A stretch of DNA of 64,000 nt from Clostridia bacterium (lineage in GTDB: Bacteria > Bacillota > Clostridia > Oscillospirales > CAG-272), in contig JAFTXE010000059.1 of the NCBI GenBank assembly GCA_017461745.1, positions 7,304-71,303 on the forward strand, given 5' to 3'. Below, piece after piece: positions 1 through 64,000 of the stretch. Numbering within the stretch: position 1 is the stretch's first letter; each line of letters begins with the position of its first letter. A model generated the notes under the pieces. That model was given only the letters and a program-made list of their open reading frames with translations. It ran no database searches and was not told where the DNA came from. The position numbers were made by a program, and so were the translations under genes.

Positions 1-2
1 CG

Positions 3-320
3 GGCGACGAGCATCTCGGCGAGAATTTGCACAAGAGCGAGCTTTTTGACGCTGAGGTAAGTATAAAATACGGAACGTACTATCTCAATTATCTTTATCA
101 GAAATTCGATAGAAATTGGAACACGGCGCTTGCCGCGTACAACGGCGGTGAGGGCAACGTGGCAAAATGGCTTGCTGACCCAGAATACTCCGACGGAGAA
201 GGAAATCTTACGAATATTCCCTTTAAGGAGACGGCAAATTACGTTGATAAGGTCAACAAGGAAATAGATACATACAAAAAATTATATTATGAGGATCAGA
301 AAGAGGTAAACGAGCCATGA
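3..320 (+). CDS. Lytic transglycosylase (Slt domain), 5'-partial
   Basis: Frame is open from base 3. Contains GTYYLNYL and ALAAYNGGEGNV, the Slt C-terminal motifs. Confidence 0.85.
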   Translation, partial: GDEHLGENLHKSELFDAEVSIKYGTYYLNYLYQKFDRNWNTALAAYNGGEGNVAKWLADPEYSDGEGNLTNIPFKETANYVDKVNKEIDTYKKLYYEDQKEVNEP

Positions 321-1681
321 ATGAAAATCTTGCTTATAAAAAGAAGACCGTATACGAAAAAGCATCCAAGGACACCGTGAAGGCGGCATTTGAATATGCT
401 GAGGATTACAAAAAATATCTTGATGGCGGAAAGACGGAGCGCGAGGCGCTTAAGCTATCAGTTGCTATGGCTGAGGCTCACGGCTTCCGCGAATACCGTA
501 TCGGTGACAAAATCTCCGCAGGTGACAAGCTTTATTACAACAACCGCGGCAAAAATCTGTTCGTTTTCTCCGTCGGTACGGAAAGCATAAACGACGGTAT
601 AAGAATTACCGCCGCTCATATCGACGCTCCGAGAATAGACCTCAAGCAATGCCCGCTTTATGAGGACGGAGGCATGGGCTTTTTCAAAACCCATTATTAT
701 GGCGGCATACGCAAGTATCAATGGGTAGCGACGCCCTTGGCGCTTCACGGCGTTATCGCGCTTCAGAGCGGCAAGGTGCTTGAAATCAATATCGGTGAGG
801 ACGAAAGCGACCCCTTATTCTATATAAACGACCTTCTACCCCACCTCGGACGCGAGCAGGCAAAGCTTCCTCTTGCCGAGGGTATTAAGGGCGAACAGCT
901 CAACGTTCTTCTTGGAAGTATACCCGACGGTGAGGAAAACTCCGTTAAGATGAATATACTCTCCATTCTCAACGAGAAATATGGAATTTGCGAGGAGGAT
1001 TTCCTCTCCGCAGAGCTTTGCGTCGTTCCCGCGGCAAAGGCACGCGACGTAGGTTTTGACCGCTCGCTTATCGGCGCTTACGGTCACGACGACAGAGTTT
1101 GCGCGTATCCAGCGCTCACCGCTCTGCTTGAAAGCACTGACAGCGCTCACACGCTTATGTGTATTCTCGCAGATAAGGAGGAAACGGGCAGCGACGGTCC
1201 TACGGGTATGCAATGCGATCTTATGCTTGATATTATTGACGAGCTTGCAAAAAATCTCGGAGGTAATTCTGCGGCTATACGCGCTAATTCAAAATGCTTA
1301 TCCGCCGACGTATCTGCCGCGTACGACCCCAATTTCCCCGACGTATTTGAAAAGCAGAACACTCCCCTGCTCTGTTGCGGTGCGGTATTCACCAAGTTCA
1401 CAGGCTCAGGTGGAAAATCAAGCACAAACGACGCAAACGCCGAATATATCGGTTGGCTTCGCTCCATACTTGCGCGCGACGGCGTTGTATGGCAGGCAGG
1501 AGAGCTTGGCAAGGTAGACTGCGGTGGCGGCGGTACGGTCGCAAAGTATATCTCCAAGCACAATATCGAAACTATTGATCTTGGAGTTCCCGTTATTTCC
1601 ATGCACGCCCCCTACGAGGTAATATCTAAGGTTGACCTTTACGAAGCCTTCAGAGCTATCCGCGCATTCTATAAGTATTAA
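317..1681 (+). CDS. apeA: M18 family aminopeptidase
   Basis: 454 aa. Motifs AAHIDAPRIDLK, YGGIRKYQW, HDDRVC, DKEE, ADV and MHAPYE are the M18 metal ligands. Confidence 0.9.
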   Translation: MNENLAYKKKTVYEKASKDTVKAAFEYAEDYKKYLDGGKTEREALKLSVAMAEAHGFREYRIGDKISAGDKLYYNNRGKNLFVFSVGTESINDGIRITAAHIDAPRIDLKQCPLYEDGGMGFFKTHYYGGIRKYQWVATPLALHGVIALQSGKVLEINIGEDESDPLFYINDLLPHLGREQAKLPLAEGIKGEQLNVLLGSIPDGEENSVKMNILSILNEKYGICEEDFLSAELCVVPAAKARDVGFDRSLIGAYGHDDRVCAYPALTALLESTDSAHTLMCILADKEETGSDGPTGMQCDLMLDIIDELAKNLGGNSAAIRANSKCLSADVSAAYDPNFPDVFEKQNTPLLCCGAVFTKFTGSGGKSSTNDANAEYIGWLRSILARDGVVWQAGELGKVDCGGGGTVAKYISKHNIETIDLGVPVISMHAPYEVISKVDLYEAFRAIRAFYKY

Positions 1682-1707
1682 GAACGTAACGACGGTGAGG
1701 ATACGAT

Positions 1708-1741
1708 TGTCGGAAACTTTTTTTCAAGAAAGTTTCCGACA
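1708..1741. terminator. Perfect 13-bp hairpin after the aminopeptidase gene (terminator or REP-like)
   Basis: tgtcggaaacttt (1708-1720) pairs with aaagtttccgaca (1729-1741). Confidence 0.6.
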
Positions 1742-1828
1742 CCTTAGAAGGACTTTGAACGTTATTGCCTTATTACCATTAAACCATAATCTCAAAACGA
1801 TAAAAATTACGACCTACAAGGAGTTCAA

Positions 1829-2896
1829 ATGTTAGACAGGCTTAAGGAAGCTGAAAAAAGATATATTTCCATGGAGGAGGCGCTTGCTGACCCGAATATT
1901 TTCGCCGACAACGAAAAATTCACTCAGCTCATGAAGGATTACAAGGCTCTCACTCCCGTAATTGAAAAATTCAGAGAATATACCTCTGTCAGTTCGGCTC
2001 ACGCCGACGCTCAGGCGATGCTTGACGACTCCCCCGAGCCTGAGCTAAGGGAAATGATAGTCGAGGAGCTTAAGGACACACGCGCTAAAATGGACGTGCT
2101 TCTTGACGAGTTAAAAATATTACTTCTCCCCCGCGATGAGAATGACGATAAAAACGTTATGGTGGAGATACGAAGCGGAGCAGGCGGAGAGGAGGCGGCT
2201 CTCTTTGCGGGCGTGCTTTACAGAATGTACACCATGTACGCCGAGAACGCAGGCTTTAAGACCTCTCTCATGAGCGCAAACGAAACGGAGCTTGGCGGCT
2301 TTAAGGAAATCACGTTTATGATTGAGGGCGACGGTGCGTATTCCCGATTTAAATTTGAAAGCGGAGTGCACCGTGTTCAGCGTGTTCCCGAAACCGAGTC
2401 GCAGGGACGTATTCAGACCTCAACCGCAACCGTTGCGGTGCTTCCCGAGGCTGAGGACGTCGAGGTTGAGATAAATCCCGCGGATATCATAATTGAGTCC
2501 TGCAAATCGAGCGGAGCGGGCGGTCAGCACATAAACAAGACGGAGTCCGCCGTAAGACTTACGCACAAGCCCACGGGAATAGTTATTGAGTGTCAGGAGG
2601 AGCGCAGTCAGTTCAAGAACAAGGACAAGGCGCTGAAGATGCTCAAAACCAAGCTTTACGACATAAAACAGAGAGAGCAGAACGAAAAGATTGCATCAGA
2701 CAGAAAAAGTCAGGTCGGCACGGGTGACAGAAGCGAGAGAATACGCACATACAACTATCCTCAGGGACGTATAACCGACCACAGAATAGGTCTTACTCTC
2801 TTCTCTCTTGACAGCTTTCTCAACGGAAATATCGGCGACATGATAGATGCGCTTATTACCGCCGATACCGCTGAAAAGCTTAAGGCAACGGAGTAA
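1829..2896 (+). CDS. prfA: Peptide chain release factor 1
   Basis: GGQ motif (GAGGQHINKT), GVHRVQRVPETE (PxT tripeptide), RIRTYNYPQGRITDHRI. RBS aaggag. Confidence 0.98.
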   Translation: MLDRLKEAEKRYISMEEALADPNIFADNEKFTQLMKDYKALTPVIEKFREYTSVSSAHADAQAMLDDSPEPELREMIVEELKDTRAKMDVLLDELKILLLPRDENDDKNVMVEIRSGAGGEEAALFAGVLYRMYTMYAENAGFKTSLMSANETELGGFKEITFMIEGDGAYSRFKFESGVHRVQRVPETESQGRIQTSTATVAVLPEAEDVEVEINPADIIIESCKSSGAGGQHINKTESAVRLTHKPTGIVIECQEERSQFKNKDKALKMLKTKLYDIKQREQNEKIASDRKSQVGTGDRSERIRTYNYPQGRITDHRIGLTLFSLDSFLNGNIGDMIDALITADTAEKLKATE

Positions 2897-2899
2897 AAT

Positions 2900-3967
2900 A
2901 TGGAAACTAAAATATTCAAAATAGACCCTTCCGATATCTGCGACGGCTCAATTTCCGATTGCGCAGATATTATAAGGCGCGGCGGCTTGGTTTCTTTTCC
3001 CACGGAAACCGTTTACGGCTTGGGGGCTGACGCGACCGATGCCTCTGCGGCAAGCAAGATATACGCCGCCAAGGGCAGACCCTCTGACAATCCTTTGATA
3101 ATACACGTCGCTTCTCCTGCGGATGCGGACAAATACGCATATACGGACGAGCTTTACAAGAGGCTTGCCGACGCATTTATGCCAGGTCCTCTGACCGTTA
3201 TTATGAAAAAGCGCGATATCGTTCCCGACGGAGTTACGGGGGGGCTTGATTCGGTTGCTGTTCGCTGTCCCTCGCATCCTATTGCTAAAGCCCTTATTGA
3301 AAAGAGCGGAGTTGCTATTGCCGCTCCGTCGGCAAACATTTCGGGAAGCCCCTCTCCTACACTTGCGGAGCACGTTATTTCGGACATGAGCGGAAAGATA
3401 GACGCTATCATTGCGGGTGGAGAGTGCGAGATAGGACTTGAATCGACCATAGTAAAAATTGATGGGGACAAGCTGATACTTCTCCGCCCCGGCGCTATTA
3501 CGGCGGACGCGCTCAGATGCGTTTGCGAAAACGTTAAGATATCCGACGCGGTAACTCATATGCTTGCCGAGAACGAAAAGCCTCTTTCCCCAGGTATGAA
3601 ATACAGACACTACGCCCCCTCCGTGCCTCTCGTTCTTCTTGAGGGCGAGGCGGACAAGGTACTCACCTTCCTTCACAATGCGCAGAACGCAGAAAAGTGC
3701 GCAATTCTTTGTTACCACGAGGAATTTGAGGATCTACGGCAAGAGCGACTTATAGATATTGGAGCGCAAGAGGACCTCTCTACGCAAGCACAGCGGCTAT
3801 TTGCGGCGCTGAGAGACGCGGACAAGCTTGACTGCGATATAATTTACGCCCATCTGCCAACCAAGGACGGCATGGGGCTCGCACTTTACAACAGACTTAT
3901 TCGCGCGGCAGCGCACACTATCCTTCACGTTACCTCTGCCTCCGTTATTCATCATAAAAATCATTAA
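2900..3967 (+). CDS. sua5: Threonylcarbamoyl-AMP synthase Sua5 (YrdC plus SUA5 domain)
   Basis: FPTETVYGLGADA, KGRPSDNPLIIH, AAPSANISG, SPGMKYRHYAP. Confidence 0.95.
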   Translation: METKIFKIDPSDICDGSISDCADIIRRGGLVSFPTETVYGLGADATDASAASKIYAAKGRPSDNPLIIHVASPADADKYAYTDELYKRLADAFMPGPLTVIMKKRDIVPDGVTGGLDSVAVRCPSHPIAKALIEKSGVAIAAPSANISGSPSPTLAEHVISDMSGKIDAIIAGGECEIGLESTIVKIDGDKLILLRPGAITADALRCVCENVKISDAVTHMLAENEKPLSPGMKYRHYAPSVPLVLLEGEADKVLTFLHNAQNAEKCAILCYHEEFEDLRQERLIDIGAQEDLSTQAQRLFAALRDADKLDCDIIYAHLPTKDGMGLALYNRLIRAAAHTILHVTSASVIHHKNH

Positions 3968-3994
3968 ACAACATATAAGGACGGTAAACTATTA

Positions 3995-6238
3995 ATGGCT
4001 AAGAAAGCAAAGAACATAAAGCAAGCGCAAGAAATTGTGTACGCCCCCGTTCAAAATCAGCTTATAACCGATACCATTGAAAAAAACTATATGCCCTACG
4101 TTATGAGCGTTATAGTCTCGCGTGCTATCCCCGAGATAGACGGACTTAAGCCCTCGCACAGAAAGCTTCTTTACACCATGTACAAGATGGGGCTTCTGAC
4201 AGGTCCGAGAACCAAGAGTGCTAACGTCGTAGGACAGACAATGAAGCTCAATCCTCACGGAGACATGGCTATTTACGAGACTATGGTTCGTCTTACAAGA
4301 GGTAACGAGTCCCTTCTCCACCCCTTCGTTGACTCAAAGGGTAGCTTTGGTAAGCAGTATTCGTCGAATATGCGCTTCGCCGCTTCGCGTTATACCGAGG
4401 TCAAGCTTGACACATTCTGTCAGGAGCTATTCAGAGGTATTGACAAGGACGCCGTGGACATGATAGACAACTACGACGGTACTATGAAGGAGCCCGTTTT
4501 GCTTCCCACCACGTTCCCGAACGTTTTAGTAACACCTAACACAGGTATTGCCGTCGGTATGGCTTCGTCTATCTGCTCGTTTAATCTTGCGGAAATTTGC
4601 GACGGTACTATCGCGCTTTTGAAAAATCCTCGCATTACTACCGACAAGATGCTTGATATCATCAAAGCCCCCGATTTCCCCGGTGGCGGTGCTATAATCT
4701 ACAACAGAGACGATATGAAGCAGATCTTCGAGACGGGCTCGGGCTCGGTCAAGATACGCTCAAGGTACAACTACGACAAAGCGCAGAACTGCATTGATAT
4801 AATTCAGATCCCCTACTCTACCTCTATTGAGCTGATACTCAACCGTATTTCCGATCTTGTAAAGGAAGGAAAGCTCAAGGAGATAGTTGACTTCCGTGAC
4901 GAGATAGATCTCAGCGGCTTTAAGCTGACGCTTGACCTCAGACGCGGAGTTGACCCTGACAAGCTTATGAACAAGCTATTCAAGCTCACTCCTCTTGAGG
5001 ACAGCTTCAAGTGTAATTTCAATATACTCATTGACTCTACTCCAAGACAGATGGGCGTTATTGAAATACTTTCCGAGTGGATAAAGTTCAGAATGACCTG
5101 CCTTAGCCGTGAGCTTACGTTTGACCTTAAGAAAAAGAAGGACAAGCTACATCTGCTTCTCGGTCTTGGAAAGATCCTTCTTGACATCGACAAGGCTATA
5201 AGGATAATCCGCCACACCGAAAAGGAAGAGGACGTTATCCCCAACCTTATGTCAGGCTTTGGTATCGACGAGATACAAGCTGAATACATTGCCGAGATAA
5301 AGCTGCGTAACCTCAACAAGCAGTATATTATCAACCGCATAAATGAAATTGAGGGCTTGCAGGCTGAGATAGCTCATATTGAGGATATACTCGGCGATGA
5401 GCTCAAGCTCAAGGCTCTTATTTCCTCTCAGCTTACCGAAATCAAGAAAAAATACGCACAGCCCCGTCGCTCACAGCTCATTCACACCGACGATATTGAG
5501 GTATACGACGAGGAAAGCGAGGTCGAAAACTACAACGTTAAGATATATCTTACACGCGAAGGCTACTTCAAAAAGATAACCATGCAGTCGCTCAGAGGTA
5601 ACGATGAGCACAAGCTAAAGGAAAACGACGAAATTCTCTTCTCCGAGGAAACGGACAATCGCTCCGAGCTTATATTCGTTACGGACAAATGTCAGCTTTA
5701 TCGGGCCAAGACTGCCGATTTCGAGTGCTGTAAGGCGTCGGCAATGGGTGAATATCTCCCCGCAAAGCTCAACATGGACGAGGGTGAGAAGCCCGTATTC
5801 ATGAAGCTCCACGACGGCTGGAAGGAGGGAGAAAACTTTGTATTCATATTTGAAAACGGTAAGGGTGTCAGAGTTCCTGCCGTTACCTACGAAACAAAAG
5901 CTCCAAGGCGTAAGCTCGTTAACGTATACTCCAATGTGTCTCCCATCAGCGCCGTATTCTACGAAAACGAAAAGAATCCGTTTGAGATCATCATGGTGGC
6001 AAACGGTGAGCGCGCAATAATAATTAAGACCTCCCTTATTCCGATAAAAACGACGAGAACGTCGGGCGGCGTTACGCTTATGTCGCTCAAAAAGGGACAG
6101 ACCGTTACCGATTGTCGCCGTGATTTTGAGAGCATTTACGAGGACACGAAGGGCTATCGCAAGCTGAAAATTCCCGCGACGGGACAGATCCTCAACGAAA
6201 AGGATATAAAGCGCCAACAGCTAAAAATTGACGGCTGA
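3995..6238 (+). CDS. parC: Type IIA topoisomerase subunit A, ParC-like (no GyrA-box seen)
   Basis: DGLKPSHRK, NPHGD, catalytic AASRYTE, GIAVGMA, PDFPGG. C-terminal pinwheel-like repeats without a QRRGGKG box. Confidence 0.8.
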   Translation: MAKKAKNIKQAQEIVYAPVQNQLITDTIEKNYMPYVMSVIVSRAIPEIDGLKPSHRKLLYTMYKMGLLTGPRTKSANVVGQTMKLNPHGDMAIYETMVRLTRGNESLLHPFVDSKGSFGKQYSSNMRFAASRYTEVKLDTFCQELFRGIDKDAVDMIDNYDGTMKEPVLLPTTFPNVLVTPNTGIAVGMASSICSFNLAEICDGTIALLKNPRITTDKMLDIIKAPDFPGGGAIIYNRDDMKQIFETGSGSVKIRSRYNYDKAQNCIDIIQIPYSTSIELILNRISDLVKEGKLKEIVDFRDEIDLSGFKLTLDLRRGVDPDKLMNKLFKLTPLEDSFKCNFNILIDSTPRQMGVIEILSEWIKFRMTCLSRELTFDLKKKKDKLHLLLGLGKILLDIDKAIRIIRHTEKEEDVIPNLMSGFGIDEIQAEYIAEIKLRNLNKQYIINRINEIEGLQAEIAHIEDILGDELKLKALISSQLTEIKKKYAQPRRSQLIHTDDIEVYDEESEVENYNVKIYLTREGYFKKITMQSLRGNDEHKLKENDEILFSEETDNRSELIFVTDKCQLYRAKTADFECCKASAMGEYLPAKLNMDEGEKPVFMKLHDGWKEGENFVFIFENGKGVRVPAVTYETKAPRRKLVNVYSNVSPISAVFYENEKNPFEIIMVANGERAIIIKTSLIPIKTTRTSGGVTLMSLKKGQTVTDCRRDFESIYEDTKGYRKLKIPATGQILNEKDIKRQQLKIDG

Positions 6239-6257
6239 ATGAAAGGATAAATATTCA

Positions 6258-6356
6258 ATGAACAAAACTAAGCTTTTTACCAGAATACTCTGTTGGATAC
6301 TCGCGCTTCTTATGGTTGCGGGCGCACTTACCTACATCTTCGCATTTCTGCTTTGA
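6258..6356 (+). CDS. Small single-TM membrane protein, 32 aa (absent from the ORF track)
   Basis: RBS gaaagga at 6241, ATG at 6258. MNKTKLFTRILCWILALLMVAGALTYIFAFLL* fills the gap between parC and the AEC transporter. Confidence 0.7.
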   Translation: MNKTKLFTRILCWILALLMVAGALTYIFAFLL

Positions 6357-6411
6357 CAAATTTCGCAATTCAGACAAAAGCTTGACTAAGAAAGGATCTT
6401 CATAAAAAGTC

Positions 6412-7356
6412 ATGGACTTATTTTTACCAACGCTTAACCAAATGGTATTTCTCTTCGCCTTTATTCTGATAGGATATTTTCTGGCGAAATTCAAGGTTGT
6501 TCCGCACGGCTCGGCAGGAATACTTGCTAAATTGGAAAATTGGCTATTCATTCCCGCGCTCGTTATGCAAACCTTTATAGGTAACTTTACCGTTTCAAAT
6601 CTCGGTGTCACATGGAAGCTGTTCGTGTTTGGATTTATTATTGACGCCGTGGTAATTCCACTGTCAATAGTTTCCGCGCGTATTGCGGCTAAAGACTCAT
6701 ATACGAGAAAAATTTGTATTTACGGGCTCTGCTTCTCAAATTTTGCTTTTATGGGTAACGCAGTCGTAAACGCTATTTTCCCCGACGTATTTTACGAATA
6801 TATCGTATTTACACTCACGCTTTGGATTCCCATTTATCTTTGGGGTGTCCCTGCGCTCCTTGTGTCCGACGGTGAAAAGAAATCCTTGGCATCAAGACTT
6901 AAGTCCTTCGTAAACCCGATGTTCATTGCCATGATAATTGGTATGATAATAGGTATTACGGGGCTTGACCTTCCCTCAAGCGTTGATTCCGTCATAAGCA
7001 CGTCTGCAAGCTGTATGTCTCCCATAGCAATGCTACTCACAGGATTTACGGTAGCGGAAATAGACATCAAGAAAACTCTTTCCAAGTTAAGCGTTTATAC
7101 GATAAGTGTTCTCAGACTTATCGTGTATCCCCTTATTGCCATTGGAATTTTCGCAATAATTCCTTTGGATATTCCCGACAGCTACGTTATATGCGCCGTT
7201 TGCTCGATAGCAATGCCCTTGGGGCTTAACACCATAGTTATCCCCGCGGCTTACGGCAAGGACACCTCGGTTGCATCGGGTATGGCTCTTATATCTCATA
7301 TTCTTTCTATCATAACCATTCCCGTTATCTTTATGCTTTTGCGAATGATACTTTGA
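6412..7356 (+). CDS. AEC (auxin efflux carrier) family transporter
   Basis: 314 aa with about 10 hydrophobic segments. FSNFAFMG, VNPMFIA, SPIAMLLTG, IAMPLG are AEC-like motifs. Confidence 0.85.
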   Translation: MDLFLPTLNQMVFLFAFILIGYFLAKFKVVPHGSAGILAKLENWLFIPALVMQTFIGNFTVSNLGVTWKLFVFGFIIDAVVIPLSIVSARIAAKDSYTRKICIYGLCFSNFAFMGNAVVNAIFPDVFYEYIVFTLTLWIPIYLWGVPALLVSDGEKKSLASRLKSFVNPMFIAMIIGMIIGITGLDLPSSVDSVISTSASCMSPIAMLLTGFTVAEIDIKKTLSKLSVYTISVLRLIVYPLIAIGIFAIIPLDIPDSYVICAVCSIAMPLGLNTIVIPAAYGKDTSVASGMALISHILSIITIPVIFMLLRMIL

Positions 7357-7371
7357 TATTGAGGTTTAATT

Positions 7372-7887
7372 ATGAAGGTACTCGTTATATATTCGACCAA
7401 ATGGGGCGTCAGCAGAGCCTGCGCGGAAATGCTTACGGATAAGCTGACACCCACCTTTGACGTAACGCTTTGTGATATTCAAGACGAGCCGCCGTCTCCT
7501 GAGGACTTTGACGTTGCGGTTATAGGCGGCTCAATAAGAATGGGCTCTTTGAATAAGAAGCTTAAGGCTTATCTTAAGTCAAATATTGACAAGCTGAACA
7601 AGATTCATACGGCGCTGTTTATTTGCTGCGGATTTTCGGAAAATTTTGACGACTACGTATCTATGCAGTTCCCTAAAGCAATTAATGCGGATCTCGGTAT
7701 TCACTTCTTTGGCGGAGAATTAAAGCCGCAGAAGCTTCACGGCATTGACAAGCTTATCCTTAAGATGGTCCGCTCGGAAGCTGCTCGTGACGATTTTGAG
7801 ACTCCCGACCCTGATCATCCTCCGCTCCCTGAAATAATTCCCGAAAACATTTCAAGACTTGCGGACAGCATCAGAGCACTTTTATAA
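7372..7887 (+). CDS. Flavodoxin-domain protein (HemG/Flavodoxin_5-like)
   Basis: VLVIYSTKWGVS, VIGGSIRMG, FGGELK. Confidence 0.8.
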   Translation: MKVLVIYSTKWGVSRACAEMLTDKLTPTFDVTLCDIQDEPPSPEDFDVAVIGGSIRMGSLNKKLKAYLKSNIDKLNKIHTALFICCGFSENFDDYVSMQFPKAINADLGIHFFGGELKPQKLHGIDKLILKMVRSEAARDDFETPDPDHPPLPEIIPENISRLADSIRALL

Positions 7888-7957
7888 ATTCGTTATTTTT
7901 ACATATTTGCGATGCCTTTGATTTTTAGTTTTGTTGAAGTTGACATACACAAAAAAC

Positions 7958-7986
7958 TTGACAAATCGGCAAAAATGTGGTATCAT
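7958..7986 (+). promoter_or_regulatory. Sigma-A promoter of tRNA-Lys
   Basis: TTGACA (7958-63), 17-nt spacer, TATCAT (7981-86) with TGn extension. Confidence 0.8.
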
Positions 7987-8009
7987 ATATAGGTAGCGCA
8001 AATACGCTT

Positions 8010-8085
8010 GACCCACTAGCTCAGACGGTAGAGCACTTGACTTTTAATCAAGGGGTCCGGAGTTCGAGTCTCCGGTGGGTCACCA
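8010..8085 (+). tRNA. tRNA-Lys (anticodon UUU)
   Basis: 76-nt cloverleaf: acceptor gacccac/gtgggtc, anticodon arm cttga-cTTTtaa variant loop ctTTTaa-tcaag, T arm cggag-ttcgagt-ctccg, encoded CCA. Confidence 0.97.
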
Positions 8086-8089
8086 AGTC

Positions 8090-8119
8090 AGCGGTAAACT
8101 TTAGGGTTTACCGCTTTTT
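8090..8119 (+). terminator. Intrinsic terminator after tRNA-Lys
   Basis: agcggtaaac (8090-99) pairs with gtttaccgct (8106-15), followed by a T-run. Confidence 0.85.
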
Positions 8120-8128
8120 CTGTATAAA

Positions 8129-8224
8129 AAAGCCGAAAAAACTGCATGGTCATACTACGGGTCGATAGGATTTACGGTCTCATCCATCAATTGACTCTGT
8201 AATATAATGCAGCCTTTCGGCTTT
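8129..8224. ncRNA. Candidate structured RNA (long rod with internal loops)
   Basis: Nested pairings: aaagccgaaa/tttcggcttt, ctgcat/atgcag, ggtca/tgact, gat(a)gga/tccatc, around a 12-nt loop tttacggtctca. Confidence 0.5.
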
Positions 8225-8401
8225 GCTTTTTTATGAAGAAAATTTTGTCATTATGGTTCATGAATAGCAAAAGATACTTCTGTAACGTTACTCGTAAGAT
8301 ACTATATCACAATATTACCGTCATGGTATGCTGTTACATAAATTGAAATTTCGTTTGCAAATGACATTTCCATATTCCCACCTCGTCAGAATGCAGCTTG
8401 T

Positions 8402-9166
8402 TTATCTCTTTTTATAAATCACAAGCTCGGGATTTTCTCCGTTTTCTTCGTAGGTGCAGACTAGTAGGAAATCCATATTTCCCGCAATGCCAAAACAACG
8501 GTTACCGCCGAATTCGCATTCAAGCTGATTAGCGAGATAGGTAGTATTATCATCAAGGAATTTTACCTTTTGTCCGTTTGGGAGCGAGTATTCCATATTG
8601 ATATAACCGCCTACAAGAAAATTGAGCGTCTTGACTTCGGGCATTCCTTCAATATGTAAATCGTTAAATTCACGAATAAGCTGCTCTTTGAATTTCTTGA
8701 AATTCTCATCACCGCCAAGCTCTGCATAGCGTTTCCAATAATTAAGCTTGGGAAGATGCTCGTCAAAATAAGCTCTTGCCTGCTCCTTTGGCCAATTTTC
8801 ATTCGACATATGACCGACCAAGAAATCGGTCAGCTCTTCAAGACTTGTATAGCAGAAATTGCCGTCAGCGTAGCACCACTTGCAGTATTCCTCGTTGAAA
8901 AAGCCATTGGTTTCTTTGCTTATATTACTGTCCTCAAGCGGCATACCGCAACATTGACAGATAAGATTTCTCGGCGAGCCGAGAAGCGTATTGATCGATA
9001 CGTCAAACTCTTTTGAGAGGAGCTTCAGCGTTTCCGTGTTCGGTATAGTTTCACCATTCTCCCAACGGGAAACAGCCTGCCTTGTAACAAATATTTTTTC
9101 CGCAAGTTCCTCTTGAGAGAGTCCTTTTTTCGTTCTGAGTTCTAAAATAATATCCTTCGTTTCCAT
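8402..9166 (-). CDS. XRE-family HTH regulator fused to a zinc ribbon and an extra C-terminal domain
   Basis: LSQEELAEKIFVTRQAVSRWENG (HTH_3), CQCCGMP...CKWC zinc ribbon. Start placed at METKDII after RBS aaggcggtg. Confidence 0.85.
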   Translation of the reverse strand: METKDIILELRTKKGLSQEELAEKIFVTRQAVSRWENGETIPNTETLKLLSKEFDVSINTLLGSPRNLICQCCGMPLEDSNISKETNGFFNEEYCKWCYADGNFCYTSLEELTDFLVGHMSNENWPKEQARAYFDEHLPKLNYWKRYAELGGDENFKKFKEQLIREFNDLHIEGMPEVKTLNFLVGGYINMEYSLPNGQKVKFLDDNTTYLANQLECEFGGNRCFGIAGNMDFLLVCTYEENGENPELVIYKKR

Positions 9167-9260
9167 AAAATCACCGCCTTGTATTTTGTGATTATATTTT
9201 ACCACAGATTGCCGCAGACTGCAAGCAACTGTCTGTTGCTGTCAGATGTAAAATTGAAAT

Positions 9261-9656
9261 TTATTTAATCCACCATTCAGGAGTTATTTCACCGAGTTTT
9301 ACGGTTTTGCCCGTTGAATAATCGAGCATGATTTCTATATCATAATAATTTCCTGCCATAAGTTGAACCATAAGTTCACGGCAAGCACCGCAGGGTGCAC
9401 CGTTAGAACCATCGGGCAAAATACAAAGAACTTTGTCAATTTCCTGTTCACCGTTAGTAATCATATTAAAAATAGCATTTCTCTCTGCACAAATGCCAAG
9501 TGTTGAACAAGTGTCTATGCACACACCTGTGTATATCTTTCCTGATTTTGAACAGACCGCAGCCGATACTTCTCCGCAGGTGACATATTCCGAAATTCTG
9601 CGCTCATTTAATACCGCTTGGGCAGCTTCGTACATTTCAATCCATATCTTTTCCAT
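9261..9656 (-). CDS. Cytidine deaminase-like zinc protein (atypical)
   Basis: CAERNA and PCGACRE zinc motifs are present. The NIEN motif of cdd is absent. Start placed at MEKIW after RBS gagg. Confidence 0.8.
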   Translation of the reverse strand: MEKIWIEMYEAAQAVLNERRISEYVTCGEVSAAVCSKSGKIYTGVCIDTCSTLGICAERNAIFNMITNGEQEIDKVLCILPDGSNGAPCGACRELMVQLMAGNYYDIEIMLDYSTGKTVKLGEITPEWWIK

Positions 9657-9695
9657 AAGTAATAACCTCATCAAATTCTTATTTGTCGATATCTT

Positions 9696-9724
9696 ATTAT
9701 ATCATAAATTCAACATTTTTTCAA
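9696..9724 (-). promoter_or_regulatory. Sigma-A promoter of the deaminase gene
   Basis: Minus strand TTGAAA-17-TATAAT with TGa extension. Confidence 0.65.
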
Positions 9725-9846
9725 CCACATTATATAAGATAAGCATATTGACATTTGTATCGTATAATGTTATAATTATACTATGCAAAAGCATAAATAA
9801 ACGCTCTTTATTATTCACAATCTTTAAAATCTTATAATTTACAGAG

Positions 9847-10683
9847 GTGAAAATGATAACTCACGTTCCCTGCCTCATTGCTCCGTGTCTGTCTATAACC
9901 GAGCTATACACTTTTTTTAATATACGCTATCCTCAGAATTTTTATTTTAAGGGAGAGCGGCACGACTTTTTTGAGGTCGTTTGTGTTCTTGACGGCAAGG
10001 TAGGCGTTACTGCCGATAAAAACATATTTATTCTTTCGGAGGGACAAATGATAATTCACCCTTCAAATGAATTTCACGCTATCTGGGCTGCGGACGACTA
10101 CAAGCCCGAGGTTATTATTTTTTCGTTTTCCGCAAGCGAATTTCCCGATATTTCGAGATACGTATGGGATATATCACAAGGGCAAATGGCAGAGCTACGC
10201 GATATTTTTTATCTTTTTGGGCAATCCTTTGACATAAAAAAAATAGCCGTAAAGGAAATACGCCCAGAAATGAAACTTCATGCGGCAGTAGCTGTCAAGC
10301 GGCTGGAATTATTTATGCTCAACGTCTTTTCCTCGCCCGAAACGCAACAATCCGTTATTATGCCGACTAAGTCCGAAGCTTACACAAGGATACTGACGGC
10401 AATGGAAAATAATCTCTCACGCGCTCTCACGGTTGACGAGCTTTCACGGATATGTAACATGAGCGTTCCCGCGCTTGAAAAGACCGTTTACAAATACCTT
10501 CACTGCGGTGCTATTTCTCATTTCAACGCTTTAAAAATGAAAAAAGCGACTGAGCTTCTATCCGAAGGAAAGAATGTCAACGAGACCGCATTTGCATTGG
10601 GCTTTGCAAATCAGAACTACTTCAGCACCGCATTCAAAAAGTATTACGGATATCCCCCCTCAAAGCTAAAAAAATCATTATAA
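9847..10683 (+). CDS. AraC family transcriptional regulator
   Basis: N-terminal cupin (GERHDFFEVVCV) and C-terminal HTH (ETAFALGFANQNYFSTAFKKYYGYPP). GTG start after agagg. Confidence 0.92.
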   Translation: MKMITHVPCLIAPCLSITELYTFFNIRYPQNFYFKGERHDFFEVVCVLDGKVGVTADKNIFILSEGQMIIHPSNEFHAIWAADDYKPEVIIFSFSASEFPDISRYVWDISQGQMAELRDIFYLFGQSFDIKKIAVKEIRPEMKLHAAVAVKRLELFMLNVFSSPETQQSVIMPTKSEAYTRILTAMENNLSRALTVDELSRICNMSVPALEKTVYKYLHCGAISHFNALKMKKATELLSEGKNVNETAFALGFANQNYFSTAFKKYYGYPPSKLKKSL

Positions 10684-10727
10684 AAAATGAGTTGAAGCTC
10701 CAAACGGTGCTTCAACTCAAATTTTTT
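10682..10727. terminator. Bidirectional terminator between convergent genes
   Basis: tgagttgaagc (10688-98) pairs with gcttcaactca (10709-19), flanked by A and T runs. Confidence 0.85.
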
Positions 10728-10728
10728 G

Positions 10729-11217
10729 TCAGTTTTTCTTTTTGCCCGCAATTGCGCCGATTACAGAAAGTATTCCGTTGATTATAAGGAACACGCCTGC
10801 CACAGTAACCGTCAGAGAAATTGCGGTTCCGCTGCTTGTTATCAGGAATATTGCCGCAACAATGCATATCAGCGGCTCTATGATGCTGAGAATTATTGCC
10901 CAAAGCTTCATGCCGCGTTTTTTTCCAACGAGTCTTTTAACAAAATTGAATACACCGTATATCAAAAGAACTATTCCAATAATAGTCAGCGCTACGTCTA
11001 TCAAAAGCCAACCTATAACCAGAACGGCTACGCCAAGCACAGCCTTAATAACTCCCGATATTATGCTCAGGCGGATAATATCGAGTATTGCCATAATAAC
11101 GAGTGCCACACCGAAGATTGTAAGACAAATTCCGACGACTTCCTCCTTCATAATAACGAACAAAATTCCAAGAATCAAGGTCATTGCCGCGGAAATAAAT
11201 TGAGATAATCTTTTCAT
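10729..11217 (-). CDS. DUF308/HdeD-like multi-pass membrane protein
   Basis: Six short hydrophobic helices with GxxxI repeats. Start placed at MKRLSQ after aaggag. Confidence 0.65.
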   Translation of the reverse strand: MKRLSQFISAAMTLILGILFVIMKEEVVGICLTIFGVALVIMAILDIIRLSIISGVIKAVLGVAVLVIGWLLIDVALTIIGIVLLIYGVFNFVKRLVGKKRGMKLWAIILSIIEPLICIVAAIFLITSSGTAISLTVTVAGVFLIINGILSVIGAIAGKKKN

Positions 11218-11234
11218 GTTTTTCTCCTTTTGGA

Positions 11235-13409
11235 TCAATTTTCAAGCGTAAAGCTCTTGGTAAGCAAAAGATTATCTGCGCATCCTGTTGAAAGCGTAAA
11301 TTCTCCTGCCTCAGAAATAAAGTTACATTCAGCGTCGTAGAATCGAAGCATGGTTTCTTTTACGGTAAAGGTAACCGTCTTTCTTTCTCTTGCGCCAAGC
11401 TCTATCTTTTCAAATCCGATAAGCGACTGAATGGGACGCACGGTGGATGCCCAAAGGTCGTGCATATAAAGCTGTACGACTTCTTTTCCAACCACGTCAC
11501 TATCATTATATACGGTGATGCTTACTTTTATTTCAGAATCCTTTGTCATAGTAGTCTTATCAAGCTCCAGCGTCTCGTACACGAAGTTGGAGTACGACAG
11601 ACCGTGACCGAAGGGATACAAAGGAAGGTTTCCTTCACCGATATAATTGGACGCATATCCCTGATGGACCTCCTCGGGCGTCATCTTGGGACGACCCGTT
11701 GAGGGATGATTATAGTATATCGGGCACTGACCGAGTGCCTTGGGGAAGCTCATGGGAACTTTACCCGAGGGGTTAGCGTCACCAAAGAGAAGTCTTGCGA
11801 CTGCGTTTCCGCCCTCGCTTCCTGGCCACCACATCTCAAGTATTGCGGGAGCGTGGCTGTCAAGAGCCTTGAGCACCAAGGGTCTGCCGCTGAATACAAC
11901 TGCCGCGGTATTGGGAGTAGCCGCCGTTATAAGCTTTGCAAGCTCGTCTTGGACGCCCGTAAGGCAGATATCTATTCGGCTATTGCCCTCTCCGCTGTAT
12001 TTCTGATATTCACCAAGGCACAGCACTACCGCGTCTGCGCTCTTCGCTAACTCTACTGCCTCGTCAAAGCCGCTTCTATCGAAGTTATCCCATTCAACTC
12101 CGCAGCCCTGCGCGGTAACTACCTCGGCATTTGGAAGAAGATTCTTGATACCTTGGTAAACGGTGATACAATCCTCGTTCTCTCCGTTACACGACCAAGA
12201 GCCCTTCATTTCGTTAGTGGTTGCCAACGGTCCGATAACGGCTATTTTCTTTACGCTCTTTGAGAAAGGCAACACACCGTTATTCTTAAGCAATACGGCA
12301 CAGCCTTCAGCCGCCCTTCTGGATATTGCTCTATGCTCGGAGGTCAAGCACACTGCGGCTTCCTTTTCTACGGACGCACCGTGATAGGGGTCTTCGAAAA
12401 GTCCCAGGCGCTTTTTAAGCTCAAGCACCTTGAGAGCCGCATTGTCTATCATTTTCTCAGAAAATCGTCCTTCTCTTACGAGGTCTGCAAGATGATTTAT
12501 GTATGCCGAGGACATCATTTCGATATCACAGCCACAATCGAACGCCATTTCAGCGCCCTTCTTCATGTCGTCTGTAATACCGTGCTTTTTAAGCTCGCCT
12601 ATAGCGTTATAGTCACTTATAACTACGCCTTCAAAGCCCCATTCTTCCTTCAATACTTTTTTCATAAGCCACTTATTTGCTATGGACGGTACTCCGTTAA
12701 GTGAGTTAAAGGACGGCATAAGCATAGTAACGCCCGCATCGATGCAAGCCTTATATGCGGGGAAATAATACTCACGCAAAAGTCTTTCGGATATCTCAAC
12801 TGTATTATAGTCTCTTCCCGCCTCTGCTCCACCGTAAGCCGCAAAGTGCTTTACACAGGTTGCAAGTCTGTCATCGTCTGAAAGGTCGTCGCCTTGAAAG
12901 GCTTTTACCTGAGCCGCACCCATAACGCTATTGAGGTATGGGTCTTCTCCGCAGCTCTCCATAACTCTGCCCCAACGGGCGTCACGCACGTAATCGACCA
13001 TAGGAGTAAATGTTACGTGAACTCCGCCTGCTGACGCCTCCTTAGCCGCCATTTCAGAGCATTCCTTTACTAACTCGGGGTCAAAGGACGCTCCAAGTCC
13101 CAGGGGAATGGGATAAATCGTACGATAGCCATGGATAACGTCCATCATAAACAGCATAGGAATATGGTTTCTGTCCTCCTTCATATGCTTATCCTGAAGC
13201 GCTATGACCTCACCCGCGCCTTTAAAGTTCAGTGTGCTTCCGACGTTCTTAAGCTGTTCGGAGCTCACGCCGAGTTTTTCAAGCGGACCCGTTATTTCAG
13301 CCGCGCTACTTCCAAACAGAGATGCGTTAAACTGAACGAGCTGTCCTATTTTTTCCTCAAGTGTCATTTGTGAAAGCAACTTATTAACATCAAAACTCGA
13401 TTTAGCCAT
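11235..13409 (-). CDS. bglX: GH3 beta-glucosidase (BglX-like)
   Basis: DVIHG, RDARWGR, CVKHFAAYG, nucleophile VVISDY, PFGHGLSY, C-terminal Fn3-like GKEVVQLY. Confidence 0.93.
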   Translation of the reverse strand: MAKSSFDVNKLLSQMTLEEKIGQLVQFNASLFGSSAAEITGPLEKLGVSSEQLKNVGSTLNFKGAGEVIALQDKHMKEDRNHIPMLFMMDVIHGYRTIYPIPLGLGASFDPELVKECSEMAAKEASAGGVHVTFTPMVDYVRDARWGRVMESCGEDPYLNSVMGAAQVKAFQGDDLSDDDRLATCVKHFAAYGGAEAGRDYNTVEISERLLREYYFPAYKACIDAGVTMLMPSFNSLNGVPSIANKWLMKKVLKEEWGFEGVVISDYNAIGELKKHGITDDMKKGAEMAFDCGCDIEMMSSAYINHLADLVREGRFSEKMIDNAALKVLELKKRLGLFEDPYHGASVEKEAAVCLTSEHRAISRRAAEGCAVLLKNNGVLPFSKSVKKIAVIGPLATTNEMKGSWSCNGENEDCITVYQGIKNLLPNAEVVTAQGCGVEWDNFDRSGFDEAVELAKSADAVVLCLGEYQKYSGEGNSRIDICLTGVQDELAKLITAATPNTAAVVFSGRPLVLKALDSHAPAILEMWWPGSEGGNAVARLLFGDANPSGKVPMSFPKALGQCPIYYNHPSTGRPKMTPEEVHQGYASNYIGEGNLPLYPFGHGLSYSNFVYETLELDKTTMTKDSEIKVSITVYNDSDVVGKEVVQLYMHDLWASTVRPIQSLIGFEKIELGARERKTVTFTVKETMLRFYDAECNFISEAGEFTLSTGCADNLLLTKSFTLEN

Positions 13410-13410
13410 T

Positions 13411-14241
13411 TTATTCCTCCCGAATTAAAATTTTTTCTATATTTTTCCCTTTATAAATATTCAGCGTCTTAATACCGAAAGCTTTGGCGTACTCCACGGC
13501 TTCATCAAAATAAAATGTTATATTTTCTTTATTATGACAATCGCTCGTGATTATGACCTCAGCACCCCTCTCTGCCATTCTTTTCAGAATAAAGCCTTCG
13601 GGGTAAGGTGTCGTTCTCCAGCCTCTTGATATAGCCCCCGTGTTTATCTCGAACAGCTTATTCTCGGGTATAAGCGCGTCAAGAGCCTCAAAGACTATTT
13701 TTTTGTATTCGTCTGATTGGACATCGAAGATATGATGCTTTTCATTGAATTTGGTTATGAGGTCGAAGTGTCCTATTATATCGCACTTCGTCTTATTAAC
13801 CACGTCTGCAACGAGCGCGTAATAATCCTTTACGAATGCCATAGCGTTACCGCCGTAAAATTTTTGTATTCCGTTGCTCAGTGCATCGGGGGACAAGTCG
13901 ACGTCAATTCTGTTCCCCTTCACTACCACCGCATGAACAGAGCCAATGATATAATCAAAATTCTCTGTCAACGGCTCTGAGTAATAATCCTGCTCGATAC
14001 CGAGAAGTATATGTATTCTATCAGAGTACACTCTCTTCAAGCGAGTTATTTCCTCGACGTACGTTTTCTGTCCCTCGCGGCTCATTACCCAATCCGACGA
14101 ACCTTCGCCCTCGATATATGAATGTCCAGAAAATCCGAGGGTATGACACCCCGCCTTTATAGCACTCAACACCATCTCCTCAGCGGAATTCGCTCCATCG
14201 CAGAAGGTGGTGTGTGTGTGAAGATTACTTCCAAGTATCAC
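13411..14241 (-). CDS. hisK: Histidinol phosphatase, PHP family
   Basis: [34 protein letters not shown]. Last gene of the his cluster. Confidence 0.85.
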
Positions 14242-14885
14242 TTTGTCATTTTCTCCTGCTTGACCTTATGGTCTATAACGTGTCTTGAAGCAAGCTCCTT
14301 CTTTATATCGTCAAGAGAAATTCCCATTTCTATCATGAGAACCATTACGTGATAAACGAGGTCCGCTATCTCATAGATAGTCTCAGCCTTATCGTCAGCC
14401 TTACCCGCGATAATTACCTCCGTGCATTCCTCGCCTACCTTTTTGAGAATCTTATCTATTCCCTTCTCAAATAGGTACGTAGTATAAGAGCCCTCTTTCT
14501 TCTCTATCTTTCTGCCCTCTATTACCTTCATGAGCGCATCGAGTGAAAATTCCTCGTCCTCACCCGTATATACCACCTCGTTGAAGCAAGAGTCAGCACC
14601 CGTATGGCAAGCGGGTCCGTCCTTATACACGGTAACCGTCAGCGCATCTCTGTCACAGTCCGTGACTATTGATACGATGTGCTGCTTATTGCCCGAGGTC
14701 TCTCCCTTTCTCCAAAGGCACTTGCGGGAGCGCGACCAGAAGCAAGTCGTTCCCTCCTCCATGCTTATTTTCAAGGACTCCGCGTTCATATAAGCTACGG
14801 TCAGAACCTTCTTGGATATTGCGTCCACCACTACTGCGGGGATAAGACCGTTTTCGTCAAATTTTAGCTGATTTATTTCCAACAT
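14238..14885 (-). CDS. hisIE: Bifunctional PR-AMP cyclohydrolase / PR-ATP pyrophosphatase
   Basis: [42 protein letters not shown]. Confidence 0.96.
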
Positions 14886-14898
14886 TTTTATACCTCTG

Positions 14899-15657
14899 TT
14901 ATAATCTTACGTTAATATTTTTTGCCGCCAAGGTCGATTTAAGCTCATTTATGCTGACCTCGCCGAAATGGAATATAGATGCGGCAAGTCCCGCATCGAC
15001 CTTGGGAAGCGTATTAAAGAGAGTCACGAAATCGTCAATGCAGCCCGCTCCTCCCGATGCTATTACGGGTACGCTTACCGCCTCGCAGACGGCATCAAGC
15101 ATTTCAATATCAAAGCCCTTCTTCACTCCGTCCGTATCTATGCTGTTTACGACAACCTCGCCCGCTCCGTTTGCCACGCAGCGTTTTATCCACGAGATAG
15201 CCTCCATACCCGTGTTTTCACGTCCGCCCTTTGCGAACACACGGAAAACTCCGTCCACTCTTTTTATATCTACGGAAAGCACTACGCACTGGTCGCCGTA
15301 CTTTTTTGCCGCCTCGCCTATGAGGTCGGGATTACGAATAGCGCCCGAGTTTACGCTGACCTTATCAGCGCCGCATTTAAGCACTCTGTCAAAATCGTCA
15401 ATGGTATTGATACCGCCGCCGACCGTCAGCGGAATAAAAACTTTACTTGCCGTCTCTCTGAGAATATCAGTAAACAGAGCGCGTCCCTCAAAGGAAGCCG
15501 TAATATCGTAGAACACAAGCTCGTCCGCTCCGCATTCGCTATAGTATTCTGCCAAGGAAACGGGCGAGGACACATCGGAAAGTCCCTCAAAGTTGACGCC
15601 CTTTACCACTCTTCCGTTTCTTACGTCAAGGCAAGGAATAATTCTCTTTGCTATCAT
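14899..15657 (-). CDS. hisF: Imidazole glycerol phosphate synthase cyclase subunit
   Basis: [35 protein letters not shown]. Confidence 0.97.
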
Positions 15658-16379
15658 TCAGCGCTCCTTCCCGCCTCTGCTATTGCGTCGGCAAGGTCAA
15701 CCGCTCCCGTATAGAGCGCTTTACCGAGAATTGCACCGTAGATATCCATACGGGCAAGTGAGCGAACGTCGTCAAGCGACGACACGCCGCCCGATGCGAT
15801 GATATTCATGCCGAAACGACCCGAAAGCTCACGGTAAAGCTCAAGATTTGTTCCCGACATCATTCCGTCCTTGGAGATATCCGTGCAAATTACCGTCTTA
15901 ACTCCCATAGCCGCCAGCTTCTCGCAAAAGTCAAAGCAAGCAAGCTCAGAGGTCTCAAGCCAGCCCTTTATAGCTACGTAGCCGTCCTTTACGTCAACTC
16001 CTACCACTATTCTTTCGCCGTACAGCTTAACAGCCTCCTCCAAGAATTCGGGATCAGTTACCGCCGCCGTACCGATAATAATACGGTCAACGCCGATATC
16101 GACGTATTTTTTTACTCTTTCGATATCCCGCACTCCGCCGCCGATTTCAACGGAAAGCCCCGTGGTATCGATTATTCTTTTTACTGTATCAAAGTTTGCG
16201 GTAGTTCCGTCCTTAGCACCGTCGAGATCGACCACGTGCAAAAGCTTTGCGCCTGCCGCCTCAAATTGCTTTGCTACCTCTGCGGGCTCGTCGTTATAAA
16301 CGGTAACCTTGTTATAGTCTCCCTTCATAAGTCTTACCGCTTTTCCGCCTATCAGATCAATAGCGGGAATTATATACAT
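15654..16379 (-). CDS. hisA: ProFAR isomerase
   Basis: IIPAIDL, LHVVDLDGA, EIGGGVR, TDISKDGMMSG, GKALY. Confidence 0.97.
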   Translation of the reverse strand: MYIIPAIDLIGGKAVRLMKGDYNKVTVYNDEPAEVAKQFEAAGAKLLHVVDLDGAKDGTTANFDTVKRIIDTTGLSVEIGGGVRDIERVKKYVDIGVDRIIIGTAAVTDPEFLEEAVKLYGERIVVGVDVKDGYVAIKGWLETSELACFDFCEKLAAMGVKTVICTDISKDGMMSGTNLELYRELSGRFGMNIIASGGVSSLDDVRSLARMDIYGAILGKALYTGAVDLADAIAEAGRSAE

Positions 16380-16425
16380 ATGCTCCTCCTTAAAGGGTTA
16401 AATAATGGTTTGCACAATCCCACTT

Positions 16426-16610
16426 TGAAAGTTTTTAATTGAACTTTTTTCAAAAAGTTCACGAGGTCAAGGGAGAGAAGCCCTTGTCGCTTAATGCAGT
16501 GAGCGAAATCCCTTACACGCATGGATGTTTCGCCCGTTGCTACGGGCAACCAAAGGCGCCGCCTTTGGAAACTGCAAGTTTTTTGAAAAAAACTTGACTA
16601 AAAACTTTCA
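16426..16610. repeat. MITE/REPIN-like multi-hairpin element between hisH and hisA
   Basis: Perfect 12-bp terminal inverted repeats tgaaagttttta (16426-37) and taaaaactttca (16599-610), plus five internal hairpins. Confidence 0.7.
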
Positions 16611-16625
16611 TAAGGGGGAAGCGTG

Positions 16626-17237
16626 TTATATCTCACAGAACGCTTTGAGTATTCCAAGTCCTACTTTTCCGCTTTTTTCGGGGTGAAACTGACAGCCCCA
16701 CACGTTTCCTTGTCTTACCGCCGCCGTGATGGGTTTACCGTATTCCGCCGTGGCTATGAGTGCTTCGTCACAGCCCGTAGCGTAATAGGAATGAACGAAA
16801 TAAACGAAGTCTCCCTCGTTGACGTATTTGAAAAGCTCGTCCTTCTCTCCAACGAAGTCAAGCTTATTCCAGCCCATATGCGGTATTTTCAGCTCTGAGG
16901 GGATATTTCCCGACATCGCTACTACCTCGCCTTTTATAAGTCCGAGTCCTTTATGCTCTCCGTACTCATAGCTCTTATCAAAGAGCATTTGCATACCGAG
17001 GCATATTCCCATAAGCGCTTTGCCGTCTTGAACCTCTGAGAGCACGACTTTATCAAGTCCGCTTTCCCTGAGCTTGCGCGCGGCGTCCTCAAACGCGCCG
17101 ACACCCGGAAGAATAATTCTGTCAGCTTTTTTTATAACGCTTTCGTCAGACGTGACGACCGCCTGTTCGCCAATCCTTGAAAAAGAGCTTTTCAGCGAAA
17201 AAAGATTTCCTATTCCGTAATCAATTATTGCTATCAT
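16626..17237 (-). CDS. hisH: Imidazole glycerol phosphate synthase glutaminase subunit
   Basis: IDYGIGN, ILPGVGAF, GICLGMQ, FVHSY, QFHPEKS. Confidence 0.97.
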   Translation of the reverse strand: MIAIIDYGIGNLFSLKSSFSRIGEQAVVTSDESVIKKADRIILPGVGAFEDAARKLRESGLDKVVLSEVQDGKALMGICLGMQMLFDKSYEYGEHKGLGLIKGEVVAMSGNIPSELKIPHMGWNKLDFVGEKDELFKYVNEGDFVYFVHSYYATGCDEALIATAEYGKPITAAVRQGNVWGCQFHPEKSGKVGLGILKAFCEI

Positions 17238-17824
17238 GCGAGAGTACCCTTTGTTGAAGGTATTTTATCGGCGTTTGCGCTATCAATTGCCACTGCCGCC
17301 TTAAGCGCTCTTGCCAAGGATTTGAACGCTCCTTCAATTATGTGGTGCGAGTTAGTTCCCGCCATCTGAATTACGTGCACGGTCATTCTTGCATTGCGTA
17401 CAAATCCAAGTAAAAATTCTTCAACGAGCTCGGTATCAAAGTCTCCGACCTTTTCCGTTGGAATCTTCAAGCCGTAAGCAAGATGATCGCGTCCCGAAAT
17501 ATCCACCGCGGTCATGATAAGTGCCTCATCCATGGGAAGCGTCATATTTCCGTAACGGCAAATGCCCTTACGGTCTCCGAGAGCCTCAGCAAAGGCTTTT
17601 CCAAGACAAATGCCTATATCCTCTACGCTGTGATGATAATCAACGTTTACGTCGCCCTTACATTCAACGTTAAGGTCAAAGCTTCCGTGAGACGCAAAAA
17701 GTGTCAGCATATGGTCAAGAAAACCACAGCCCGTATTTATATTTGAGTTTCCTTTACCGTCAAGCTCTATCGAAAGTCTGATATCCGTCTCGGCGGTCTT
17801 TCTGTCTATAGAATATTTTCTCAT
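17234..17824 (-). CDS. hisB: Imidazoleglycerol-phosphate dehydratase
   Basis: RKTAETDI, GFLDHML, DYHHSVED, PMDEAL, NSHHIIE. Confidence 0.97.
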   Translation of the reverse strand: MRKYSIDRKTAETDIRLSIELDGKGNSNINTGCGFLDHMLTLFASHGSFDLNVECKGDVNVDYHHSVEDIGICLGKAFAEALGDRKGICRYGNMTLPMDEALIMTAVDISGRDHLAYGLKIPTEKVGDFDTELVEEFLLGFVRNARMTVHVIQMAGTNSHHIIEGAFKSLARALKAAVAIDSANADKIPSTKGTLA

Positions 17825-18900
17825 TTTGAGTTCTCCTTTTCATTAAGGATATCCGCAGTTACATCAAGCAGCTTGTCCATCTGCTCTCTCGTTCCCACGG
17901 TTATACGGTTATACTGGCAAATAGCATTTGCGGTAAAGTGGCGGACGAGAATTCCTCTTGCCTTCAATTTCAGATAGAGCTCCTCACCGTCAATACGCTC
18001 GCTCTTGGCAAATATGAAGTTTGCCTTTGAGGGCGTTACCTCAAAGCCAAGCTCGACGAGCTTCTTCTGAGTATACTCACGGTTCTCCGCAACTGTTTTA
18101 CAGTTATTGACGTAATACTCGTTATCCTTAATTGCCTCTATACCAGCAAGCATGGTCAATCGGTTTATGTTATACGGATTAGTTGAATACTTTATCTTTT
18201 CAAGGTCTGCTATAAGCCCTTCGTTACCTATCGCAAAGCCAAGTCTTGCTCCTGCCATGGAGCGTGATTTTGAATAGGTGCAGACTACGAGAAGATTATC
18301 GTACTTCTTGGTAAGCGCTACAGAGCTTTCAGCACCGAAATCAACGTATGCTTCGTCTATCAGCACCACTCTGTCGGGATTTGCCTTGTCGATTTCTTCC
18401 ACGTCTGCTCTGCTGAGCGCAATTCCCGTGGGAGCGTTTGGGTTGGCGATGACCACATTCGCGTCGTTACCAAAGTAATCTTCGATATTTATACTGAAAT
18501 CGTTCGCAAGGTCTACCGTTTTATACTTCACGCCGTAAAGCTCAGCGTAGACCTTATAAAAGCCGTATGATATCGAAGGAAATTTTACGGGATGCTCATC
18601 GTCGTTACAAAACGCCATAAAAAAGAAGTTCAGTATGTCATCAGAGCCGTTGGATATAAAGACATTTTTTCTCTCTACACCGTAAAGCCCTGCCAATGCG
18701 TCCTTGAGGGAGTTTCCCGTTGGGTCGGGATAAAGATTCAGCTTGGACACTTCCTCTGCTGATATCGCTTTCAAGACGCTCTGTGAGGGCGGAAACGGTG
18801 ATTCGTTGGTATTGAGCTTGATATATTTCATATCCGTGGGTTGTTCCCCGGGGGTATACGCCTCAAGCTCTTGAAATTTCTTATTGATAAAGCGACTCAT
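17821..18900 (-). CDS. hisC: Histidinol-phosphate aminotransferase
   Basis: KLNTNESPF, YPDP, NGSDD, NPNAPTG, DEAYVDF, TYSKSRSMAGARLG. Start placed after RBS gaggag. Confidence 0.96.
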   Translation of the reverse strand: MSRFINKKFQELEAYTPGEQPTDMKYIKLNTNESPFPPSQSVLKAISAEEVSKLNLYPDPTGNSLKDALAGLYGVERKNVFISNGSDDILNFFFMAFCNDDEHPVKFPSISYGFYKVYAELYGVKYKTVDLANDFSINIEDYFGNDANVVIANPNAPTGIALSRADVEEIDKANPDRVVLIDEAYVDFGAESSVALTKKYDNLLVVCTYSKSRSMAGARLGFAIGNEGLIADLEKIKYSTNPYNINRLTMLAGIEAIKDNEYYVNNCKTVAENREYTQKKLVELGFEVTPSKANFIFAKSERIDGEELYLKLKARGILVRHFTANAICQYNRITVGTREQMDKLLDVTADILNEKENSK

Positions 18901-18901
18901 A

Positions 18902-20179
18902 TTACTCCTCGTCAAATCTTATCACAGCGCTCTTTGCATGCGCGCCCAAGCCTTCTTTATTTGCAAAGTATTCAACGTCTCTGCATACCTTCTCAAGCGC
19001 GTCTTCGGTGAAGTAAGAAAACTGCGTTTTCTTTATAAAGTCGTCTACGGACAGAGGGCTTGAAAATCTTGCCGTTCCGCTTGTGGGCAAAGTATGGTTA
19101 GGTCCTGCCATATAATCGCCAAGCGCCTCGGGACAATATTTACCCATAAATACAGAGCCTGCGTTTTTAATCTTATCAAGATACATAAACGGCTCGTCCA
19201 CGCATATTTCAAGATGCTCGGGCGCTATGCTATTAGCGACCTCGACAGCCTCGTCTATGCTACCCGTAATAATTATCTTTCCGTTATTGTTTATTGACGT
19301 AGTTGCTATATCTACTCTTTCAAGCAAGGGCAACTGACGCTCAAGCTCCTCGGCTACGTCGTAGGCGAGCTTTTCGCTATCGGTTACCAGAACCGCGCTT
19401 GCCATTCTATCGTGCTCTGCCTGAGAAAGCAAGTCTGCGGCTACGTATTTGGGATTACAAGTTGCGTCAGCGATAACGAGTATCTCACTCGGTCCTGCTA
19501 TCATATCAATAGATACCTTTCCGAACACCTGCTTCTTAGCCTCTGCCACGAATGCGTTACCCGGACCTACTATTTTATCCACCTGAGGTACGGTCTGAGT
19601 TCCGTAAGCAAGCGCCGCAATCGCCTGTGCGCCGCCGACCTTAAATACTCTGTTGACTCCCGCAACACGCGCCGCCGCAAGAATATGCGGATTTACCTTT
19701 CCCTCTTTTGAAGGGGGAGTTACCATAACTATTTCGGGACAGCCCGCTATCTTGGCGGGGATACAGTTCATAAGCACTGAGGAAGGATACGCCGCTGTAC
19801 CGCCCGGTACGTAAAGTCCCACCTTCTCTATCGGAATTATCTTCTGACCGATTATCACGCCATCTTTATCGTTTATGAGGAAGCTATTGCGTACCTGTCT
19901 TGAGTGGAATGCGTATATGCTTTCCGACGCGCGCTTAAGTATCTCGATAAACTTTGCATCGACCGATGCTACCGCCTCGTCTATTTCCTCCTCAGTTACC
20001 TCAATAGCACTGAGCCTTACCCCGTCAAATTTTTCGGAATAACGAAGCAACGCCTCGTCTTTATCCGCTCTGACGTTCTTTATGATATCCGCTACTATCT
20101 CCTCGACGTTTATCGTGGATTCCGTGCGGGCAAATATTTCTTCCTTGGTTATTTCACCGTATTTATATGTGCGAATCAT
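18902..20179 (-). CDS. hisD: Histidinol dehydrogenase
   Basis: GLYVPGG, GGAQAIAALAYG, DKIVGPGN, IDMIAGPSE, QAEHD, APEHLE, GPNHTLPT. Confidence 0.97.
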   Translation of the reverse strand: MIRTYKYGEITKEEIFARTESTINVEEIVADIIKNVRADKDEALLRYSEKFDGVRLSAIEVTEEEIDEAVASVDAKFIEILKRASESIYAFHSRQVRNSFLINDKDGVIIGQKIIPIEKVGLYVPGGTAAYPSSVLMNCIPAKIAGCPEIVMVTPPSKEGKVNPHILAAARVAGVNRVFKVGGAQAIAALAYGTQTVPQVDKIVGPGNAFVAEAKKQVFGKVSIDMIAGPSEILVIADATCNPKYVAADLLSQAEHDRMASAVLVTDSEKLAYDVAEELERQLPLLERVDIATTSINNNGKIIITGSIDEAVEVANSIAPEHLEICVDEPFMYLDKIKNAGSVFMGKYCPEALGDYMAGPNHTLPTSGTARFSSPLSVDDFIKKTQFSYFTEDALEKVCRDVEYFANKEGLGAHAKSAVIRFDEE

Positions 20180-20201
20180 TTGTTTCCTCCGACGTATGCG
20201 T

Positions 20202-20834
20202 TTAAAGATTGAGATTTTTTCTTACTGCCTCGCAAATACCGTTTATCTCAGCGTTCTTGAATTTATAGCTCACCTTATTGGCTATAAGTATAGCGCTGAT
20301 ATCAACTATATCCTGCTTTGGCTCAAGATTGTTTTCATAGAGCGTTTTTCCTGTTTCCACGATGTCAACGATAACGTCGGAAAGACCGAGAATGGGCGCT
20401 ATTTCTATGGAACCGTTTAATTTTATGATGTCAATATCTCTGCTTTGGCTATTATAATAATTTCTCGCTATATTCGGGAACTTGGTGGCAACTCTCAGAA
20501 CTCCGTCGCGTCTGTCGCAGAAGTCCTTCTTCGCCGCCACTGCCATACGGCATTTGCCTATGCCGAGGTCCGCAAGCTCGTATATGTCGGGAGAATATTC
20601 AAGAATTATATCCTTTCCCGCAATTCCTATATCAGCCGCTCCGCGCTCAACGTAGATAACTACGTCTGAGGGCTTTACCCAAAAGTATCTTACTCCCTTT
20701 TCCTCGTTCTCAAATATAAGCTTTCTGTTCTGCTCTCTGATAGACGGGCACTCAAAGCCTGACGCTTCAAGAATCGAGTATACCTTCTCGCCAAGTCTGC
20801 CCTTAGGGAGCGCTATGTTAATCATTTGTTTCAA
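20202..20834 (-). CDS. hisG: ATP phosphoribosyltransferase, short form
   Basis: IALPKGRL, RVATKFPN, GSIEIAP, DIVETGKTL. 210 aa. Confidence 0.96.
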   Translation of the reverse strand: MKQMINIALPKGRLGEKVYSILEASGFECPSIREQNRKLIFENEEKGVRYFWVKPSDVVIYVERGAADIGIAGKDIILEYSPDIYELADLGIGKCRMAVAAKKDFCDRRDGVLRVATKFPNIARNYYNSQSRDIDIIKLNGSIEIAPILGLSDVIVDIVETGKTLYENNLEPKQDIVDISAILIANKVSYKFKNAEINGICEAVRKNLNL

Positions 20835-21945
20835 GGATCTCTATTCCTCCCTTGCCAATTTTAAGAAGCTGACGGTATCTTACGAATTCATCCGCGCGTC
20901 TTGCCGTCTTGACCGTTTTTCCGCTGTCTGACAGCAGCTTTACGGTATCTATAATACTTTTACTTTCGGTATCCGTATCGTAGATAAGAAGCACGTCGGT
21001 ATCGTATTCTATCTGCTCCTTACCGAATCTTTCAAGCGCGTCAAGGTATACGGCAAAGCCGATAGCTCCGCACTTCTTTCCCATTTTCAAAAGCAGTCTG
21101 TCGTATCTTCCGCCAGAGAGCACGCTATCGGGAATTCCGTTTATAAAGCCCTTGAAAATTACGCCGTCGTAATAATTGCAATCGTTTACGACCGAGAAAT
21201 CAAAATAAAGCTTATCAGAAAGTCCGTAAATACTCATGGTATCGCTTATATGTCGAAGCTCGTCATACGCCGCTCTCATTTTTCCGTCGGTAACAAATTC
21301 CTCAATAATCGAAAGCGACTGCGCAAGCGTGGTATACATCTGCGTCATTTTACAAAGTGTATCGCAGAGCTTTTCCGATATTCTGCCGCTTGCGGCAAGC
21401 TTTTTCATTGCCGCAGTATTCTTGCTTTTTACATATCCGAGGATATCGTCTCTATCCGCGCCCTGAGTGTCCTCACTGTCGAGCAAGCCCTCGACGATAC
21501 CCATATGTGATATATCAAGTATATAGTCGTTACTTATGGATTCAAGGCTTCTGAGCGCAAGCATTACTACCTCGCTCTCCGCAAAAATATCTACGTCGCC
21601 AACACATTCAAGCCCCGTCTGCATTATTTCCTTAAAGCCGTGGCTCTCGGCTGACGTGCGATAAACGTTCTCATTGTAATAAAGCTTATGGGTCACGCCC
21701 TCCTCAAAGGAAATATTTTTTACTATCGACAGCGTAACGTCGGGCTTAAGCGCCATAAGCTTACCGTTGGTATCGGTGAACGTCAGCACATTCTCGCTAA
21801 CGAGAAAGCTTTTATTTCTTGCGTACAGGTCGTATTCCTCGAATTTACCTACTCTGTACTGTGAATATCCGAATTTTCTGTAAAGCTCCCTAAGCGCGTA
21901 TATTGCGCGCTCGTCACTTCTCAGCACGTCTTTAGAAGGAGTCAT
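20818..21945 (-). CDS. hisZ: ATP phosphoribosyltransferase regulatory subunit
   Basis: HisRS-like ALKPDVTLSI, EIMQTGLE, YYDGVIF, GGRYD, AIGFA. Adjacent to short hisG. Confidence 0.93.
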   Translation of the reverse strand: MTPSKDVLRSDERAIYALRELYRKFGYSQYRVGKFEEYDLYARNKSFLVSENVLTFTDTNGKLMALKPDVTLSIVKNISFEEGVTHKLYYNENVYRTSAESHGFKEIMQTGLECVGDVDIFAESEVVMLALRSLESISNDYILDISHMGIVEGLLDSEDTQGADRDDILGYVKSKNTAAMKKLAASGRISEKLCDTLCKMTQMYTTLAQSLSIIEEFVTDGKMRAAYDELRHISDTMSIYGLSDKLYFDFSVVNDCNYYDGVIFKGFINGIPDSVLSGGRYDRLLLKMGKKCGAIGFAVYLDALERFGKEQIEYDTDVLLIYDTDTESKSIIDTVKLLSDSGKTVKTARRADEFVRYRQLLKIGKGGIEILETND

Positions 21946-22235
21946 TCCGCATCCTCCTTTATTTTATCGAGTATCGCGGCGTATCCCCCTGCTCCGTATG
22001 TATAGCTGCGGTTAACACGGCTTATGGTTGCGGTGCTTGCGCCCGTTTCCTCTACGATCTTATTATATACTACCTGCTCGGAAAGCATCTTTGCCACGAG
22101 CATTCTCTGCGCTATGTCAAGCAGCTCCTTTCTCGTCATCAAATCCTCAAGAAGAGCTTCGCAATCCTTTTGATTATCTACTGCTACAAGTGCTTTTACA
22201 AGAAGGTTGTAGCCTTCATTTTCGTTGAGATTCAT
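21942..22235 (-). CDS. yerC: YerC/YecD family TrpR-like regulator (HisR candidate)
   Basis: LEDLMTRKEL, QRMLVAKML, TGASTATISRVNRS, YGAGGY. Confidence 0.9.
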   Translation of the reverse strand: MNLNENEGYNLLVKALVAVDNQKDCEALLEDLMTRKELLDIAQRMLVAKMLSEQVVYNKIVEETGASTATISRVNRSYTYGAGGYAAILDKIKEDAE

Positions 22236-22252
22236 GAGAAAAATCCCCTTTC

Positions 22253-22297
22253 ACTTTAATACTTTAATATGATAACACATTAAACCGTTTTTGTCAA
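22253..22297 (-). promoter_or_regulatory. his operon sigma-A promoter with tandem ACTTTAAT repeats (candidate operator)
   Basis: Minus strand TTGACA (22297-92), 17 nt, TATCAT (22274-69). ACTTTAAT occurs at 22253 and 22261. Confidence 0.75.
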
Positions 22298-22412
22298 TGA
22301 CTTTTGCTTAATTTTTATCCGTACTTTTCAACAATTCTGCTGTATGTTGAGGTTATTTTTTTGACATGTTACTTTAATATTATTTTTAAAAGTCACTTTG
22401 TGTTAAGAGCAC

Positions 22413-22556
22413 GCCGACTTCGTCGGCTACCCTCATCACATGGCGAGCCCGCAAGTTCGCAAGCGAACATTGCCAGCTATCGCGGGAGCTTCCCCCAAGG
22501 AAAGCCTTTGTAATTACGCATTTAAGGGAAAGGAGCGTATGTTTCTCCTTTCCCTT
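22413..22556. repeat. GC-rich REP-like multi-hairpin element plus a 12-bp hairpin
   Basis: gccgac/gtcggc, gttcgc/gcgaac, ccctcatca...agcttccccc frame, and perfect aagggaaaggag/ctcctttccctt (22524-56). Confidence 0.55.
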
Positions 22557-22564
22557 CGGTATTT

Positions 22565-23224
22565 CTATAAAAGCCTCTGTCCGTTTATTGAGAGGTGGAA
22601 CGCGAGTCCCAAACGCTCTGCGGCTTTTCGACAGAGCACCATTCGTCCGAGAAATATCTCAAAATACTCCATCACCGAGCTATACTTGGTATCTATCTCA
22701 ATTTCAAGCAATATAGTATCTTTTCCCTCTCCGATGGTAAGCTCCGAGGATACCGCGGAATAGTTTACTCTGTCGTGAATATCAAATGTAGAGACATCAT
22801 TATTTCTGACTCTCGTTCTTCGCACGTCGGATTTATCCGCAAGTATAAGTGCCGCCGATATGGGATTCACGGGAACTCCCGTTCCTTCGTCGTGGTTTCC
22901 TATAGCAGTTACCACCGTTGCGATATCCTCCGCGGGCATTCCGAGCTTATCGAGAATACGGAATGACATTATAGCTCCGCTTTGCGAATGGTCAACTCTG
23001 TTGACGAGATTTCCTATATCGTGCATATGAGCCGCAATCTTTGCAAGCTCGATTTCATGCTCGTCGTATCCGAGAGTTGAAAGTATATACTCTACCCAAG
23101 CTGCCGCACGTCCGACATGAGCAAAGCTATGCTCTGTGTATCCTTGCGCCTTGAGCGACTCGTCGGCGCGTTTTATATATTCGCAAATCGCTTTATTTTC
23201 CTTTATATCCTTATAAGTCAGCAT
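22565..23224 (-). CDS. HD domain phosphohydrolase
   Basis: EHSFAHV, AAHMHDIGN, IGNHDE, LILADKSD. Confidence 0.88.
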   Translation of the reverse strand: MLTYKDIKENKAICEYIKRADESLKAQGYTEHSFAHVGRAAAWVEYILSTLGYDEHEIELAKIAAHMHDIGNLVNRVDHSQSGAIMSFRILDKLGMPAEDIATVVTAIGNHDEGTGVPVNPISAALILADKSDVRRTRVRNNDVSTFDIHDRVNYSAVSSELTIGEGKDTILLEIEIDTKYSSVMEYFEIFLGRMVLCRKAAERLGLAFHLSINGQRLL

Positions 23225-23255
23225 ATTTACTCCGTTATCTCATTTTTTCAAGCAC

Positions 23256-24068
23256 TTAGTTATTATTCTGCTCCTCCGCCTTTTTCTCATTCAAAAAGCG
23301 CTCAATTTCGTCGGGTGTTATCCTGATGAGCTGATAAATAACGTATACGGCTACTATTACGGCAACGACCGCGGTAAGTATTACCGTTGGCATTGTCCAT
23401 ATTGCTCCGCCGCCGCATTCGGGAACAACACCTCCCGCAAAATTATATACGGCGTGGAGTATTACGCAATACCAAATGTTAGACGTTTTTATAAGTATTA
23501 CCGAACACATTCCTCCGATAAGGAAGGAATAACCCACCTGCAAAATAACCGCCGCAGGAGACGCGCCCGAAAATATATTTACGAGGTGCACTATCCCGAA
23601 CACTGCCGAGGAAATTGCGATAGACCAGAAAACGTCCACCCATCTGCGCTTTCGCCTTTGAAGAATGACGGTAAATATACATCCTCTGAACGCCATTTCC
23701 TCAAAAAGACCTACTCCAAGGCACACGGCAGCATACAGCAAAATACGCTTTGGCTCAGCGTCAATATAAGCTTGACCGCTAAAATACGTTATAAACGGAA
23801 AGTTATTTATCGCCACCGCCATGCACGGCAGAAAAATAGCAAACGCCCTTAAGCTTGTTTTGGGCGACAGCATTTTTTTTGAGGAATACAGATAAATGAA
23901 CACCATGCAAGCAAAGCCGCCGAGAAATCTTGTGGTTATAGAATAAAGAGTTTCGCCATAGACCTCAGACGTAAAGATCTTGGTATGAAACAGCTCAATA
24001 ACAAGCAGTGCCGCAAACCAAACCGCCGCACAGGACAGCAGTATTCGCTTTTTTATTATAGGCTTCAT
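23256..24068 (-). CDS. CPBP (CAAX protease-like) intramembrane metalloprotease
   Basis: FEEMAFRG, FGIVH, HAVYN motifs within multiple TM helices. Confidence 0.88.
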   Translation of the reverse strand: MKPIIKKRILLSCAAVWFAALLVIELFHTKIFTSEVYGETLYSITTRFLGGFACMVFIYLYSSKKMLSPKTSLRAFAIFLPCMAVAINNFPFITYFSGQAYIDAEPKRILLYAAVCLGVGLFEEMAFRGCIFTVILQRRKRRWVDVFWSIAISSAVFGIVHLVNIFSGASPAAVILQVGYSFLIGGMCSVILIKTSNIWYCVILHAVYNFAGGVVPECGGGAIWTMPTVILTAVVAVIVAVYVIYQLIRITPDEIERFLNEKKAEEQNNN

Positions 24069-24850
24069 TACAAAGTCTCTCCTGACTGCTCTTTTTTTAC
24101 GCTGATTTTCATAACTGCAAACAAAATGGCAGCGCCTATTATCATGGCTATTGCGGTAAGCTGTGAGGGTGTAAGGAAGCTGATAAAGGTATATCCTCTG
24201 TAATCGTCTCTTGCGTATTCAATGAGAAATCTCCATATGCCGTAGACCGCCATATAAAGTGGCAGATTATACGTTCTTCCCTTTAACACTCTATAAAGAA
24301 AAAGTCCGAACAACGCAAAGAGAATTAGCGCCTCAAAAAGCTGAATGGGGACTACCTTCTTATCTATGTTCTGCATATGTATACCGTACCACGCGTCAGT
24401 TTCCGCTCCGTAACAGCACCCAGCCATAAGACAGCCTATACGTCCAAAGCCGTGAGCGATAGCGATACAGGGTGCGGCAATATCGGTAATGGTACGCAGA
24501 TTGCGTATATGCTCCTTACTTTCTTTGAAAAGGAACTTACCCGCAATAAAGTAAACTAACAGAAAGAACGCCGCTCCACCTATAAGTCCTCCGTAAAAGG
24601 TAGCGCCTGTTTTGGAGTCAATACGAAATTCACCGTATTTGGGAATATTATAAAACGCCTGAAACAGCACGGCAGAATAATACCCGACCATAATGGACGC
24701 AACGGCGTTAAACAGGCAGAGATTTTGAAGCCTTGCGCCAAGTCCGCGTTTATCGGCTACAAATCTATATACAAAAATAGCCGAAACCGCTGCCAAGCAA
24801 AGCATGATAACGTACATATCTATTCCCGGTAGTATTTCATGTGGATACAT
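24068..24850 (-). CDS. lgt: Prolipoprotein diacylglyceryl transferase
   Basis: TFYGGLIG, GRIGCLMAGCCYG, PIQLFEA, YGIWRFLIEYAR. Confidence 0.9.
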   Translation of the reverse strand: MYPHEILPGIDMYVIMLCLAAVSAIFVYRFVADKRGLGARLQNLCLFNAVASIMVGYYSAVLFQAFYNIPKYGEFRIDSKTGATFYGGLIGGAAFFLLVYFIAGKFLFKESKEHIRNLRTITDIAAPCIAIAHGFGRIGCLMAGCCYGAETDAWYGIHMQNIDKKVVPIQLFEALILFALFGLFLYRVLKGRTYNLPLYMAVYGIWRFLIEYARDDYRGYTFISFLTPSQLTAIAMIIGAAILFAVMKISVKKEQSGETL

Positions 24851-24885
24851 ATTGCACCTCCTTGAAAATATATTTTACTACAAAT

Positions 24886-24930
24886 AATTATACCGCAAAA
24901 TGACGTAAATGTCAATTCTGCGGTATAATT
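24886..24930 (-). promoter_or_regulatory. lgt promoter embedded in an inverted repeat
   Basis: Minus strand TTGACA (24915-10), 17 nt, TATAAT (24892-87), inside the perfect 12-bp IR aattataccgca/tgcggtataatt. Confidence 0.75.
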
Positions 24931-24950
24931 TTTACAATATGTTTGCAATA

Positions 24951-25316
24951 TTATCTTTTAGAATATACTTTAGCTCCGAATGGGGCGAAAGCAAGCTTGG
25001 CATATTTGAAGCCTTGAATTCCTACGGGGACTCCCACTACCGTGATACAGCACAGCAGCCCTGCAAGCATAAACACGAGAAACGTCTCCCAACCCAAAAA
25101 TATCAGCCAAACGGTATTGGCTATCGGGTGCTCCATGTAATTGAGCTTTACCTTTTTGCCAAAGGGAGCGAAGGATATCTTGGCAAACTTAAACAGCTGA
25201 ATGCCCAGCGGTATACCCACTATGGTGATACACAGAACGATTCCGCCAATTCCCCACAGGAGCGCCGAAATAAGTCCTCCCAAAATAAACCAGATAACGT
25301 TAGCTATCTTTCTCAT
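24951..25316 (-). CDS. YccF domain inner membrane protein
   Basis: Two repeats of ANxxWxxxGG...CITIVGIPLG...AFAPFG. Confidence 0.88.
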   Translation of the reverse strand: MRKIANVIWFILGGLISALLWGIGGIVLCITIVGIPLGIQLFKFAKISFAPFGKKVKLNYMEHPIANTVWLIFLGWETFLVFMLAGLLCCITVVGVPVGIQGFKYAKLAFAPFGAKVYSKR

Positions 25317-25328
25317 AAAAGCTCCTTC

Positions 25329-25745
25329 TTAATCTGCCTTGGTCTCGCAATAAATACAACGGAATACTCTGTTCTCAACGTCGGTAAGTCTGAATACGTG
25401 AGGAAGCTCCTGCTCGGTGCTTGTGATACAACGGGGATTTTTGCAGAATATAACGTTCTTTATCTCGCTCGGGAGTGATATTCTTTTCTTTTCAACCAAG
25501 TTTCCGTCCTTTATAATATCAACGGTAACACCGGGATCAACGTAGCCGAGTATCTTCATATCGAGAACGACTTCTCCGTCTATCTTGATAATATCCTTCT
25601 TACCCATTTTATTGCTATGAACGTTCTTGATAATAGCTATGGAGCAATCGAGCTTATCAAGTCCGAGAAGGTGATAAAGCTCCATGCCTCTGCCTGCGGT
25701 GATATGGTCGATAACAATTCCGTTCTTTATAGAATCTATATGCAT
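25329..25745 (-). CDS. pyrI: Aspartate carbamoyltransferase regulatory chain
   Basis: IKNGIVIDHI, KKDIIKI, CKNPRCIT, RCIYCE. Start overlaps the pyrB stop (TAATG). Confidence 0.95.
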   Translation of the reverse strand: MHIDSIKNGIVIDHITAGRGMELYHLLGLDKLDCSIAIIKNVHSNKMGKKDIIKIDGEVVLDMKILGYVDPGVTVDIIKDGNLVEKKRISLPSEIKNVIFCKNPRCITSTEQELPHVFRLTDVENRVFRCIYCETKAD

Positions 25746-26659
25746 TACAGCACCTCCAGAGCTTTGAGTATAAGGCTCATACGCATTATCTTGCCATAGT
25801 AGACCTGCTTGAAATAGCAAGCTCTTGGGTCGTCGTCAATAGCGACAGCTATCTCGTTTACACGGGGCAACGGATGAAGTATTGACAAGTCGGGCTTTGC
25901 GTTTTTGAGCTTTTCGGGAGTGAGGATATAACTATCCTTGAGTCTGAGGTAATCCTCCTCATTGAAGAATCTTTCCTTCTGAACGCGGGTCATATAAAGC
26001 ACGTCAAGCTCGGGCATGACCTCTTCAAGCTCCGTCGTCTGCACGTACTCAATATTCTTCTGCTTAAGTATATCCTTCTTAACGTAGCTTGGAACCTTAA
26101 GCTCCACGGGAGAGATAAGCACGAACTTTACGTTCTCGTATCTTGCCATAGCGGCAATAAGAGAATGTACCGTTCTTCCAAACTTAAGGTCTCCGCAAAG
26201 TCCCACGGTCATATTGTCAAGTCTTCCCTTTTCGCAGTAAATGGTACAAAGGTCAGCCAATGTCTGCGTGGGGTGGTTATGTCCGCCGTCTCCCGCATTG
26301 ATAACGGGGATAGTCGCGTTCATAGAAGCAACCAACGGCGCGCCCTCCTTGGGATGACGCATTGCGATGATGTCAGCATAATTAGAGATAGTCTTTGCCG
26401 TGTCTGCAACGCTCTCGCCCTTTGCCGCCGAGGACGACTCAGCGCTTGATACGGACAGAACGTTTCCGCCAAGCTCGTACATAGCAGCCTCAAAGGAAAG
26501 GCGGGTACGGGTGGACGGCTCAAAGAACAGCGTCGCAAGCTTTTTGCCCTTGCACATCTCACTGTACTTTGCGGGATTGTTGATTATATCTTGGGCTATC
26601 TTCAACAGCTCATCTATTTCGGCAGTTGAAAGCTCTTGAATATCAATCAGACTTCTCAT
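25745..26659 (-). CDS. pyrB: Aspartate carbamoyltransferase catalytic subunit
   Basis: [41 protein letters not shown]. Confidence 0.97.
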
Positions 26660-27303
26660 TTATTGCCTCCGATCCAGCTTTCATCGGAAGGATTATTTCT
26701 GAACGCGATAAGTCTTGCAATATCGCTTTCCTTAATGTAACCCGTATCAGCCGCAACCTGAGCGATACAGTCAAAATCGGTAAGGCTTACGTTCTTTACG
26801 TTAGCCTCCTCAAGTCTTACAAGACCCTTCTTCATTCCGTAAGTGAAGATGGAAACTATTCCGAGAACGTCAGCGCCTGCCTCGCGGAGAGTATTAACGA
26901 CCTCGATAACGCTGCCGCCCGTGGATATAAGGTCCTCAACAACGACTACTTTCTGTCCCTTTTCGAGTCTTCCCTCTATCTGATTCTGTCTACCGTGGTC
27001 CTTAGCGCCCGAGCGAACGTAGCCCATAGGCATACCGAGAAGATGTCCCGTAATAGCCGCGTGAGCGATACCCGCTGTGGAAGTACCCATAAGAACCTCT
27101 GCGTCGGGGTAGTTTTCCTTAATAAGCTTTGCAAGTCCCTCTTCAACGTCGGTTCTTACCTTAACAGAGGTAAGGGTAAGTCTGTTATCACAGTAAACGG
27201 GGCTCTTGATTCCCGACGCCCACGTAAAAGGCTCTTCGGGTCTGAAAAATACTGCCTTGATATCAAGCAAGTCCTTAGCAATTGTCTTCTGAAGCTCTGT
27301 CAT
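26656..27303 (-). CDS. pyrE: Orotate phosphoribosyltransferase
   Basis: [30 protein letters not shown]. Confidence 0.97.
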
Positions 27304-27327
27304 TTTTATATACCTTCCTTTTCTAAA

Positions 27328-28026
27328 TTAATCAACGAATTCAGCAACGCAGCGATTATAAGCGGCAACGGGGTCAGCAGCAGCGGTTATAGGACGTCCT
27401 ACGACGATATAATCCGAGCCTATAGCCTTTGCGTCAGCGGGGGTCATTACTCTGACCTGATCTCCGATATCGCCGTCTGCAAAGCGTACACCTGGGGTAA
27501 CGGTCAAAAATTCCTTTCCGCATCTGTTGTGCACCTTTTCTGCTTCTCTGGGAGAACAAACCACTCCGTCAAGTCCTGCCTTCTTGGCATTGCTTGCGTA
27601 GTGCATAACTACCTCGTCAAGAGGTCTGTCTATGAGAAGGTCCTCTCTCATTCTCTCCTCACTTGTAGAGGTGAGCTGAGTTACGGCAATAAGCAGAGGA
27701 CGTGTGCCATCGGGTCTGGTAAGTCCTTCAAGAGCCGCTTCCATCATAGCGATAGTTCCGCTCGCGTGAAGGTTGGTCATATCAACGTCAAGTCCCGAAA
27801 GGACCGCCATTGATTTCTTTACGGTATTGGGGATATCACAGAGCTTGAGGTCAAGGAATATTTTATGTCCTCTCTCCTTTATCTCCTTTACGATTGCAGG
27901 ACCTTCAGCATAGAAAAGCTCCATGCCGATCTTTACGAAGGGCTTTCTTCCCTCAAATTTATCAAGAAAGCTGAGCACCTCCTTTTTGCTGTTAAAGTCA
28001 CAAGCAATAATTACGTCCTTTCCCAT
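27328..28026 (-). CDS. pyrF: Orotidine-5'-phosphate decarboxylase
   Basis: [38 protein letters not shown]. Confidence 0.97.
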
Positions 28027-28937
28027 TAGTGGGCACCTCCTATTATATCTTTTAAATTATTTATTTTATACTTTTCCATAACCTCGGGAAGCTTGTCCAC
28101 GATATCCCTGCATATATAGGGATCAACGAGATTAGCGCTTCCTATCTCAACTGCCGTCGCTCCCGCAAGCATCATTTCGATAACGTCCTCAGCCGAAGAA
28201 AGACCGCCCATTCCCACAATGGGAATATTGACGTTTTCATAAACCTGATAAACCATACGGAGCGCCACGGGCTTTATCGCGGGTCCCGAAAATCCGCCCA
28301 TTTTATTGGCGATAACGGGCTTCTTGGTTCTGAGGTCAATACTCATACCAAGCATGGTATTTATCATACTGATAGCATCCGCCCCCTCAGCCTCACACGC
28401 CTTGGCAATGGAGACTATGTCGGTAACGTTTGGAGAAAGCTTTATTATAACGGGCTTGGTCGTGACTGCCTTTACTGACTTTACAACCGACGCCGCGCCC
28501 TCGGACGTTACTCCAAAGCTCATGCCGCCTCCATGTACGTTGGGGCACGAGACGTTTATTTCAAGCCAGCCTACCTGTTCCTCTTTATCAAGTATCCTCG
28601 ACACCTCGGTATACTCCTCAATGGAAAATCCGCAGATATTAGCCATAACGGGCTTATGGAAGAATTTTTTCAGTTCGGGAAGCTCGTGCTCCACAACCGC
28701 CTTGACACCTGGGTTCTGAAGTCCGACGGCGTTTATCATGCCTGCCGTACACTCGGCAATTCTCGGAGTAGGATTACCGAATCTTGCCTCAAGCGTCGTT
28801 CCCTTGAAGGAAAAGCTTCCGAGGCAGTTTATATCGTAAATCTCATTGAATTCCTTACCGTATCCAAACGTACCGCTGGCGGGTATCAGAGGATTATCTA
28901 TCTCTATGCCGCAAAGGCTTACCTTTGTATTTACCAT
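28026..28937 (-). CDS. pyrD: Dihydroorotate dehydrogenase B catalytic subunit
   Basis: [39 protein letters not shown]. Confidence 0.96.
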
Positions 28938-29662
28938 ATTATCTCCTCCTTCACGAACACGGGTCCGTCCTTACATACTCTCTTATTTCCAAGCATGGTC
29001 TTACAGCTACAGCCCATACAAGCGCCAAAGCCACAGCCCATTCTTTCCTCAAGGCTATACTGACCGCTGACCTCGGTTGCCGCCGCAAGCGCTTTGAGCA
29101 TTGGGAAAGGTCCGCAGGTATAGACGTACGTATAGCTTACGCTTGAGAGCGCGTTGGTAACGAAGCCCTTTATTCCGTAAGAACCGTCAACAGTGGTAAC
29201 TATGACCTTATCGGCAATCTCCGAAAATTCCTTTTCGCAGAAAATCTCAGATGCCGTATTGAAGCCGAGAATGACGGTTACCTTCTTACCCTGAGCCTTC
29301 AACAGCTTACAGAGCTTATAAAGAGGGGGAACTCCGACTCCGCCGCCCACGAGGAGAGGCGCGTCTCCCGACAGAGACAGGTCGTAGCCGTTTCCAAGTC
29401 CGACGAGAATATTCAGCTTCTCGCCCGCCTTCATTTCGCTCATCTGCTCCGTTCCGCCTCCGACCACCTTATAGATTATGGTCAGCGTATTTTCATCATA
29501 ATCGCATATAGAAATAGGTCTGCGCAAATACTGTCCGTCAAGCTTTATATTGACGAACTGTCCCGCGCCGCCTATCTCAGACGTGTCGCCCGACATCACC
29601 ATTTTATAGACGCTATCGGTAAGCGCGACATTACTCTCTATCGTATAAAGTATCTCTTTCAT
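28931..29662 (-). CDS. pyrK: Dihydroorotate dehydrogenase electron transfer subunit
   Basis: LRRPISI, GGGVGVPPL, EERMGCGFGACMGC, VCKDGPVF. Start placed at MKEILY after gaggt. Confidence 0.95.
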   Translation of the reverse strand: MKEILYTIESNVALTDSVYKMVMSGDTSEIGGAGQFVNIKLDGQYLRRPISICDYDENTLTIIYKVVGGGTEQMSEMKAGEKLNILVGLGNGYDLSLSGDAPLLVGGGVGVPPLYKLCKLLKAQGKKVTVILGFNTASEIFCEKEFSEIADKVIVTTVDGSYGIKGFVTNALSSVSYTYVYTCGPFPMLKALAAATEVSGQYSLEERMGCGFGACMGCSCKTMLGNKRVCKDGPVFVKEEIIW

Positions 29663-29669
29663 GTTTACC

Positions 29670-30917
29670 TCATTCCTTGACGTATACCGCTCTGCCCTCA
29701 TAAACGGTCAGCAAGCACTCGCCCCATACCCTTTTATTTTCAAATGGCGTGCTTCTGCCCATTGACAGAAAGTCGTCAGTATTTATTTGATATTCGTTCT
29801 CAACACTGAACACGGTAAAGCCTGCGTCGGTATTGACGGAAAATCTTTCTCTGGGCTTTACGGACATAAGCTCAACCAGCTTTTCCATGCTTATAATTCC
29901 CGTTTTCACAAGCTCTGTATAAAGCACCGCAAATGACGTTTCAAGTCCAACGACGCCCATAAGACTCTTTTCAAGTCCACGGGATTTTTCCTCAGCTGAG
30001 TGAGGTGCGTGGTCCGTAGCTATAACGTCTATCGTTCCGTCCTTTATACCCTCGACAAGCGCCAAGCGGTCCTCCTCTGAGCGTATAGGGGGATTCATTT
30101 TAAATCTTCCCTCTTCCTTTATCTGAGTGTCGTTCATGACAAGATAGTGAGGACCCGTTTCACAGGTTATATCAACTCCCTCTGCCTTAGCGCGTCTTAT
30201 AAGCTCAACGCTCTCCTTGGTGGAGATATGGCAAACGTGGTAAGGGCAGCCCGTCTTTTTAACGAGCTCAATATCTCTCTTTATCGGTCCCCATTCGCTC
30301 TCTGAGCAAATTCCTTTATGACCGTGAGCGCGGGCATACTCGCCGTCGTGGATATATCCGCCGTGAAGCAGTGAATTATCTTCGCAGTGCGCTGAGATTA
30401 TGCTTCCCGCCGCCCGTACTTTTTTCATAGCCGCGAGCATCATTTCCTCGGACTGCACTCCTCTGCCGTCGTCGGAAAATCCGATAACGCTATCTGCTAT
30501 ATCCTCTATATCGGAAAGCTCCTCGCCCTTTTGACCCTTTGTTATCGTTCCGAAAGGAAGAACCGCTATCTTAGCCTTTTGCTTTATAGCGTCAAGCTGG
30601 GGCCGAAGATTTTCCTTGCTATCGGGGGTGGGAACGAGATTGGGCATAGTGCATACCGCCGTATATCCTCCGTGCGCCGCCGCTGCCGAGCCGCTTGCGG
30701 TATCCTCTTTATACAAATAACCCGGCTCACGAAAATGCACATGCACATCACAAAAGCCGGGCAAAATATAACAATTATTGAAAATATGAAAATCAACAAT
30801 ATCGGTATCACAGATACCGTGGTCGAGGATATTGAAGCAAGTCCCGTCAAAAGTAGCGTCAACGGAAGTAAAAGCGCCGTTTTTATATATAAGCGCGTTC
30901 TTGAAATACATTTTCAT
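29670..30917 (-). CDS. pyrC: Dihydroorotase
   Basis: DVHVHFREPG, MPNLVP, GFSDDG, HCED, PHYL, ATDHAPH. Confidence 0.95.
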   Translation of the reverse strand: MKMYFKNALIYKNGAFTSVDATFDGTCFNILDHGICDTDIVDFHIFNNCYILPGFCDVHVHFREPGYLYKEDTASGSAAAAHGGYTAVCTMPNLVPTPDSKENLRPQLDAIKQKAKIAVLPFGTITKGQKGEELSDIEDIADSVIGFSDDGRGVQSEEMMLAAMKKVRAAGSIISAHCEDNSLLHGGYIHDGEYARAHGHKGICSESEWGPIKRDIELVKKTGCPYHVCHISTKESVELIRRAKAEGVDITCETGPHYLVMNDTQIKEEGRFKMNPPIRSEEDRLALVEGIKDGTIDVIATDHAPHSAEEKSRGLEKSLMGVVGLETSFAVLYTELVKTGIISMEKLVELMSVKPRERFSVNTDAGFTVFSVENEYQINTDDFLSMGRSTPFENKRVWGECLLTVYEGRAVYVKE

Positions 30918-30953
30918 AGCTTACCTCCAAATGAACATCTCTTTATCTATAAT

Positions 30954-30982
30954 ATTATATCATATTTTGTCGATGCCGTCAA
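30954..30982 (-). promoter_or_regulatory. pyr operon sigma-A promoter
   Basis: Minus strand TTGACG-17-TATAAT with TGa extension, about 35 nt upstream of pyrC. Confidence 0.75.
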
Positions 30983-31485
30983 GAGCGTTTTCCGAATATC
31001 CCCTTAAAAATTCTTACAATTTTATTTTTGGCTCTTCGGAAGAAAAAGACGAAATGGCGAAGGGGCATTTTTGACCATAAGAAAACGTACGCCGAATAAG
31101 CTCCGCCGTCCATTTTCACCTGCTTTTCCTTTCGGTAAAGTCCCGAAACGTAAGCTATTATCTGGTCCTTTCTGATTCCCTTTTCAAGCGCCGTCTGATT
31201 ATCTCCGCACATGGTATACGTACCGTCGTCGCAGATATCCATTACTCTATGAAGCACAAACTGTCCGTTATCCCGTCTGTAAAACGCAATATCGTGTTTC
31301 TTTGCGGCGTCATTTTCGTTTCGCTTCAGCACTACAGAATCTCTCGTCTGCACGATAAGCGGCAGCATGCTCGTTCCCTTGGGATACATGCGGAACTCGC
31401 CACCGCTTGCCAATACCTCTTCGATTACCTCAATTGCATCGGCAAGATAAAATTCTCCGTTATTCAAGTATATTCGCTCCCTCAA
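30979..31485 (-). CDS. S24/S26 family peptidase
   Basis: GTSMLP (catalytic Ser), VLHRV, MCGDN. Confidence 0.82.
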   Translation of the reverse strand: MRERIYLNNGEFYLADAIEVIEEVLASGGEFRMYPKGTSMLPLIVQTRDSVVLKRNENDAAKKHDIAFYRRDNGQFVLHRVMDICDDGTYTMCGDNQTALEKGIRKDQIIAYVSGLYRKEKQVKMDGGAYSAYVFLWSKMPLRHFVFFFRRAKNKIVRIFKGIFGKRS

Positions 31486-31723
31486 GCTGAGCTACAAAAG
31501 CGTCGACATCGCGCTCCGCCGTCTCTTTATCAACGTCATATTCCGCAAGAAGCGCATCGACTATTTCTGTCTTTTCCGCGCCCTCGGAAAGCATATCCCA
31601 TATAAATTTTGCGCTGTCGTTGAGCTTGATAATTCCATTAAAAATTTTGCTTGCCGCACCGAGTGCCACGACAACGTACTGTCCTGCGATTTCCTTCGCT
31701 ACAAATCCCTTTTTGATTTTCAT
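31460..31723 (-). CDS. PqqD family protein (RiPP recognition element)
   Basis: 87 aa. GIIKLNDSAKFIWDML, LLAEYDVDKETAERDVDAFVAQL. Confidence 0.88.
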   Translation of the reverse strand: MKIKKGFVAKEIAGQYVVVALGAASKIFNGIIKLNDSAKFIWDMLSEGAEKTEIVDALLAEYDVDKETAERDVDAFVAQLEGANILE

Positions 31724-31742
31724 ATCTATATACCTCTTTTAA

Positions 31743-32447
31743 TTATTTCATTCCGTTATAGGACACCTCTGCCGCCTCCTCGGACATATTACAGCCGAGA
31801 ATATAGCACGGTATCTCGCGCAGGGTTTTATCAAGAAGAGGAAACAGAGAGTCTACCGTTTCCAGATCCTGAGGTGTAAGTATCTGATGGAACATAAGCA
31901 TTACCGCCTCGTCAGCGCCAATTCTTCTTATTCTGTTCTCTGCCGACCTCTCAAGGAAGCAAAGCGCCTTTAGGGGAACTCTGGTATTGGTTTGCCAGCC
32001 TTCCTTTCCACACCACGGTGTGCCGTAGGCATAGAGCTTGCCGTTCTCAAAACGCAATATCGGTTTATCTCCGTTTACCACGTGAACGCCCTCGCCAAAT
32101 CTCCGTCTCCAGAGCTTTATATGGGTGGACTTTCCCGTTCCGCTCTTAGCGGCAAAGGCAAATCCGTCCCCACCGTATTCGATAACGGCGCTATGGAAAA
32201 GATACGCGCCAAATTCAACGGGTAATCTTTTACATATTTCTCTGTAGGCGCAAACGCCCTCGGCGTATCCCGCAGTTACCTCGGTTTCTGCGATGCTCAT
32301 TTCTTGAGCGATCTGTTCGTCTGAAACGCTGACCGTCATATCGACGTTTTCAGGCTTTTCTATAGTATATTCCCTACACAGTTTTTCAAGATAATCGTAT
32401 TTATTTTCAATACAGATATTCAATTCGGCGATACGGATATACAACAT
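31743..32447 (-). CDS. HPr-kinase-like P-loop protein
   Basis: LFHSAVI, AKSGTGKSTH (Walker A), VNGDKPIL, YGTPWCG. Confidence 0.75.
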   Translation of the reverse strand: MLYIRIAELNICIENKYDYLEKLCREYTIEKPENVDMTVSVSDEQIAQEMSIAETEVTAGYAEGVCAYREICKRLPVEFGAYLFHSAVIEYGGDGFAFAAKSGTGKSTHIKLWRRRFGEGVHVVNGDKPILRFENGKLYAYGTPWCGKEGWQTNTRVPLKALCFLERSAENRIRRIGADEAVMLMFHQILTPQDLETVDSLFPLLDKTLREIPCYILGCNMSEEAAEVSYNGMK

Positions 32448-32473
32448 ATTCCCTCCAAAGCTTTACTCATTAT

Positions 32474-32502
32474 ATTTTATCATATCCCGAAGATTTTGTC
32501 AA
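32474..32502 (-). promoter_or_regulatory. Sigma-A promoter of the kinase-PqqD-peptidase operon
   Basis: Minus strand TTGACA-17-TAAAAT with TGa extension. Confidence 0.75.
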
Positions 32503-32522
32503 TAAGTTGTGTTAAACAAACA

Positions 32523-32563
32523 AAAAAGACTGTTACAAACACAAAATAAGAAACAGTCTTTTT
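32523..32563. terminator. Intrinsic terminator
   Basis: aaaaagactgtt pairs with aacagtcttttt, downstream of the 32572-33231 gene. Confidence 0.7.
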
Positions 32564-32571
32564 ATTGATAT

Positions 32572-33231
32572 TTACTGAAATTTTTCGATATTATCTCTTA
32601 CGTACATAAGCATCTTGGTCTGCAAGTAGTTACAGTTGCTTACGAGATAATCTCTTACGTACTTTATCTGGAAGGGTTTTACCATCTTCATTTTTCTGAG
32701 ATTGCCCGCTACCTCGGTCTCGCCGTTCATTTCAAGTCCGCGGCAAATAAAATCCACAGTCTCATATGAAGCTAACTCAAAGCATTTCCAACCCTTATCT
32801 ATATCCTTATCAGCAAGGTCGAAAAGGAGCTTGTACGCTACCAAGGGCTTAAATGCGTCGTCCATATCAAGCATAGGATTCTCAAGAATGCCGTCCGTCC
32901 AAAGCTTGCCTTCAGATGCGGCATAATTTGAGAAATAGCGTTCCATTCTCTTATTGACAACGGGCATGGTAAGCTTGTCCACGGTTACGTTTCTCTTGGA
33001 GCTTGCATCGTAAAGGAAGTAGTTTGGCTTCTCTCCGCTTCCCGAAAACCAAAGCAGATACGCAAGCTCACCCGCGAGGGCAAGACTGAGAACTGCCGCT
33101 ACTATCATAAGTACTTTAGTAAAGGTATGGTCACCGTCATATATTATTCCGAACACCAGCAAAACGATTGCAACTACGGCAAAGCAAGCGCAAGCTATCG
33201 TCAATATTAAATTAAGTTTTTTCCGATTCAT
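32572..33231 (-). CDS. Hypothetical membrane protein (two N-terminal TM helices)
   Basis: 219 aa ORF with an RBS, its own promoter and a terminator. No family recognised. Confidence 0.75.
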   Translation of the reverse strand: MNRKKLNLILTIACACFAVVAIVLLVFGIIYDGDHTFTKVLMIVAAVLSLALAGELAYLLWFSGSGEKPNYFLYDASSKRNVTVDKLTMPVVNKRMERYFSNYAASEGKLWTDGILENPMLDMDDAFKPLVAYKLLFDLADKDIDKGWKCFELASYETVDFICRGLEMNGETEVAGNLRKMKMVKPFQIKYVRDYLVSNCNYLQTKMLMYVRDNIEKFQ

Positions 33232-33265
33232 CTATAAGCACCTCATCTAAATCATTATCTCAATA

Positions 33266-33294
33266 ATTATATCATATTGTTTTACGGTTGTCAA
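33266..33294 (-). promoter_or_regulatory. Consensus sigma-A promoter
   Basis: Minus strand TTGACA-17-TATAAT with TGa extension. Confidence 0.8.
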
Positions 33295-33325
33295 GAGCTT
33301 ATAAAAAAGTAAAGAGGTAAAAAAA

Positions 33326-33362
33326 CAAAAAGAACCGACTTTTATAAAGTCAGCTCTTTTTG
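33326..33362 (-). terminator. rpmA terminator
   Basis: caaaaagaaccgacttt pairs imperfectly with aaagtcagctctttttg, followed by a U-run on the minus strand. Confidence 0.75.
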
Positions 33363-33374
33363 TATTAAAAGCTA

Positions 33375-33653
33375 TTAGTCAGCGTATACGCTAACCTGCT
33401 TTTTGTCCTTTGTCTTCTGCTCGAACTTAACCTTTCCGTCAATGAGAGCGAAAAGTGTGTCGTCCTTACCGATTCCGACGTTATTGCCGGGGTGAATTGC
33501 GGTACCTCTCTGTCTTACGATGATGTTACCTGCAACTACGGGCTGTCCGTCAGCCTTCTTTACGCCAAGGCGCTTGGATTCGCTGTCACGGCCGTTCTTT
33601 GTAGAACCAACGCCCTTTTTATGAGCAAAGAACTGCAAACTGATTCTTACCAT
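33375..33653 (-). CDS. rpmA: 50S ribosomal protein L27 with Prp-cleaved N-terminal extension
   Basis: MVRISLQFF then [28 protein letters not shown]. Confidence 0.98.
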
Positions 33654-33721
33654 TTTTCATTCCTCCGTATTTAATGTAATAATTGCACAATGTGACTTTT
33701 TGAAGCTACGGTCAGATATAA

Positions 33722-34081
33722 TCAAATATAATCTATATCCTTTACCTCTACGGACAAGTGGTCATAATACTCCTCGACAAGCTCATTAAGCTGATAGTAG
33801 TACGACATAAAAAGTCCCGACACCGCGTATCTCTTACGCTCGTCCTCCTCAAATTCAGTAAGTGCTGCCTTTGAGCGAACTCTTATGTTAGTAGCTCCCT
33901 CGTCTATGGTATATTCCACATCCGATGCGTACGCTACCTCGACCGTATTGATTATGAGCATAGTCATCGCCGATATTGCCGCGCAGAGAACGTCCTCTCC
34001 CGCATCCGCATATCCCGAATGTCCGTGCTCCTCAAATCCGTAAAAGCTGCCTCCGCTTCTGAAAAAAACGATTTTTGTCAT
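33722..34081 (-). CDS. prp: Ribosomal-processing cysteine protease Prp
   Basis: GHSGYADAGEDVLCAAIS (His/Cys dyad). Located between rplU and rpmA. Confidence 0.92.
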   Translation of the reverse strand: MTKIVFFRSGGSFYGFEEHGHSGYADAGEDVLCAAISAMTMLIINTVEVAYASDVEYTIDEGATNIRVRSKAALTEFEEDERKRYAVSGLFMSYYYQLNELVEEYYDHLSVEVKDIDYI

Positions 34082-34106
34082 CTTTCAGTACGACTTTGAA
34101 GAAAAA

Positions 34107-34418
34107 TCAACCGTTGATGGACACGATCTGAAGCTTGGTGTAAGGCTGTCTGTGGCCAATCTTCTTCTTTTCGTTCTTCTTGGACTTGTACTTGATTACA
34201 TGGATCTTCTTGCCTTTTCCGTTGGAAATGACGTTTGCCGTAACAGTAGCACCTTCTACTGTGGGAGCGCCAACCTTAAAATCGTCTCCCATGGATATTG
34301 CCTTGACACTGTCGAATGTAACCGTGTCGCCTGCGTTAACAGCGAGCTTCTCAACGAAAATGATATCGCCCTCGTTAACCTTGTACTGCTTTCCGCCTGT
34401 TTCAATAATTGCGTACAC
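34107..34418 (-). CDS. rplU: 50S ribosomal protein L21
   Basis: GTG start at 34418 after gagaggtg. [14 protein letters not shown]...GHRQPYTKL, 103 aa. Confidence 0.98.
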
Positions 34419-34518
34419 GAAAAGCACCTCTCTTTCTTTATAGACTCGCTAATGAAGGCGTTGTCATCACTTTCGCCACGACACACTTAAAAAGCCCCCA
34501 ATTTATGCGGCATTGTAT

Positions 34519-34548
34519 ATTATACCACAACCGCATTCCGTTTGTCAA
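34519..34548 (-). promoter_or_regulatory. rplU promoter
   Basis: Minus strand TTGACA-18-TATAAT with TGg extension. Confidence 0.75.
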
Positions 34549-34593
34549 CACTTTTTTTGAAGTTTTTCTTCTTTTTTCTGCTTTTTGATTAAC

Positions 34594-37059
34594 TTACAAT
34601 TTTTTCAACCTTGCGAAGCTTCCCATAAGCTTTTTCGTTCCCGCGTTATCGAAAATCACCTCGTAAAGTATATCCGCGCCCATTGGCTTGACGCTGAATA
34701 TCTCGCCCTTTCCAAACACTCTGTGCGACACTCTGTCGCCTACCTTCAGGGCAACCAAGGGCTTCGGCGGCGTTTGTCTTTGCGGAATTGCGGTGTGTCT
34801 TGCGATGGCGCTATCCTCGGACGCCGACTGCTCGGAGAAATAAGTTTTCACACGCGGTCTTTGCGGCATATAGGCGTAGGTATCGTATTCCTGAGTTTCG
34901 TTGCTTATAAGCTCGTCGGGTATCTCACGGATAAATCTCGACAGCGGATTGTAGGACGTCTGATTATACAGCATTCTGTTTTTTGTATGCGTTATATATA
35001 TCATGTCTTTAGCTCTCGTTATAGCAACGTAAGCTAAGCGTCTTTCCTCTTCCATATCCTCGGCGTTTATGGAATTTATGTTCTGAGTCCCAGGGAAAAC
35101 TCCGTCCTCCATAGCGGGCAGAAATACGACGGGAAATTCAAGTCCCTTGGCGGAATGGACGGTCATGAGCACAACGGCGTCAGCCGCCTCGTCGTACTTA
35201 TCCACCTCCGCGACAAGCGCGCATCTTTCAAGAAATACGCTGAGCGCGGCAAATGGGGTATCCCTTCTCACCGAGCCGAAGGACTCCTCGTCCGTACCCG
35301 AGACGCTGAGCATTACTTCATACTCTCTCTCAAAATCTATAACTCCCGAAATAAATTCCTGAAGGTTATCAAGTCGCTCCTTTTCCTCCTCGCCCGCATC
35401 AATAAGGGCTTGCCTATAGCCCGACGAATCAAGCACTTTGTTGACAAAATCCTCAAGGCTTATTTTTCCGTAAAGACTTGAGGTCAGACTATCTATAAGA
35501 GCCGCGAACTCCTTTAGCTTGATTGCGGAGCGGGAAAGCGCTGTATATTTATCCGCATGGCGCATGACGTCCATAGGGGATACGCCCTGCTCCGTTGCTA
35601 TTGCGAACAATCCCTCTACGGTTCTCGCTCCAATGGCTCTTTTGGGAACGTTGATTATTCTTTTAAGTCTTTCTCTGTCCGACGGATTAACTATGACGTG
35701 GAGATACGCGAGAATATCCTTTATCTCCATTCGCTCGTAGAAGCTCTGTCCCGACAGAGTTACGTGCGGAATTCCGTTTGCCGCCATGGTTGACTCTATT
35801 GAGTTTGAAATAGCGTTAAGTCTATAAAGCACCGCCATATCGCGATATTTATATTTTCCGCTTCTGACAAGGTCATTTATTTTCTCGCAGATGTATATTG
35901 CCTCGCTCTTTTGCGTGTCACTCCTATGTAAGCAAAGTCTGCTACCCTGACGTCTCTCCGTGAACAGCTTCTTACCCATTCTCGTAGAGTTCTGCGCAAT
36001 GACCGCATTTGCGGCGTCAAGGATCTGTGAGGTAGAGCGGTAATTACGTTCAAGCCTTACTACCTCCGTCCCCTTCATTTTTCCGAAGTTGATTATATTT
36101 TCAACAACTGCTCCGCGGAATTTATAAATACTCTGGTCGTCGTCACCGACTACCATTATATTGCCGTGCTTTGAGCCAAGCAATTGGGTAAGCTTCAGCT
36201 GAGCCTCGTTGGTATCCTGAAATTCGTCAACGAGAACGTATCTGAATTTATTGGAGTAATATTCTCTTGCCTCGGCGCAGTTTTCAAGGATATTGACCGC
36301 CTGCATGATAATATCGTCGAAGTCAAGCGCCATACACTCCTTGAGTCTCTGCTGATATCTCTCGTAAACTCCCGCTATCTTCTCACGACGGTAATCTCCC
36401 CTTACCTCTCTTGCGTAAACATCGGGCGTCATAAGTGAGTTCTTTGCGCGGCTTATTTCGTTTTTTATGCTTTTCAGCTGTAAGGACTTCTCGTCTATGC
36501 GCATATCCTTCATAACGTCCTTAATAACCGACTTGGTATTATCGGTATCGTATATGGAGAAATCCGACCTATAGCCTATAAACTCGGAGTATTTACGAAT
36601 AATGCGCACGCAAACCGAGTGAAACGTTCCCGCCCAGATATCGTCAACCGAAACACGCTCTCCAAGCGTCGTAGCAAGGCGCGTTCTTATCTCCTCTGCC
36701 GCCTTCTTGGTAAAGGTTATAGCAAGCACGTTCCAAGGTGGACACGGACTTACTATAAACTCATCAAGCACTGCTCCAAGCTGTTCACGAGGCAACGTCA
36801 GTGCGCGTTTATAATTCTCAATTCTGCTCTCGGTCACGTCCTCGGGAACGTAATCGCTGAAATATGCGTTTCCGTATTTTATTATAAATCCCACGCGATT
36901 TACAAGCACCGTGGTCTTTCCGCTTCCCGCACCCGCAAGCACTAAAAGCTGTCCTTGTGTCTTGAACACCGCTCTTTGCTGCTCATGGTTTAAATGGCTA
37001 TAGTACGCTTCAAAAAGCTGTCGCTTTACTTTTATGTATTCTTCTGCAATAGAACTCAT
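34594..37059 (-). CDS. pcrA: ATP-dependent DNA helicase PcrA/UvrD
   Basis: AGAGSGKTTVL, AITFT, VDEFQDTN, VGDDDQSIYKFRGA, NYRST, TVHSAKGLEF, EERRLAYVAITRA. Confidence 0.97.
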   Translation of the reverse strand: MSSIAEEYIKVKRQLFEAYYSHLNHEQQRAVFKTQGQLLVLAGAGSGKTTVLVNRVGFIIKYGNAYFSDYVPEDVTESRIENYKRALTLPREQLGAVLDEFIVSPCPPWNVLAITFTKKAAEEIRTRLATTLGERVSVDDIWAGTFHSVCVRIIRKYSEFIGYRSDFSIYDTDNTKSVIKDVMKDMRIDEKSLQLKSIKNEISRAKNSLMTPDVYAREVRGDYRREKIAGVYERYQQRLKECMALDFDDIIMQAVNILENCAEAREYYSNKFRYVLVDEFQDTNEAQLKLTQLLGSKHGNIMVVGDDDQSIYKFRGAVVENIINFGKMKGTEVVRLERNYRSTSQILDAANAVIAQNSTRMGKKLFTERRQGSRLCLHRSDTQKSEAIYICEKINDLVRSGKYKYRDMAVLYRLNAISNSIESTMAANGIPHVTLSGQSFYERMEIKDILAYLHVIVNPSDRERLKRIINVPKRAIGARTVEGLFAIATEQGVSPMDVMRHADKYTALSRSAIKLKEFAALIDSLTSSLYGKISLEDFVNKVLDSSGYRQALIDAGEEEKERLDNLQEFISGVIDFEREYEVMLSVSGTDEESFGSVRRDTPFAALSVFLERCALVAEVDKYDEAADAVVLMTVHSAKGLEFPVVFLPAMEDGVFPGTQNINSINAEDMEEERRLAYVAITRAKDMIYITHTKNRMLYNQTSYNPLSRFIREIPDELISNETQEYDTYAYMPQRPRVKTYFSEQSASEDSAIARHTAIPQRQTPPKPLVALKVGDRVSHRVFGKGEIFSVKPMGADILYEVIFDNAGTKKLMGSFARLKKL

Positions 37060-37838
37060 TTATCTTCCTCTTTTTCTTCACCTTCCGCATCCTGCTTATT
37101 TAACAGTCTCATGATGCGTTCCGTCTGCTCCGCCCTCGCTCTTGCCGCCATTCTTTCGTATGCGTCCTCAGGCTCTGCCTCGGTTGATTCCGACTCTACT
37201 CCGACGGATAGAGTATTTTTTTCGGGTCTCCGCTTAGTATAAATATTCATTTCGGCTACTATCTCAAAATTTTTGCTCACGGCAATTACTATTACGACTG
37301 CCGCATAGACAGCGAGCGCAACGTAAAGCATATCAAACGGTGACGCATCTAACTCAACGTGATAGTTAAGCATATTGTCGTACAGATACGGCATTATAAC
37401 AGGGAGCGCAAATATTGGAAGCATCAGCGCGTGATATACGCAAAGAACTGCTCTGTTGAGAGTGAGCGTTATAAACATTATTCTCTTTTTGCTTTCGCGG
37501 CATCCGTTCTTAAAATATGAAAACGCGCTTATAGCCGCGTATATAGCAGAAGCAAGACCAACGATAAAAAGAGCTATGAAGGTAACTATGATAGCTATAA
37601 GGGTCTTTGCAAAACTTGAGGTGACCTCGTTCTTCTGAGAATTGCCAAAAAGATATTCTCTTGCAGTATCCCACGAGTTACCGATAAGCTCGCCGAGAGA
37701 TATTGCTCCGTTTATTCCCGTGTCAGCCGTTATGTAGCGATAGCACGGCACAAGCATTAGAAGCAGAAGTACAAGCGCCGCCGCTATCGGAAAAATATAT
37801 CTGAAATATATAAATCCCTTTCGGGTACTTTTTTTCAT
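37056..37838 (-). CDS. Hypothetical multi-pass membrane protein
   Basis: 260 aa with four hydrophobic segments and an acidic tail. Overlaps the pcrA start by 4 nt. Confidence 0.7.
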   Translation of the reverse strand: MKKSTRKGFIYFRYIFPIAAALVLLLLMLVPCYRYITADTGINGAISLGELIGNSWDTAREYLFGNSQKNEVTSSFAKTLIAIIVTFIALFIVGLASAIYAAISAFSYFKNGCRESKKRIMFITLTLNRAVLCVYHALMLPIFALPVIMPYLYDNMLNYHVELDASPFDMLYVALAVYAAVVIVIAVSKNFEIVAEMNIYTKRRPEKNTLSVGVESESTEAEPEDAYERMAARARAEQTERIMRLLNKQDAEGEEKEEDK

Positions 37839-37862
37839 ATTTTTTATTGATACCTTTCGCTT

Positions 37863-38249
37863 TTATTTTATTGAAAAGCTATACGGAAGCAATTCTTCCA
37901 TGGAAAGCTCTTTTCCGTCAGAGAAAACTACTTTGAAGTCCTTATCTACAAATTCCGACATTACCTGTCTGCAAACGCCGCAAGGATAGCAACGCGCTCT
38001 TTCAGTATCGGCGTCACCGCCAACTACGGCTATTTTTGAAAAGTCCCTTTTTCCATCGCTTACCGCCGAAAAGAAAGCTACTCTTTCCGCACAGCACGTC
38101 GGGGTATACGATGCGTTTTCTATATTACAGCCCGTATATACACTTCCATCCGAGCAAAGCAGAGCCGCTCCGACGGTAAACTCAGAGTACGGAGCATACG
38201 CTCGCTCTCTCGCTTTATTGGCTAAATTTATAAGCTCGGTTACTGTCAT
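37863..38249 (-). CDS. cdd: Cytidine deaminase
   Basis: AYAPYSEFTVGAAL, GCNIENASY, CAERVA, PCGVCRQ. Start placed at MTVTEL after gggag. Confidence 0.95.
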   Translation of the reverse strand: MTVTELINLANKARERAYAPYSEFTVGAALLCSDGSVYTGCNIENASYTPTCCAERVAFFSAVSDGKRDFSKIAVVGGDADTERARCYPCGVCRQVMSEFVDKDFKVVFSDGKELSMEELLPYSFSIK

Positions 38250-38268
38250 ATTGATCTCCCGAAAAAAA

Positions 38269-39441
38269 TTAATCTCCAAGCATACTTTTACCGCAAGAGA
38301 TATACTTCACGTCCAACATTTCGGCAACCGTCGCGGCTATATCACAAAAGCCCTCTCTCGTTCCGAGATTTTCAGGTGTAACACTTGCGCCGTAAATTAT
38401 ACAGGGCGTATATTCTCTCGTATGGTCGGTAGTTTTACCAAAGCTTGGGTCACAGCCGTGGTCGGCAGTTATAATAAGGGCATCCGTAGCTCTCATCTCT
38501 TTAAGAAATCCGCCAAGCCAGCTATCAAACGCATTCAGTCCCTCGGCATACGCAATGGGGTCTCTTCTATGCCCCCACAGCATATCAAAATCAACGAGGT
38601 TCACAAAGCAAAGTCCTTCAGTATTGGATTTTACAAGCGCTGAGCACACCGACATTCCCTCGGCATTTGAATGTGTCTTTATAGCTCTGTCAAATCCTCT
38701 ACCCGCAAAAATATCGAATATTTTACCGACGGCTACTGTGGTAACTCCGTTAGCCGTAAGAATATCGGCAAGCAAGTCCTTTGGCGGCATCAAGGAAAAA
38801 TCCTTTCTGTCCGCAGTACGCTTGAATTTTCCGTCGACGCTCTCAAAAGGTCTCGCTATAACTCTGCCAACGCCATATTTCTCACCGCTCATTATTTCCC
38901 TTGCAATTCTGCAATATCCGTAAAGCTCTTCAAGCGGCACGACATCCGTATGAGCGGCAATCTGCAAAACACTGTCCGCAGAGGTATACACGATAAGCCT
39001 ACCGCTTTCCATATGCTCTCTACCGAAGTCCTCAAGCACCGCCGTACCCGAATACGCTTTATTACAAAGTATCCCTCTGCCAAAAGCGTACTCCAGCTTA
39101 TCTATTATCTCCTTCGGAAATCCGTCGGGAAACGTAGGTAACGGGGTATCCGAAATATGTCCCGCAATCTCCCAATGTCCAACCGTCGTATCCTTCCCCG
39201 CCGAAAGCTCCATCATTCTCGCAATGCGAGCCTGAGGAGAGTCAACAGCGCCGAGAAAATGCAAGCCATCGATATTGGCTATTCCCAACGCTCTTAAATT
39301 AGGAATGTTCAATATTTCCGTATTATACGCGCTTTTAAGCGTATGCGCGCCAACGTCACCGAAGATTTCTGCATCGGGAGCTTCTCCCGCTCCAACGCTG
39401 TCAAGAACTATCAAAAATACTCTTTTGATATTACTCATCAA
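38269..39441 (-). CDS. deoB: Phosphopentomutase
   Basis: RVFLIVLDSVGAGE, GKDTTVGHWE, YTSADS, RVIARPF, NLVDFD, TADHGCDP, DHTREY. Confidence 0.97.
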   Translation of the reverse strand: MMSNIKRVFLIVLDSVGAGEAPDAEIFGDVGAHTLKSAYNTEILNIPNLRALGIANIDGLHFLGAVDSPQARIARMMELSAGKDTTVGHWEIAGHISDTPLPTFPDGFPKEIIDKLEYAFGRGILCNKAYSGTAVLEDFGREHMESGRLIVYTSADSVLQIAAHTDVVPLEELYGYCRIAREIMSGEKYGVGRVIARPFESVDGKFKRTADRKDFSLMPPKDLLADILTANGVTTVAVGKIFDIFAGRGFDRAIKTHSNAEGMSVCSALVKSNTEGLCFVNLVDFDMLWGHRRDPIAYAEGLNAFDSWLGGFLKEMRATDALIITADHGCDPSFGKTTDHTREYTPCIIYGASVTPENLGTREGFCDIAATVAEMLDVKYISCGKSMLGD

Positions 39442-39453
39442 AAACCTCGTTAG

Positions 39454-40194
39454 TTAATTTATTTTATTTGACTTCTGCATTTGAGCCGCAACGTCAAGCG
39501 CGAGCTTCATCATATCAACGAATCCGCTCATTCTCTCATCCGAATCCGTTGCCTCGCCCGTTACCAAGGAATCCGATACGGTACATACGGCAAGCGCTCT
39601 CTTTCCCGCTCTTGCGGCATTCATATAAAGTGCCGCCGCTTCCATTTCAACGGCAAGCACACCCATCTTCTGCCACTTAAGTCCACCACCTGATTCGTCG
39701 TAAAAGGTATCGGACGACAAAAGATTTCCAACGTGGTATTTTAGTCCCTTTTGCTTTGCAAGCTCTACGGCACATTCAAGTGTTTCCCAATCGCATATAG
39801 GCGCAAAGCTACCGCCGAGGTCGTATTGAGATGCGTACGCTGAATTTGTGCAAGCTCCCATGCCGAACACTATATCACGCATAGCGACGCTCTTCTGCAA
39901 GGCGCCCGCCGAGCCGATTCTTATTATAAGATCAACGTCAAAAAAATTATAAAGCTCATAGCTATATATTCCAATGGATGGCATTCCCATTCCGCTTGCC
40001 ATAACAGACACGCGTTCACCGCTCCAAGTTCCCGTATACCCTTGTACTCCTCTTACGTTATTAAAAAGCGTAGGGCTATCAAGAAAATTCTCCGCGACAA
40101 ATTTTGAGCGTAACGGGTCGCCCGGCATAAGAACTACCTTGGCAATATCACCTACGTTAGCTTTTATATGTGGAGTTGGTACGTTATTTGGCAT
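39454..40194 (-). CDS. deoD: Purine nucleoside phosphorylase (DeoD type)
   Basis: PTPHI, MPGDPLRS, GMGMPSIGIY, RIGSAG, VEMEAAALY. Confidence 0.96.
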   Translation of the reverse strand: MPNNVPTPHIKANVGDIAKVVLMPGDPLRSKFVAENFLDSPTLFNNVRGVQGYTGTWSGERVSVMASGMGMPSIGIYSYELYNFFDVDLIIRIGSAGALQKSVAMRDIVFGMGACTNSAYASQYDLGGSFAPICDWETLECAVELAKQKGLKYHVGNLLSSDTFYDESGGGLKWQKMGVLAVEMEAAALYMNAARAGKRALAVCTVSDSLVTGEATDSDERMSGFVDMMKLALDVAAQMQKSNKIN

Positions 40195-40213
40195 AATGCT
40201 ACCTCCGTAAATT

Positions 40214-40795
40214 TCAATTAGGATTTCCTTCCATGTAGTAAGAGGCTTCCATATCAGCTACGCAAAGTGAAAACGCGAGAGGAAACATTTCAAGCGCCTT
40301 GCCAACCTGATTTGCGTCCTCTGGTCCTGAAAAGCCCATATGATAGCGAATGGCAAAAGCTTCGTCTCGCGTAAGCTTCATAAAGCCGGAGATTATATAG
40401 ACTGATTTTTCTCCGTGTCCGTAAGGCAACGTATCCTCAATGGTATAATAAGGCACGCTTTCCCACACACCGTTTTTCTTTACGTTTCTCATTTCCGTCT
40501 TATAGAAATTGGTCTTGCAGAGATCGTGCAACAACGCTACTATCGCAAGACTCTCCTCGGTAAAAGTAAATCCGTACTTCTCCTTAAAGCGAGGACGCTT
40601 TACAAAATCACAGAGACACTCGTATACGTTGAGGCTATGCTCAAGGAGTCCCCCCTCGTACGCGCCGTGAAATCTCGTAGATGCGGGTGCTGAAAAGAAA
40701 TCCGTTTTATACTCTATGTATTCAAGCAGCTTATCCGCACCCTCTCTGGTTACGCAGGATCTATAGATCTCAATAAATTTTTCTCTGTTAGTCAT
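40214..40795 (-). CDS. HD domain hydrolase
   Basis: APASTRFHGAYEGGLLEHSLNV, ALLHDLCK, GHGEKS, IRYHMG. Start placed at MTNREK after gagagg. Confidence 0.88.
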   Translation of the reverse strand: MTNREKFIEIYRSCVTREGADKLLEYIEYKTDFFSAPASTRFHGAYEGGLLEHSLNVYECLCDFVKRPRFKEKYGFTFTEESLAIVALLHDLCKTNFYKTEMRNVKKNGVWESVPYYTIEDTLPYGHGEKSVYIISGFMKLTRDEAFAIRYHMGFSGPEDANQVGKALEMFPLAFSLCVADMEASYYMEGNPN

Positions 40796-40836
40796 ATCCA
40801 ACCTCTCCTCAATAAAAAAACAATATATCATTATAT

Positions 40837-40865
40837 ATTTTACCACATTTCAAAAGATAAATCAA
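40837..40865 (-). promoter_or_regulatory. Promoter of the HD-deoD-deoB-cdd operon
   Basis: Minus strand TTGATT-17-TAAAAT with TGg extension. Confidence 0.6.
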
Positions 40866-41090
40866 CGGCGAAATGAAAGTTTATAATTTTTTTAAATTAC
40901 CATAATTTCTCTTTAATAATAAAAAGTTTTCTGTCAACAATAATAGCAGAGCGACGGAAAAAGTCACGGCGACGCGCGCAAAAGCTTTGCGCGGTATGCT
41001 ATGTCTCAAGGCAAGCGCAGGACCTTAGGTCTTGCATTTACCTCACTTTCGCTCGATAAAATAGATGAAATTGAACAGGAGATTATTAAA

Positions 41091-41342
41091 ATGTCTAACA
41101 AGAACGTAGTACCTGAGGCTAAGGAAGCTCTTAACAAGTTTAAGATGCAGGCTGCAAGCGAGGTCGGTGTTAACCTCAAGAACGGTTACAACGGCGACCT
41201 CACCTCTAAGCAGGCAGGAAGTGTCGGCGGTCAGATGGTCAACAATATGAACCCCGTACGAACTATGAAATTCGACCGCCCAAGCCGTGTAGCTAAGGGG
41301 CATATGGTAAGCGTGCGGTACATATTTTCGTTAACAGTGTGA
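41091..41342 (+). pseudogene. Alpha/beta small acid-soluble spore protein gene with the conserved C-terminus replaced after codon 50
   Basis: RBS aggag. Codons 1-50 are canonical (VPEAKEALNKFKM..ASEVGV..GYNGDLTSKQAGSVGGQMV); the next 33 aa are unrelated to SASP. Confidence 0.8.
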
Positions 41343-41344
41343 TA

Positions 41345-41384
41345 ATTTAATCCCCCAAGGAAAACTTTCCTCGGGGGATTAAAT
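41345..41384. terminator. Strong bidirectional hairpin
   Basis: atttaatccccc (41345-56) pairs with gggggattaaat (41373-84), with an inner aggaa/ttcct stem. Confidence 0.8.
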
Positions 41385-41419
41385 CATTATAATCTAAATC
41401 TTGTATTAATCTCAAGAAG

Positions 41420-42577
41420 TTACAATCCTATTCGTTCCAAAAGCTCGGTTGCGCTTTCCTTTTTATCGTCAGACATCTTAGCGTTAACGTTTATTTCGTT
41501 TATTGACCGTTTAAGTCCGCCGCGAAAAATAAGCTTAAACCATCGACGCACCTGCATTACGGGTGTCAGCCAACGGTGCTTTTGCAGTATTGGATAGTGA
41601 AATTTTATTGTACTATACGGTAAGAAAATTCTTGATACGATGTACTTAAATTTTCCGCCTTTTTTCTGTTGCTGAAGTGCAACGCGGTTCTCCATATTGC
41701 CGTATACTCCGCCAAACAGTAAATATTGCTCCATCTGCGACGTGGTCTCTGTATGCTCCGCACCGTTAAACCATACTGACGCTAAGCTACGCGCGGCATT
41801 GGTAAATTTCAAAAGTGCTCCACTCTCAAGCAGTGCGTCTCGGGCAACAGCATCATACCCTTCTTGTTTATCAAGTATCCAAAGGTCAAGTAATGGTCGG
41901 ACTCCGCATCCACCATGTTCAAAGTGTTTTGCCATATGGGCAATATGATAGAAATAAAACATAGCGTCCGAAAAATCACAGCGATAAGTGCCTTCAGATA
42001 TCGGAGCGGCATAGTCCCAAGCGTTTTTTAGTATCTCGCAACAGTTATTTACTATATCTTCTTCCACAAGGTCGTAATGCAGTTCAACATGAACCCCACT
42101 CGGTGAAAACATAGAAACGTCGTGCGAACCTTTACCTTCAACATCATAACCCAAGTCGTCCTGTATACACTTTGTCGCTCTGTCTAAGTCCTCGGGTCTT
42201 ACCAACACGTCGATATCACAGCTTGTTCTCATCCAAGGCTCCGGATAGTACTTACGTATTATAGAGCCTTTAAGCGGTATAAATTGTATTTTCGCGTTTT
42301 CAAGTGCAGTACAGATTTCCTCAAGCTCATAGTTTATACGCTCGTATCTGAAAATGGCTATCATATGCTGCTTACGGAATTTCTCGCTTATCTCGTCTCC
42401 ATTCTTAAGCAGCCCCTGAGCGTCAAGCTCTGCCGACACTATATGAGCCATATCGTGCGACTTGGATAACCCGTACAGAGAACGCATTACCTCCTCGGAT
42501 AATTCTCCGTATTCTACTCTTTCGGCACTACAAACCTGAGTACGTATTGCCGAGAGCATTATTTCCGTTACAGTCAT
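41420..42577 (-). CDS. Nucleotidyltransferase family protein (NTP_transf_5-like)
   Basis: FIPLKGSII, RTSCDIDVLV, HVELHYDL, HMAKHFEHGGCGVRPLLDLW. Confidence 0.85.
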   Translation of the reverse strand: MTVTEIMLSAIRTQVCSAERVEYGELSEEVMRSLYGLSKSHDMAHIVSAELDAQGLLKNGDEISEKFRKQHMIAIFRYERINYELEEICTALENAKIQFIPLKGSIIRKYYPEPWMRTSCDIDVLVRPEDLDRATKCIQDDLGYDVEGKGSHDVSMFSPSGVHVELHYDLVEEDIVNNCCEILKNAWDYAAPISEGTYRCDFSDAMFYFYHIAHMAKHFEHGGCGVRPLLDLWILDKQEGYDAVARDALLESGALLKFTNAARSLASVWFNGAEHTETTSQMEQYLLFGGVYGNMENRVALQQQKKGGKFKYIVSRIFLPYSTIKFHYPILQKHRWLTPVMQVRRWFKLIFRGGLKRSINEINVNAKMSDDKKESATELLERIGL

Positions 42578-42717
42578 ATTGCGTTCTCCTTCCAAAACAA
42601 TTTAATCTCTGAAACACAAATCGCTCGTATGAACCTTGTCTATATATTCACTATACTATGTATTGGTGAACTTGGTATGTATATTTCGTTTTTCGTACAA
42701 ACATGCTCGTTATTTGA

Positions 42718-43731
42718 TTATATTGTTTCTATCACATTAGAAACAATCCACTCAAGTTCTTCCCATTTGCGTTCAATATCCTCTGCAAGTTTCAACTGAC
42801 AACGGGTGCGAACGAGGTTATGCTTAGGATACGCACATCTGAAATACTGATCTCCTGTGATATAGTCATCCAAAAATCTTGAAGCAAGTTCAATCGTAAT
42901 GGAAAAAGTAGATTTAACCAAATTAGTGATTTCAACAGGTTCAAGTGATTTGTGTGTAGCTCCGATAAATCCTTTAGCAAAAGCACGGAATTTTGCGGTA
43001 TCGAAAAATACTTTCGATATATCTGGCTCATCTTCCACCGCAGTATTTGCAATAAAACGAACCGCATCTGCAAAGTCATACATCGACATACCAGGCATGA
43101 TTGTGTCAAGGTCAATTACAACAATAGGTTCCTTGGTTTTTCTGTCAAAGAGAACATTGTTGCACTTAGTATCGTTGTGCGTAACTCGTTTAGGGATTTC
43201 TCCATTTGCGAATTGTACGCTGAGTTCTGTCGCTTTCTCACGTACGGAAGCAATATAGTCTAACTCTTTCTTAACTTCTGCTACTCGCCCGCATAGATCA
43301 TCGGCAACATGAGAAAACAACGTATCAAGTCTCTTTTTAGTGTTGTGAAAATCGGGAATAGTTTCGTAAAGAACCGAACCATCGAAATCCGAAAGCTGAG
43401 TCTGAAAATCGCCGAATGCTTTTCCTGTCGCTTCAATAATACCGAAATCATCGGAAGCGTTGAATGTTACGGAATCAACGTAATTTACTACTCGCCAAAA
43501 CGCATCTTTCTCATACAAATAATAGTTCAAGCCTTCATCTGTGTGATGGAAATGAAGCGTTATCTGATCGGGATATTTACTGCGAATAAATGTTGTTACA
43601 CGGTCAATGTTTTCCATAATCTCAATAGGATTTTTGAAAATATTCGTGTTTACTCTTTGAAATAAATAGGATTTCAATGAGTTATCTCTTTGTATATATG
43701 TAACTTTGTAGGTGGAATTGATATTTCCCAT
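42718..43731 (-). CDS. APH-family sugar kinase (N-acetylhexosamine 1-kinase-like), 5' end apparently frameshifted
   Basis: GNINSTY, FQRVNTNIF, TIPDFHNT, VTHNDTKCNN, VIDLDTIMPG, YPKHNLVR. Confidence 0.8.
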   Translation of the reverse strand: MGNINSTYKVTYIQRDNSLKSYLFQRVNTNIFKNPIEIMENIDRVTTFIRSKYPDQITLHFHHTDEGLNYYLYEKDAFWRVVNYVDSVTFNASDDFGIIEATGKAFGDFQTQLSDFDGSVLYETIPDFHNTKKRLDTLFSHVADDLCGRVAEVKKELDYIASVREKATELSVQFANGEIPKRVTHNDTKCNNVLFDRKTKEPIVVIDLDTIMPGMSMYDFADAVRFIANTAVEDEPDISKVFFDTAKFRAFAKGFIGATHKSLEPVEITNLVKSTFSITIELASRFLDDYITGDQYFRCAYPKHNLVRTRCQLKLAEDIERKWEELEWIVSNVIETI

Positions 43732-43802
43732 GGTACTGACATCGTATGAATATATCTCACAAGGTTCGTCCTACTTCAGTTAATATCAAATACATCGTTA
43801 CC

Positions 43803-44894
43803 TTACGCCTCTAAAATATCTGCAATTCTCTTGCAAGCCAAACCGTCGCCGTAAGGATTACTTGCCTTCGACATTGCTTCATAAGCAATCTGATCTTCAA
43901 GAAGCAATTTGAAATTTTCATAAATAATCCGCTCGTCAGTACCGACTAATTTCAGTGTTCCTGCCTTGATGCCTTCTGGACGTTCCGTTGTATCACGCAT
44001 AACAAGGACAGGCTTGCCCAAGGACGGAGCTTCTTCCTGAATCCCTCCGCTATCTGTCAAGATCATAAAGCTACGAGATAGGAAGTTATGGAAATCCAAA
44101 ACTTCAAGAGGTTCAATGATATGGATGCGATCACAATCACCAAGTTCCGCATCAGCAGCTTGGCGTACAACAGGGTTCATGTGTATGGGATAGATCGCCT
44201 TTACATCGGGATGCTCGTCCATAACACGGCGGATTGCACGGAACATATTGTGCATAGGTTCACCAAGATTCTCACGACGATGTGCCGTAATCATAATCAA
44301 ACGGCTATCTTTCGCCCATTCCAATTCCGGATGCGTGTAATCATCACGCACGGTTGTTTTTAGTGCGTCAATTGCCGTGTTACCGGTGATATAGATGCTA
44401 CTCTCATCCTTGCCCTCTTTCACAAGGTTTGCTTTTGAAAGCTCGGTAGGAGCAAAATTGTACTTGGATATAATAGAAACTGCTTGACGGTTAAATTCTT
44501 CCGGATAAGGACTGTAAATATTGTATGTACGAAGTCCTGCTTCCACATGACCGATTGCGATCTGCTTGTAGAAGCACGCAAGAGCCGTCACAAAGGTGGT
44601 AGATGTATCACCATGAACGAGAACCACATCGGGTTTTACTTCATCGAGTACATCTCCAATTCTATTTAAGATGTTTGTTGTGATGTCAAACAAAGTCTGT
44701 CCGGCTTTCATTATGGAAAGATCATAATCCGGTACAACATTGAATGTATCAAGTACCATGTCAAGCATCTGACGATGCTGACCTGTTACGCATACAACTG
44801 TCTTGATATTTTTTCTGGATTTCAACTCATTCACGAGCGGACACATTTTGATTGCTTCGGGACGTGTTCCAAAGACGAGCATTATTGTTTTCAT
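43803..44894 (-). CDS. wecB: UDP-N-acetylglucosamine 2-epimerase (non-hydrolysing)
   Basis: VFGTRPEAIKMCP, TGQHRQM, HGDTSTT, HVEAGLRT, TAHRREN, TDSGGIQEEAP, NPYGDG. Confidence 0.97.
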   Translation of the reverse strand: MKTIMLVFGTRPEAIKMCPLVNELKSRKNIKTVVCVTGQHRQMLDMVLDTFNVVPDYDLSIMKAGQTLFDITTNILNRIGDVLDEVKPDVVLVHGDTSTTFVTALACFYKQIAIGHVEAGLRTYNIYSPYPEEFNRQAVSIISKYNFAPTELSKANLVKEGKDESSIYITGNTAIDALKTTVRDDYTHPELEWAKDSRLIMITAHRRENLGEPMHNMFRAIRRVMDEHPDVKAIYPIHMNPVVRQAADAELGDCDRIHIIEPLEVLDFHNFLSRSFMILTDSGGIQEEAPSLGKPVLVMRDTTERPEGIKAGTLKLVGTDERIIYENFKLLLEDQIAYEAMSKASNPYGDGLACKRIADILEA

Positions 44895-45547
44895 TTGATT
44901 TCTTCTCCAATCGTATTATTGCTATTAAGGAATTGTATATAATCAATCTCATCCATATATCGTTTTGTAGAAAATAGGTGTTTATATTTAAAAACTTTAC
45001 CGTTTTTATAATTCTTATCAAAAATATTATGTGTTACAATGTTGTTATCATTACTCGGATTCTCATTAGTAACCAATAATTTGTTTGGGTAAGGTATTTT
45101 TTGGAACTTTTGAATATATTCATCAGATATTTGTGCAATGTTTAAAATTATATAGAGATTAGAATAATCTATTCTTTTTTTCCTTTCATTCCATTTTTCT
45201 TTTGCTATATGAAAGTCGGTATAGTGCATAAACTTAATGTATACATCTTCACCGTTATACGATATTTTCCCAACTGGGAAATCATACCCCGAATTCTGTA
45301 TCTCCACAACATCTGATTCCATATATTCCGGCAAATTCATTACCATTTTAATAAAATCATCTACAGAAAAAAACAAATTTATTGTGGGCGAGTTGAACTT
45401 TAATCCCATGTCATGATAAATAAATGTGCCAAAACAGTTGCTCGAAATGATAGTAGGGTTCAAATTAAGTAAGGATTTACTTTTTTTCTTGTGATATAAT
45501 GTTCCAGGCAATTGGATGATTTGCTTAATCAATAACGGTATCTGCAT
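44891..45547 (-). CDS. DUF1919 domain protein (polysaccharide-locus associated)
   Basis: TIISSNCFG, YHDMGLKFNSPTINLF, FPVG, IKFMHY, KWNERKKRI. RBS ggagg. Confidence 0.75.
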   Translation of the reverse strand: MQIPLLIKQIIQLPGTLYHKKKSKSLLNLNPTIISSNCFGTFIYHDMGLKFNSPTINLFFSVDDFIKMVMNLPEYMESDVVEIQNSGYDFPVGKISYNGEDVYIKFMHYTDFHIAKEKWNERKKRIDYSNLYIILNIAQISDEYIQKFQKIPYPNKLLVTNENPSNDNNIVTHNIFDKNYKNGKVFKYKHLFSTKRYMDEIDYIQFLNSNNTIGEEIK

Positions 45548-45630
45548 AGCTTCCTCCATAGGGCTAAATATCTTTTATACTAAAATATATTCTTTTCCGA
45601 TTATATTCTTTATTATTATATACAATCAAA

Positions 45631-47082
45631 CTAATTATTTCTTTTACTTTTTATTATATTATATAATAAAGTTTTCATATTGGCAAAAACACTATTTCTA
45701 GTTACAACAGATAATAGTATATAAATAACGCCACCCGAAACGACTTGAACAATCAACTTGATAAAATCATTGACGGGAATATAGTTCATCATATAAACAC
45801 AGCAAAACATAATGCATGATATGATAACGCTGGGGATAATATCCTGCATTTGTTCACGCAATGAATACCCCAACAATTTCACATTAGGATATGCATTAAC
45901 AAATGTAAATAGCGTTGTACATATCGCCATACCAATTACAATAGCTTCTACACTAATCCACATTGCAATCAACAAAACAATTAATTCAATAATCTTTTTG
46001 AATACTTCTAGTTTTAAATATATATCGCTTCGCCCCATAGCTTTTATAGCTTGAATATTTGCTACATGCATTGGTTGAAATAAATATATTACACAAAATA
46101 GTTGAAGCAACGGAACACAATCTATCCATTTATCTGTAAGCAAAAGTCTAACAAAGGGAATGGCAACAGCTGCCAAACCAAGCATAACCGGGCACATAAT
46201 ATAGGAACTAAACCTAATTGAATTACGTGTTGTCTCTTTTAGCTTTGTTATATCATCCTGCTCATCTGCCATTTTGGGAAACAATACAGAACTTATTGAG
46301 GTATTAATATTTGTTACAATTAAATTAGGAAACTGTCTTCCTTTATCATAATATGCTAAATCAGATGACGAATAAACTTTACCAATAATAAGTGCCCTCA
46401 ACTCTTGGTACCCTGTCATTAGCATTCCTGTTCCTAAAATCCTAATACCATATGGGAAAAGTTGTCTTAAAGAAGATATGGAAAAACAGATTTGAGGCTT
46501 CTTTTTTATGACAACCATCAAACTGAAAGTACTAACCGTTGTACTAACCAAGTATTGTGTAACCAACGCCCAAACGCCGTATCCAAGGTAAGCCATCGCA
46601 ATTCCAATGACCGCAGATGATATTGTTCCCCATAGTGTAGCGAAGAAAAACTTTTGGAACATCATTTTCTTTGAAATGTATGCTTGCTGTACAGAATTAA
46701 TTGCCGTAAAAACAATTCTTATCCCAAGCACACGCAAAATTGGAGTTAATATTTCATACCCTTCACCATAAAACACAGAAATATACGGAGCTGAAATATA
46801 TATAATCAAATACAGCAACAAAGAAAAACCGATATTGAAATACAGAACAGAAAAGAAATCTAATGCGGTAGCACCCTTCTTTTGAATCAATGCACTTCCG
46901 AAACCATCGCTAACAAAAACATTAGCCAACGTTATGAATATCATAACAATTGAAACAACACCATAATCCTCCGGAGATAATAATCGTGCAAGAATTATTG
47001 ACACAATCATTGATATAAGTTGAGCAGAAATTCTTTCCCCAAATTTCCAAGCTAAATTCGTTATTAAACTGTTTTTTTTCAT
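45631..47082 (-). CDS. wzx: Wzx-type flippase
   Basis: 483 aa multi-TM protein. ILARLLSPEDYG, DGFGSALIQKK, LIIGKVYS, FPKMA. Confidence 0.9.
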   Translation of the reverse strand: MKKNSLITNLAWKFGERISAQLISMIVSIILARLLSPEDYGVVSIVMIFITLANVFVSDGFGSALIQKKGATALDFFSVLYFNIGFSLLLYLIIYISAPYISVFYGEGYEILTPILRVLGIRIVFTAINSVQQAYISKKMMFQKFFFATLWGTISSAVIGIAMAYLGYGVWALVTQYLVSTTVSTFSLMVVIKKKPQICFSISSLRQLFPYGIRILGTGMLMTGYQELRALIIGKVYSSSDLAYYDKGRQFPNLIVTNINTSISSVLFPKMADEQDDITKLKETTRNSIRFSSYIMCPVMLGLAAVAIPFVRLLLTDKWIDCVPLLQLFCVIYLFQPMHVANIQAIKAMGRSDIYLKLEVFKKIIELIVLLIAMWISVEAIVIGMAICTTLFTFVNAYPNVKLLGYSLREQMQDIIPSVIISCIMFCCVYMMNYIPVNDFIKLIVQVVSGGVIYILLSVVTRNSVFANMKTLLYNIIKSKRNN

Positions 47083-47128
47083 ATTTCCTTATCACTTATC
47101 TCTTTATACTGATATTTCCACGCAAATT

Positions 47129-48331
47129 CTATTTGCTGTGTTTTTTTTGAACAAAACGAATCAATTGTCTTCTTATTATGTTAGGAAGTAAACACCATAT
47201 CTTACCTTTCCAGGAAAGTTTGTATTCAGATGCTTCACAGCACCATTTTGAAATTGCTCCTTTTTCGTTGCTAATAAAATCCGCGAAAAAATCATCTCTA
47301 TTATGAGCAATCCATGTTTGCCTATAGAACAATGGATTATGTTCCTTAATATCATCAATCGTGCATGAATACATAACCATGTTCTTTTTCAGTTGTTCCA
47401 ACAACAGATTTCCTTTTTCTGTGTGGATAATAATAGAAGAAAAATTGCGTTTTGAAAGATACAATTTGGGAAATACCTTACTTACCCCCTTAAAGTCAGC
47501 AATCGTAATATCACTTACTCTGTTTTCAATTCGGAAATGACAATTTCCGCCACAAGAAGGTCTTAAACTAAGTTGCTTCAAAAACAATTGCATATATGGG
47601 TCATTTTGAACTAATAATTTATTACCATTGTCACTCGTGATTTTTTGAAGATGGTCTGTTTCATAAACTCGTCCTTTTGCTCGAAATTCATAACCGACAA
47701 TATTATTTTCAAACTGTTTCGAAAGGCTATTTACACAAGCTTCAAACACTTTTTGACTACCAACACCATGGCAGATTAAGTCAATCAGTAATAAATTTTT
47801 ATCTTGATTTCCAATATATCGCTTTAAACCAGCAACTTGACAAGGGGTTCCACAAAAAACAACTTTTTTTCCACCTTTTAAATACTGCTGAATTTCTGCA
47901 AATACATTCTCCGGATTGCTCGCAACATATTTAGACTTGCATAATGCAGCGATATTACGAACGCCTTTTACGCAAACATGATGTACTCGCAAACCATCCC
48001 AAGCAGCTCCACATATGATTGTTTCGTCATCTCCGAAAGCTTTACAAATTTCAGAAAATGCACCACCGCTGGCACTACGTTTCCAAATACGATATTTTTT
48101 GGTAACCGCACACCAAGCAGACTTTTGAAAAGCCATCCCCCCTTCTTCTACATTAGGAGTAGCTATTGGACAAATTCTTTTGCATTTTTCACAATGAATG
48201 CATTTTGGGGATGCGGTAGGGTATAAAAAGCCTTCTTCATCAGGCTCCATTTTAATACACTGAACAGGACAAGCAGCGTAACACGCAGAACACCCCATAC
48301 AATTAGATTTTTCTTTTGTAAAATCTAACAT
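47129..48331 (-). CDS. FrhB-like (F420 hydrogenase beta family) Fe-S protein, copy 1
   Basis: CMGCSACYAACP, CIHCEKCKRICP, SASGGAF, KSKYV, GTPCQ, LICHG, SDITIADF. Confidence 0.85.
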   Translation of the reverse strand: MLDFTKEKSNCMGCSACYAACPVQCIKMEPDEEGFLYPTASPKCIHCEKCKRICPIATPNVEEGGMAFQKSAWCAVTKKYRIWKRSASGGAFSEICKAFGDDETIICGAAWDGLRVHHVCVKGVRNIAALCKSKYVASNPENVFAEIQQYLKGGKKVVFCGTPCQVAGLKRYIGNQDKNLLLIDLICHGVGSQKVFEACVNSLSKQFENNIVGYEFRAKGRVYETDHLQKITSDNGNKLLVQNDPYMQLFLKQLSLRPSCGGNCHFRIENRVSDITIADFKGVSKVFPKLYLSKRNFSSIIIHTEKGNLLLEQLKKNMVMYSCTIDDIKEHNPLFYRQTWIAHNRDDFFADFISNEKGAISKWCCEASEYKLSWKGKIWCLLPNIIRRQLIRFVQKKHSK

Positions 48332-48333
48332 TT

Positions 48334-49413
48334 TTATAACAACGCCCTTTCTAAGTAGCTATGCGAAAGAATTCTAGCATCCTCTAATTTTTTTTCAATG
48401 TCGTGATAATCGATTCTCTTACATTCGTCTATCAATTTATGCTTGTTTAAAAATCTATCGCTAATATTAAACCATCTGTCCAACTGATAAATTCTTGAGT
48501 TCTGATTTATTGGGTCATCTATACCGAAGCGTTCAAAAGTAAAAAATTCTTTCTCAAATAATAAAGAAAAAATCGTTCCATGATAAGAATCTGTGAATAC
48601 AACTTCTGCATGATGGATAAGCCACAAAAATTCCAAAGGACCCATGCCGTCTAACGTTTCAATCCAGTCACTATCAGCTGGATTAACAGAAACACCCACA
48701 ACCTTCAATTTATGCTCCATCGCATATTGATATATTTGTTCTCTATAATCGTGATTTTTATTTAAAAAGTAACAGAATATATACTTTCCCACAAAACCCG
48801 TAGGTTTATTCTCCATCTTTTCATAATGTTCCTTGGACAAAAGAAGAGTTGGATCCAAAACTACAGTTGATTCAATATTGAAATTATCCTTTAACAATAC
48901 TTTTCCTGCTTCTTCTCTAATCGAAATATAATCAAAATCACACAAACAACTTTTATAGGAATCATGTAGATGCTCTGGGATTTTTTCCAATCCAATACTT
49001 GGTGCATACGCCACTTTTCTCACTTTTTTATTATCTATAAAGTCCAACATGTAAGAAGTATCTAATACATTAGGTGCCCATATTTGGTCACTACCGCAAA
49101 CGATAATATCAAATTTGCAATTTAGACCACTAAGTTCTGACTTAGGGACAAATTCTGTTAAATTTAAATATTTTCTATCAAACCTGAGATAATGATACCT
49201 TCTTGTAGGAAGAAAGTTATATGGGAAAATTTGCATTATCCTGCCAATCATACATTTGAGTCCGTCAAACTCGCTAACATCATTATTGTTAGTCTTATAA
49301 TTGATAATTTTTACATCATCACAATATTGGGTTAAAATTGTACTAATAGCATATGCCTGCAAGGAACCACCCAAATTATGGTGATGATGCCAAGTAATAA
49401 CGCCTGCTTTCAA
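48334..49413 (-). CDS. Polysaccharide pyruvyl transferase family protein, copy 1
   Basis: NLGGSLQAYA, CGSDQIW, AYAPSIG, ISIREE, LDPTLL, TDSYHGTIFS. Confidence 0.88.
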   Translation of the reverse strand: MKAGVITWHHHHNLGGSLQAYAISTILTQYCDDVKIINYKTNNNDVSEFDGLKCMIGRIMQIFPYNFLPTRRYHYLRFDRKYLNLTEFVPKSELSGLNCKFDIIVCGSDQIWAPNVLDTSYMLDFIDNKKVRKVAYAPSIGLEKIPEHLHDSYKSCLCDFDYISIREEAGKVLLKDNFNIESTVVLDPTLLLSKEHYEKMENKPTGFVGKYIFCYFLNKNHDYREQIYQYAMEHKLKVVGVSVNPADSDWIETLDGMGPLEFLWLIHHAEVVFTDSYHGTIFSLLFEKEFFTFERFGIDDPINQNSRIYQLDRWFNISDRFLNKHKLIDECKRIDYHDIEKKLEDARILSHSYLERALL

Positions 49414-49471
49414 ATTGACAATTCCTTTCTGTTATGCTTATAAGCAATCAATCATTTTTAAGCCGTTTCTA

Positions 49472-50596
49472 TTATAACATTAATATTTCCTCGATTGCTT
49501 TAATCCATTGCTTTTTCCATCGTTCATGAGAAAATGAACAATTTACAGTTTTATATGCATTATTAGCAATATTTCGTCTATATTCTGGCTTATCAATCAA
49601 TTCGCTTATAGCTTCATTTAATTCTTCTACTTCTGCCGAACGAACCATTATACCGTTATATCCATTTAGAATGATATTGGTCATACCGCCGACATCTGTA
49701 CAAACCGGTGCGCAACCTGATGCCATAGCTTCTAACAAAGAAAGTGAAGTCCCTTCCGACCCGATTGTTGGCACTACAGCAATATCTTTGTCTGAGTGTA
49801 TTGCATAGCTCTCATCTGCTTCATACTTTATAAAACTTACATTAGCAAATCTTTTCAACCTATCTTTCATCCAAATTTCGTCAGGACCTTCTCCTGCGAT
49901 AGTAATTTCGATATTCGGATATTTACACAATAGTTTCTCGGCAACTGCAGTAAATACTTTTGTCCCTCTATATTCTTGAAGACGTCGTGCAAATAAGATC
50001 CTCACAATTTCACCATCGCTTTTTCGGGGGAACGGCACTGTTTTTGCAAAGTTTGGTATGCAAACATATTTTGTCCCAATACTATGGGTTTGCGTTCTAA
50101 ACCAATTCATATAGTTATAGTCAACGCATACAAGGTAATCAATCATAGATAGAATTTTCTGTTCGGCATATGAGTCTCTTGCTTTATTAATTGTGTTTTT
50201 AAGCATTTCTAACCTACTCAATTGACCCTTTGAGACAATATCTCTACCTATACCATGTTGAATAGAAACAGCTACGTTTTTGTATTTTTGTATAATGAGG
50301 TTTTCTGTTGCGTACAAAATAATGTCATTCTCTTGCAGCATACTCTCTAATTTTTTGTTTAGTTTGACAACCTTTTTTTCGGGAGTAAGCTTGTCGACAT
50401 TAACGCCAACAACCTTAGTACCATTAAATACAACTTCTTTATCTTCCTTAGAGTACTGTATAATAATTGGCAATAATTCACATTGTTTAATGACACTCAC
50501 CAAATTATGCAAATATGTTTCAATGCCGCCAATATTCAATTTTGACATTGAATCGGCATCCAAAAATAATCTTGCTAAAATAATCACTCGTCTCAT
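49472..50596 (-). CDS. GT4 family glycosyltransferase
   Basis: ILFARRL, IAGEGP, SEGTSLSLLEAMASG, TDVGG. Confidence 0.88.
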   Translation of the reverse strand: MRRVIILARLFLDADSMSKLNIGGIETYLHNLVSVIKQCELLPIIIQYSKEDKEVVFNGTKVVGVNVDKLTPEKKVVKLNKKLESMLQENDIILYATENLIIQKYKNVAVSIQHGIGRDIVSKGQLSRLEMLKNTINKARDSYAEQKILSMIDYLVCVDYNYMNWFRTQTHSIGTKYVCIPNFAKTVPFPRKSDGEIVRILFARRLQEYRGTKVFTAVAEKLLCKYPNIEITIAGEGPDEIWMKDRLKRFANVSFIKYEADESYAIHSDKDIAVVPTIGSEGTSLSLLEAMASGCAPVCTDVGGMTNIILNGYNGIMVRSAEVEELNEAISELIDKPEYRRNIANNAYKTVNCSFSHERWKKQWIKAIEEILML

Positions 50597-50630
50597 ATTA
50601 TTTCCCTACCTTTTTATTACGAAGCGTTTG

Positions 50631-51626
50631 TCAACCTTTTCGCTTCGTATACCAGTAGATAAACCTCCATAGTTCCCACTGAATGAGCTTGTACTTGAAT
50701 TTTGTTGAAGATGATTTTAGGTTTCTATAAAAATTAACTCGTTTGTATTTTTTGTCAAATTGTAGATATTCGCGAATCAAACTAATAAATTCTGTATAAC
50801 TTTGAGATTGTAAGGCAAAATCGTGTGTGAGTACCCAAATTGAGGAAATATAGTAATGAGCTATATTCTCCAAGGGGTAAATGCCAATGTTTTCAATTTC
50901 ACTTTTAACATTCGTGACATTCACTAGGTCATAGGGCTTTCTCACATGTGTCATCGATTCGATATTTTCCCTATAAAAGTAACCAGAATAGTGAATAACA
51001 CTAACATTTTGTGTTTCATTTAAAATTAGAGCTGTTAAAAGTACATCTTCTCCGTTTTTAATTGTATTTGGTACTAACTTTTGGCTTTTTATATATATTT
51101 CGCGTTTTACTGCTTTGGACCATATCGAGTATAGTAAGCAACCAGAATTATCTGAAGCAGACGATGCATTGTAAAAATAATTAGAACTAATTTCTGCAAT
51201 ATTGGTATATATACCAACCTTTAAAGGTGGAAGTACCGGTTCAGATTGTTTTATGCCATAATCAACCGTGTATCCATAGCATATCATATCAACCTGAGGA
51301 TTGCGTTCAACTTCAGCGTTCAATTTGCTAAATAAATCTACATTTAGATGATCATCCCCGTCTAAACACACGATAAATTCACCTCTAGCAACAGCCGCAC
51401 CTGCCTTGCGCGCACTAACTAAACCACCATTGGGTTTATCAACAACAATAATACGATTTGGATATGCACTTTCATATTTTCTGCATATTGATAACGAATC
51501 GTCTTTTGACCCATCATTTACTAGAATCAATTCATAATCCGTGAAGCTTTGATTAAGTACCGATTCTATACATTCTGTCAAATAAACAGAAACATTATAA
51601 ATCGGGACAACAACTGAAAATTTCAT
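50631..51626 (-). CDS. GT2 family glycosyltransferase
   Basis: SVVVPIYNV, VNDGSKD, NGGLVSARKAG, CLDGDD, GEDVL. Confidence 0.9.
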   Translation of the reverse strand: MKFSVVVPIYNVSVYLTECIESVLNQSFTDYELILVNDGSKDDSLSICRKYESAYPNRIIVVDKPNGGLVSARKAGAAVARGEFIVCLDGDDHLNVDLFSKLNAEVERNPQVDMICYGYTVDYGIKQSEPVLPPLKVGIYTNIAEISSNYFYNASSASDNSGCLLYSIWSKAVKREIYIKSQKLVPNTIKNGEDVLLTALILNETQNVSVIHYSGYFYRENIESMTHVRKPYDLVNVTNVKSEIENIGIYPLENIAHYYISSIWVLTHDFALQSQSYTEFISLIREYLQFDKKYKRVNFYRNLKSSSTKFKYKLIQWELWRFIYWYTKRKG

Positions 51627-52780
51627 TACACATACACTCCCAACTTACGCAGAATAAAAGCCTTCCAATGCTTTTGAGAAAATTGTTTCTGCATGTATTC
51701 AGCACCATACATTTTCCACTCCGTTAACACATCATAGTCCATTTTATTTTTATCAAACGGCTGTTTTAGTTGCTCATTAGTTTTGGCTACGCTTTCAAAA
51801 TTACTTTTGCTGACATCAAGGAGTTCACATGCTAAATCGAAAAGCTTCTTCCCTTTTACGGTCTGAATCAAGATTGCTGAAATCCCCTTATCTTTGGGCA
51901 AACTTCCCTCATATCCCCAAAAATCTCCTATAGTTAAATCGGATTGACGTACCGATTTTGCAAACATACAAGAATAACAATTCTCCCTGAAAATTTTACC
52001 AGAAAGGAAATGATTATAATAATATGACAACGAAGGCGTTGTATAATATCGTTTTTCTTTTACTGTCCCATTTTTTAAAGTATATCTAGCAGTATATCTA
52101 GCAGTAAAAGAACGCTTTTTATCTTTGTTTCTAAAGGAAAAGTCTGTAATTGTGCAGTTGTGTTTCGTCTGCAATAATTGAATATAATCACGCCAATAAG
52201 GCTGTTCAATAACACCGTGGCAAATAACCTCCACGGTATATAGCAAATCGCAGTTTTTTTCACCAACAAACTGTTTGAGAGCAGCACATTGGCAAGGTGT
52301 CCCAGAAAATAACACTGGAACTCTATTTTTTAAATCATTTTGAACACAGCAAAAAACTTCTGGTTGGATTGAACTTTTAATATACTTTGATCCTTGTAGC
52401 CTGTGCAATTCACCCAAAGCATTTACTCGAATATGTGTCGGCATCATTTCGCTATTATATGTACATCCATAAACAACTCCATGTAATCGATTGATAAACG
52501 ATTCAGCCAAAGCGGAAAAAGCCCCTCCAGATGCACTTTTCATATGCGTATCTCTATTTTTTACAATTCCAGCATATACTTGGTCAACATTGCTAAAAGA
52601 AATATTCTGTTCATATATACAAACCTTATTACACTTGCCGCAGTCTATACACTTACTTGTATCAACCCTAGGGAACAGATTCCCGTACTCATCCTCAATT
52701 TTATAAATTGCTTTAGTGGGACAAGCGGCTTCACAGGCAAAACATCCACAGCATTTTTCTTTGTTCAGTATATTAATCAT
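51626..52780 (-). CDS. FrhB-like Fe-S protein, copy 2
   Basis: CCGCFACEAACP, CIDCGKCNKVC, SASGGAF, GSKYI, GTPCQ, VICHG, SDLTIGDFWG. Confidence 0.85.
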   Translation of the reverse strand: MINILNKEKCCGCFACEAACPTKAIYKIEDEYGNLFPRVDTSKCIDCGKCNKVCIYEQNISFSNVDQVYAGIVKNRDTHMKSASGGAFSALAESFINRLHGVVYGCTYNSEMMPTHIRVNALGELHRLQGSKYIKSSIQPEVFCCVQNDLKNRVPVLFSGTPCQCAALKQFVGEKNCDLLYTVEVICHGVIEQPYWRDYIQLLQTKHNCTITDFSFRNKDKKRSFTARYTARYTLKNGTVKEKRYYTTPSLSYYYNHFLSGKIFRENCYSCMFAKSVRQSDLTIGDFWGYEGSLPKDKGISAILIQTVKGKKLFDLACELLDVSKSNFESVAKTNEQLKQPFDKNKMDYDVLTEWKMYGAEYMQKQFSQKHWKAFILRKLGVYV

Positions 52781-53843
52781 TCTTCAAATTTTCCTTTAGA
52801 TACTCAATTGTACGCGCCTGTTCTTTGGCAATTTGTTGATTGGCATAGTCGAAACTGATTTTGGAATCAAAAATTTCGCCTATTTGATTTACTTTCTGCA
52901 ATTGTCTGCTCTCTAAGCCAAAAAAATTCAGCAAAGCTATGAGTTTATTTTTATTGGAGTCGCGTATAATTGTTACAAATTGTTTGTTTCGTTTGATAGA
53001 AATTACAGTACCATGAAATGTATCTGTAATTACATAATCCGCATGATCAAAATACGATAATAATTCAAAAGGTTCGCACAAAATATTTTTATCGCACCAT
53101 CTCTGATATACGCCGCAGCTAATTAGTGTTTTTCCTTCTCTCTTAGCAAACTCTTTAATCGCCCTAATTTCCTGTTCGTTATTGATTCTATTATCGTATG
53201 AATAAATAAGAATATAATTCTTAGGATAAGTATCAATATCTTTTACATTCGACCAATCGTAAACCAATACGGGATCCAAATGTACGAATGGCTTAATACC
53301 AGTAAGTTGTTCAATACAATCAAAAGAGTTTTTATCTCTAACAGAAATACTCTTTAATTTTTTTAAAGACTTTGCAACGTTCTCCGTCAAATGATATTGT
53401 TTTAAATTATCATAAGATGTGTGTCCAAAGGAACCAGCATATGAAATTGCTGGAACCATTGTATCGCCGAACAACTGTAATGAACACCCCCACGAGGATT
53501 CCTGGCAACAGTTAAACACTTCATCCGAGCCTATGATAATCATATCAACTTCTGTTTCATCAACAGGATGCGATATACCAATATCATTGAACATCTTTTG
53601 GGTAAATAATAAACATCTATTTTTTTCAAATACCACATGTTCAATTCTTTTGATAATATGCTTCCATGGCTTTTGCTTAATCAAGCTTTGGGAAAGTGTA
53701 TCAAAGTTTAACTTTTCACCATTTCTTATATCAACAAAAAATGCTTCGTGTCCCAACCCCTCAACAAGAGATTTGAGTGCATATGCTTGTAAAAAAGAGC
53801 CATAATTAATCACGCGTTGCATTGATAAAATTCCGATTCTCAT
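52773..53843 (-). CDS. Polysaccharide pyruvyl transferase family protein, copy 2
   Basis: NYGSFLQAYA, IGSDEVFN, SYAGSFG, SISVRD, LDPVL, TDTFHGTV. Start placed at MRIGIL after gggagagg. Confidence 0.88.
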   Translation of the reverse strand: MRIGILSMQRVINYGSFLQAYALKSLVEGLGHEAFFVDIRNGEKLNFDTLSQSLIKQKPWKHIIKRIEHVVFEKNRCLLFTQKMFNDIGISHPVDETEVDMIIIGSDEVFNCCQESSWGCSLQLFGDTMVPAISYAGSFGHTSYDNLKQYHLTENVAKSLKKLKSISVRDKNSFDCIEQLTGIKPFVHLDPVLVYDWSNVKDIDTYPKNYILIYSYDNRINNEQEIRAIKEFAKREGKTLISCGVYQRWCDKNILCEPFELLSYFDHADYVITDTFHGTVISIKRNKQFVTIIRDSNKNKLIALLNFFGLESRQLQKVNQIGEIFDSKISFDYANQQIAKEQARTIEYLKENLKND

Positions 53844-53916
53844 CAAACCTCTCCCTTTATTTACCATTTTGTCATAAAAATTGCAACTATGTATATCATA
53901 TTAAGCAAATCATTTT

Positions 53917-55164
53917 CTATATAAATAGTAAACCAAACCAGTATTGGGCACTAAATGTAGATACCGTAGTGGCACCGATTATTAGTATCAATTTGATTAT
54001 TAGCATAACTTTAAAATTATTGGTTTTATAATACTTTTTTAACCGCTTTAACTGTACATAAAACATCGCGAATAAACCTAAAACTCCGCTATAAATTAAA
54101 ATGTCAAGATATGAATTATGTGAATACTTGCCAACTAATTCGTCATATCCGAGCCAGGCTTTACCAAATACTTTTTGAATAAGATTTCCGTCTTTGAACA
54201 TAGCAACATACGCATTTGTTAATTCTGTTCGTCCTGTTGTAGCATCATTCAAATCACCATATTTTATCGAATTAACCATTGAATCTACCCTCAGCATTAT
54301 TGGTTCCATAAACGAAATGTTCGACAATTGCGAAGCAATTATTATAATGACACATATGGCACAAAAAACGGTTATAACGCCTTTGAGCGTTACTCTTTTC
54401 AAATTAATATTTGAAAGAATATAATATCCTATTACGCCAATATATAAAACTACCGCAGTTAAACTAACAGAAAGCAATACAATAATAGAAATTATAGCAA
54501 ATACAACCCATTTACTTATATTCTTTTTCATAAAATATAGTGGATAAAGTAATGCTATACATCCGTATAATGAAAATCTGCTTGTTCCAAGTGTTCCATA
54601 CAACTGTTTCACATAACCAAATCCAGGTATCCATCTTAAAATAGAAGTACCTTCACAATATCCATAAATTGTTCCCTCTATAAAACCTATAAGTATCATC
54701 AACAATATTGTTTTTAAAAATGCTTCTCCTTCCTCACTAGTACTGGATATCAGTTTGTGAAAGATAATGCAAGAAGCGTAAAAGTATACACAAATGCTAA
54801 CTCCCGTTAATGTTCCATACAGAAGAAAGTTAGACATTCCTATAACTAAAAATAATAAAAGGAAGAAGATTTCATATGCATTTAAGGACACTTTTTTGCA
54901 AAAAAACGTGTATTTCACAACAAATAATACACTTATTATCAAAGATAATGTAATTCCAAAAGAAAAAACCGCTTCTAAACACCAAACAAAAGAGAATATA
55001 TACATCATTAATGTTTGATTGATTGGGGCAATACAAAAAATACCGATTGCAAACAAAAGAATTATATCGTCCGGTACAATTCTCAACGCAAAAACAAAAA
55101 ATAAAATTACAAAGCCATATAAAAAACCATATGTTTTTTTTGTTTTTTCAACCATACAACTCAC
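53917..55164 (-). CDS. wzy: Wzy-type polysaccharide polymerase (O-antigen ligase-like)
   Basis: About 11 TM segments, TTGRT and SHNSYLDIL motifs, very AT-rich. Confidence 0.7.
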   Translation of the reverse strand: MSCMVEKTKKTYGFLYGFVILFFVFALRIVPDDIILLFAIGIFCIAPINQTLMMYIFSFVWCLEAVFSFGITLSLIISVLFVVKYTFFCKKVSLNAYEIFFLLLFLVIGMSNFLLYGTLTGVSICVYFYASCIIFHKLISSTSEEGEAFLKTILLMILIGFIEGTIYGYCEGTSILRWIPGFGYVKQLYGTLGTSRFSLYGCIALLYPLYFMKKNISKWVVFAIISIIVLLSVSLTAVVLYIGVIGYYILSNINLKRVTLKGVITVFCAICVIIIIASQLSNISFMEPIMLRVDSMVNSIKYGDLNDATTGRTELTNAYVAMFKDGNLIQKVFGKAWLGYDELVGKYSHNSYLDILIYSGVLGLFAMFYVQLKRLKKYYKTNNFKVMLIIKLILIIGATTVSTFSAQYWFGLLFI

Positions 55165-56099
55165 TTTCCTTTGCGTTTTCTAACAATCATATACAACCTT
55201 GGTGATATCATGAACAATAAACATCTCATCTTGTTGTAAAATGTTTTGGATGTCTTTATTAATAAATCTTTATCGATGTAATCTTTGTAGTTTTCTCTTT
55301 TATACTGAAAAATATCAGTTTCATAAAATTGGCTAAGATACCCATTACATATTTCATTTTTCAAAATATCTCTTGTACACTTGTTTTTAAGACTGTTTGA
55401 ATAGTGCAACAAACTATAACTAATATCTATAATATCCTTCAAATTTTTTCTTTTATCTTTGTGCGTAGTTATTGAATCTTCTCGAACATATCGTACATAA
55501 AAATCTATATTTGAAAACACAATACTATTAGCCTCTATATATGCTCGAGGAGTAAACTCATTATCTTCATGGAATTTGCCAACCATAAAATTCAAACCAC
55601 ATTCACGCAAGAAATTTCTTCTATACGCTGGAGCAACTGCACAAGCCAATATGCTATCAATAAAAAGTGTATAGTATTCTTCCCCTCTATAGATCTTCCC
55701 TGGTATTGCTGCAGGAGTCAACGAAAATCTACTACAATCCTCGTTAATTAGACAACCTATGCAAATATCAACTAAATTTACGGTAAGTACTTCATTAAAA
55801 CGTTCGCAAGCATCCAATAATAACCAATCATCCGAATCAACAAATAAAACATATTCGCCAGTAGCAATTTCAAGACCTACATTTCTAGCATCTGACAAGC
55901 CTCCGTTTTCTTTGTGAACCACTTTAATTCTGCTGTCTTTTTTTACAAAATCATCACACAATTTGGGAGAGTTATCCTTGCTTCCATCATCCACCAAAAT
56001 AATTTCTATATTGTTATATGTTTGATTTATTAATGATTCAACGCATCGTTCAAGATAGGCTTCAACATTATAAACAGGTACGATTATTGAAAACTTCAT
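55161..56099 (-). CDS. GT2 family glycosyltransferase
   Basis: SIIVPVYNV, VDDGSKD, NGGLSDARN, FVDSDD, FHEDN. Confidence 0.92.
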   Translation of the reverse strand: MKFSIIVPVYNVEAYLERCVESLINQTYNNIEIILVDDGSKDNSPKLCDDFVKKDSRIKVVHKENGGLSDARNVGLEIATGEYVLFVDSDDWLLLDACERFNEVLTVNLVDICIGCLINEDCSRFSLTPAAIPGKIYRGEEYYTLFIDSILACAVAPAYRRNFLRECGLNFMVGKFHEDNEFTPRAYIEANSIVFSNIDFYVRYVREDSITTHKDKRKNLKDIIDISYSLLHYSNSLKNKCTRDILKNEICNGYLSQFYETDIFQYKRENYKDYIDKDLLIKTSKTFYNKMRCLLFMISPRLYMIVRKRKGK

Positions 56100-56128
56100 T
56101 ATTATATATTATCCTTTGCAAAAATATT

Positions 56129-56902
56129 CTATGCCTCATTCATTATGGTATAAATATGCGAAAAGCTACCCATATTTCGATACATATCATAGTGGCGGAA
56201 CAAATGACAAAGTATAGCCAGTTTATACCACTTAGGGAATAAAGTTTTATACAGAACACCTTGGTCAACAATTGATTTTTCAGTAACTCCATGATACCAA
56301 GTAGATTCCCGGTGTGTGACCTCTCCTATAGTTTCGCTTGACAAATAGATGTTCAGTCCTTTACGATAACAATCATAAAGGAAAATTGTATCTTCACCAT
56401 GGGAATACATTGCCCCGCCGCCAAACAGTAGAGAAAATGACAATCTGTTTCTTAATAAAGACATTCTTCTTGCTGTAATAGCGTATGTTCCGAATTTAGA
56501 TAGATCTCTAAAAGAGGCTTTTCCATTTTTTACATTAATATCTTTGAAAGATTCTTCTCCCCGGCGCTCTTTAAAGTTAAAAATTACAACATCTGCTTTT
56601 TTATTTTTTTTGTAATAATCTTCTATGATTTTAGAGTAACCCTTTTTATAAACGACATCATTATCAGCAAACACGACTACATCTGCATCTGATGAAAACA
56701 ATGACACGTTTCGATTGAGACCTACGCCCCTATCACTTCTGGATAGTATTTTAACCTTGTGTTTTTTGTGAACGAACATTTCTTCAGATATCGAATCTGT
56801 TTGATTTCCAATTATCATATCCGTTTCTAAATTCATATTCTCAAGATAATCGCTTTTCTCTCTTTCAAAAAACATAGTTGACATAAGTACTTCAATTTTC
56901 AT
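56129..56902 (-). CDS. GT-A fold glycosyltransferase
   Basis: IEVLMST, RGVGLNRN, FADND, FGGGAMYSHGED. Confidence 0.8.
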   Translation of the reverse strand: MKIEVLMSTMFFEREKSDYLENMNLETDMIIGNQTDSISEEMFVHKKHKVKILSRSDRGVGLNRNVSLFSSDADVVVFADNDVVYKKGYSKIIEDYYKKNKKADVVIFNFKERRGEESFKDINVKNGKASFRDLSKFGTYAITARRMSLLRNRLSFSLLFGGGAMYSHGEDTIFLYDCYRKGLNIYLSSETIGEVTHRESTWYHGVTEKSIVDQGVLYKTLFPKWYKLAILCHLFRHYDMYRNMGSFSHIYTIMNEA

Positions 56903-57911
56903 TTTTATCTTCCTTTCCATGAAAAATTGTTAAGGCATTATGCATTAAACCTTTTAGAGTACCTATCCCATAACTAATATGTAAAATAAAAAATAAGAAT
57001 GGCATACAAATTGAGTATAAATTACCATTGCCTTTAATCACCGTTAATAAAGCGCTCACCAACGTAAACAATCCATACGATGCCCACATAAGTGCTGAAA
57101 GTTGCCACATATCCAATAATGCTAGTAAACTTGTCACTACTATACCAAGTACAAAAGCCAAAGGCACTAAATGATATATCGAGATGCAACCGGGACAAAT
57201 CCCCAAAGTCAACCCAATCCAATAACCATTTCCATATTTCTGTTTTACCATTCTTGTCAAACTGCTTCTTGCATATTGAAAAGAAACGATCTCAGGATCA
57301 AAACACAGCTTATAACCCGATTTTCTAATACGATAATGCATTTCATTATCTTCAGTTCTAAGCAGATTTTCATTAAACAAACCAGCTTTTTCGAAAACTT
57401 CTCGTCTGTATGCTGCGTGAAACATAGATTTTACATACTGCTTTTCTTTACCATGTCGGCTAATCGCGATGCTACTTCCAAACAAAGAATTTTCTACTTC
57501 GAGTAAAGTGTTTTTCCATGCTGTTGGTTCCTCTATCACACACGGACGAACTCCACCAGTCACATACTCTCCACTCTCTTGAAGTTCCATATTCTTTTCT
57601 GTAAACTCTGCCGGAATATGCGTATGAGCATCAATTCGGATAATGACATCACCAATGGCATTGTTTATAGCAACGTTCCAACCCGCTGCCTGAATTTTCT
57701 TTGGGTTGTCCAACACTTTTACAGTCATAAAAGACACATTGCTTTTTTTGAAATCGTCCATTATCTCACGAGTTTTGTCAGTAGAACGCCCATCAACCAG
57801 CACAATCTCTGTTAACTCATGCGGATACGTTTGATTCGATAAATCCTTTAACAATTTTGGAAGAAACGATTCTTCGTTATAAGCAACTACACAAAGCGAT
57901 ACTGTCATCAT
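56892..57911 (-). CDS. GT2 glycosyltransferase resembling pneumococcal TacB
   Basis: VAYNEE, RIDAH, FGSSIA, RTEDNEMHYRIR, QKYGNGYWIGLT. Resemblance is recalled from memory, not searched. Confidence 0.8.
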   Translation of the reverse strand: MMTVSLCVVAYNEESFLPKLLKDLSNQTYPHELTEIVLVDGRSTDKTREIMDDFKKSNVSFMTVKVLDNPKKIQAAGWNVAINNAIGDVIIRIDAHTHIPAEFTEKNMELQESGEYVTGGVRPCVIEEPTAWKNTLLEVENSLFGSSIAISRHGKEKQYVKSMFHAAYRREVFEKAGLFNENLLRTEDNEMHYRIRKSGYKLCFDPEIVSFQYARSSLTRMVKQKYGNGYWIGLTLGICPGCISIYHLVPLAFVLGIVVTSLLALLDMWQLSALMWASYGLFTLVSALLTVIKGNGNLYSICMPFLFFILHISYGIGTLKGLMHNALTIFHGKEDKNEN

Positions 57912-58645
57912 ATCTCAATTTCCTCCTTTTCTGTGACGACCTCATAATCGCCCTTATATTCCTTCCCAAGCACTGCAAATACCGTCATGAACATAACATT
58001 TATATCGCTCCAAAAGCTGAACTGCTCCATTCCTTTCAGGTTATAATACATCTTGCCGGGGAGTATTTTTTCAATATAAACCTTGTCAGTATCCTCTACG
58101 CCGTCAAGCAATTCCGCTTCATCCTTATAGTAAACACTTGCAAGGCTAGTAATGCCCGCAGGAAGAAGCAACGTCGCCATCATTTCTGTTGTATACTGCT
58201 CTGTATATTTCGGTACCTCGGGACGTGTCCCTACAAACGTCATTTTTCCTCTAAATACATCAATGAGCTGACTTATCTCATCGAGACGACATTTACGAAC
58301 AAGCTTTCCGACACGAGTAACTCTCGCATCACCGCTAACCGTAACTTGCGAGCCCTTATCTGCATTCTGCACCATAGAACGAAACTTAAAAATCTTAAAT
58401 TTTTTATTATATTGCGTTACTCTAACTTGTCGATAAAACACTGGACCCTTGCTATCAATCTTAATTGCTATAGCTAAAATCAAGAACACGGGAGACAATA
58501 CAATGAGCATCACAGCAGATGCAAAAATATCAAATACTCTCTTAAAAAACAAACTTACCTTCTTTTTTTTCAGAATATCGTAATACTTTCTTACCTCTTC
58601 GGTTTGCATCTCCTTGGGAAGCTGCTCCCATTTTTTTAACATCAT
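57908..58645 (-). CDS. Priming phosphoglycosyltransferase (TacA/WcfS-like)
   Basis: KRVFDI, GPVFYRQVRV, KFRSM, RLDEISQL, FVGTRPEV, AGITSLA. Confidence 0.9.
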   Translation of the reverse strand: MMLKKWEQLPKEMQTEEVRKYYDILKKKKVSLFFKRVFDIFASAVMLIVLSPVFLILAIAIKIDSKGPVFYRQVRVTQYNKKFKIFKFRSMVQNADKGSQVTVSGDARVTRVGKLVRKCRLDEISQLIDVFRGKMTFVGTRPEVPKYTEQYTTEMMATLLLPAGITSLASVYYKDEAELLDGVEDTDKVYIEKILPGKMYYNLKGMEQFSFWSDINVMFMTVFAVLGKEYKGDYEVVTEKEEIEI

Positions 58646-59847
58646 CTTATGTACTCCTTGACGATTTTCGCGTAATTATCAATTACATAATCAACTTCCT
58701 CATCCGTCAGACAGGTATGTAATGGCAAAGTAATCTCATTTACAAAATGATTATACGAATTAGGATAATCAGCGATATCAAATCCCAAATTCTTATAAGC
58801 CGTGTGCATAGGCAACGGCTTATAATGCACATTGCAAGCTACGCCACGTTCTGCCATCTTGATAATGCTCTCGTTCCGCTGCTCAAGAGTAATGTTAGGA
58901 ATCCGTGTCAAATACAGATGACCAGAAGATTCCCATTCATCGGTATAATGGTCAAGTGTTTCAATGTCAAGCGGCTTGAGTGCGGCATCGTACTTCTCAA
59001 TAATTTCTTTTCTGCGTTTCAACATATCGGGGTATCGCTCAAACTGTTTAAGTCCGATTGCTGCCGCAATATCAGTCATATTGCACTTATAATATGTACC
59101 TACAATATCGTACTCCCATGCACCCAATTGAGTCTTTGCCAAAGCATCCTTTGACTGACCGTGCAGGCTGAGCAGTTGGAGCTTCTTATAAATATCTTCG
59201 TTGCTGATACCAGGAATTGTTCTCCATGTAAGAGCACCGCCTTCTGCTGTTGTGAAATTCTTTACAGCATGGAAACTAAAGCTGGAAAAATCAGCAACAG
59301 AGCCAATCATCTTACCATGGTATTTTGCGCCGAAAGCATGAGCAGTGTCTGCCATAACTGCCACTCTACCGAGCGCAGATTGAATTTCATTGTTTGGCTT
59401 AAACAGATTTTTCTTGCGTTCTACAATTTCAAAAATTCTGTCGTAGTCACAAGGAATACCCGCAAGATCAACGGGAATAATTGCTTTTGTCTTTTCGTTG
59501 ATTGCAGCTTCAAGGGCATCGTAGTCCATTTCAAGACTATTTTTTTGTGTATCAATCAATACGATTTTTGCCCCTACATGAGCAATTACGGATGCTGATG
59601 CTGTGTAGGTGTATGCGCAAGTAATAACCTCATCACCTGCCCCAATACCCATGACGTGAAGCGCCATTTCAGCACATGCGGTTTGAGAATTCAGACATAC
59701 ACATTTTTCTGTGCCTACCCACTCCGCTATTTTTCTTTCTAACTCTTTTGTTCTCGGACCTGTAGTAATCCAACCAGATTGCAAAGCACTTACAACTTCT
59801 TCAATTTCCAATGATGAAATATCAGGTGGTGAAAATGGTATTTTCAT
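58642..59847 (-). CDS. DegT/DnrJ sugar aminotransferase (AatB/WcfR-like)
   Basis: IPFSPPDI, SGWITTGP, FSFHAVKNFTTAEGG (PLP Lys), HGQSKDALAK, WEYDI, YKCNMTD, EITLPLH. Confidence 0.92.
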   Translation of the reverse strand: MKIPFSPPDISSLEIEEVVSALQSGWITTGPRTKELERKIAEWVGTEKCVCLNSQTACAEMALHVMGIGAGDEVITCAYTYTASASVIAHVGAKIVLIDTQKNSLEMDYDALEAAINEKTKAIIPVDLAGIPCDYDRIFEIVERKKNLFKPNNEIQSALGRVAVMADTAHAFGAKYHGKMIGSVADFSSFSFHAVKNFTTAEGGALTWRTIPGISNEDIYKKLQLLSLHGQSKDALAKTQLGAWEYDIVGTYYKCNMTDIAAAIGLKQFERYPDMLKRRKEIIEKYDAALKPLDIETLDHYTDEWESSGHLYLTRIPNITLEQRNESIIKMAERGVACNVHYKPLPMHTAYKNLGFDIADYPNSYNHFVNEITLPLHTCLTDEEVDYVIDNYAKIVKEYIR

Positions 59848-60001
59848 AACAACAACCTTTCTGCGCTATTCGTTCTAAGCATTATGCAAGGTTAATCTAT
59901 CTGTACATTGCATATCTTTTCACGCAACAAAACTTATTTTTGCAAAGTCATCAATTAAAATACACATATTACAGATACAAATGCATATTAAAAACCAATT
60001 T

Positions 60002-60030
60002 ATTATATCACAAAACACTTTAAAAGTCAA
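60002..60030 (-). promoter_or_regulatory. Sigma-A promoter of the polysaccharide operon
   Basis: Minus strand TTGACT-17-TATAAT with TGa extension, about 150 nt upstream of the aminotransferase. Confidence 0.75.
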
Positions 60031-60164
60031 TACTTTTGGGGAAATAAAAGACTAATAACCTACAAAATTTTCCAAAATTCTACATAAAAATTTTGTCACA
60101 ATATGAAATCTAATGCAGCAGAGTTTTTTGGGTAGTATTAATTGTTTTATTTTGCTTGGATTGA

Positions 60165-60207
60165 GAAAAAATACCTCTGCGCAATTTTGATGCGGAGGTA
60201 TTTTTTC
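60165..60207. terminator. Intrinsic terminator downstream of abiH
   Basis: gaaaaaatacctctgc pairs with gcggaggtattttttc. Confidence 0.85.
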
Positions 60208-60237
60208 TTTAAGTTTTTATCTGTTTGCGGTTGAAAT

Positions 60238-61947
60238 TCAGCGGTGATTATCTTTTTTGACGATGATCATATCAAAAATATCTTTGCCGCTGTATTGAGG
60301 TCTGCTCTTTCCGTACAGTGAGTAATTTGCGACGAGTGAGCCGTCGGAAAGGAGATATCTGCGCAGGCGGTTTTGATAGACGAAGGTGAGTGTATTGAAG
60401 GTCAGAAAAACGTGGCGAAGTCTTGGATTTATGAGGCTCTGATTTCGTATACTTTGCAGCTCGGTTATCAGCGTCCACTGCTCTGTATTCTCCTCCAAGC
60501 CCATGAGAAATATTGCGCTATATGCGCCCCTCACAACGACCATCAATCTTTGATTTGACAAGAACACGACGCGATGGACGGGCTGTGAAAAGACAAATTT
60601 ATTGTTGGTTGTATTCTCTTTACCGCGATACAGACGTAGCATATTGCAAGCGGAGGTTACGCGCCATTTTTCGTCTGGGGAATACCCGCAAGGTTGCTCT
60701 GGGGCGGGTTGCTTTACTTTCTTTAAGGGCTTATTTTCCGAAGGATACGTCGTCACTCGGATAACGTCCGTTCTAAAAACGGTCAATTGTTCCCTGCTTA
60801 TAGATAGCTCCGCACAAGCATTCTCCAAGTTTTTCAAGTCACGCAGACCGTGGCAACCGACATACCAATGGACTGACTGAGGATCATCAACGCTTGCAAC
60901 TATCTTCCTGAAATAATCCATGTCAACGTCAGCAAGCGAGTGCCCTATTACGACGATATCCCGTATGTTATTCAGCGTGTTAAAGAACGGCTGATTTGCG
61001 TGTATTATATCGTCGGTATGCTTGGTCAGCGCCTCGTCGCTGTACGCTATACTCTCGGTAATCATTTCCTGTGCTCTTTCAACGATAAATCGCTTCCCTT
61101 TGCTTATTCCTCTGAATGAAGTATCCTTGTAATCAAACATTGCGTCGCTTGCTCCGTAGCTATGCCCCAATATCAATCTTTGGTTCTTATGCTTTCGACA
61201 ACCGTGAATGTAGCAGACCTTTTCCCTCGGCACACCGTACAGTGACTCGGGGAATTCGGTGTAATTGAAATTCAGCACCTTGACATCTGTAAACAGATGA
61301 CGCAATGGGCGGTCGTCTGTTCCTATCTTCAACGTTTGCACCCACTTGCGAAACTGAGGATCAAGTTCACGTGCAATCTCACTCATAGGCTCTGCCGCCG
61401 TATCGACCGCAAGGCAAAAATCCGAGGCTTTTTCGCTTTCGTAAGCGTCAAATAGGTCCAAAAGATTATCTACAACGGCATATGAGTTCATTGCTGGAAC
61501 GTTTATCTTGGCAAGTGCCGATTCAAAATCCGCCCATATATCCTTGGGGGTCAGATACGTCTCAAGAGTGTCACGAAGCCCGTTGCGCTTTCCGAGTGAG
61601 TCACGGAAGCAATAGTAGCTTGACCTTACTCCATGCATAAGGTCAAATCCATTTCCTAAAACGCAAAGCGTTTGCCCCTCGTGTATATTGATATCCTCTA
61701 CGGGAATGACGTGATATTGCTTCAACAGCTGCAAAAATTCAGCTTGATCCCGTTCCTTTTGCTTCTGCCACGCCTTTTCTTGCTCAGCTTCACGTCTCTG
61801 CTCTTCCCTCTCATACGCAAGCTTTGCGCATGACGGACAACGCTTTGGACGCTCGCCGTTCCAATCGTAGTCAAAGGACGCAACGATTAGCGGCAAGCCG
61901 CAATCAATGCAGGACGGCAGTGTGTTATTTTCAATGCTTTGGCTCAT
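60238..61947 (-). CDS. AbiH-family (SIR2-like) abortive infection protein with N-terminal zinc finger and C-terminal extension
   Basis: VLGNGFDLMHG, LNFNYT, YIHG, ILGH, VVIGHSLADVDMDYF, plus N-terminal CIDC...CPSC. Start placed at MSQS after ggag. Confidence 0.82.
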   Translation of the reverse strand: MSQSIENNTLPSCIDCGLPLIVASFDYDWNGERPKRCPSCAKLAYEREEQRREAEQEKAWQKQKERDQAEFLQLLKQYHVIPVEDINIHEGQTLCVLGNGFDLMHGVRSSYYCFRDSLGKRNGLRDTLETYLTPKDIWADFESALAKINVPAMNSYAVVDNLLDLFDAYESEKASDFCLAVDTAAEPMSEIARELDPQFRKWVQTLKIGTDDRPLRHLFTDVKVLNFNYTEFPESLYGVPREKVCYIHGCRKHKNQRLILGHSYGASDAMFDYKDTSFRGISKGKRFIVERAQEMITESIAYSDEALTKHTDDIIHANQPFFNTLNNIRDIVVIGHSLADVDMDYFRKIVASVDDPQSVHWYVGCHGLRDLKNLENACAELSISREQLTVFRTDVIRVTTYPSENKPLKKVKQPAPEQPCGYSPDEKWRVTSACNMLRLYRGKENTTNNKFVFSQPVHRVVFLSNQRLMVVVRGAYSAIFLMGLEENTEQWTLITELQSIRNQSLINPRLRHVFLTFNTLTFVYQNRLRRYLLSDGSLVANYSLYGKSRPQYSGKDIFDMIIVKKDNHR

Positions 61948-62833
61948 TTGTATCTCCATTAATTAATTTTACACGGCATACGCATATTCCGTAGCCACTC
62001 TCTTTTCTTTCCATAAACTCAGGTGGCAGCTTGCTCATATACTGCCGACCGAGCGCCGAACTGCCGAGAAACGCTTCGATATTAGTTACAGGAAGAACGC
62101 ACCAATCGCTGTCGTAGGGCTTATTAGCAATATAATACTCCGCAATGGTGATCAGCGCATTAAGCGGTACTCCGTTGGGTCTTATGCTTTCGATATACGA
62201 AAGCTGTTCGGGCGCGAGCTTTACCGCCTCGCGCCGCAGTGCGCCAAGCTCTAAGGCATCGGCTATAGCGCTATCGAAGGATAAAAGCCATTCCGCGTTT
62301 GTTTTGGACGAGAAAAGCGGCACTTGGTACTGCTTGACCTTGTCGCTCCATTCGTCCTCCCATTGCTTTGTTCTATCCGCGAGACAATGAATGTGCTTAT
62401 TCACCTTGCTTCTGTTCTCCGCAATAAACTGTGCAACAGAATGAACGTGACGGTAATACCACCCCGCACCGTCCTCATTCACAAGCTCGGGAAACTCCTC
62501 GTGATATTCGGGGAAGCTGACCTTAAATTGCCAATTCTCGCTTGGATTGGATTTTTTATTTGCTTGCGGCGTCTTTGCGGGCATACTGCACCATGCGCAG
62601 AGGGCGCGACGGGCGTATTCTATACGCTCATACGGCTCACCGTCCTTCAGCGAGCCGTCGGCGTTATGAAAGATATATCCACGTGAGAGTATTGTAAAAA
62701 TACGGGAAAAACCCTTGAAATCTTTTATCATATCGGTGGTAAATCTGCCGAGAAAAGAGGTATCCTTGCCGTTTGAGACGGAATATGTCGGCTGACCGAT
62801 ATAAGCTTTATATTCGTTCCATTCATTTGTCAT
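61931..62833 (-). CDS. Hypothetical protein, 300 aa
   Basis: Long ORF with RBS gaggtgag, rich in Trp and Tyr (ALCAWCS, GWYYRHVH, DWCVLPVTN). Overlaps the abiH start. Confidence 0.8.
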   Translation of the reverse strand: MTNEWNEYKAYIGQPTYSVSNGKDTSFLGRFTTDMIKDFKGFSRIFTILSRGYIFHNADGSLKDGEPYERIEYARRALCAWCSMPAKTPQANKKSNPSENWQFKVSFPEYHEEFPELVNEDGAGWYYRHVHSVAQFIAENRSKVNKHIHCLADRTKQWEDEWSDKVKQYQVPLFSSKTNAEWLLSFDSAIADALELGALRREAVKLAPEQLSYIESIRPNGVPLNALITIAEYYIANKPYDSDWCVLPVTNIEAFLGSSALGRQYMSKLPPEFMERKESGYGICVCRVKLINGDTNEPKH

Positions 62834-62844
62834 ATCGGCTCACC

Positions 62845-63726
62845 TCATTTCTTCAATGCATATTTATCTACGTACTCCCAAAGAACGTCCCAAAGGAACG
62901 ACCGCTTATTAAGAGCCACTACATATTTGACAGCCTCAGCAGGCTTGCAGATACCCTTGACAAGCTCCAAGCACTTTTTGGCAACTGCTTCACGATAGGT
63001 ACTGCCCGATATTTTGTTTACATAGGCGTCAATGAGCGCCGTCATTTCGGACGAATCACCCTCATAATGCAGTCGTGCTCTGTTCTGCCGTATATTATCG
63101 TTATCGGTATCTGCAATCAGATCACCGAGCAGTCGATAGCCGCCGCAACGGAAATCAGAGAGCAGCTCATAATAGTTTTGAAATGCTTCTTCTGGCAGAT
63201 ATTTATTTAAAAACAGCATTCTCTGTTCTTCGGGCAGAAACTGCCATTTTTCCTCTCTTACAGCACAGCGAATATCGCTCACACGGTCTGCGGAGAGATT
63301 TACGAACAGAGCATAAAGCTCATCGGCATCATAGATATTTTCCTCATCGCGCATAAATAATATACGGCTAATGCCCTTCTTCTTGGCTTTACTTTCCGCA
63401 ATGTGCTGACTTGCGCGGATACGCTTCAAGCAGCTTTCATACGTTCCGACAAGATTTTTGATACGTTCAAGAATATCCGTGTTCAGCCGCTTCTCCCATC
63501 CTTGCTCATAAGCAAAGGTGAAAAGCTCCGAAGCCTTTGCAGTCTTGCTCTTTATTTTGGGCGTATGCTCCTTGAGCATCTGCGCGTAATACGGCAATTT
63601 TTCAAGATTTGAGCTGACGGTATTCCAATCAGTCGAGCCAAAATATTCCTTGAACTGCTCATCAAAGGTCGGCTCGTACCACGGGCGGCGCTCCTCGGAG
63701 CTATCAAGAATATTTTTGTATTTCAA
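62845..63726 (-). CDS. Hypothetical protein, 293 aa
   Basis: Long ORF with a TTG start, predicted helical, 11 nt from the next gene. Confidence 0.75.
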   Translation of the reverse strand: MKYKNILDSSEERRPWYEPTFDEQFKEYFGSTDWNTVSSNLEKLPYYAQMLKEHTPKIKSKTAKASELFTFAYEQGWEKRLNTDILERIKNLVGTYESCLKRIRASQHIAESKAKKKGISRILFMRDEENIYDADELYALFVNLSADRVSDIRCAVREEKWQFLPEEQRMLFLNKYLPEEAFQNYYELLSDFRCGGYRLLGDLIADTDNDNIRQNRARLHYEGDSSEMTALIDAYVNKISGSTYREAVAKKCLELVKGICKPAEAVKYVVALNKRSFLWDVLWEYVDKYALKK

Positions 63727-63744
63727 AAAGCTACTGCGCTTTAT

Positions 63745-63999
63745 CTACATTTTGCCGAGATACTCCGACAGATCGGGCTTGATACCGCTTTTTGCGGAGT
63801 CTATCTCAAGCCCCGTCAGAATTGCGAGCGTTTCGGTCTCCTGTCTGCATTTTTCCTTTGTCTCTGCGTCGGCGTTCTCGTCGTAGGCGATGATACTGCG
63901 GTCAAGCGCCGCGTTGGATATCTGACCTACACGGGATGAAAAGGTGTTTCGGATCGCCTCAAAGCGAGCGTACCAATCGTTTGCGTTATGGATCAGTGG
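63745..63999 (-). CDS. Hypothetical protein, 5'-partial (continues off the window)
   Basis: Open minus frame PLIHNANDWYARFEAIRNTFSSRVGQ...KPDLSEYLGKM* ending at 63745. Confidence 0.65.
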   Translation of the reverse strand, partial: PLIHNANDWYARFEAIRNTFSSRVGQISNAALDRSIIAYDENADAETKEKCRQETETLAILTGLEIDSAKSGIKPDLSEYLGKM

Positions 64000-64000
64000 C

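Follow-up and report, generated by a model that had tools for sequence, protein, structure and literature searches.

Gene context of the spacer

Coordinates throughout refer to the window, i.e. the whole stretch of 64,000 nt of DNA that was analysed, in which a 285-nt spacer separates two convergent genes. On one side is a plus-strand tRNA-Lys(UUU) gene (8010–8085; found by ARAGORN, and by Rfam as tRNA with 70 bits), and on the other a minus-strand regulator gene with HTH_3 and Zn_ribbon_2 domains according to Pfam (8402–9205, 267 aa, the stop-codon end lying at 8402). The tRNA gene has a near-consensus promoter (7958–7986, plus strand) and, by terminator scan, its own terminator hairpin (8090–8115, plus strand); tRNA and terminator are given as context, both being outside the putative relic described below. 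Other neighbours were assigned by Pfam as flavodoxin-like, deaminase-like, AraC regulator and GH3 glycosidase genes. The source assembly is a 2.5-Mb MAG, 90% complete, of a genome that may still hold an intact element elsewhere.

The 3′ side of tRNA-Lys was a synteny break in every relative examined (9/9), with unrelated genes beyond it. A search for an integrase adjoining tRNA-Lys in the relatives found none, the neighbours being unrelated housekeeping genes. The pattern fits a variable, insertion-prone site or rearrangement hot spot at the tRNA-Lys 3′ flank, although one with no integrase in view.

At the level of the genus, synteny holds for the flavodoxin gene, the promoter and tRNA-Lys, but the region 3′ of the tRNA varies by species (loci L073–L081), the genes seen there being of GATase, nuclease/phosphatase, HPF, NadA and APH type. 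Matches to the HTH_3 + Zn_ribbon_2 homolog came in two separate pieces in two genomes (L068/L070 in G580, L069/L071 in G582); the G582 pieces are on different contigs, one of them with an internal stop. In some members of the genus, rearrangement or decay of this gene is a possibility.

Two short ORFs were considered in the spacer. The first, of 37 aa on the plus strand (8233–8346), has neither a ribosome-binding site nor a Pfam hit and was taken as a chance occurrence. The second, of 22 codons on the minus strand (8310–8378), begins at 8378 with a strong GAGGTGG-type ribosome-binding site and has its stop inside the −10-like word discussed below; it overlaps with the remains of the adhesin-like ORF and is unlikely to be a real gene.

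Fold and strand preference of the rod

The spacer holds a 96-nt rod (8129–8224) that folds far better than shuffled sequence and is more stable on the minus strand. Folded alone (8116–8228), it reached −36.4 kcal/mol on the minus strand versus −18.4 ± 3.1 kcal/mol for 200 shuffles (z = −5.9), and −32.6 kcal/mol on the plus strand (z = −4.8). For the whole of 8122–8309 (188 nt), the z-scores were −3.7 and −3.1 for the minus and plus strands, respectively.

Read on the minus strand, the rod-shaped hairpin extends over 8126–8224 according to its fold and to a covariance model (R1, see below). It consists of an outer helix (8207–8221 with 8132–8147), a middle helix (8198–8205 with 8151–8158, and 8193–8195 with 8162–8164), an apical helix (8182–8188 with 8164–8171) and a loop (8172–8181). 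A run of six U (8126–8131), the tail of an intrinsic terminator, lies directly 3′ of the outer-helix 3′ strand; on the plus strand, the U-run after the rod is shorter and interrupted. A preliminary description of this DNA had listed four nested helices, of which three (8129–38/8215–24, 8142–47/8207–12 and 8164–70/8183–88) recur in the minimum-free-energy fold with support from homologs. The one listed third (8148–52/8192–96) is absent, its place being taken in the fold and in the closest homologs by the middle helix given above. The remaining sequence features of that description are all there, namely a 12-nt loop, the GCC-GAAA-GGC alternative, U-runs on both strands, the word TGATATAGT at 8301–8309 (minus strand) and a palindrome at 8282–8291, and the rod is indeed separate from the tRNA-Lys terminator at 8090–8115.

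A long imperfect inverted repeat in a MAG might also be a MITE- or REP-like palindromic repeat, or a chimera of assembly. However, the rod is single-copy in its own genome by both BLAST and covariance model, and, as would be expected of an RNA, its fold is strand-asymmetric owing to G-U pairs. Furthermore, a 92-kb contig (L088) assembled independently from a different sample shows 100% identity over 7980–8420, covering both junctions. The spacer arrangement is thus not an assembly artefact, and we regard a repeat or chimera as scarcely credible. In a search for strain variants of the spacer, this identical contig was the only other assembly found to span it, and look-ups by the HTH and deaminase proteins for further strain assemblies returned no matches.

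Homologous rods in DUF3268 leaders

An Rfam scan of 7800–8600 at E up to 10 gave tRNA-Lys only, a Bacteroidales-1 row (17 bits, E = 1.9) being discarded as chance, and the likeness to skipping-rope RNA put forward earlier was not borne out. Homologs of the rod were nonetheless present in other genomes. BLAST against 400 genomes of the order yielded three partial matches to the rod 5′ strand (the 3′ half as read on the plus strand), and at all three loci the rod comes directly after a strong match to RF02966 (90–103 bits), with a U-run, a ribosome-binding site and a small gene immediately behind it. A two-word pattern scan of 185,579 species added 36 further loci from Lachnospiraceae, Oscillospiraceae, Acutalibacteraceae and others, with an identical layout wherever the context was visible. 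Pattern scanning selects for conserved words; loci were also gathered through RF02966 alone, from 150 genomes of the class and 150 genomes of another family. Every locus collected in this manner carries the rod, in some cases as variants with compensatory changes in the middle helix, together with the invariant words or near variants of them, and rod, U-run, ribosome-binding site and gene were all there in the 13 RF02966 loci examined (13/13).

RF02966 is the DUF3268 RNA, which belongs to the set of motifs published by Weinberg et al. in 2017 (PMC5737381). A crystal structure of its k-junction has been reported by Li et al. in 2023 (PMC10573300), who describe the RNA as one of unknown function. 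The homologous rods stand just upstream of the ribosome-binding site of a DUF3268 zinc-ribbon gene (PF11672, E about 1e-50) in conjugative elements of gut Clostridia. This gene is followed by a sigma-factor and/or S26 signal-peptidase gene and preceded by large surface-protein genes, as in conjugative elements. The order of parts is a 121-nt Rfam motif, a linker of ~ 12–18 nt and a rod of ~ 100 nt with its U-run (L002, L007, L014, L039, L060–L064, L082–L086); the rod domain is not covered by the 121-position Rfam model. A U-run of 4–8 follows the rod in 25/25 distinct homologs, and wherever the context of a homolog can be seen, the rod forms the terminator domain at the 3′ end of a cis leader, before the gene.

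In the DUF3268-leader rods, the 5′ strand and apical loop are nearly invariant and the 3′ strand is variable. The window rod is closest to those of a metagenome contig (L060) and a Eubacteriales MAG (L039), each of which has a full RF02966 match (80.8 and 79.9 bits, respectively) and a PF11672 gene (E = 9e-51). Together with the window they form a subtype that keeps this 5′ strand but pairs it, in a shifted register, with an unrelated 3′ strand.

With a gathering score of 65.3 bits, RF02966 gave no row in window positions 7800–8600 (E up to 10) or in the whole of the window’s own genome, whereas the same search scores 80–112 bits in intact loci. Likewise, querying the own genome with the DUF3268 protein of L060 found no DUF3268 protein.

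Covariation and covariance model

Among 23 distinct rod sequences (window excluded), 95.5% of cells held standard pairs, compared to 31–47% when partners were slid by 1–3 columns. In seven rod pairs both partners vary, most of these pairs lying in the apical helix, and the result was similar with the window included; the existence of homologs with compensatory changes supports the preliminary description on this point. The covariance model R1, built from 23 sequences with the window, L039 and L060 left out, matched the window at 8126–8223 of the minus strand with 47.9 bits (E = 2e-9, or 9e-8 in the genome), all 107 model positions being aligned, and reached only 17.7 bits on the plus strand. 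Covariation and the strand-asymmetric model score therefore support the earlier suggestion of a minus-strand, RNA-level structure ending in a U-run, and on the strength of these sequence comparisons we conclude that the rod is a real RNA structure of minus-strand orientation.

An antiterminator was also considered as a possible reason for the near-invariance of the rod 5′ strand; in it, a conserved word of the motif junction, complementary at 9–10 of 11 positions, would pair with the outer-helix 5′ strand. There was no covariation in 34 leaders, in which the commonest combination at the variable position is a C-A mismatch. Because this position fails to covary with its would-be partner, the antiterminator pairing is not supported.

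Remnants of a truncated leader in the window

Window positions 8124–8266 (minus strand) show 88% identity to the intact leaders of L060 and L039 (E = 4.5e-39), and correspond to 1665–1807 of L060. The aligned segment sets in near the 3′ end of the motif and runs on through linker and rod into the U-run: the motif remnant (8240–8266, minus strand; L060 1665–1691) corresponds to about the last 27 of 121 model positions, and the linker to 8225–8239 on the same strand. A second colinear match, adhesin-like ORF debris at 8254–8314 (minus strand), aligns to L060 1071–1131. This match is short (61 nt, 74% identity, E = 6e-6), with a single difference in a core of 24 nt. Tblastn of the adhesin-like debris gave 18/47 with in-frame stops and a GNVTEVSF-like repeat motif kept; similarity at the protein level, weak as it is, may continue to about 8400. 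At the other end, homology stops at about 8120, where intact loci have their ribosome-binding site and where the window has the tRNA-Lys terminator instead.

Two colinear matches in the same orientation imply an internal deletion of about 530 bp, and RF02966 misses the window because this deletion took roughly 80% of the motif. The window has no k-junction core, native promoter, ribosome-binding site or DUF3268 gene, and is the sole such orphan among about 45 loci seen. The truncated form was looked for in the genus (64 genomes), in the order (400 genomes) and in the 185,579-species pattern scan, and apart from intact leaders nothing was found. The spacer itself (8086–8401) had no real match in 24 genus genomes and 16 genomes of other families, and the similarity of HTH-gene homologs within the genus is lost at the stop codon.

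We consequently favour, with a probability of about 0.8, the reading that the rod is a leftover, the orphaned terminator domain of a catalogued DUF3268 leader RNA from a conjugative element, and that it now serves as a terminator. In intact elements, an adhesin-like gene, a promoter, the DUF3268 RNA, a ~ 100-nt rod with its U-run, a ribosome-binding site and the DUF3268 zinc-ribbon gene follow one another, with a sigma-factor and/or signal-peptidase gene behind. Of such a locus the window has lost, through the ~ 530-bp internal deletion, the native promoter, most of the RNA motif (~ 80%) and the last part of the adhesin-like gene; a second break at about 8120 took away the ribosome-binding site and the operon, leaving the rod and its U-run intact.

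The window rod is about 10 kcal/mol weaker than that of its nearest relative (−36.4 versus −46.7 kcal/mol in L060) and 18 kcal/mol weaker than a majority-type leader, which fits relaxed constraint. Differences from the closest intact leaders are unevenly distributed. A 58-nt stretch covering the rod 5′ strand (8175–8232, minus strand), with an invariant 12-nt word (8191–8202) and a loop word with a UGAGAC core (8177–8185) inside it, is free of them: none of the 17 differences from L060 in 145 columns falls here (P about 0.002 under random placement), and the remainder differs by about 20%. Continuing selection for something more specific than a terminator could have frozen this stretch, but constraint within the donor element before stranding would explain it equally well. 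A promoter in the frozen 5′ strand was looked for by eye and rejected; there is a TTGACT word, but no workably spaced −10 on either strand.

Present role of the rod

On the minus strand, the rod would still work as a Rho-independent terminator, at which transcription from the HTH/zinc-ribbon gene would end about 280 nt beyond its stop codon, and on the plus strand it could form a weaker back-stop behind the tRNA-Lys terminator. Terminator scan and folding found the rod to be the only hairpin with a U-run between 8402 and the tRNA; a simple terminator scanner does not call it, its loop being too long. Homologs of the HTH/zinc-ribbon gene in the genus have their own short terminator within a few bases of the stop codon, and this is missing in the window. 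Most likely, to judge by this arrangement, the rod now terminates the HTH/zinc-ribbon gene, and it may back up the tRNA-Lys terminator in the other direction.

Alternatively, the rod could be inert debris, neither a working terminator nor an RNA gene, that has simply not eroded so far. Its divergence of about 12% from the nearest intact copy and its loss of 10 kcal/mol in stability agree with this, as do the stops littering the adhesin-like ORF fragment and the position in a variable region adjoining a tRNA gene. However, a hairpin of −36 kcal/mol with a G+C-rich base and six U should stop bacterial RNA polymerase regardless of where it came from, and as the sole such signal downstream of the HTH gene it makes complete inertness highly unlikely.

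Promoter-like word and the case for a free-standing sRNA

The extended −10-like word TGATATAGT (8301–8309, minus strand) is 75 nt upstream of the rod and is possibly a fortuitous promoter. The window contains 27 extended −10 words (TGNTATANT), compared to 11.9 ± 3.0 in shuffled sequence, so that about half of them are probably real promoters; the excess also suggests that TG-extended promoters are common in this organism. In the preliminary description this word and the palindrome had been treated as signals, but in intact loci both align to adhesin-like coding sequence and are not conserved: the palindrome (8282–8291) corresponds to G-N-V-T codons of the intact ORF, and the −10 word aligns to I-V-I-C codons.

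The same description had proposed a free-standing sRNA of roughly 170 nt. In its present form, this reading would have an independent sRNA of about 175–185 nt run from the extended −10 (8309–8301, minus strand) to the U-run of the rod, as a domesticated, trans-acting leader fragment that might, for example, bind whatever factor recognises the frozen 5′ strand and loop. It can draw on the share of such words that are probably true promoters, on the intact rod and U-run, and on the 58-nt 5′ strand left unchanged relative to intact leaders. Nevertheless, the word has no −35 box and, like the palindrome, aligns to coding sequence in intact loci and is not a conserved signal; no second genome with the truncated form emerged from the genus, order and pattern-scan searches given above, the rod is weaker than intact copies, and the window’s own assembly offers neither a DUF3268 gene nor the RNA as a target. 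With homologous rods serving as terminator domains of cis leaders, and with ~ 80% of the motif, the promoter and the gene lost from the window, the proposal, although partly right in form, is not supported as regards a free-standing sRNA, and we consider an sRNA of this kind unlikely. Still more improbable than either the sRNA as such or inert debris is the notion that the host keeps an sRNA made from the new −10 which retains the frozen 5′ strand and loop and titrates the factor reading the rod, as a chromosomal decoy against incoming conjugative elements of this type.

Comparison with known systems

Taken as the stranded terminator domain of a DUF3268 leader, the relic would explain every feature listed in the preliminary description. 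This has little consequence for biology at large, although a misleading candidate for a new sRNA class is thereby set aside, and the relic would provide one example of mobile-element debris giving a host gene a terminator. More practically, functional studies of DUF3268 RNA should use the full ~ 245-nt transcript (motif and rod), and annotation by RF02966 alone misses such shortened copies.

Some terminated riboswitch leaders act in trans as sRNAs, such as SreA and SreB of Listeria, and the minority reading, that of a terminated leader fragment living on as an sRNA, would have its model in these. Leaders of the SreA/SreB type retain a complete sensor domain and a conserved promoter, however, both of which the window relic has lost. 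Intrinsic terminators between convergent genes are a second point of comparison. The window rod resembles them in its stability, its G+C-rich base, its six U on the minus strand and its place between convergent 3′ ends, but its stem-loop of ~ 96 nt is several times the usual length, and has internal loops and a conserved apical loop of 10–14 nt.

Among the motifs of the 2017 set with 3′ terminators are skipping-rope, drum, FuFi-1 and DUF3800-I (PMC5737381), which the parent DUF3268 locus resembles in kind, with its conserved, structured gut-Firmicute RNA and a terminator at the end. The window itself has no Rfam match to them (E up to 10), and no sequence relationship with them was found. The earlier comparison with skipping-rope RNA was thus wrong as to the match yet close in kind, since DUF3268 RNA is likewise a terminator-ended gut-Firmicute motif from Weinberg et al. 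2017.

The nearest known system is the DUF3268 leader. Compared to it, the window has no RF02966 match; gene, ribosome-binding site and promoter are missing, as is ~ 80% of the motif with the k-junction core. The parent leader is already catalogued (RF02966), and by its alignments the window element is a truncated orphan copy of that leader’s terminator domain, homologous to the domain that follows the DUF3268 RNA. The two have in common the same invariant 5′-strand word, loop word, U-run and orientation, and alignment still reveals in the window what is left of the motif, its last ~ 27 nt.

Follow-up and report, generated by a model that had tools for sequence, protein, structure and literature searches.

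We propose, with high confidence, that the one alpha/beta SASP gene detected in this Clostridia genome is split by a 29-kb integrative mobilizable element, inserted by its own large serine recombinase (LSR). The insertion point would be the AA between codons V50 and K51, within the second DNA-binding helix. With attP placed in the 3'-terminal portion of the recombinase gene, integration would swap the C-termini of the two proteins: the SASP would lose 17 residues and gain the 33-residue tail of the recombinase along with a terminator, and the recombinase would lose this tail and gain the last 17 residues of the SASP, its stop codon and its terminator. The element likely moves as a circle, via LSR-catalysed attP x attB recombination, and is presumably mobilised by a helper conjugation system. 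Selection may maintain the tail, since the circle would encode a full-length recombinase that needs it, and the near-invariance of the GGQMVKKM-coding stretch across Clostridia probably explains the preference for the SASP gene. By far the most likely reading of the locus is a mobilizable element of the ordinary, hitch-hiking type that targets a specific gene.

The two junctions and the recombinase

Within the window, i.e. the whole stretch of 64,000 nucleotides that was analysed, the open reading frame at 41091..41342 on the plus strand encodes 83 aa. The Pfam family PF00269 (SASP) covers its residues 3-53, corresponding to profile positions 1-51 of 59 (E=3.8e-23); the match ends three residues beyond the GGQMV/NNMN boundary at 41240/41241 and, stopping at position 51, leaves out the C-terminal part of the second helix. 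The initial annotation had described a canonical SASP up to GGQMV (41240) followed by foreign codons, in agreement with what we find: the sequence is typical of clostridial alpha/beta SASPs to this point and then continues with NNMNPVRTMKFDRPSRVAKGHMVSVRYIFSLTV and a stop, adding 33 foreign codons. Canonical SASPs of most same-genus genomes end ...GGQMVKKM[VI]ESYENSIK...*, i.e. with the KKM[VI] continuation that the annotation had expected. The break is hosted by the second helix, where alignment to SspC (PDB 2Z3X) pairs it with GSVGGEITKRLV, and changes KK to NN. A search of the whole 2.54-Mb, 90%-complete assembly returned this interrupted gene as the sole SASP-family match.

The annotation had reported the missing 3' end as absent from the rest of the window. 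When the whole genome was searched in six frames, this end, KKMVESYENSIKNNTNA*, turned up 28,964 bp downstream, with contig and strand unchanged (G000:C31:77508-77561). This corresponds to window-equivalent 70205-70258 (window-equivalent = L032 + 62000 = C31 - 7303), 6.2 kb outside the window. There it constitutes the in-frame terminus of a large serine recombinase ORF of 576 aa, or 565 aa from the second ATG, the likely start. The proposal of a 3' half situated beyond 64 kb, beside a large serine or tyrosine recombinase, is thus borne out, and the distal half, whose absence had been named as grounds against a split gene, exists. The features of the junctions are as follows, those from 68528 onwards in window-equivalent coordinates and beyond the window.

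41070-41075: SASP ribosome-binding site AGGAGA, retained ahead of the 5' part
41091..41240, plus strand: SASP gene 5' part, 50 codons, MSNKNVVPEAK...GSVGGQMV (Pfam; core aligns with the canonical SASPs of relatives)
41241..41242, plus strand: crossover dinucleotide AA at attL
41241..41342, plus strand: element left end, P' half-site AACAATATGAACCCCGTACGAACTATG and 33-codon tail NNMNPVRTMKFDRPSRVAKGHMVSVRYIFSLTV*; the hybrid SASP C-terminus carries ...GGQMVNNMNPVR...
41331..41398, plus strand: terminator hairpin just 3' of the tail stop codon, 33-nt arms, 79% complementary
68528 (likely start 68561)..70258, plus strand: large serine recombinase
70205-70206: attR core AA
70205..70258, plus strand: SASP 3' part KKMVESYENSIKNNTNA*
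70282-70320: the SASP gene's own terminator hairpin
Rejoined attB: ...CAGATGGTC AA GAAAATGGTAGAG...
Rejoined attP: ...GGTCACACGTCT AA CAATATGAACCCC...

The recombinase has the domain composition of an LSR, with an N-terminal resolvase catalytic domain (PF00239 Resolvase, 1e-28) followed by recombinase (PF07508 Recombinase, 2.8e-18) and zinc-ribbon (PF13408 Zn_ribbon_recom, 2.1e-12) domains. Its catalytic domain resembles that of 3G13, a recombinase from a C. difficile conjugative transposon (E=9e-40), and that of TnpX (2MHC, 3e-8). Searched alone, neither its C-terminal third nor the tail matched a significant Pfam family, and DUF4368 had no match in the ORFs searched. By sequence inspection, the gene is preceded by TTGCTT-17-TGgTATAAT, a housekeeping-type extended -10 promoter.

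At attL the sequence reads ...CAGATGGTC AA CAATATGAACCCCGTACGAACTATG... (...ATGGTC AA CAATATG...) and at attR ...CCGTACGGGTCACACGTCT AA GAAAATGGTAGAGAGC... (...ACGTCT AA GAAAATG...). The AA is the sole sequence common to both, a 2-bp core as in LSR elements, and delimits an element of 28,964 bp (window-equivalent 41241-70204). In silico rejoining of the host flanks yields MSNKNVVPEAKEALNKFKMQAASEVGVNLKNGYNGDLTSKQAGSVGGQMVKKMVESYENSIKNNTNA, a 67-aa SASP in frame that aligns with SspC through residue 58. The element sits inside a sporulation-specific coding sequence that can be reconstituted frame-exactly, as in sporulation intervening elements. Exact look-up showed 12 contigs, all from other organisms, to encode an intact copy of the 67-aa protein. 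An intact gene, as the annotation had anticipated, is accordingly at hand in the contexts of other species, whereas no empty site of the same locus was recovered; the SASP loci of relatives showed no synteny within 1.5 kb. Rejoining of the element ends makes the tail an in-frame continuation of the recombinase sequence ...TARHRSRTGHTS, and because of this we take the tail as the native C-terminus of the recombinase and attP as lying within its gene. In the circular form, the hairpin at 41331..41398 would then serve as terminator of the recombinase gene itself. The two junctions, the AA core and the frame-exact rejoining uphold the earlier assignment of 41240/41241 as an att junction of a recombinase-borne element; the "29 unrelated residues", previously explained by an arm mimicking the target codons, are instead recombinase C-terminal coding sequence plus the P' half-site.

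A natural counterpart of the rejoined form is found in a homologue (P0241, locus L033) with a contiguous recombinase-tail sequence, ...GHTL NNMNPIRTMNF..., on a 30.7-kb contig that lacks SASP pieces and whose ends do not overlap. Its attP arms are CGTATGGG/CCCCATACG as compared to CGTACGGG/CCCCGTACG here, a mirror-image change on both arms. In our reconstruction CGTACGGG occurs on both attP arms, equidistant from the core, and these imperfect inverted-repeat arms are predicted to be bound by the recombinase. We note that at L033 11690..11760 the tail of this sole natural attP-type copy has a 2-nt insertion, which makes the recombinase stop early (GHKGYL*), and that the remaining tail codons YTYSLTV* persist out of frame. 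Exact-pattern scans for attP gave 0 matches in metagenome contigs and 0 in genome contigs, and a tblastn search of plasmid and phage collections with the attP-form C-terminus returned no match. The 120 recombinases most similar to this one (84-91% identity) all have the C-terminus of a host-type SASP.

The P' half-site AACAATATGAACCCCGTACGAACTATG has almost no nucleotide variation. Across seven loci, tail codons 1-9 have no synonymous change; among the five lineages of these loci, four differ at 19-25 of the 45 third positions of the SASP core, and L025 at 9 of 45. This codon-level invariance fits a protein-binding half-site. Further along the tail, most variation falls on third positions, and the frame is never lost.

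An assembly chimera is unlikely. Unitigs stop at 41232-41268, where SASP::element junctions of different organisms have k-mers in common, and contigs could in principle have been mis-joined at such a sequence repeated in the metagenome. Against this, the Logan unitig depths of the host left flank, the element left end and the attR unitig covary over a 5-fold range in three runs (11.1/10.1/10.8 in X1, 60-62/58.2/65.1 in X2 and 14.3-16/11.9/12.8 in X3), host-side unitigs extend 21 nt into the element, attR is bridged by single unitigs of 2.5-5.5 kb, and the two halves rejoin to a protein that exists elsewhere. We therefore consider a mis-joined junction, which the annotation had named as a possible pitfall, highly improbable. 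The excised circle, attB, attP and empty site of this strain are absent from the assembled unitigs, which drop rare variants.

Cargo and predicted mobility of the element

The element carries glycan-synthesis genes, putative defence genes and a mobilisation module. In the following list, positions beyond 64,000 are window-equivalent.

41420..59847, minus strand: low-GC glycan-synthesis cargo, ~18 kb, GC 0.30-0.39
60238..61959, minus strand: AbiH-family abortive-infection gene, 573 aa (PF14253, 2.1e-46; PADLOC AbiH)
61931..63726, minus strand: two ORFs of 300 and 293 aa, no significant family
63745..65868 (L032 1745..3868), minus strand: 707-aa ORF, its 3' end (63745..64000) inside the window
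66273..66674, plus strand: NikA/MobC-like gene, beyond the window
66511..68169, plus strand: MobA/VirD2 relaxase (PF03432), beyond the window
68227..68406, plus strand: 59-aa SHOCT-like ORF, no significant family

The GC content, ~0.45, falls to 0.30-0.35 between 44 and 58 kb, which marks foreign cargo. The run of minus-strand genes, earlier taken as a sign of the boundary, loses this meaning, since genes upstream of the SASP (11235-40846) are also nearly all on the minus strand. The glycan cargo comprises NTP_transf_5, an APH-like kinase, UDP-GlcNAc 2-epimerase, DUF1919, a Wzx-type flippase, a Wzy-like polymerase, an initiating sugar transferase (Bac_transf), a DegT aminotransferase and five to six glycosyltransferase genes (a GT1, four clear GT2 and one borderline GT2). 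Two paralogous pairs, at 47129-49413 and 51626-53867, each combine an FrhB/FdhB-like 4Fe-4S protein with a polysaccharide pyruvyl transferase, which suggests two pyruvylated (ketal) sugars in the repeat unit. Such a large glycan cluster is an unusual cargo for a mobilizable element, and some of the 29 kb may have accreted later. The 573-aa ORF at 60238-61959 was at one point suspected to be a recombinase, a candidate that was rejected as PF14253 identifies it as AbiH. Beside it, the 707-aa ORF matches eukaryote-type RNA-dependent RNA polymerase in its C-terminal 150 residues (PF05183, 2.1e-14) and has no PADLOC match; together with AbiH and the two family-less ORFs it may be part of an undescribed defence module.

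Among the element ORFs scanned, three of which lack a family, no T4SS or coupling-protein families were matched. The element has its own relaxase and a NikA/MobC-type accessory partner, with no conjugation genes, and is therefore classified as an integrative mobilizable element; from this gene content, mobility is predicted. No directionality factor was identified, the small 59-aa ORF upstream of the recombinase being without significant family. The element also illustrates that mobilizable elements with a serine recombinase can carry an entire surface-glycan locus together with an abortive-infection gene.

Spread of the element family and its secondary sites

We surveyed 301 species genomes of the order, each at least 90% complete. 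A SASP fused to the tail, or to a diverged version of it, is present in 21 of them (~7%), distributed over 12 families, and in 20 of these 21 no other SASP match was found; most genomes of this gut-clostridial order have one SASP gene. Recombinases 84-91% identical to the present one occur on hundreds of contigs from gut metagenomes, which points to recent horizontal spread. A search of 1.8 billion representatives with the tail alone also retrieved unrelated ORFs bearing it at their C-terminal extremity, namely an AbrB-like ORF, two other recombinase genes, a transposase, a tyrosine integrase and the small SHOCT-like ORF, and one match that is a fragment of another attP-form recombinase. The presence of the tail on unrelated genes therefore indicates an element family with one preferred target and secondary sites. 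The DNA 3' of the tail stop codon is different in every lineage, with type I restriction, TIR and AbiH genes, a glycan cluster or variable small genes as content. In G023, stand-alone tail DNA, distant from SASP genes, is followed by a TnpV gene, and a TnpV-type sequence as in G023 follows the tailed SASP of G011.

These data also bear on whether the tail is instead a genuine evolved C-terminal extension of a SASP subfamily, with no element involved. More than 120 database proteins of 83-84 aa have the tail at 77-95% identity, as such an extension would imply. Yet the canonical 3' end is present 29 kb away, joined to the recombinase, the tail also occurs on unrelated proteins and on the recombinase itself, and the DNA behind it differs between all lineages. 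An evolved extension is thus almost certainly not the explanation, and it was rejected given the canonical same-genus relatives and the stand-alone tail copy beside TnpV. The annotation had held that an extended C-terminus shared by relatives would speak against an interruption; relatives do carry one, but many independent insertions of one element family account for it.

Several further loci of the family deserve mention. At L022 (G023:C65, 3874..5100, minus strand) a related element lies in a non-SASP gene, with the junction ...ATCATCATTATA AA CAATATG...; behind its tail follow TnpV and an apparent toxin-antitoxin pair (99-aa and 107-aa ORFs, judged by eye), and the genome retains two intact SASP genes. 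At the P0030 loci (L029, L030 and L031, 6256..7200), which derive from strains of one species, 57 nt 3' of the tail stop are common to all, after which come a 107-aa ORF, a DUF3800 gene or nothing, and then a common HTH/agr-like block; the loci are likely a hotspot of cargo swapping immediately inside the element end. In P0335, P0331 and P0342 the tail is joined to N-terminal parts of other serine recombinases and of the small SHOCT-like ORF (...EKEYK|), and therefore elements of the family appear to integrate into one another, at sequences similar to the SASP target (AAGAAAATG). Finally, P0336 (99 aa) has a TnpV-like start (MKDTKTIYEQLGGTYREEKG) followed by a SASP with the tail, and is either an assembly chimera or an element/target rearrangement.

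Possible consequences for the spore and comparison with known systems

The alpha/beta SASPs are the chief protectors of spore DNA. Judged from its sequence, the hybrid SASP is probably impaired in DNA binding. It might still be a working spore protein, its basic tail partly replacing the lost C-terminus, so that the insertion would be near cost-free; this is compatible with the mobilizable-element explanation, and we deem it unlikely though not far-fetched. The hybrid retains 50 of 67 residues, the ribosome-binding site and a terminator, the net charge of the tail is positive by sequence, and insertions are common, affecting 7% of the species genomes of the order. Conversely, the break lies within the second helix and replaces the conserved KK by NN; mutagenesis in the Setlow laboratory reportedly indicated that the first of these lysines matters for DNA binding. 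An AlphaFold2 model shows no structure for the tail, at a low confidence (pLDDT 53) that renders it uninformative, and conservation of the tail is accounted for by its role in the recombinase, since it is intact at non-SASP sites as well. If spores are affected, an element family interrupting SASP in ~7% of the sampled species could alter spore UV and heat resistance, and hence host-to-host transmission.

SASP genes are expressed in the forespore. All published intervening elements, on the other hand, lie in genes of the mother cell, to which their excision is also confined (PMC4191935, PMC5595907), and therefore the mother-cell logic (PMC4191935) cannot apply unchanged to a SASP gene. A developmental switch would demand that the element is excised in the forespore during sporulation, rebuilding the SASP gene, and that the circle is retained, or integrates again at germination; which way the reaction runs could then be set by the exchanged recombinase C-terminus. 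The sporulation-specific target and the frame-exact rejoining are in agreement with such a switch, as is the absence of a second SASP match in 20 of the 21 tail-bearing genomes, by which SASP function would otherwise be lost. The genome also retains the SASP-specific protease GPR and two SpoVAC/SpoVAEB genes, and comparable speculation exists for phage Goe14, where insertion into spoVK truncates the serine integrase of the phage and might thereby regulate direction (bioRxiv 10.1101/2021.11.22.469490). However, the recombinase promoter is of the housekeeping-type extended -10 class with no recognisable sigmaF/G element, no directionality factor was identified, non-sporulation genes also host the family, all documented cases are limited to the terminal mother cell (PMC4191935), and forespore excision would strip the element from the germ line. 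We thus regard a developmental switch as very unlikely. Sequence inspection gave no sign of sporulation-timed excision, i.e. of a sporulation-sigma-dependent recombinase or directionality factor, with cryptic control being conceivable. The germ-line problem that the annotation had raised for an element in a forespore gene is fair as a concept, but finds no support in the promoter, in a directionality factor or in the range of sites occupied. The SpoIVA ATPase family had no match in the 90%-complete assembly; the gene may be in the missing 10%, or the sporulation gene set may be unusual, and because GPR and SpoVAC/EB are present we do not take this as a sign of a non-sporulating organism.

A functional C-terminal swap would go further. 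Integration would be driven by the full-length recombinase, which only the circle would yield, and excision by the SASP-tailed form from the integrated copy, and the very strong, forespore-specific SASP promoter would overproduce the detached recombinase tail joined to the SASP stub, thereby coupling the element to spore formation or germination. This is a long shot. If true, it would represent the first intervening element of a forespore, i.e. germ-line, gene, exiting and re-entering the chromosome across the spore cycle. The locus in any case puts to a natural test the rule that only mother-cell genes tolerate intervening elements, and the placement of attP within an ORF yields a defined pair of recombinase isoforms with which control of serine integrase direction by the tail can be tested.

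Returning to the favoured explanation of a hitch-hiking mobilizable element, the searched literature contains no description of SASP genes as integration targets, and several known systems lend themselves to comparison. The elements skin in sigK, SPbeta in spsM, gin in gerE and vfbin/vrin (PMC4191935, PMC5595907, PMC5025042) likewise carry a recombinase and reside in small sporulation-specific coding sequences, and precise excision would restore the reading frame. In particular gin, 28.6 kb and non-phage, is similar to the present element in size and character. In contrast, their targets are mother-cell genes and the present one is a forespore gene; moreover, no sporulation-type control was found for the present element, and its family also occupies non-sporulation sites. 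The SPbeta-like phage Goe14 shares a very short overlap, AAG there and AA here. It differs in being a phage of the 130-kb class whose integrase loses 131 aa, whereas the mobilizable element trades 33 aa for 17 aa, with both hybrid frames finishing at natural stop codons and terminators.

The clostridial LSR transposons Tn4451/Tn4453 (TnpX) and Tn5397 (TndX) have in common with our element a recombinase gene located at the edge, a Mob function and secondary target sites, and TnpV adjoins the tail end in the relatives G011 and G023, while the present copy is without TnpV. Plasmid-borne recombinases reach no more than 38% identity to the present one, which is only distantly related to TnpX. Unlike Tn4451 and Tn5397, the element strongly prefers one gene, and its cargo is a glycan cluster with a defence gene. 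The mycobacteriophages BPs and Brujita exhibit integration-dependent immunity, with attP within the repressor gene and a tyrosine integrase. As in these phages, integration within an ORF alters the C-terminus of a protein, so that its behaviour could change; there a tyrosine integrase acts and the repressor is altered, whereas here it is the serine recombinase itself that is altered, in which the exchanged C-terminus may have a functional effect.

Follow-up and report, generated by a model that had tools for sequence, protein, structure and literature searches.

The 17 genes that run down the minus strand from position 59847 to 41420 of the window (the whole stretch of 64,000 nucleotides analyzed here, from an uncultured ruminant-gut Clostridia bacterium whose genome assembly has 138 contigs and is 90% complete) raise the question of what surface polymer they make and whether that polymer is zwitterionic. 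The pneumococcal proteins AatB, TacA, and TacB reportedly produce Glc-AATGal-PP-Und, and WcfR and WcfS are said to begin the PSA of Bacteroides fragilis. By its predicted gene content, the operon (about 18-18.5 kb) is of the Wzx/Wzy-dependent surface-polysaccharide type, headed by a trio comprising an aminotransferase, a phosphoglycosyl transferase (PGT), and a GT2. We consider it probable that this operon makes an AATGal-initiated, PSA-like zwitterionic polymer by the route described below and forms part of a mobilizable element. A first-pass annotation of this DNA had proposed an AATGal-type, PSA-like product, and that reading is supported overall by the aminotransferase, PGT, and dehydratase homologies, the lack of a capping gene, and the presence of two pyruvyltransferases.

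The same annotation placed the trio at the start of the operon, which agrees with a near-consensus promoter-like site (TTGACT, 17 nt, TG-TATAAT; 60002..60030, minus strand) located ~155 nt upstream of the aminotransferase gene, and with a terminator that ends the preceding AbiH-like gene. The site at 60030-60002 is the top sigma-70-like consensus match in 41000-60400, matching at 11 of 12 positions with an extended -10. The three trio genes span 56892-59847, just as that annotation had placed them, and overlap by 4 nt at each junction.

The first gene (58642..59847, minus strand, as are all operon genes below) encodes a 401-aa PLP sugar aminotransferase of the Spr1654/AatB type (PF01041 DegT_DnrJ_EryC1, E 5.9e-90). 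It aligns without gaps to S. pneumoniae Spr1654 (PDB 6EWJ), with 233 of 394 residues identical (59%; 538.7 bits, E 7.8e-161), bearing out the close likeness to AatB that had been proposed. The remaining PDB matches score at most 210 bits (ArnB-like 210, PseC 129, WecE 114, WbpE 101), so that the protein sides with Spr1654 and not with the ArnB-like, WecE, or PglE enzymes. Assignment as a bacillosamine (PglE) type was rejected, as PglE gives 73 and 70 bits versus 539 for Spr1654. Two insertions (150-164 and 212-217) called unique to Spr1654 in the paper describing that enzyme are both kept here. The catalytic Lys196 and Asp167 and 10 further cited residues are conserved, the list shared with Spr1654 being Lys199, Asp170, His196, Ser194, Thr59, Glu205, Gly206, Lys257, Gln234, Lys236, Lys241, and Asn342, and the motifs quoted from AatB are found at residues 3 (IPFSPPDI), 229 (HGQSKDALAK), and 244 (WEYDI). 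The enzyme is predicted to convert UDP-4-keto-6-deoxy-GlcNAc to UDP-AATGal. The in vitro data in the Spr1654 paper comprise half-reactions and modeling only, the sugar product not being among them, and the axial (galacto) amine is therefore taken from the structure of pneumococcal teichoic acid; at 59% identity, the C4 stereochemistry may differ from that of the Spr1654 product. The sole other DegT gene in the genome is RfbH-like, with 26% identity.

The second gene (57908..58645) encodes a small monotopic PGT of the TacA/Spr1655 type (245 aa; PF02397 Bac_transf, E 6.3e-55) with a single hydrophobic segment (residues 30-66) and an LDE dyad (residues 121-123). Full-length alignment with the S. 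pneumoniae Bac_transf protein encoded beside spr1654 gives 57% identity (E 1e-93), in keeping with the claimed likeness to TacA, and the quoted motifs MLKKWEQLPKEMQ (residue 2; one K more than the quoted pattern) and YTTEMMATLLL (residue 151) are present. By these scores, the likeness of the aminotransferase and the PGT to the pneumococcal proteins is far beyond chance. The preferred substrate measured for the pneumococcal PGT is UDP-FucNAc4N, which is UDP-AATGal, and its C4 epimer UDP-Bac is also taken, less well (PMC11257628). The protein encoded here is predicted to make Und-PP-AATGal; the only other PGT in the genome is 29% identical to it. A TacA-type PGT (57-83% identity) directly follows the aminotransferase in 52 of 80 related loci, and the pair is conserved.

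The third gene (56892..57911) encodes a 339-aa GT2 with a C-terminal membrane region (PF00535 Glycos_transf_2, E 7.2e-25; hydrophobic segments 236-292 and 298-319), in which the quoted motifs FGSSIA (residue 144), RTEDNEMHYRIR (185), and QKYGNGYWIGLT (224) are all found. A natural fusion, P0396, joins a TacA-type PGT (51% identity) to the same type of GT2 (47% identity). Because of this fusion and the 4-nt gene overlap, the PGT and GT2 are taken to be coupled; by homology, the fusion connects the third gene with the second step, at which the membrane GT2 is predicted to be the transferase acting on Und-PP-AATGal. The identity of that second sugar as Glc is not inferable, because the pneumococcal and mitis alleles for this step alternate between Glc and Gal.

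The predicted first enzyme of the pathway, a PglF-type 4,6-dehydratase, has no gene in the locus. A 668-aa protein of this type (PF02719, 389 bits) is encoded alone on another contig, and its top PDB match is C. jejuni WlaL/PglF (5BJU, 283 bits), with inverting dehydratases at 123 bits or less. This membrane dehydratase would convert UDP-GlcNAc to UDP-2-acetamido-2,6-dideoxy-xylo-hexos-4-ulose, the Spr1654-type aminotransferase would use glutamate and PLP to put an amine on C4 and give UDP-AATGal (FucNAc4N), and the small monotopic PGT would move AATGal-1-phosphate onto undecaprenyl phosphate. After addition of the second sugar by the membrane GT2, four more glycosyltransferases would lengthen the unit, probably to a hexasaccharide including ManNAc: a GT2-like protein (263 aa, 56129..56920; PF00535, weak, at cut-off), two GT2 proteins (312 aa, 55161..56099, E 3.9e-40; 331 aa, 50631..51626, E 1.6e-30; both PF00535), and a GT1/GT4-type protein (374 aa, 49472..50596; PF00534, E 2.2e-27). 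ManNAc would be supplied by a UDP-GlcNAc 2-epimerase (363 aa, 43803..44894; PF02350, E 1.8e-118). Carboxylates would come from two enzymes of the pyruvyltransferase family, each paired with its own FrhB-like iron-sulfur protein. The first pair lies at 52773..53867 (PF04230, E 1.5e-26) and 51626..52780, and the second at 48334..49413 (PF04230, E 3.1e-36) and 47129..48331; both partners are FrhB/FdhB-like 2x[4Fe-4S] proteins (PF04432 plus Fer4 families) that share 32% identity. The two PF04230 genes can, as their family suggests, provide the acid groups that the first-pass annotation had derived from two pyruvyltransferases. The finished unit would then be flipped by Wzx (483 aa, 45631..47082; PF13440, E 9.5e-90) and polymerized by a Wzy-type protein (415 aa, 53917..55164). 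This last protein belongs to the O-antigen-ligase family, is polytopic with many hydrophobic segments, and matches PF04932 Wzy_C at 33.8 bits versus a Pfam cut-off of 31.7. The Wzy_C family also includes WaaL ligases and PglL-type O-oligosaccharyltransferases.

Whether such a polymer is zwitterionic depends on the amine. Since no enzyme acylating the C4 amine is seen, the repeat would bear one positive and up to two negative charges, a zwitterionic motif resembling those found in pneumococcal Sp1 and in PSA from B. fragilis. We infer the C4 stereochemistry, free amine, pyruvylation, and the size and charge of the polymer; a PSA-like polymer with both charges is a fair prediction, and immunomodulatory activity is a prediction as well. 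We think it unlikely, though less so than the other alternatives below, that the same pathway yields a plain anionic pyruvylated polysaccharide, either because the C4 epimer is made and N-acylated or because the AATGal amine is capped by an acetyl, formyl, alanyl, or similar group. Capping could be due to a DUF1919 protein (222 aa, 44891..45559; PF08942, E 5.1e-52; sole PDB relative the uncharacterized 2G6T), an acyltransferase of the host, or a gene not captured in the assembly, from which an acyltransferase could be absent through incompleteness. The DUF1919 protein, an APH-family kinase (337 aa, 42718..43731; PF01636), and an NTP_transf_5 nucleotidyltransferase-family protein (391 aa, 41420..42595; PF14907) have no assigned role and might alter the sugar; NTP_transf_5 homologs also lie upstream of the aminotransferase in loci L049 and L074. 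The tolerance of the pneumococcal PGT for UDP-Bac and the indirect derivation of the Spr1654 product likewise leave room for this outcome. Against it, the validated relatives of the PGT use a sugar with a free C4 amine, and in both PSA and pneumococcal teichoic acid this enzyme pair yields an uncapped amine. As the first-pass annotation had noted, no acetyltransferase family is recognizable among the 17 operon genes, nor does any acyltransferase family occur there. In the 90%-complete genome, no PglD/NeuD-type N-acetyltransferase exceeds the cut-off, the best match being a generic hexapeptide-type protein on contig C29 at 61.6 bits versus 160.8.

It is still less probable that the zwitterionic polymer proposed here is instead a short glycan linked either to a wall acceptor or, as O-glycosylation, to an S-layer, pilin, or flagellin protein, with the Wzy_C protein as the ligase or O-oligosaccharyltransferase. 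The breadth of PF04932 (WaaL, PglL-type, and Wzy), the score of the match, and the lack among the operon genes of a chain-length regulator or LCP ligase are consistent with such a role, but Wzx, one polytopic Wzy_C protein, and five glycosyltransferases form the standard Wzx/Wzy layout, PSA included. Furthermore, the host genome encodes a Wzz-family protein and an LCP ligase at other sites, and no target protein gene is present in the operon. An element-borne operon making the zwitterionic polymer would rely on the host for its dehydratase, LCP ligase, and chain-length regulator.

The suggestion that the locus is possibly on a mobile element holds, as the whole operon lies within a 28,964-bp insert that splits an alpha/beta SASP gene. 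The 5' part of this gene (41091..41240, plus strand) ends at the left insert junction after base 41240, a point across which the SASP gene of relatives runs uninterrupted. The left 22.8 kb of the insert occupies 41241..64000, and its other end is at 70204 in window coordinates (77507 of contig C31). The part outside the window contains a 707-aa RdRP-domain gene, along with genes for a MobA/VirD2 relaxase (66559-68169) and a large serine recombinase (68528-70258), and by these last two the insert is, as predicted from sequence, an integrative mobilizable element whose cargo includes the complete polysaccharide operon, a defense-like operon, and the relaxase. The G+C content of the locus (30-35% versus 44-48% in the flanks) marks it as foreign DNA, and although this and the need for unlinked host genes would fit a silent or decaying cargo that makes no polymer in this host, we regard that as very improbable given that all 17 ORFs are intact and closely packed behind a near-consensus promoter, that two bovine gut metatranscriptomes contain nearly identical pieces (DNA can be present among such contigs), and that the locus recurs at >99.8% identity in an independent DNA sample. 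The metatranscriptome contigs span the 5' end of the aminotransferase gene and its leader, the PGT, and the GT2, one of them covering 59573-59960 with 1 mismatch. Like skin in sigK and SPbeta in spsM, the insert splits a sporulation-related gene that is intact in relatives and has a large serine recombinase at one end. Unlike these elements, it carries a polysaccharide operon, a defense-like operon, and a relaxase.

A comparison with type IV teichoic acid initiation in S. pneumoniae, which involves the Spr0092 dehydratase, Spr1654/AatB, the Spr1655/TacA PGT, and the Spr0091/TacB second-sugar transferase, shows both parallels and disparities. In both systems the aminotransferase (59%) and PGT (57%) genes are adjacent, the PglF/CapD-type dehydratase gene is unlinked (spr0092 in pneumococcus), and the second step is predicted to fall to a GT2 that has membrane segments. 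The order here is aminotransferase then PGT, the reverse of that in pneumococcus, and unlike in pneumococcus the GT2 gene shares their operon. The rest of the locus lacks ribitol-phosphate, LicD, and choline genes and instead encodes Wzy, five glycosyltransferases, and two pyruvyltransferases; the product would therefore be a heteropolysaccharide rather than a teichoic acid. The locus is also accessory and mobile, while the pneumococcal genes are essential.

The B. fragilis PSA locus comprises UngD2, WcfR, WcfS, WcfQ, WcfO, WcfP, WcfN, WcfM, Wzx, and Wzy, with the ungD2 dehydratase gene unlinked (PMC13063421). The two pathways share a logic of unlinked dehydratase, aminotransferase, AATGal-1-P PGT, glycosyltransferase, PEP-dependent pyruvyltransferase, and Wzx/Wzy (PMC13063421), and a predicted outcome of a free amine plus a pyruvate carboxylate. 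WcfS falls in a different small-PGT similarity cluster from the pneumococcal enzyme that the PGT here resembles (PMC11257628). Unlike PSA, the repeat here would be larger (six transferases versus four), two pyruvyltransferase genes are present, each with an FrhB-like iron-sulfur partner, a ManNAc supply gene is present while a Galf mutase is absent, and the host is Gram-positive-type.

AATGal-type loci are already known and are common in gut Clostridia, the cassette being present in about 12% of the order's species. Prediction of such polymers is not new, as wcfR-based screens came first: the screen of about 8000 mostly cultured genomes by Neff et al. 2016 is described in PMC10167101 as yielding putative AATGal-ZPS operons. 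As in that screen, an AATGal-synthase ortholog with polysaccharide neighbors leads here to a predicted zwitterionic capsule in a gut commensal (PMC10167101). Unlike the set described there, the present locus belongs to a mobilizable element in the MAG of an uncultured Clostridia bacterium from the ruminant gut, all of these polymers still being predictions. Particular to this locus is the carriage of the whole operon by a 29-kb mobilizable element.

The operon running from 59847 down to 41420 is headed by three genes that are predicted to initiate a polysaccharide in the manner of pneumococcal teichoic acid and of capsular polysaccharide A (PSA) of Bacteroides fragilis. The trio proposed in the first-pass annotation is matched exactly in its coordinates by three minus-strand ORFs, encoding a 401-aa DegT_DnrJ_EryC1 aminotransferase (59847-58642; PF01041, E 5.9e-90), a 245-aa Bac_transf priming transferase (PGT; 58645-57908; PF02397, E 6.3e-55), and a 339-aa Glycos_transf_2 glycosyltransferase (GT2; 57911-56892; Pfam, E 7.2e-25). 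As called, these ORFs overlap by 4 nt at each boundary, and all nine of the motifs quoted for them were found, the sole departure being one additional K in MLKKWEQLPKEMQ. On the 5' side lie a gap of about 390 nt, the terminator that closes an AbiH-like gene, and a site (TTGACT-17-TG-TATAAT, 60030-60002) that is the best sigma-70-like match in the 19-kb region as a whole; on these grounds the operon can be taken to start with the trio, as had been claimed. The 150-nt leader has no significant Rfam match (best E 0.019, far under the gathering score) and its folding is not significant (z-score -1.3).

The best PDB match of the aminotransferase is the 6EWJ/6EWQ/6EWR set (E 7.8e-161, 538.7 bits), 6EWJ being Spr1654, the essential aminotransferase assigned to the synthesis of UDP-AATGal (also written UDP-FucNAc4N) for pneumococcal teichoic acid (PMC5936713). 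The gapless alignment to 6EWJ covers residues 2-395 (233 identities in 394 positions), both of the insertions specific to Spr1654 (150-164 and 212-217) included. The catalytic lysine, the PLP-activating aspartate, and the other cofactor and substrate residues of Spr1654 that were checked are all identical in the window protein (12 of 12). Among the other solved structures, ArnB-like proteins scored 210 and 180 bits, perosamine synthase 148, PseC 129, WecE 114, and WbpE 101, while two C. jejuni entries, 1O61 and 4ZTC, which we take to be the bacillosamine enzyme PglE, scored 73 and 70. Because all of these fall far below Spr1654, the protein groups with AatB, as anticipated, and not with the bacillosamine or other clades. 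Curated models cannot name the protein, since NCBIfam offers no equivalog for it and the top model, PseC, reaches 289 bits against a cut-off of 423. The evidence published for Spr1654 itself consists of half-reactions with amino donors and a docking model; its sugar product was not obtained in vitro (PMC5936713). With every sequence-level feature of the pneumococcal type present, the window aminotransferase is a candidate AATGal synthase, the product of which would bear its C4 amine in the axial (galacto) position.

For the PGT, the Spr1654 sequence was used as a query to reach named S. pneumoniae proteins and, through these, a pneumococcal contig (L085) on which a 230-aa Bac_transf gene immediately precedes the aminotransferase gene. 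The window PGT matches the product of this gene over its full length (57% identity and 76% positives over 227 aa, E 1e-93), including the N-terminal KWE.LP.EM and Y..EMMATLLL motifs, in agreement with the description of the gene as encoding a TacA-like priming transferase. PF02397 spans residues 35-226, a single hydrophobic segment is found at 30-66, and an LDE dyad at 121-123 aligns to the LDELPQL of WbaP; PglC scores only 77 bits. In a measured panel, the small PGT of S. pneumoniae LTA-IV had UDP-FucNAc4N as its cognate substrate and used UDP-Bac more poorly; WcfS and a Fusobacterium PGT are also users of UDP-FucNAc4N but belong to another similarity cluster (PMC11257628). The window PGT likewise displays all the sequence-level features of the pneumococcal enzyme, which supports its prediction as a small monotopic PGT of the UDP-FucNAc4N type. 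The gene order is PGT then aminotransferase in the pneumococcal contig (L085, 5266-7227), and is the reverse in the window.

The third gene of the trio is less directly tied to a pneumococcal counterpart. Its product has a C-terminal membrane region at 236-319, and no streptococcal protein was present among 20 named relatives picked by motif, length, and composition from 150 representatives. The evidence for its place in the pathway is indirect. One part of it is the 4-nt overlap between the PGT and GT2 genes. A GT2 of the same family lies close downstream, usually directly after the PGT, in 20 of 80 related loci, these positional equivalents being 30-34% identical to the window GT2 (70% in locus L057). 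In addition, a 584-aa metagenomic protein (P0396) is a natural PGT-GT2 fusion, in which the TacA-type PGT half shares 51% identity with the window PGT and the GT2 half 47% with the window GT2. The fusion is an added point that would tie the second step to the first, and together with the gene neighborhoods it suggests that the window GT2 acts right after the AATGal PGT. At the equivalent step in pneumococcus and the mitis group, allelic enzymes insert either glucose or galactose, and the sugar added by the window GT2 cannot be read from sequence. A second PGT-GT2 fusion (P0434) has a PGT of another type (28% identical), and approximately 12 relatives of about 700 aa contain two tandem copies of the window-type GT2.

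No gene for the dehydratase that would supply the aminotransferase is located in the operon. The host genome (2.54 Mb in 138 contigs, 90% complete) encodes one strong Polysacc_synt_2 (PF02719) protein, a membrane-bound protein of 668 aa that stands alone amid housekeeping genes on another contig (C64). Its best PDB match is C. jejuni WlaL/PglF (5BJU, 283 bits), against 123 bits for the inverting PseB-type dehydratase 2GN4 and 111 bits for the inverting CapE, and a predicted retaining UDP-GlcNAc 4,6-dehydratase of the PglF type is thus present in the host on contig C64. Such an arrangement has precedents in both comparison systems, as the B. fragilis dehydratase gene ungD2 (PMC13063421) and the pneumococcal spr0092 (PMC5936713) are likewise unlinked. 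A Wzz-family gene and an LCP ligase gene are also found elsewhere in the host genome.

Besides the operon copies, the genome contains one other PGT gene and one other DegT gene, and both were considered as parts of a rival 4-amino-sugar pathway. The PGT, on contig C125, is 29% identical to that of the window and stands alone amid unrelated genes, and it was rejected. The DegT protein was also set aside, being RfbH/E1-dehydrase-like and 26% identical. Its gene is split over two contig ends (C10:1-705 and C12:2-658) and lies beside a gene for a thiamine-diphosphate enzyme, which hints at a second glycan locus, for a 3,6-dideoxy or branched sugar, that was broken by assembly.

The AATGal-synthase-type aminotransferase and the initiating-type PGT both sit inside a Wzx/Wzy polysaccharide locus. 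After the trio come two GT2 genes, a gene for a polytopic Wzy_C-family protein, a pyruvyltransferase and FrhB-like gene pair, a GT2 gene, a GT1 gene, a second such pair, and genes for Wzx, a DUF1919 protein, a UDP-GlcNAc 2-epimerase, an APH-family kinase, and an NTP_transf_5 protein; the DUF1919, APH-family, and NTP_transf_5 genes have no assigned role. No strong internal terminator was seen within the operon, and its G+C content is 30-35% at 44-59 kb versus 44-48% in the flanks. As the operon has no ribitol-phosphate, LicD, or choline genes, its polymer is predicted not to be a teichoic acid. The organization instead matches the Wzx/Wzy heteropolysaccharide logic of PSA.

The charge of this polymer would depend on whether the amine is capped and on what acids are added. 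None of the 17 operon genes matched an acetyltransferase or acyltransferase family in Pfam and NCBIfam profile searches, which bears out the earlier statement that the locus shows no N-acetyltransferase, and the best score for the PglD/NeuD family in the genome is 61.6 bits against a cut-off of 160.8, in a genome that is 90% complete and with three locus genes lacking an assigned function. The two acid-adding genes that had been proposed are present as two members of the PF04230 pyruvyltransferase family, which at the family level are candidate sources of negative charge. Since no acyltransferase family is represented in the operon, the PglD/NeuD score is low, and two pyruvyltransferase-family genes are present, it is reasonable to predict that each repeat bears one positive charge and at most two carboxylates. 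This prediction is independent of the stereochemistry at C4 and hinges on the absence of an unrecognized N-acylating enzyme. Each pyruvyltransferase gene is followed by a gene for an FrhB/FdhB-like protein with two [4Fe-4S] clusters (pairs at 47129-49413 and 51626-53867); identity between the two copies is 23% for the pyruvyltransferase and 32% for the FrhB-like protein. Several related loci show this pairing as well. No redox partner is required for ketal pyruvylation, and nothing on function was returned by literature searches for DUF1919 or for pairs of a pyruvyltransferase with an FrhB-like protein.

Taken together, the analysis supports the interpretation put forward in the first-pass annotation, at the level of gene content and sequence. 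Initiation with a 4-amino-4,6-dideoxy-HexNAc as such is very likely, and that the locus makes an AATGal-initiated polymer bearing both charges is somewhat less certain, though still the probable outcome. Among bacterial sugars with activity on T cells, zwitterionic AATGal polysaccharides such as B. fragilis PSA and pneumococcal Sp1 have been studied best, and their predicted relatives have been followed up mostly in Bacteroides. According to the account of Neff et al. (2016) given in PMC10167101, a wcfR ortholog and its neighbors have been used as a predictor of AATGal-type zwitterionic capsules in hundreds of genomes. Our results therefore leave the concept as it was, since this line of inference has been in print since 2016 and the window polymer is a predicted one. 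The analysis adds the setting of the operon on a mobile element, the wide occurrence of the cassette among gut Clostridia, and the fusion of PGT and GT2. The locus also defines a compact, testable set of four genes (the host dehydratase or PglF, the aminotransferase, the PGT, and the GT2), which suits the E. coli reconstitution system published for PSA (PMC13063421).

Relatives of the aminotransferase are encoded in more than 580 stretches from species-representative genomes, the best 80 of which show 77-90% identity and come nearly all from gut or rumen Clostridia MAGs. A TacA-type PGT (57-83% identical) directly follows the aminotransferase in 52 of these 80 loci, and most of the remaining 28 have a different small PGT (approximately 30-35% identical) nearby. 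All 52 share the aminotransferase-then-PGT order of the window. The second small PGT type, present in about one-third of the related loci (L007, L008, L010, L013, L016, L024, L026, and others), echoes the existence of two clusters of UDP-FucNAc4N-using PGTs (PMC11257628). In an even sample of the same order, a Spr1654-type aminotransferase (E <=1e-120) was detected in 36 of 301 genomes and 27 of 153 genera. Only two other genomes of the host's own family in this sample carry it, so the distribution is patchy. Because the same cassette heads variable loci in approximately one-eighth of the species of the order, AATGal chemistry probably occurs widely among uncultured gut Firmicutes.

Near-identical copies of the trio itself occur in several gut metagenomes from separate studies, and in one independent DNA sample most of the locus is present at >99.8% identity. 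Contigs from two bovine gut metatranscriptomes match each of the trio regions covered with one mismatch, namely the 5' end of the aminotransferase gene with 113 nt of leader, the PGT gene, and the GT2 gene; as such contigs can contain DNA, they are weak evidence of expression.

The locus had been described as possibly lying on a mobile element, and the sequence around it confirms this. A gene for an alpha/beta SASP at 41091-41342 is split, its frame departing from the family sequence after base 41240, and a 576-aa large serine recombinase ORF (68528-70258 in window-equivalent coordinates; PF00239, PF07508, and PF13408, i.e., Resolvase, Recombinase, and Zn_ribbon_recom) runs into the displaced SASP 3' end. 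An intact SASP of 67 aa is restored when base 41240 is joined to 70205. The joined flanks are matched in 20 of 30 related genomes, and the best matches (e.g., G004, G022, and G005) cross the junction unbroken; the proteins that they encode share 81-83% identity with the joined SASP. Within the 28,964-bp insert lies the polysaccharide operon in its entirety, accompanied by the operon that the AbiH-like gene closes and by a relaxase of the MobA/VirD2 type (536-aa ORF, PF03432), with the recombinase at one end of the insert. Its gene content and the split host gene fit an integrative mobilizable element with a large serine recombinase, indicating that AATGal chemistry can travel on such an element. 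The recombinase and relaxase are absent from the flanks of all 80 related loci examined, and the element is therefore one vehicle of the cassette and not the usual one.

The first gene of the four-gene AbiH-ending operon, a 707-aa ORF at 63745-64000 of the window and beyond (C31 71048-73171, minus strand, on the contig from which the window is taken), has a Pfam match to the eukaryotic-type RNA-dependent RNA polymerase domain (RdRP, PF05183; 53.6 bits, residues 553-699). With genes for unknown proteins of 293 aa and 300 aa and for AbiH, it looks like an undescribed defense operon. A more speculative idea, which we consider unlikely, is that the 29-kb element delivers in one piece a complete operon for a zwitterionic, PSA-like capsule combining AATGal and pyruvate, together with an AbiH/RdRP-domain defense operon, splitting the host SASP gene. 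Were the recombinase to excise the element in the course of sporulation, as happens with skin and SPbeta, the capsule genes would be switched reciprocally with spore DNA protection. Zwitterionic capsules of this type would then be horizontally exchangeable traits among ruminant-gut Clostridia. At the SASP-proximal end of the operon, the NTP_transf_5 and APH-family genes (41420-43731) have homologs that immediately precede the aminotransferase gene elsewhere (in other genomes, loci L049, 6613-7782; L074, 6655-7788; and L060, 6840-7823), suggesting that these two genes travel with AATGal-type loci.
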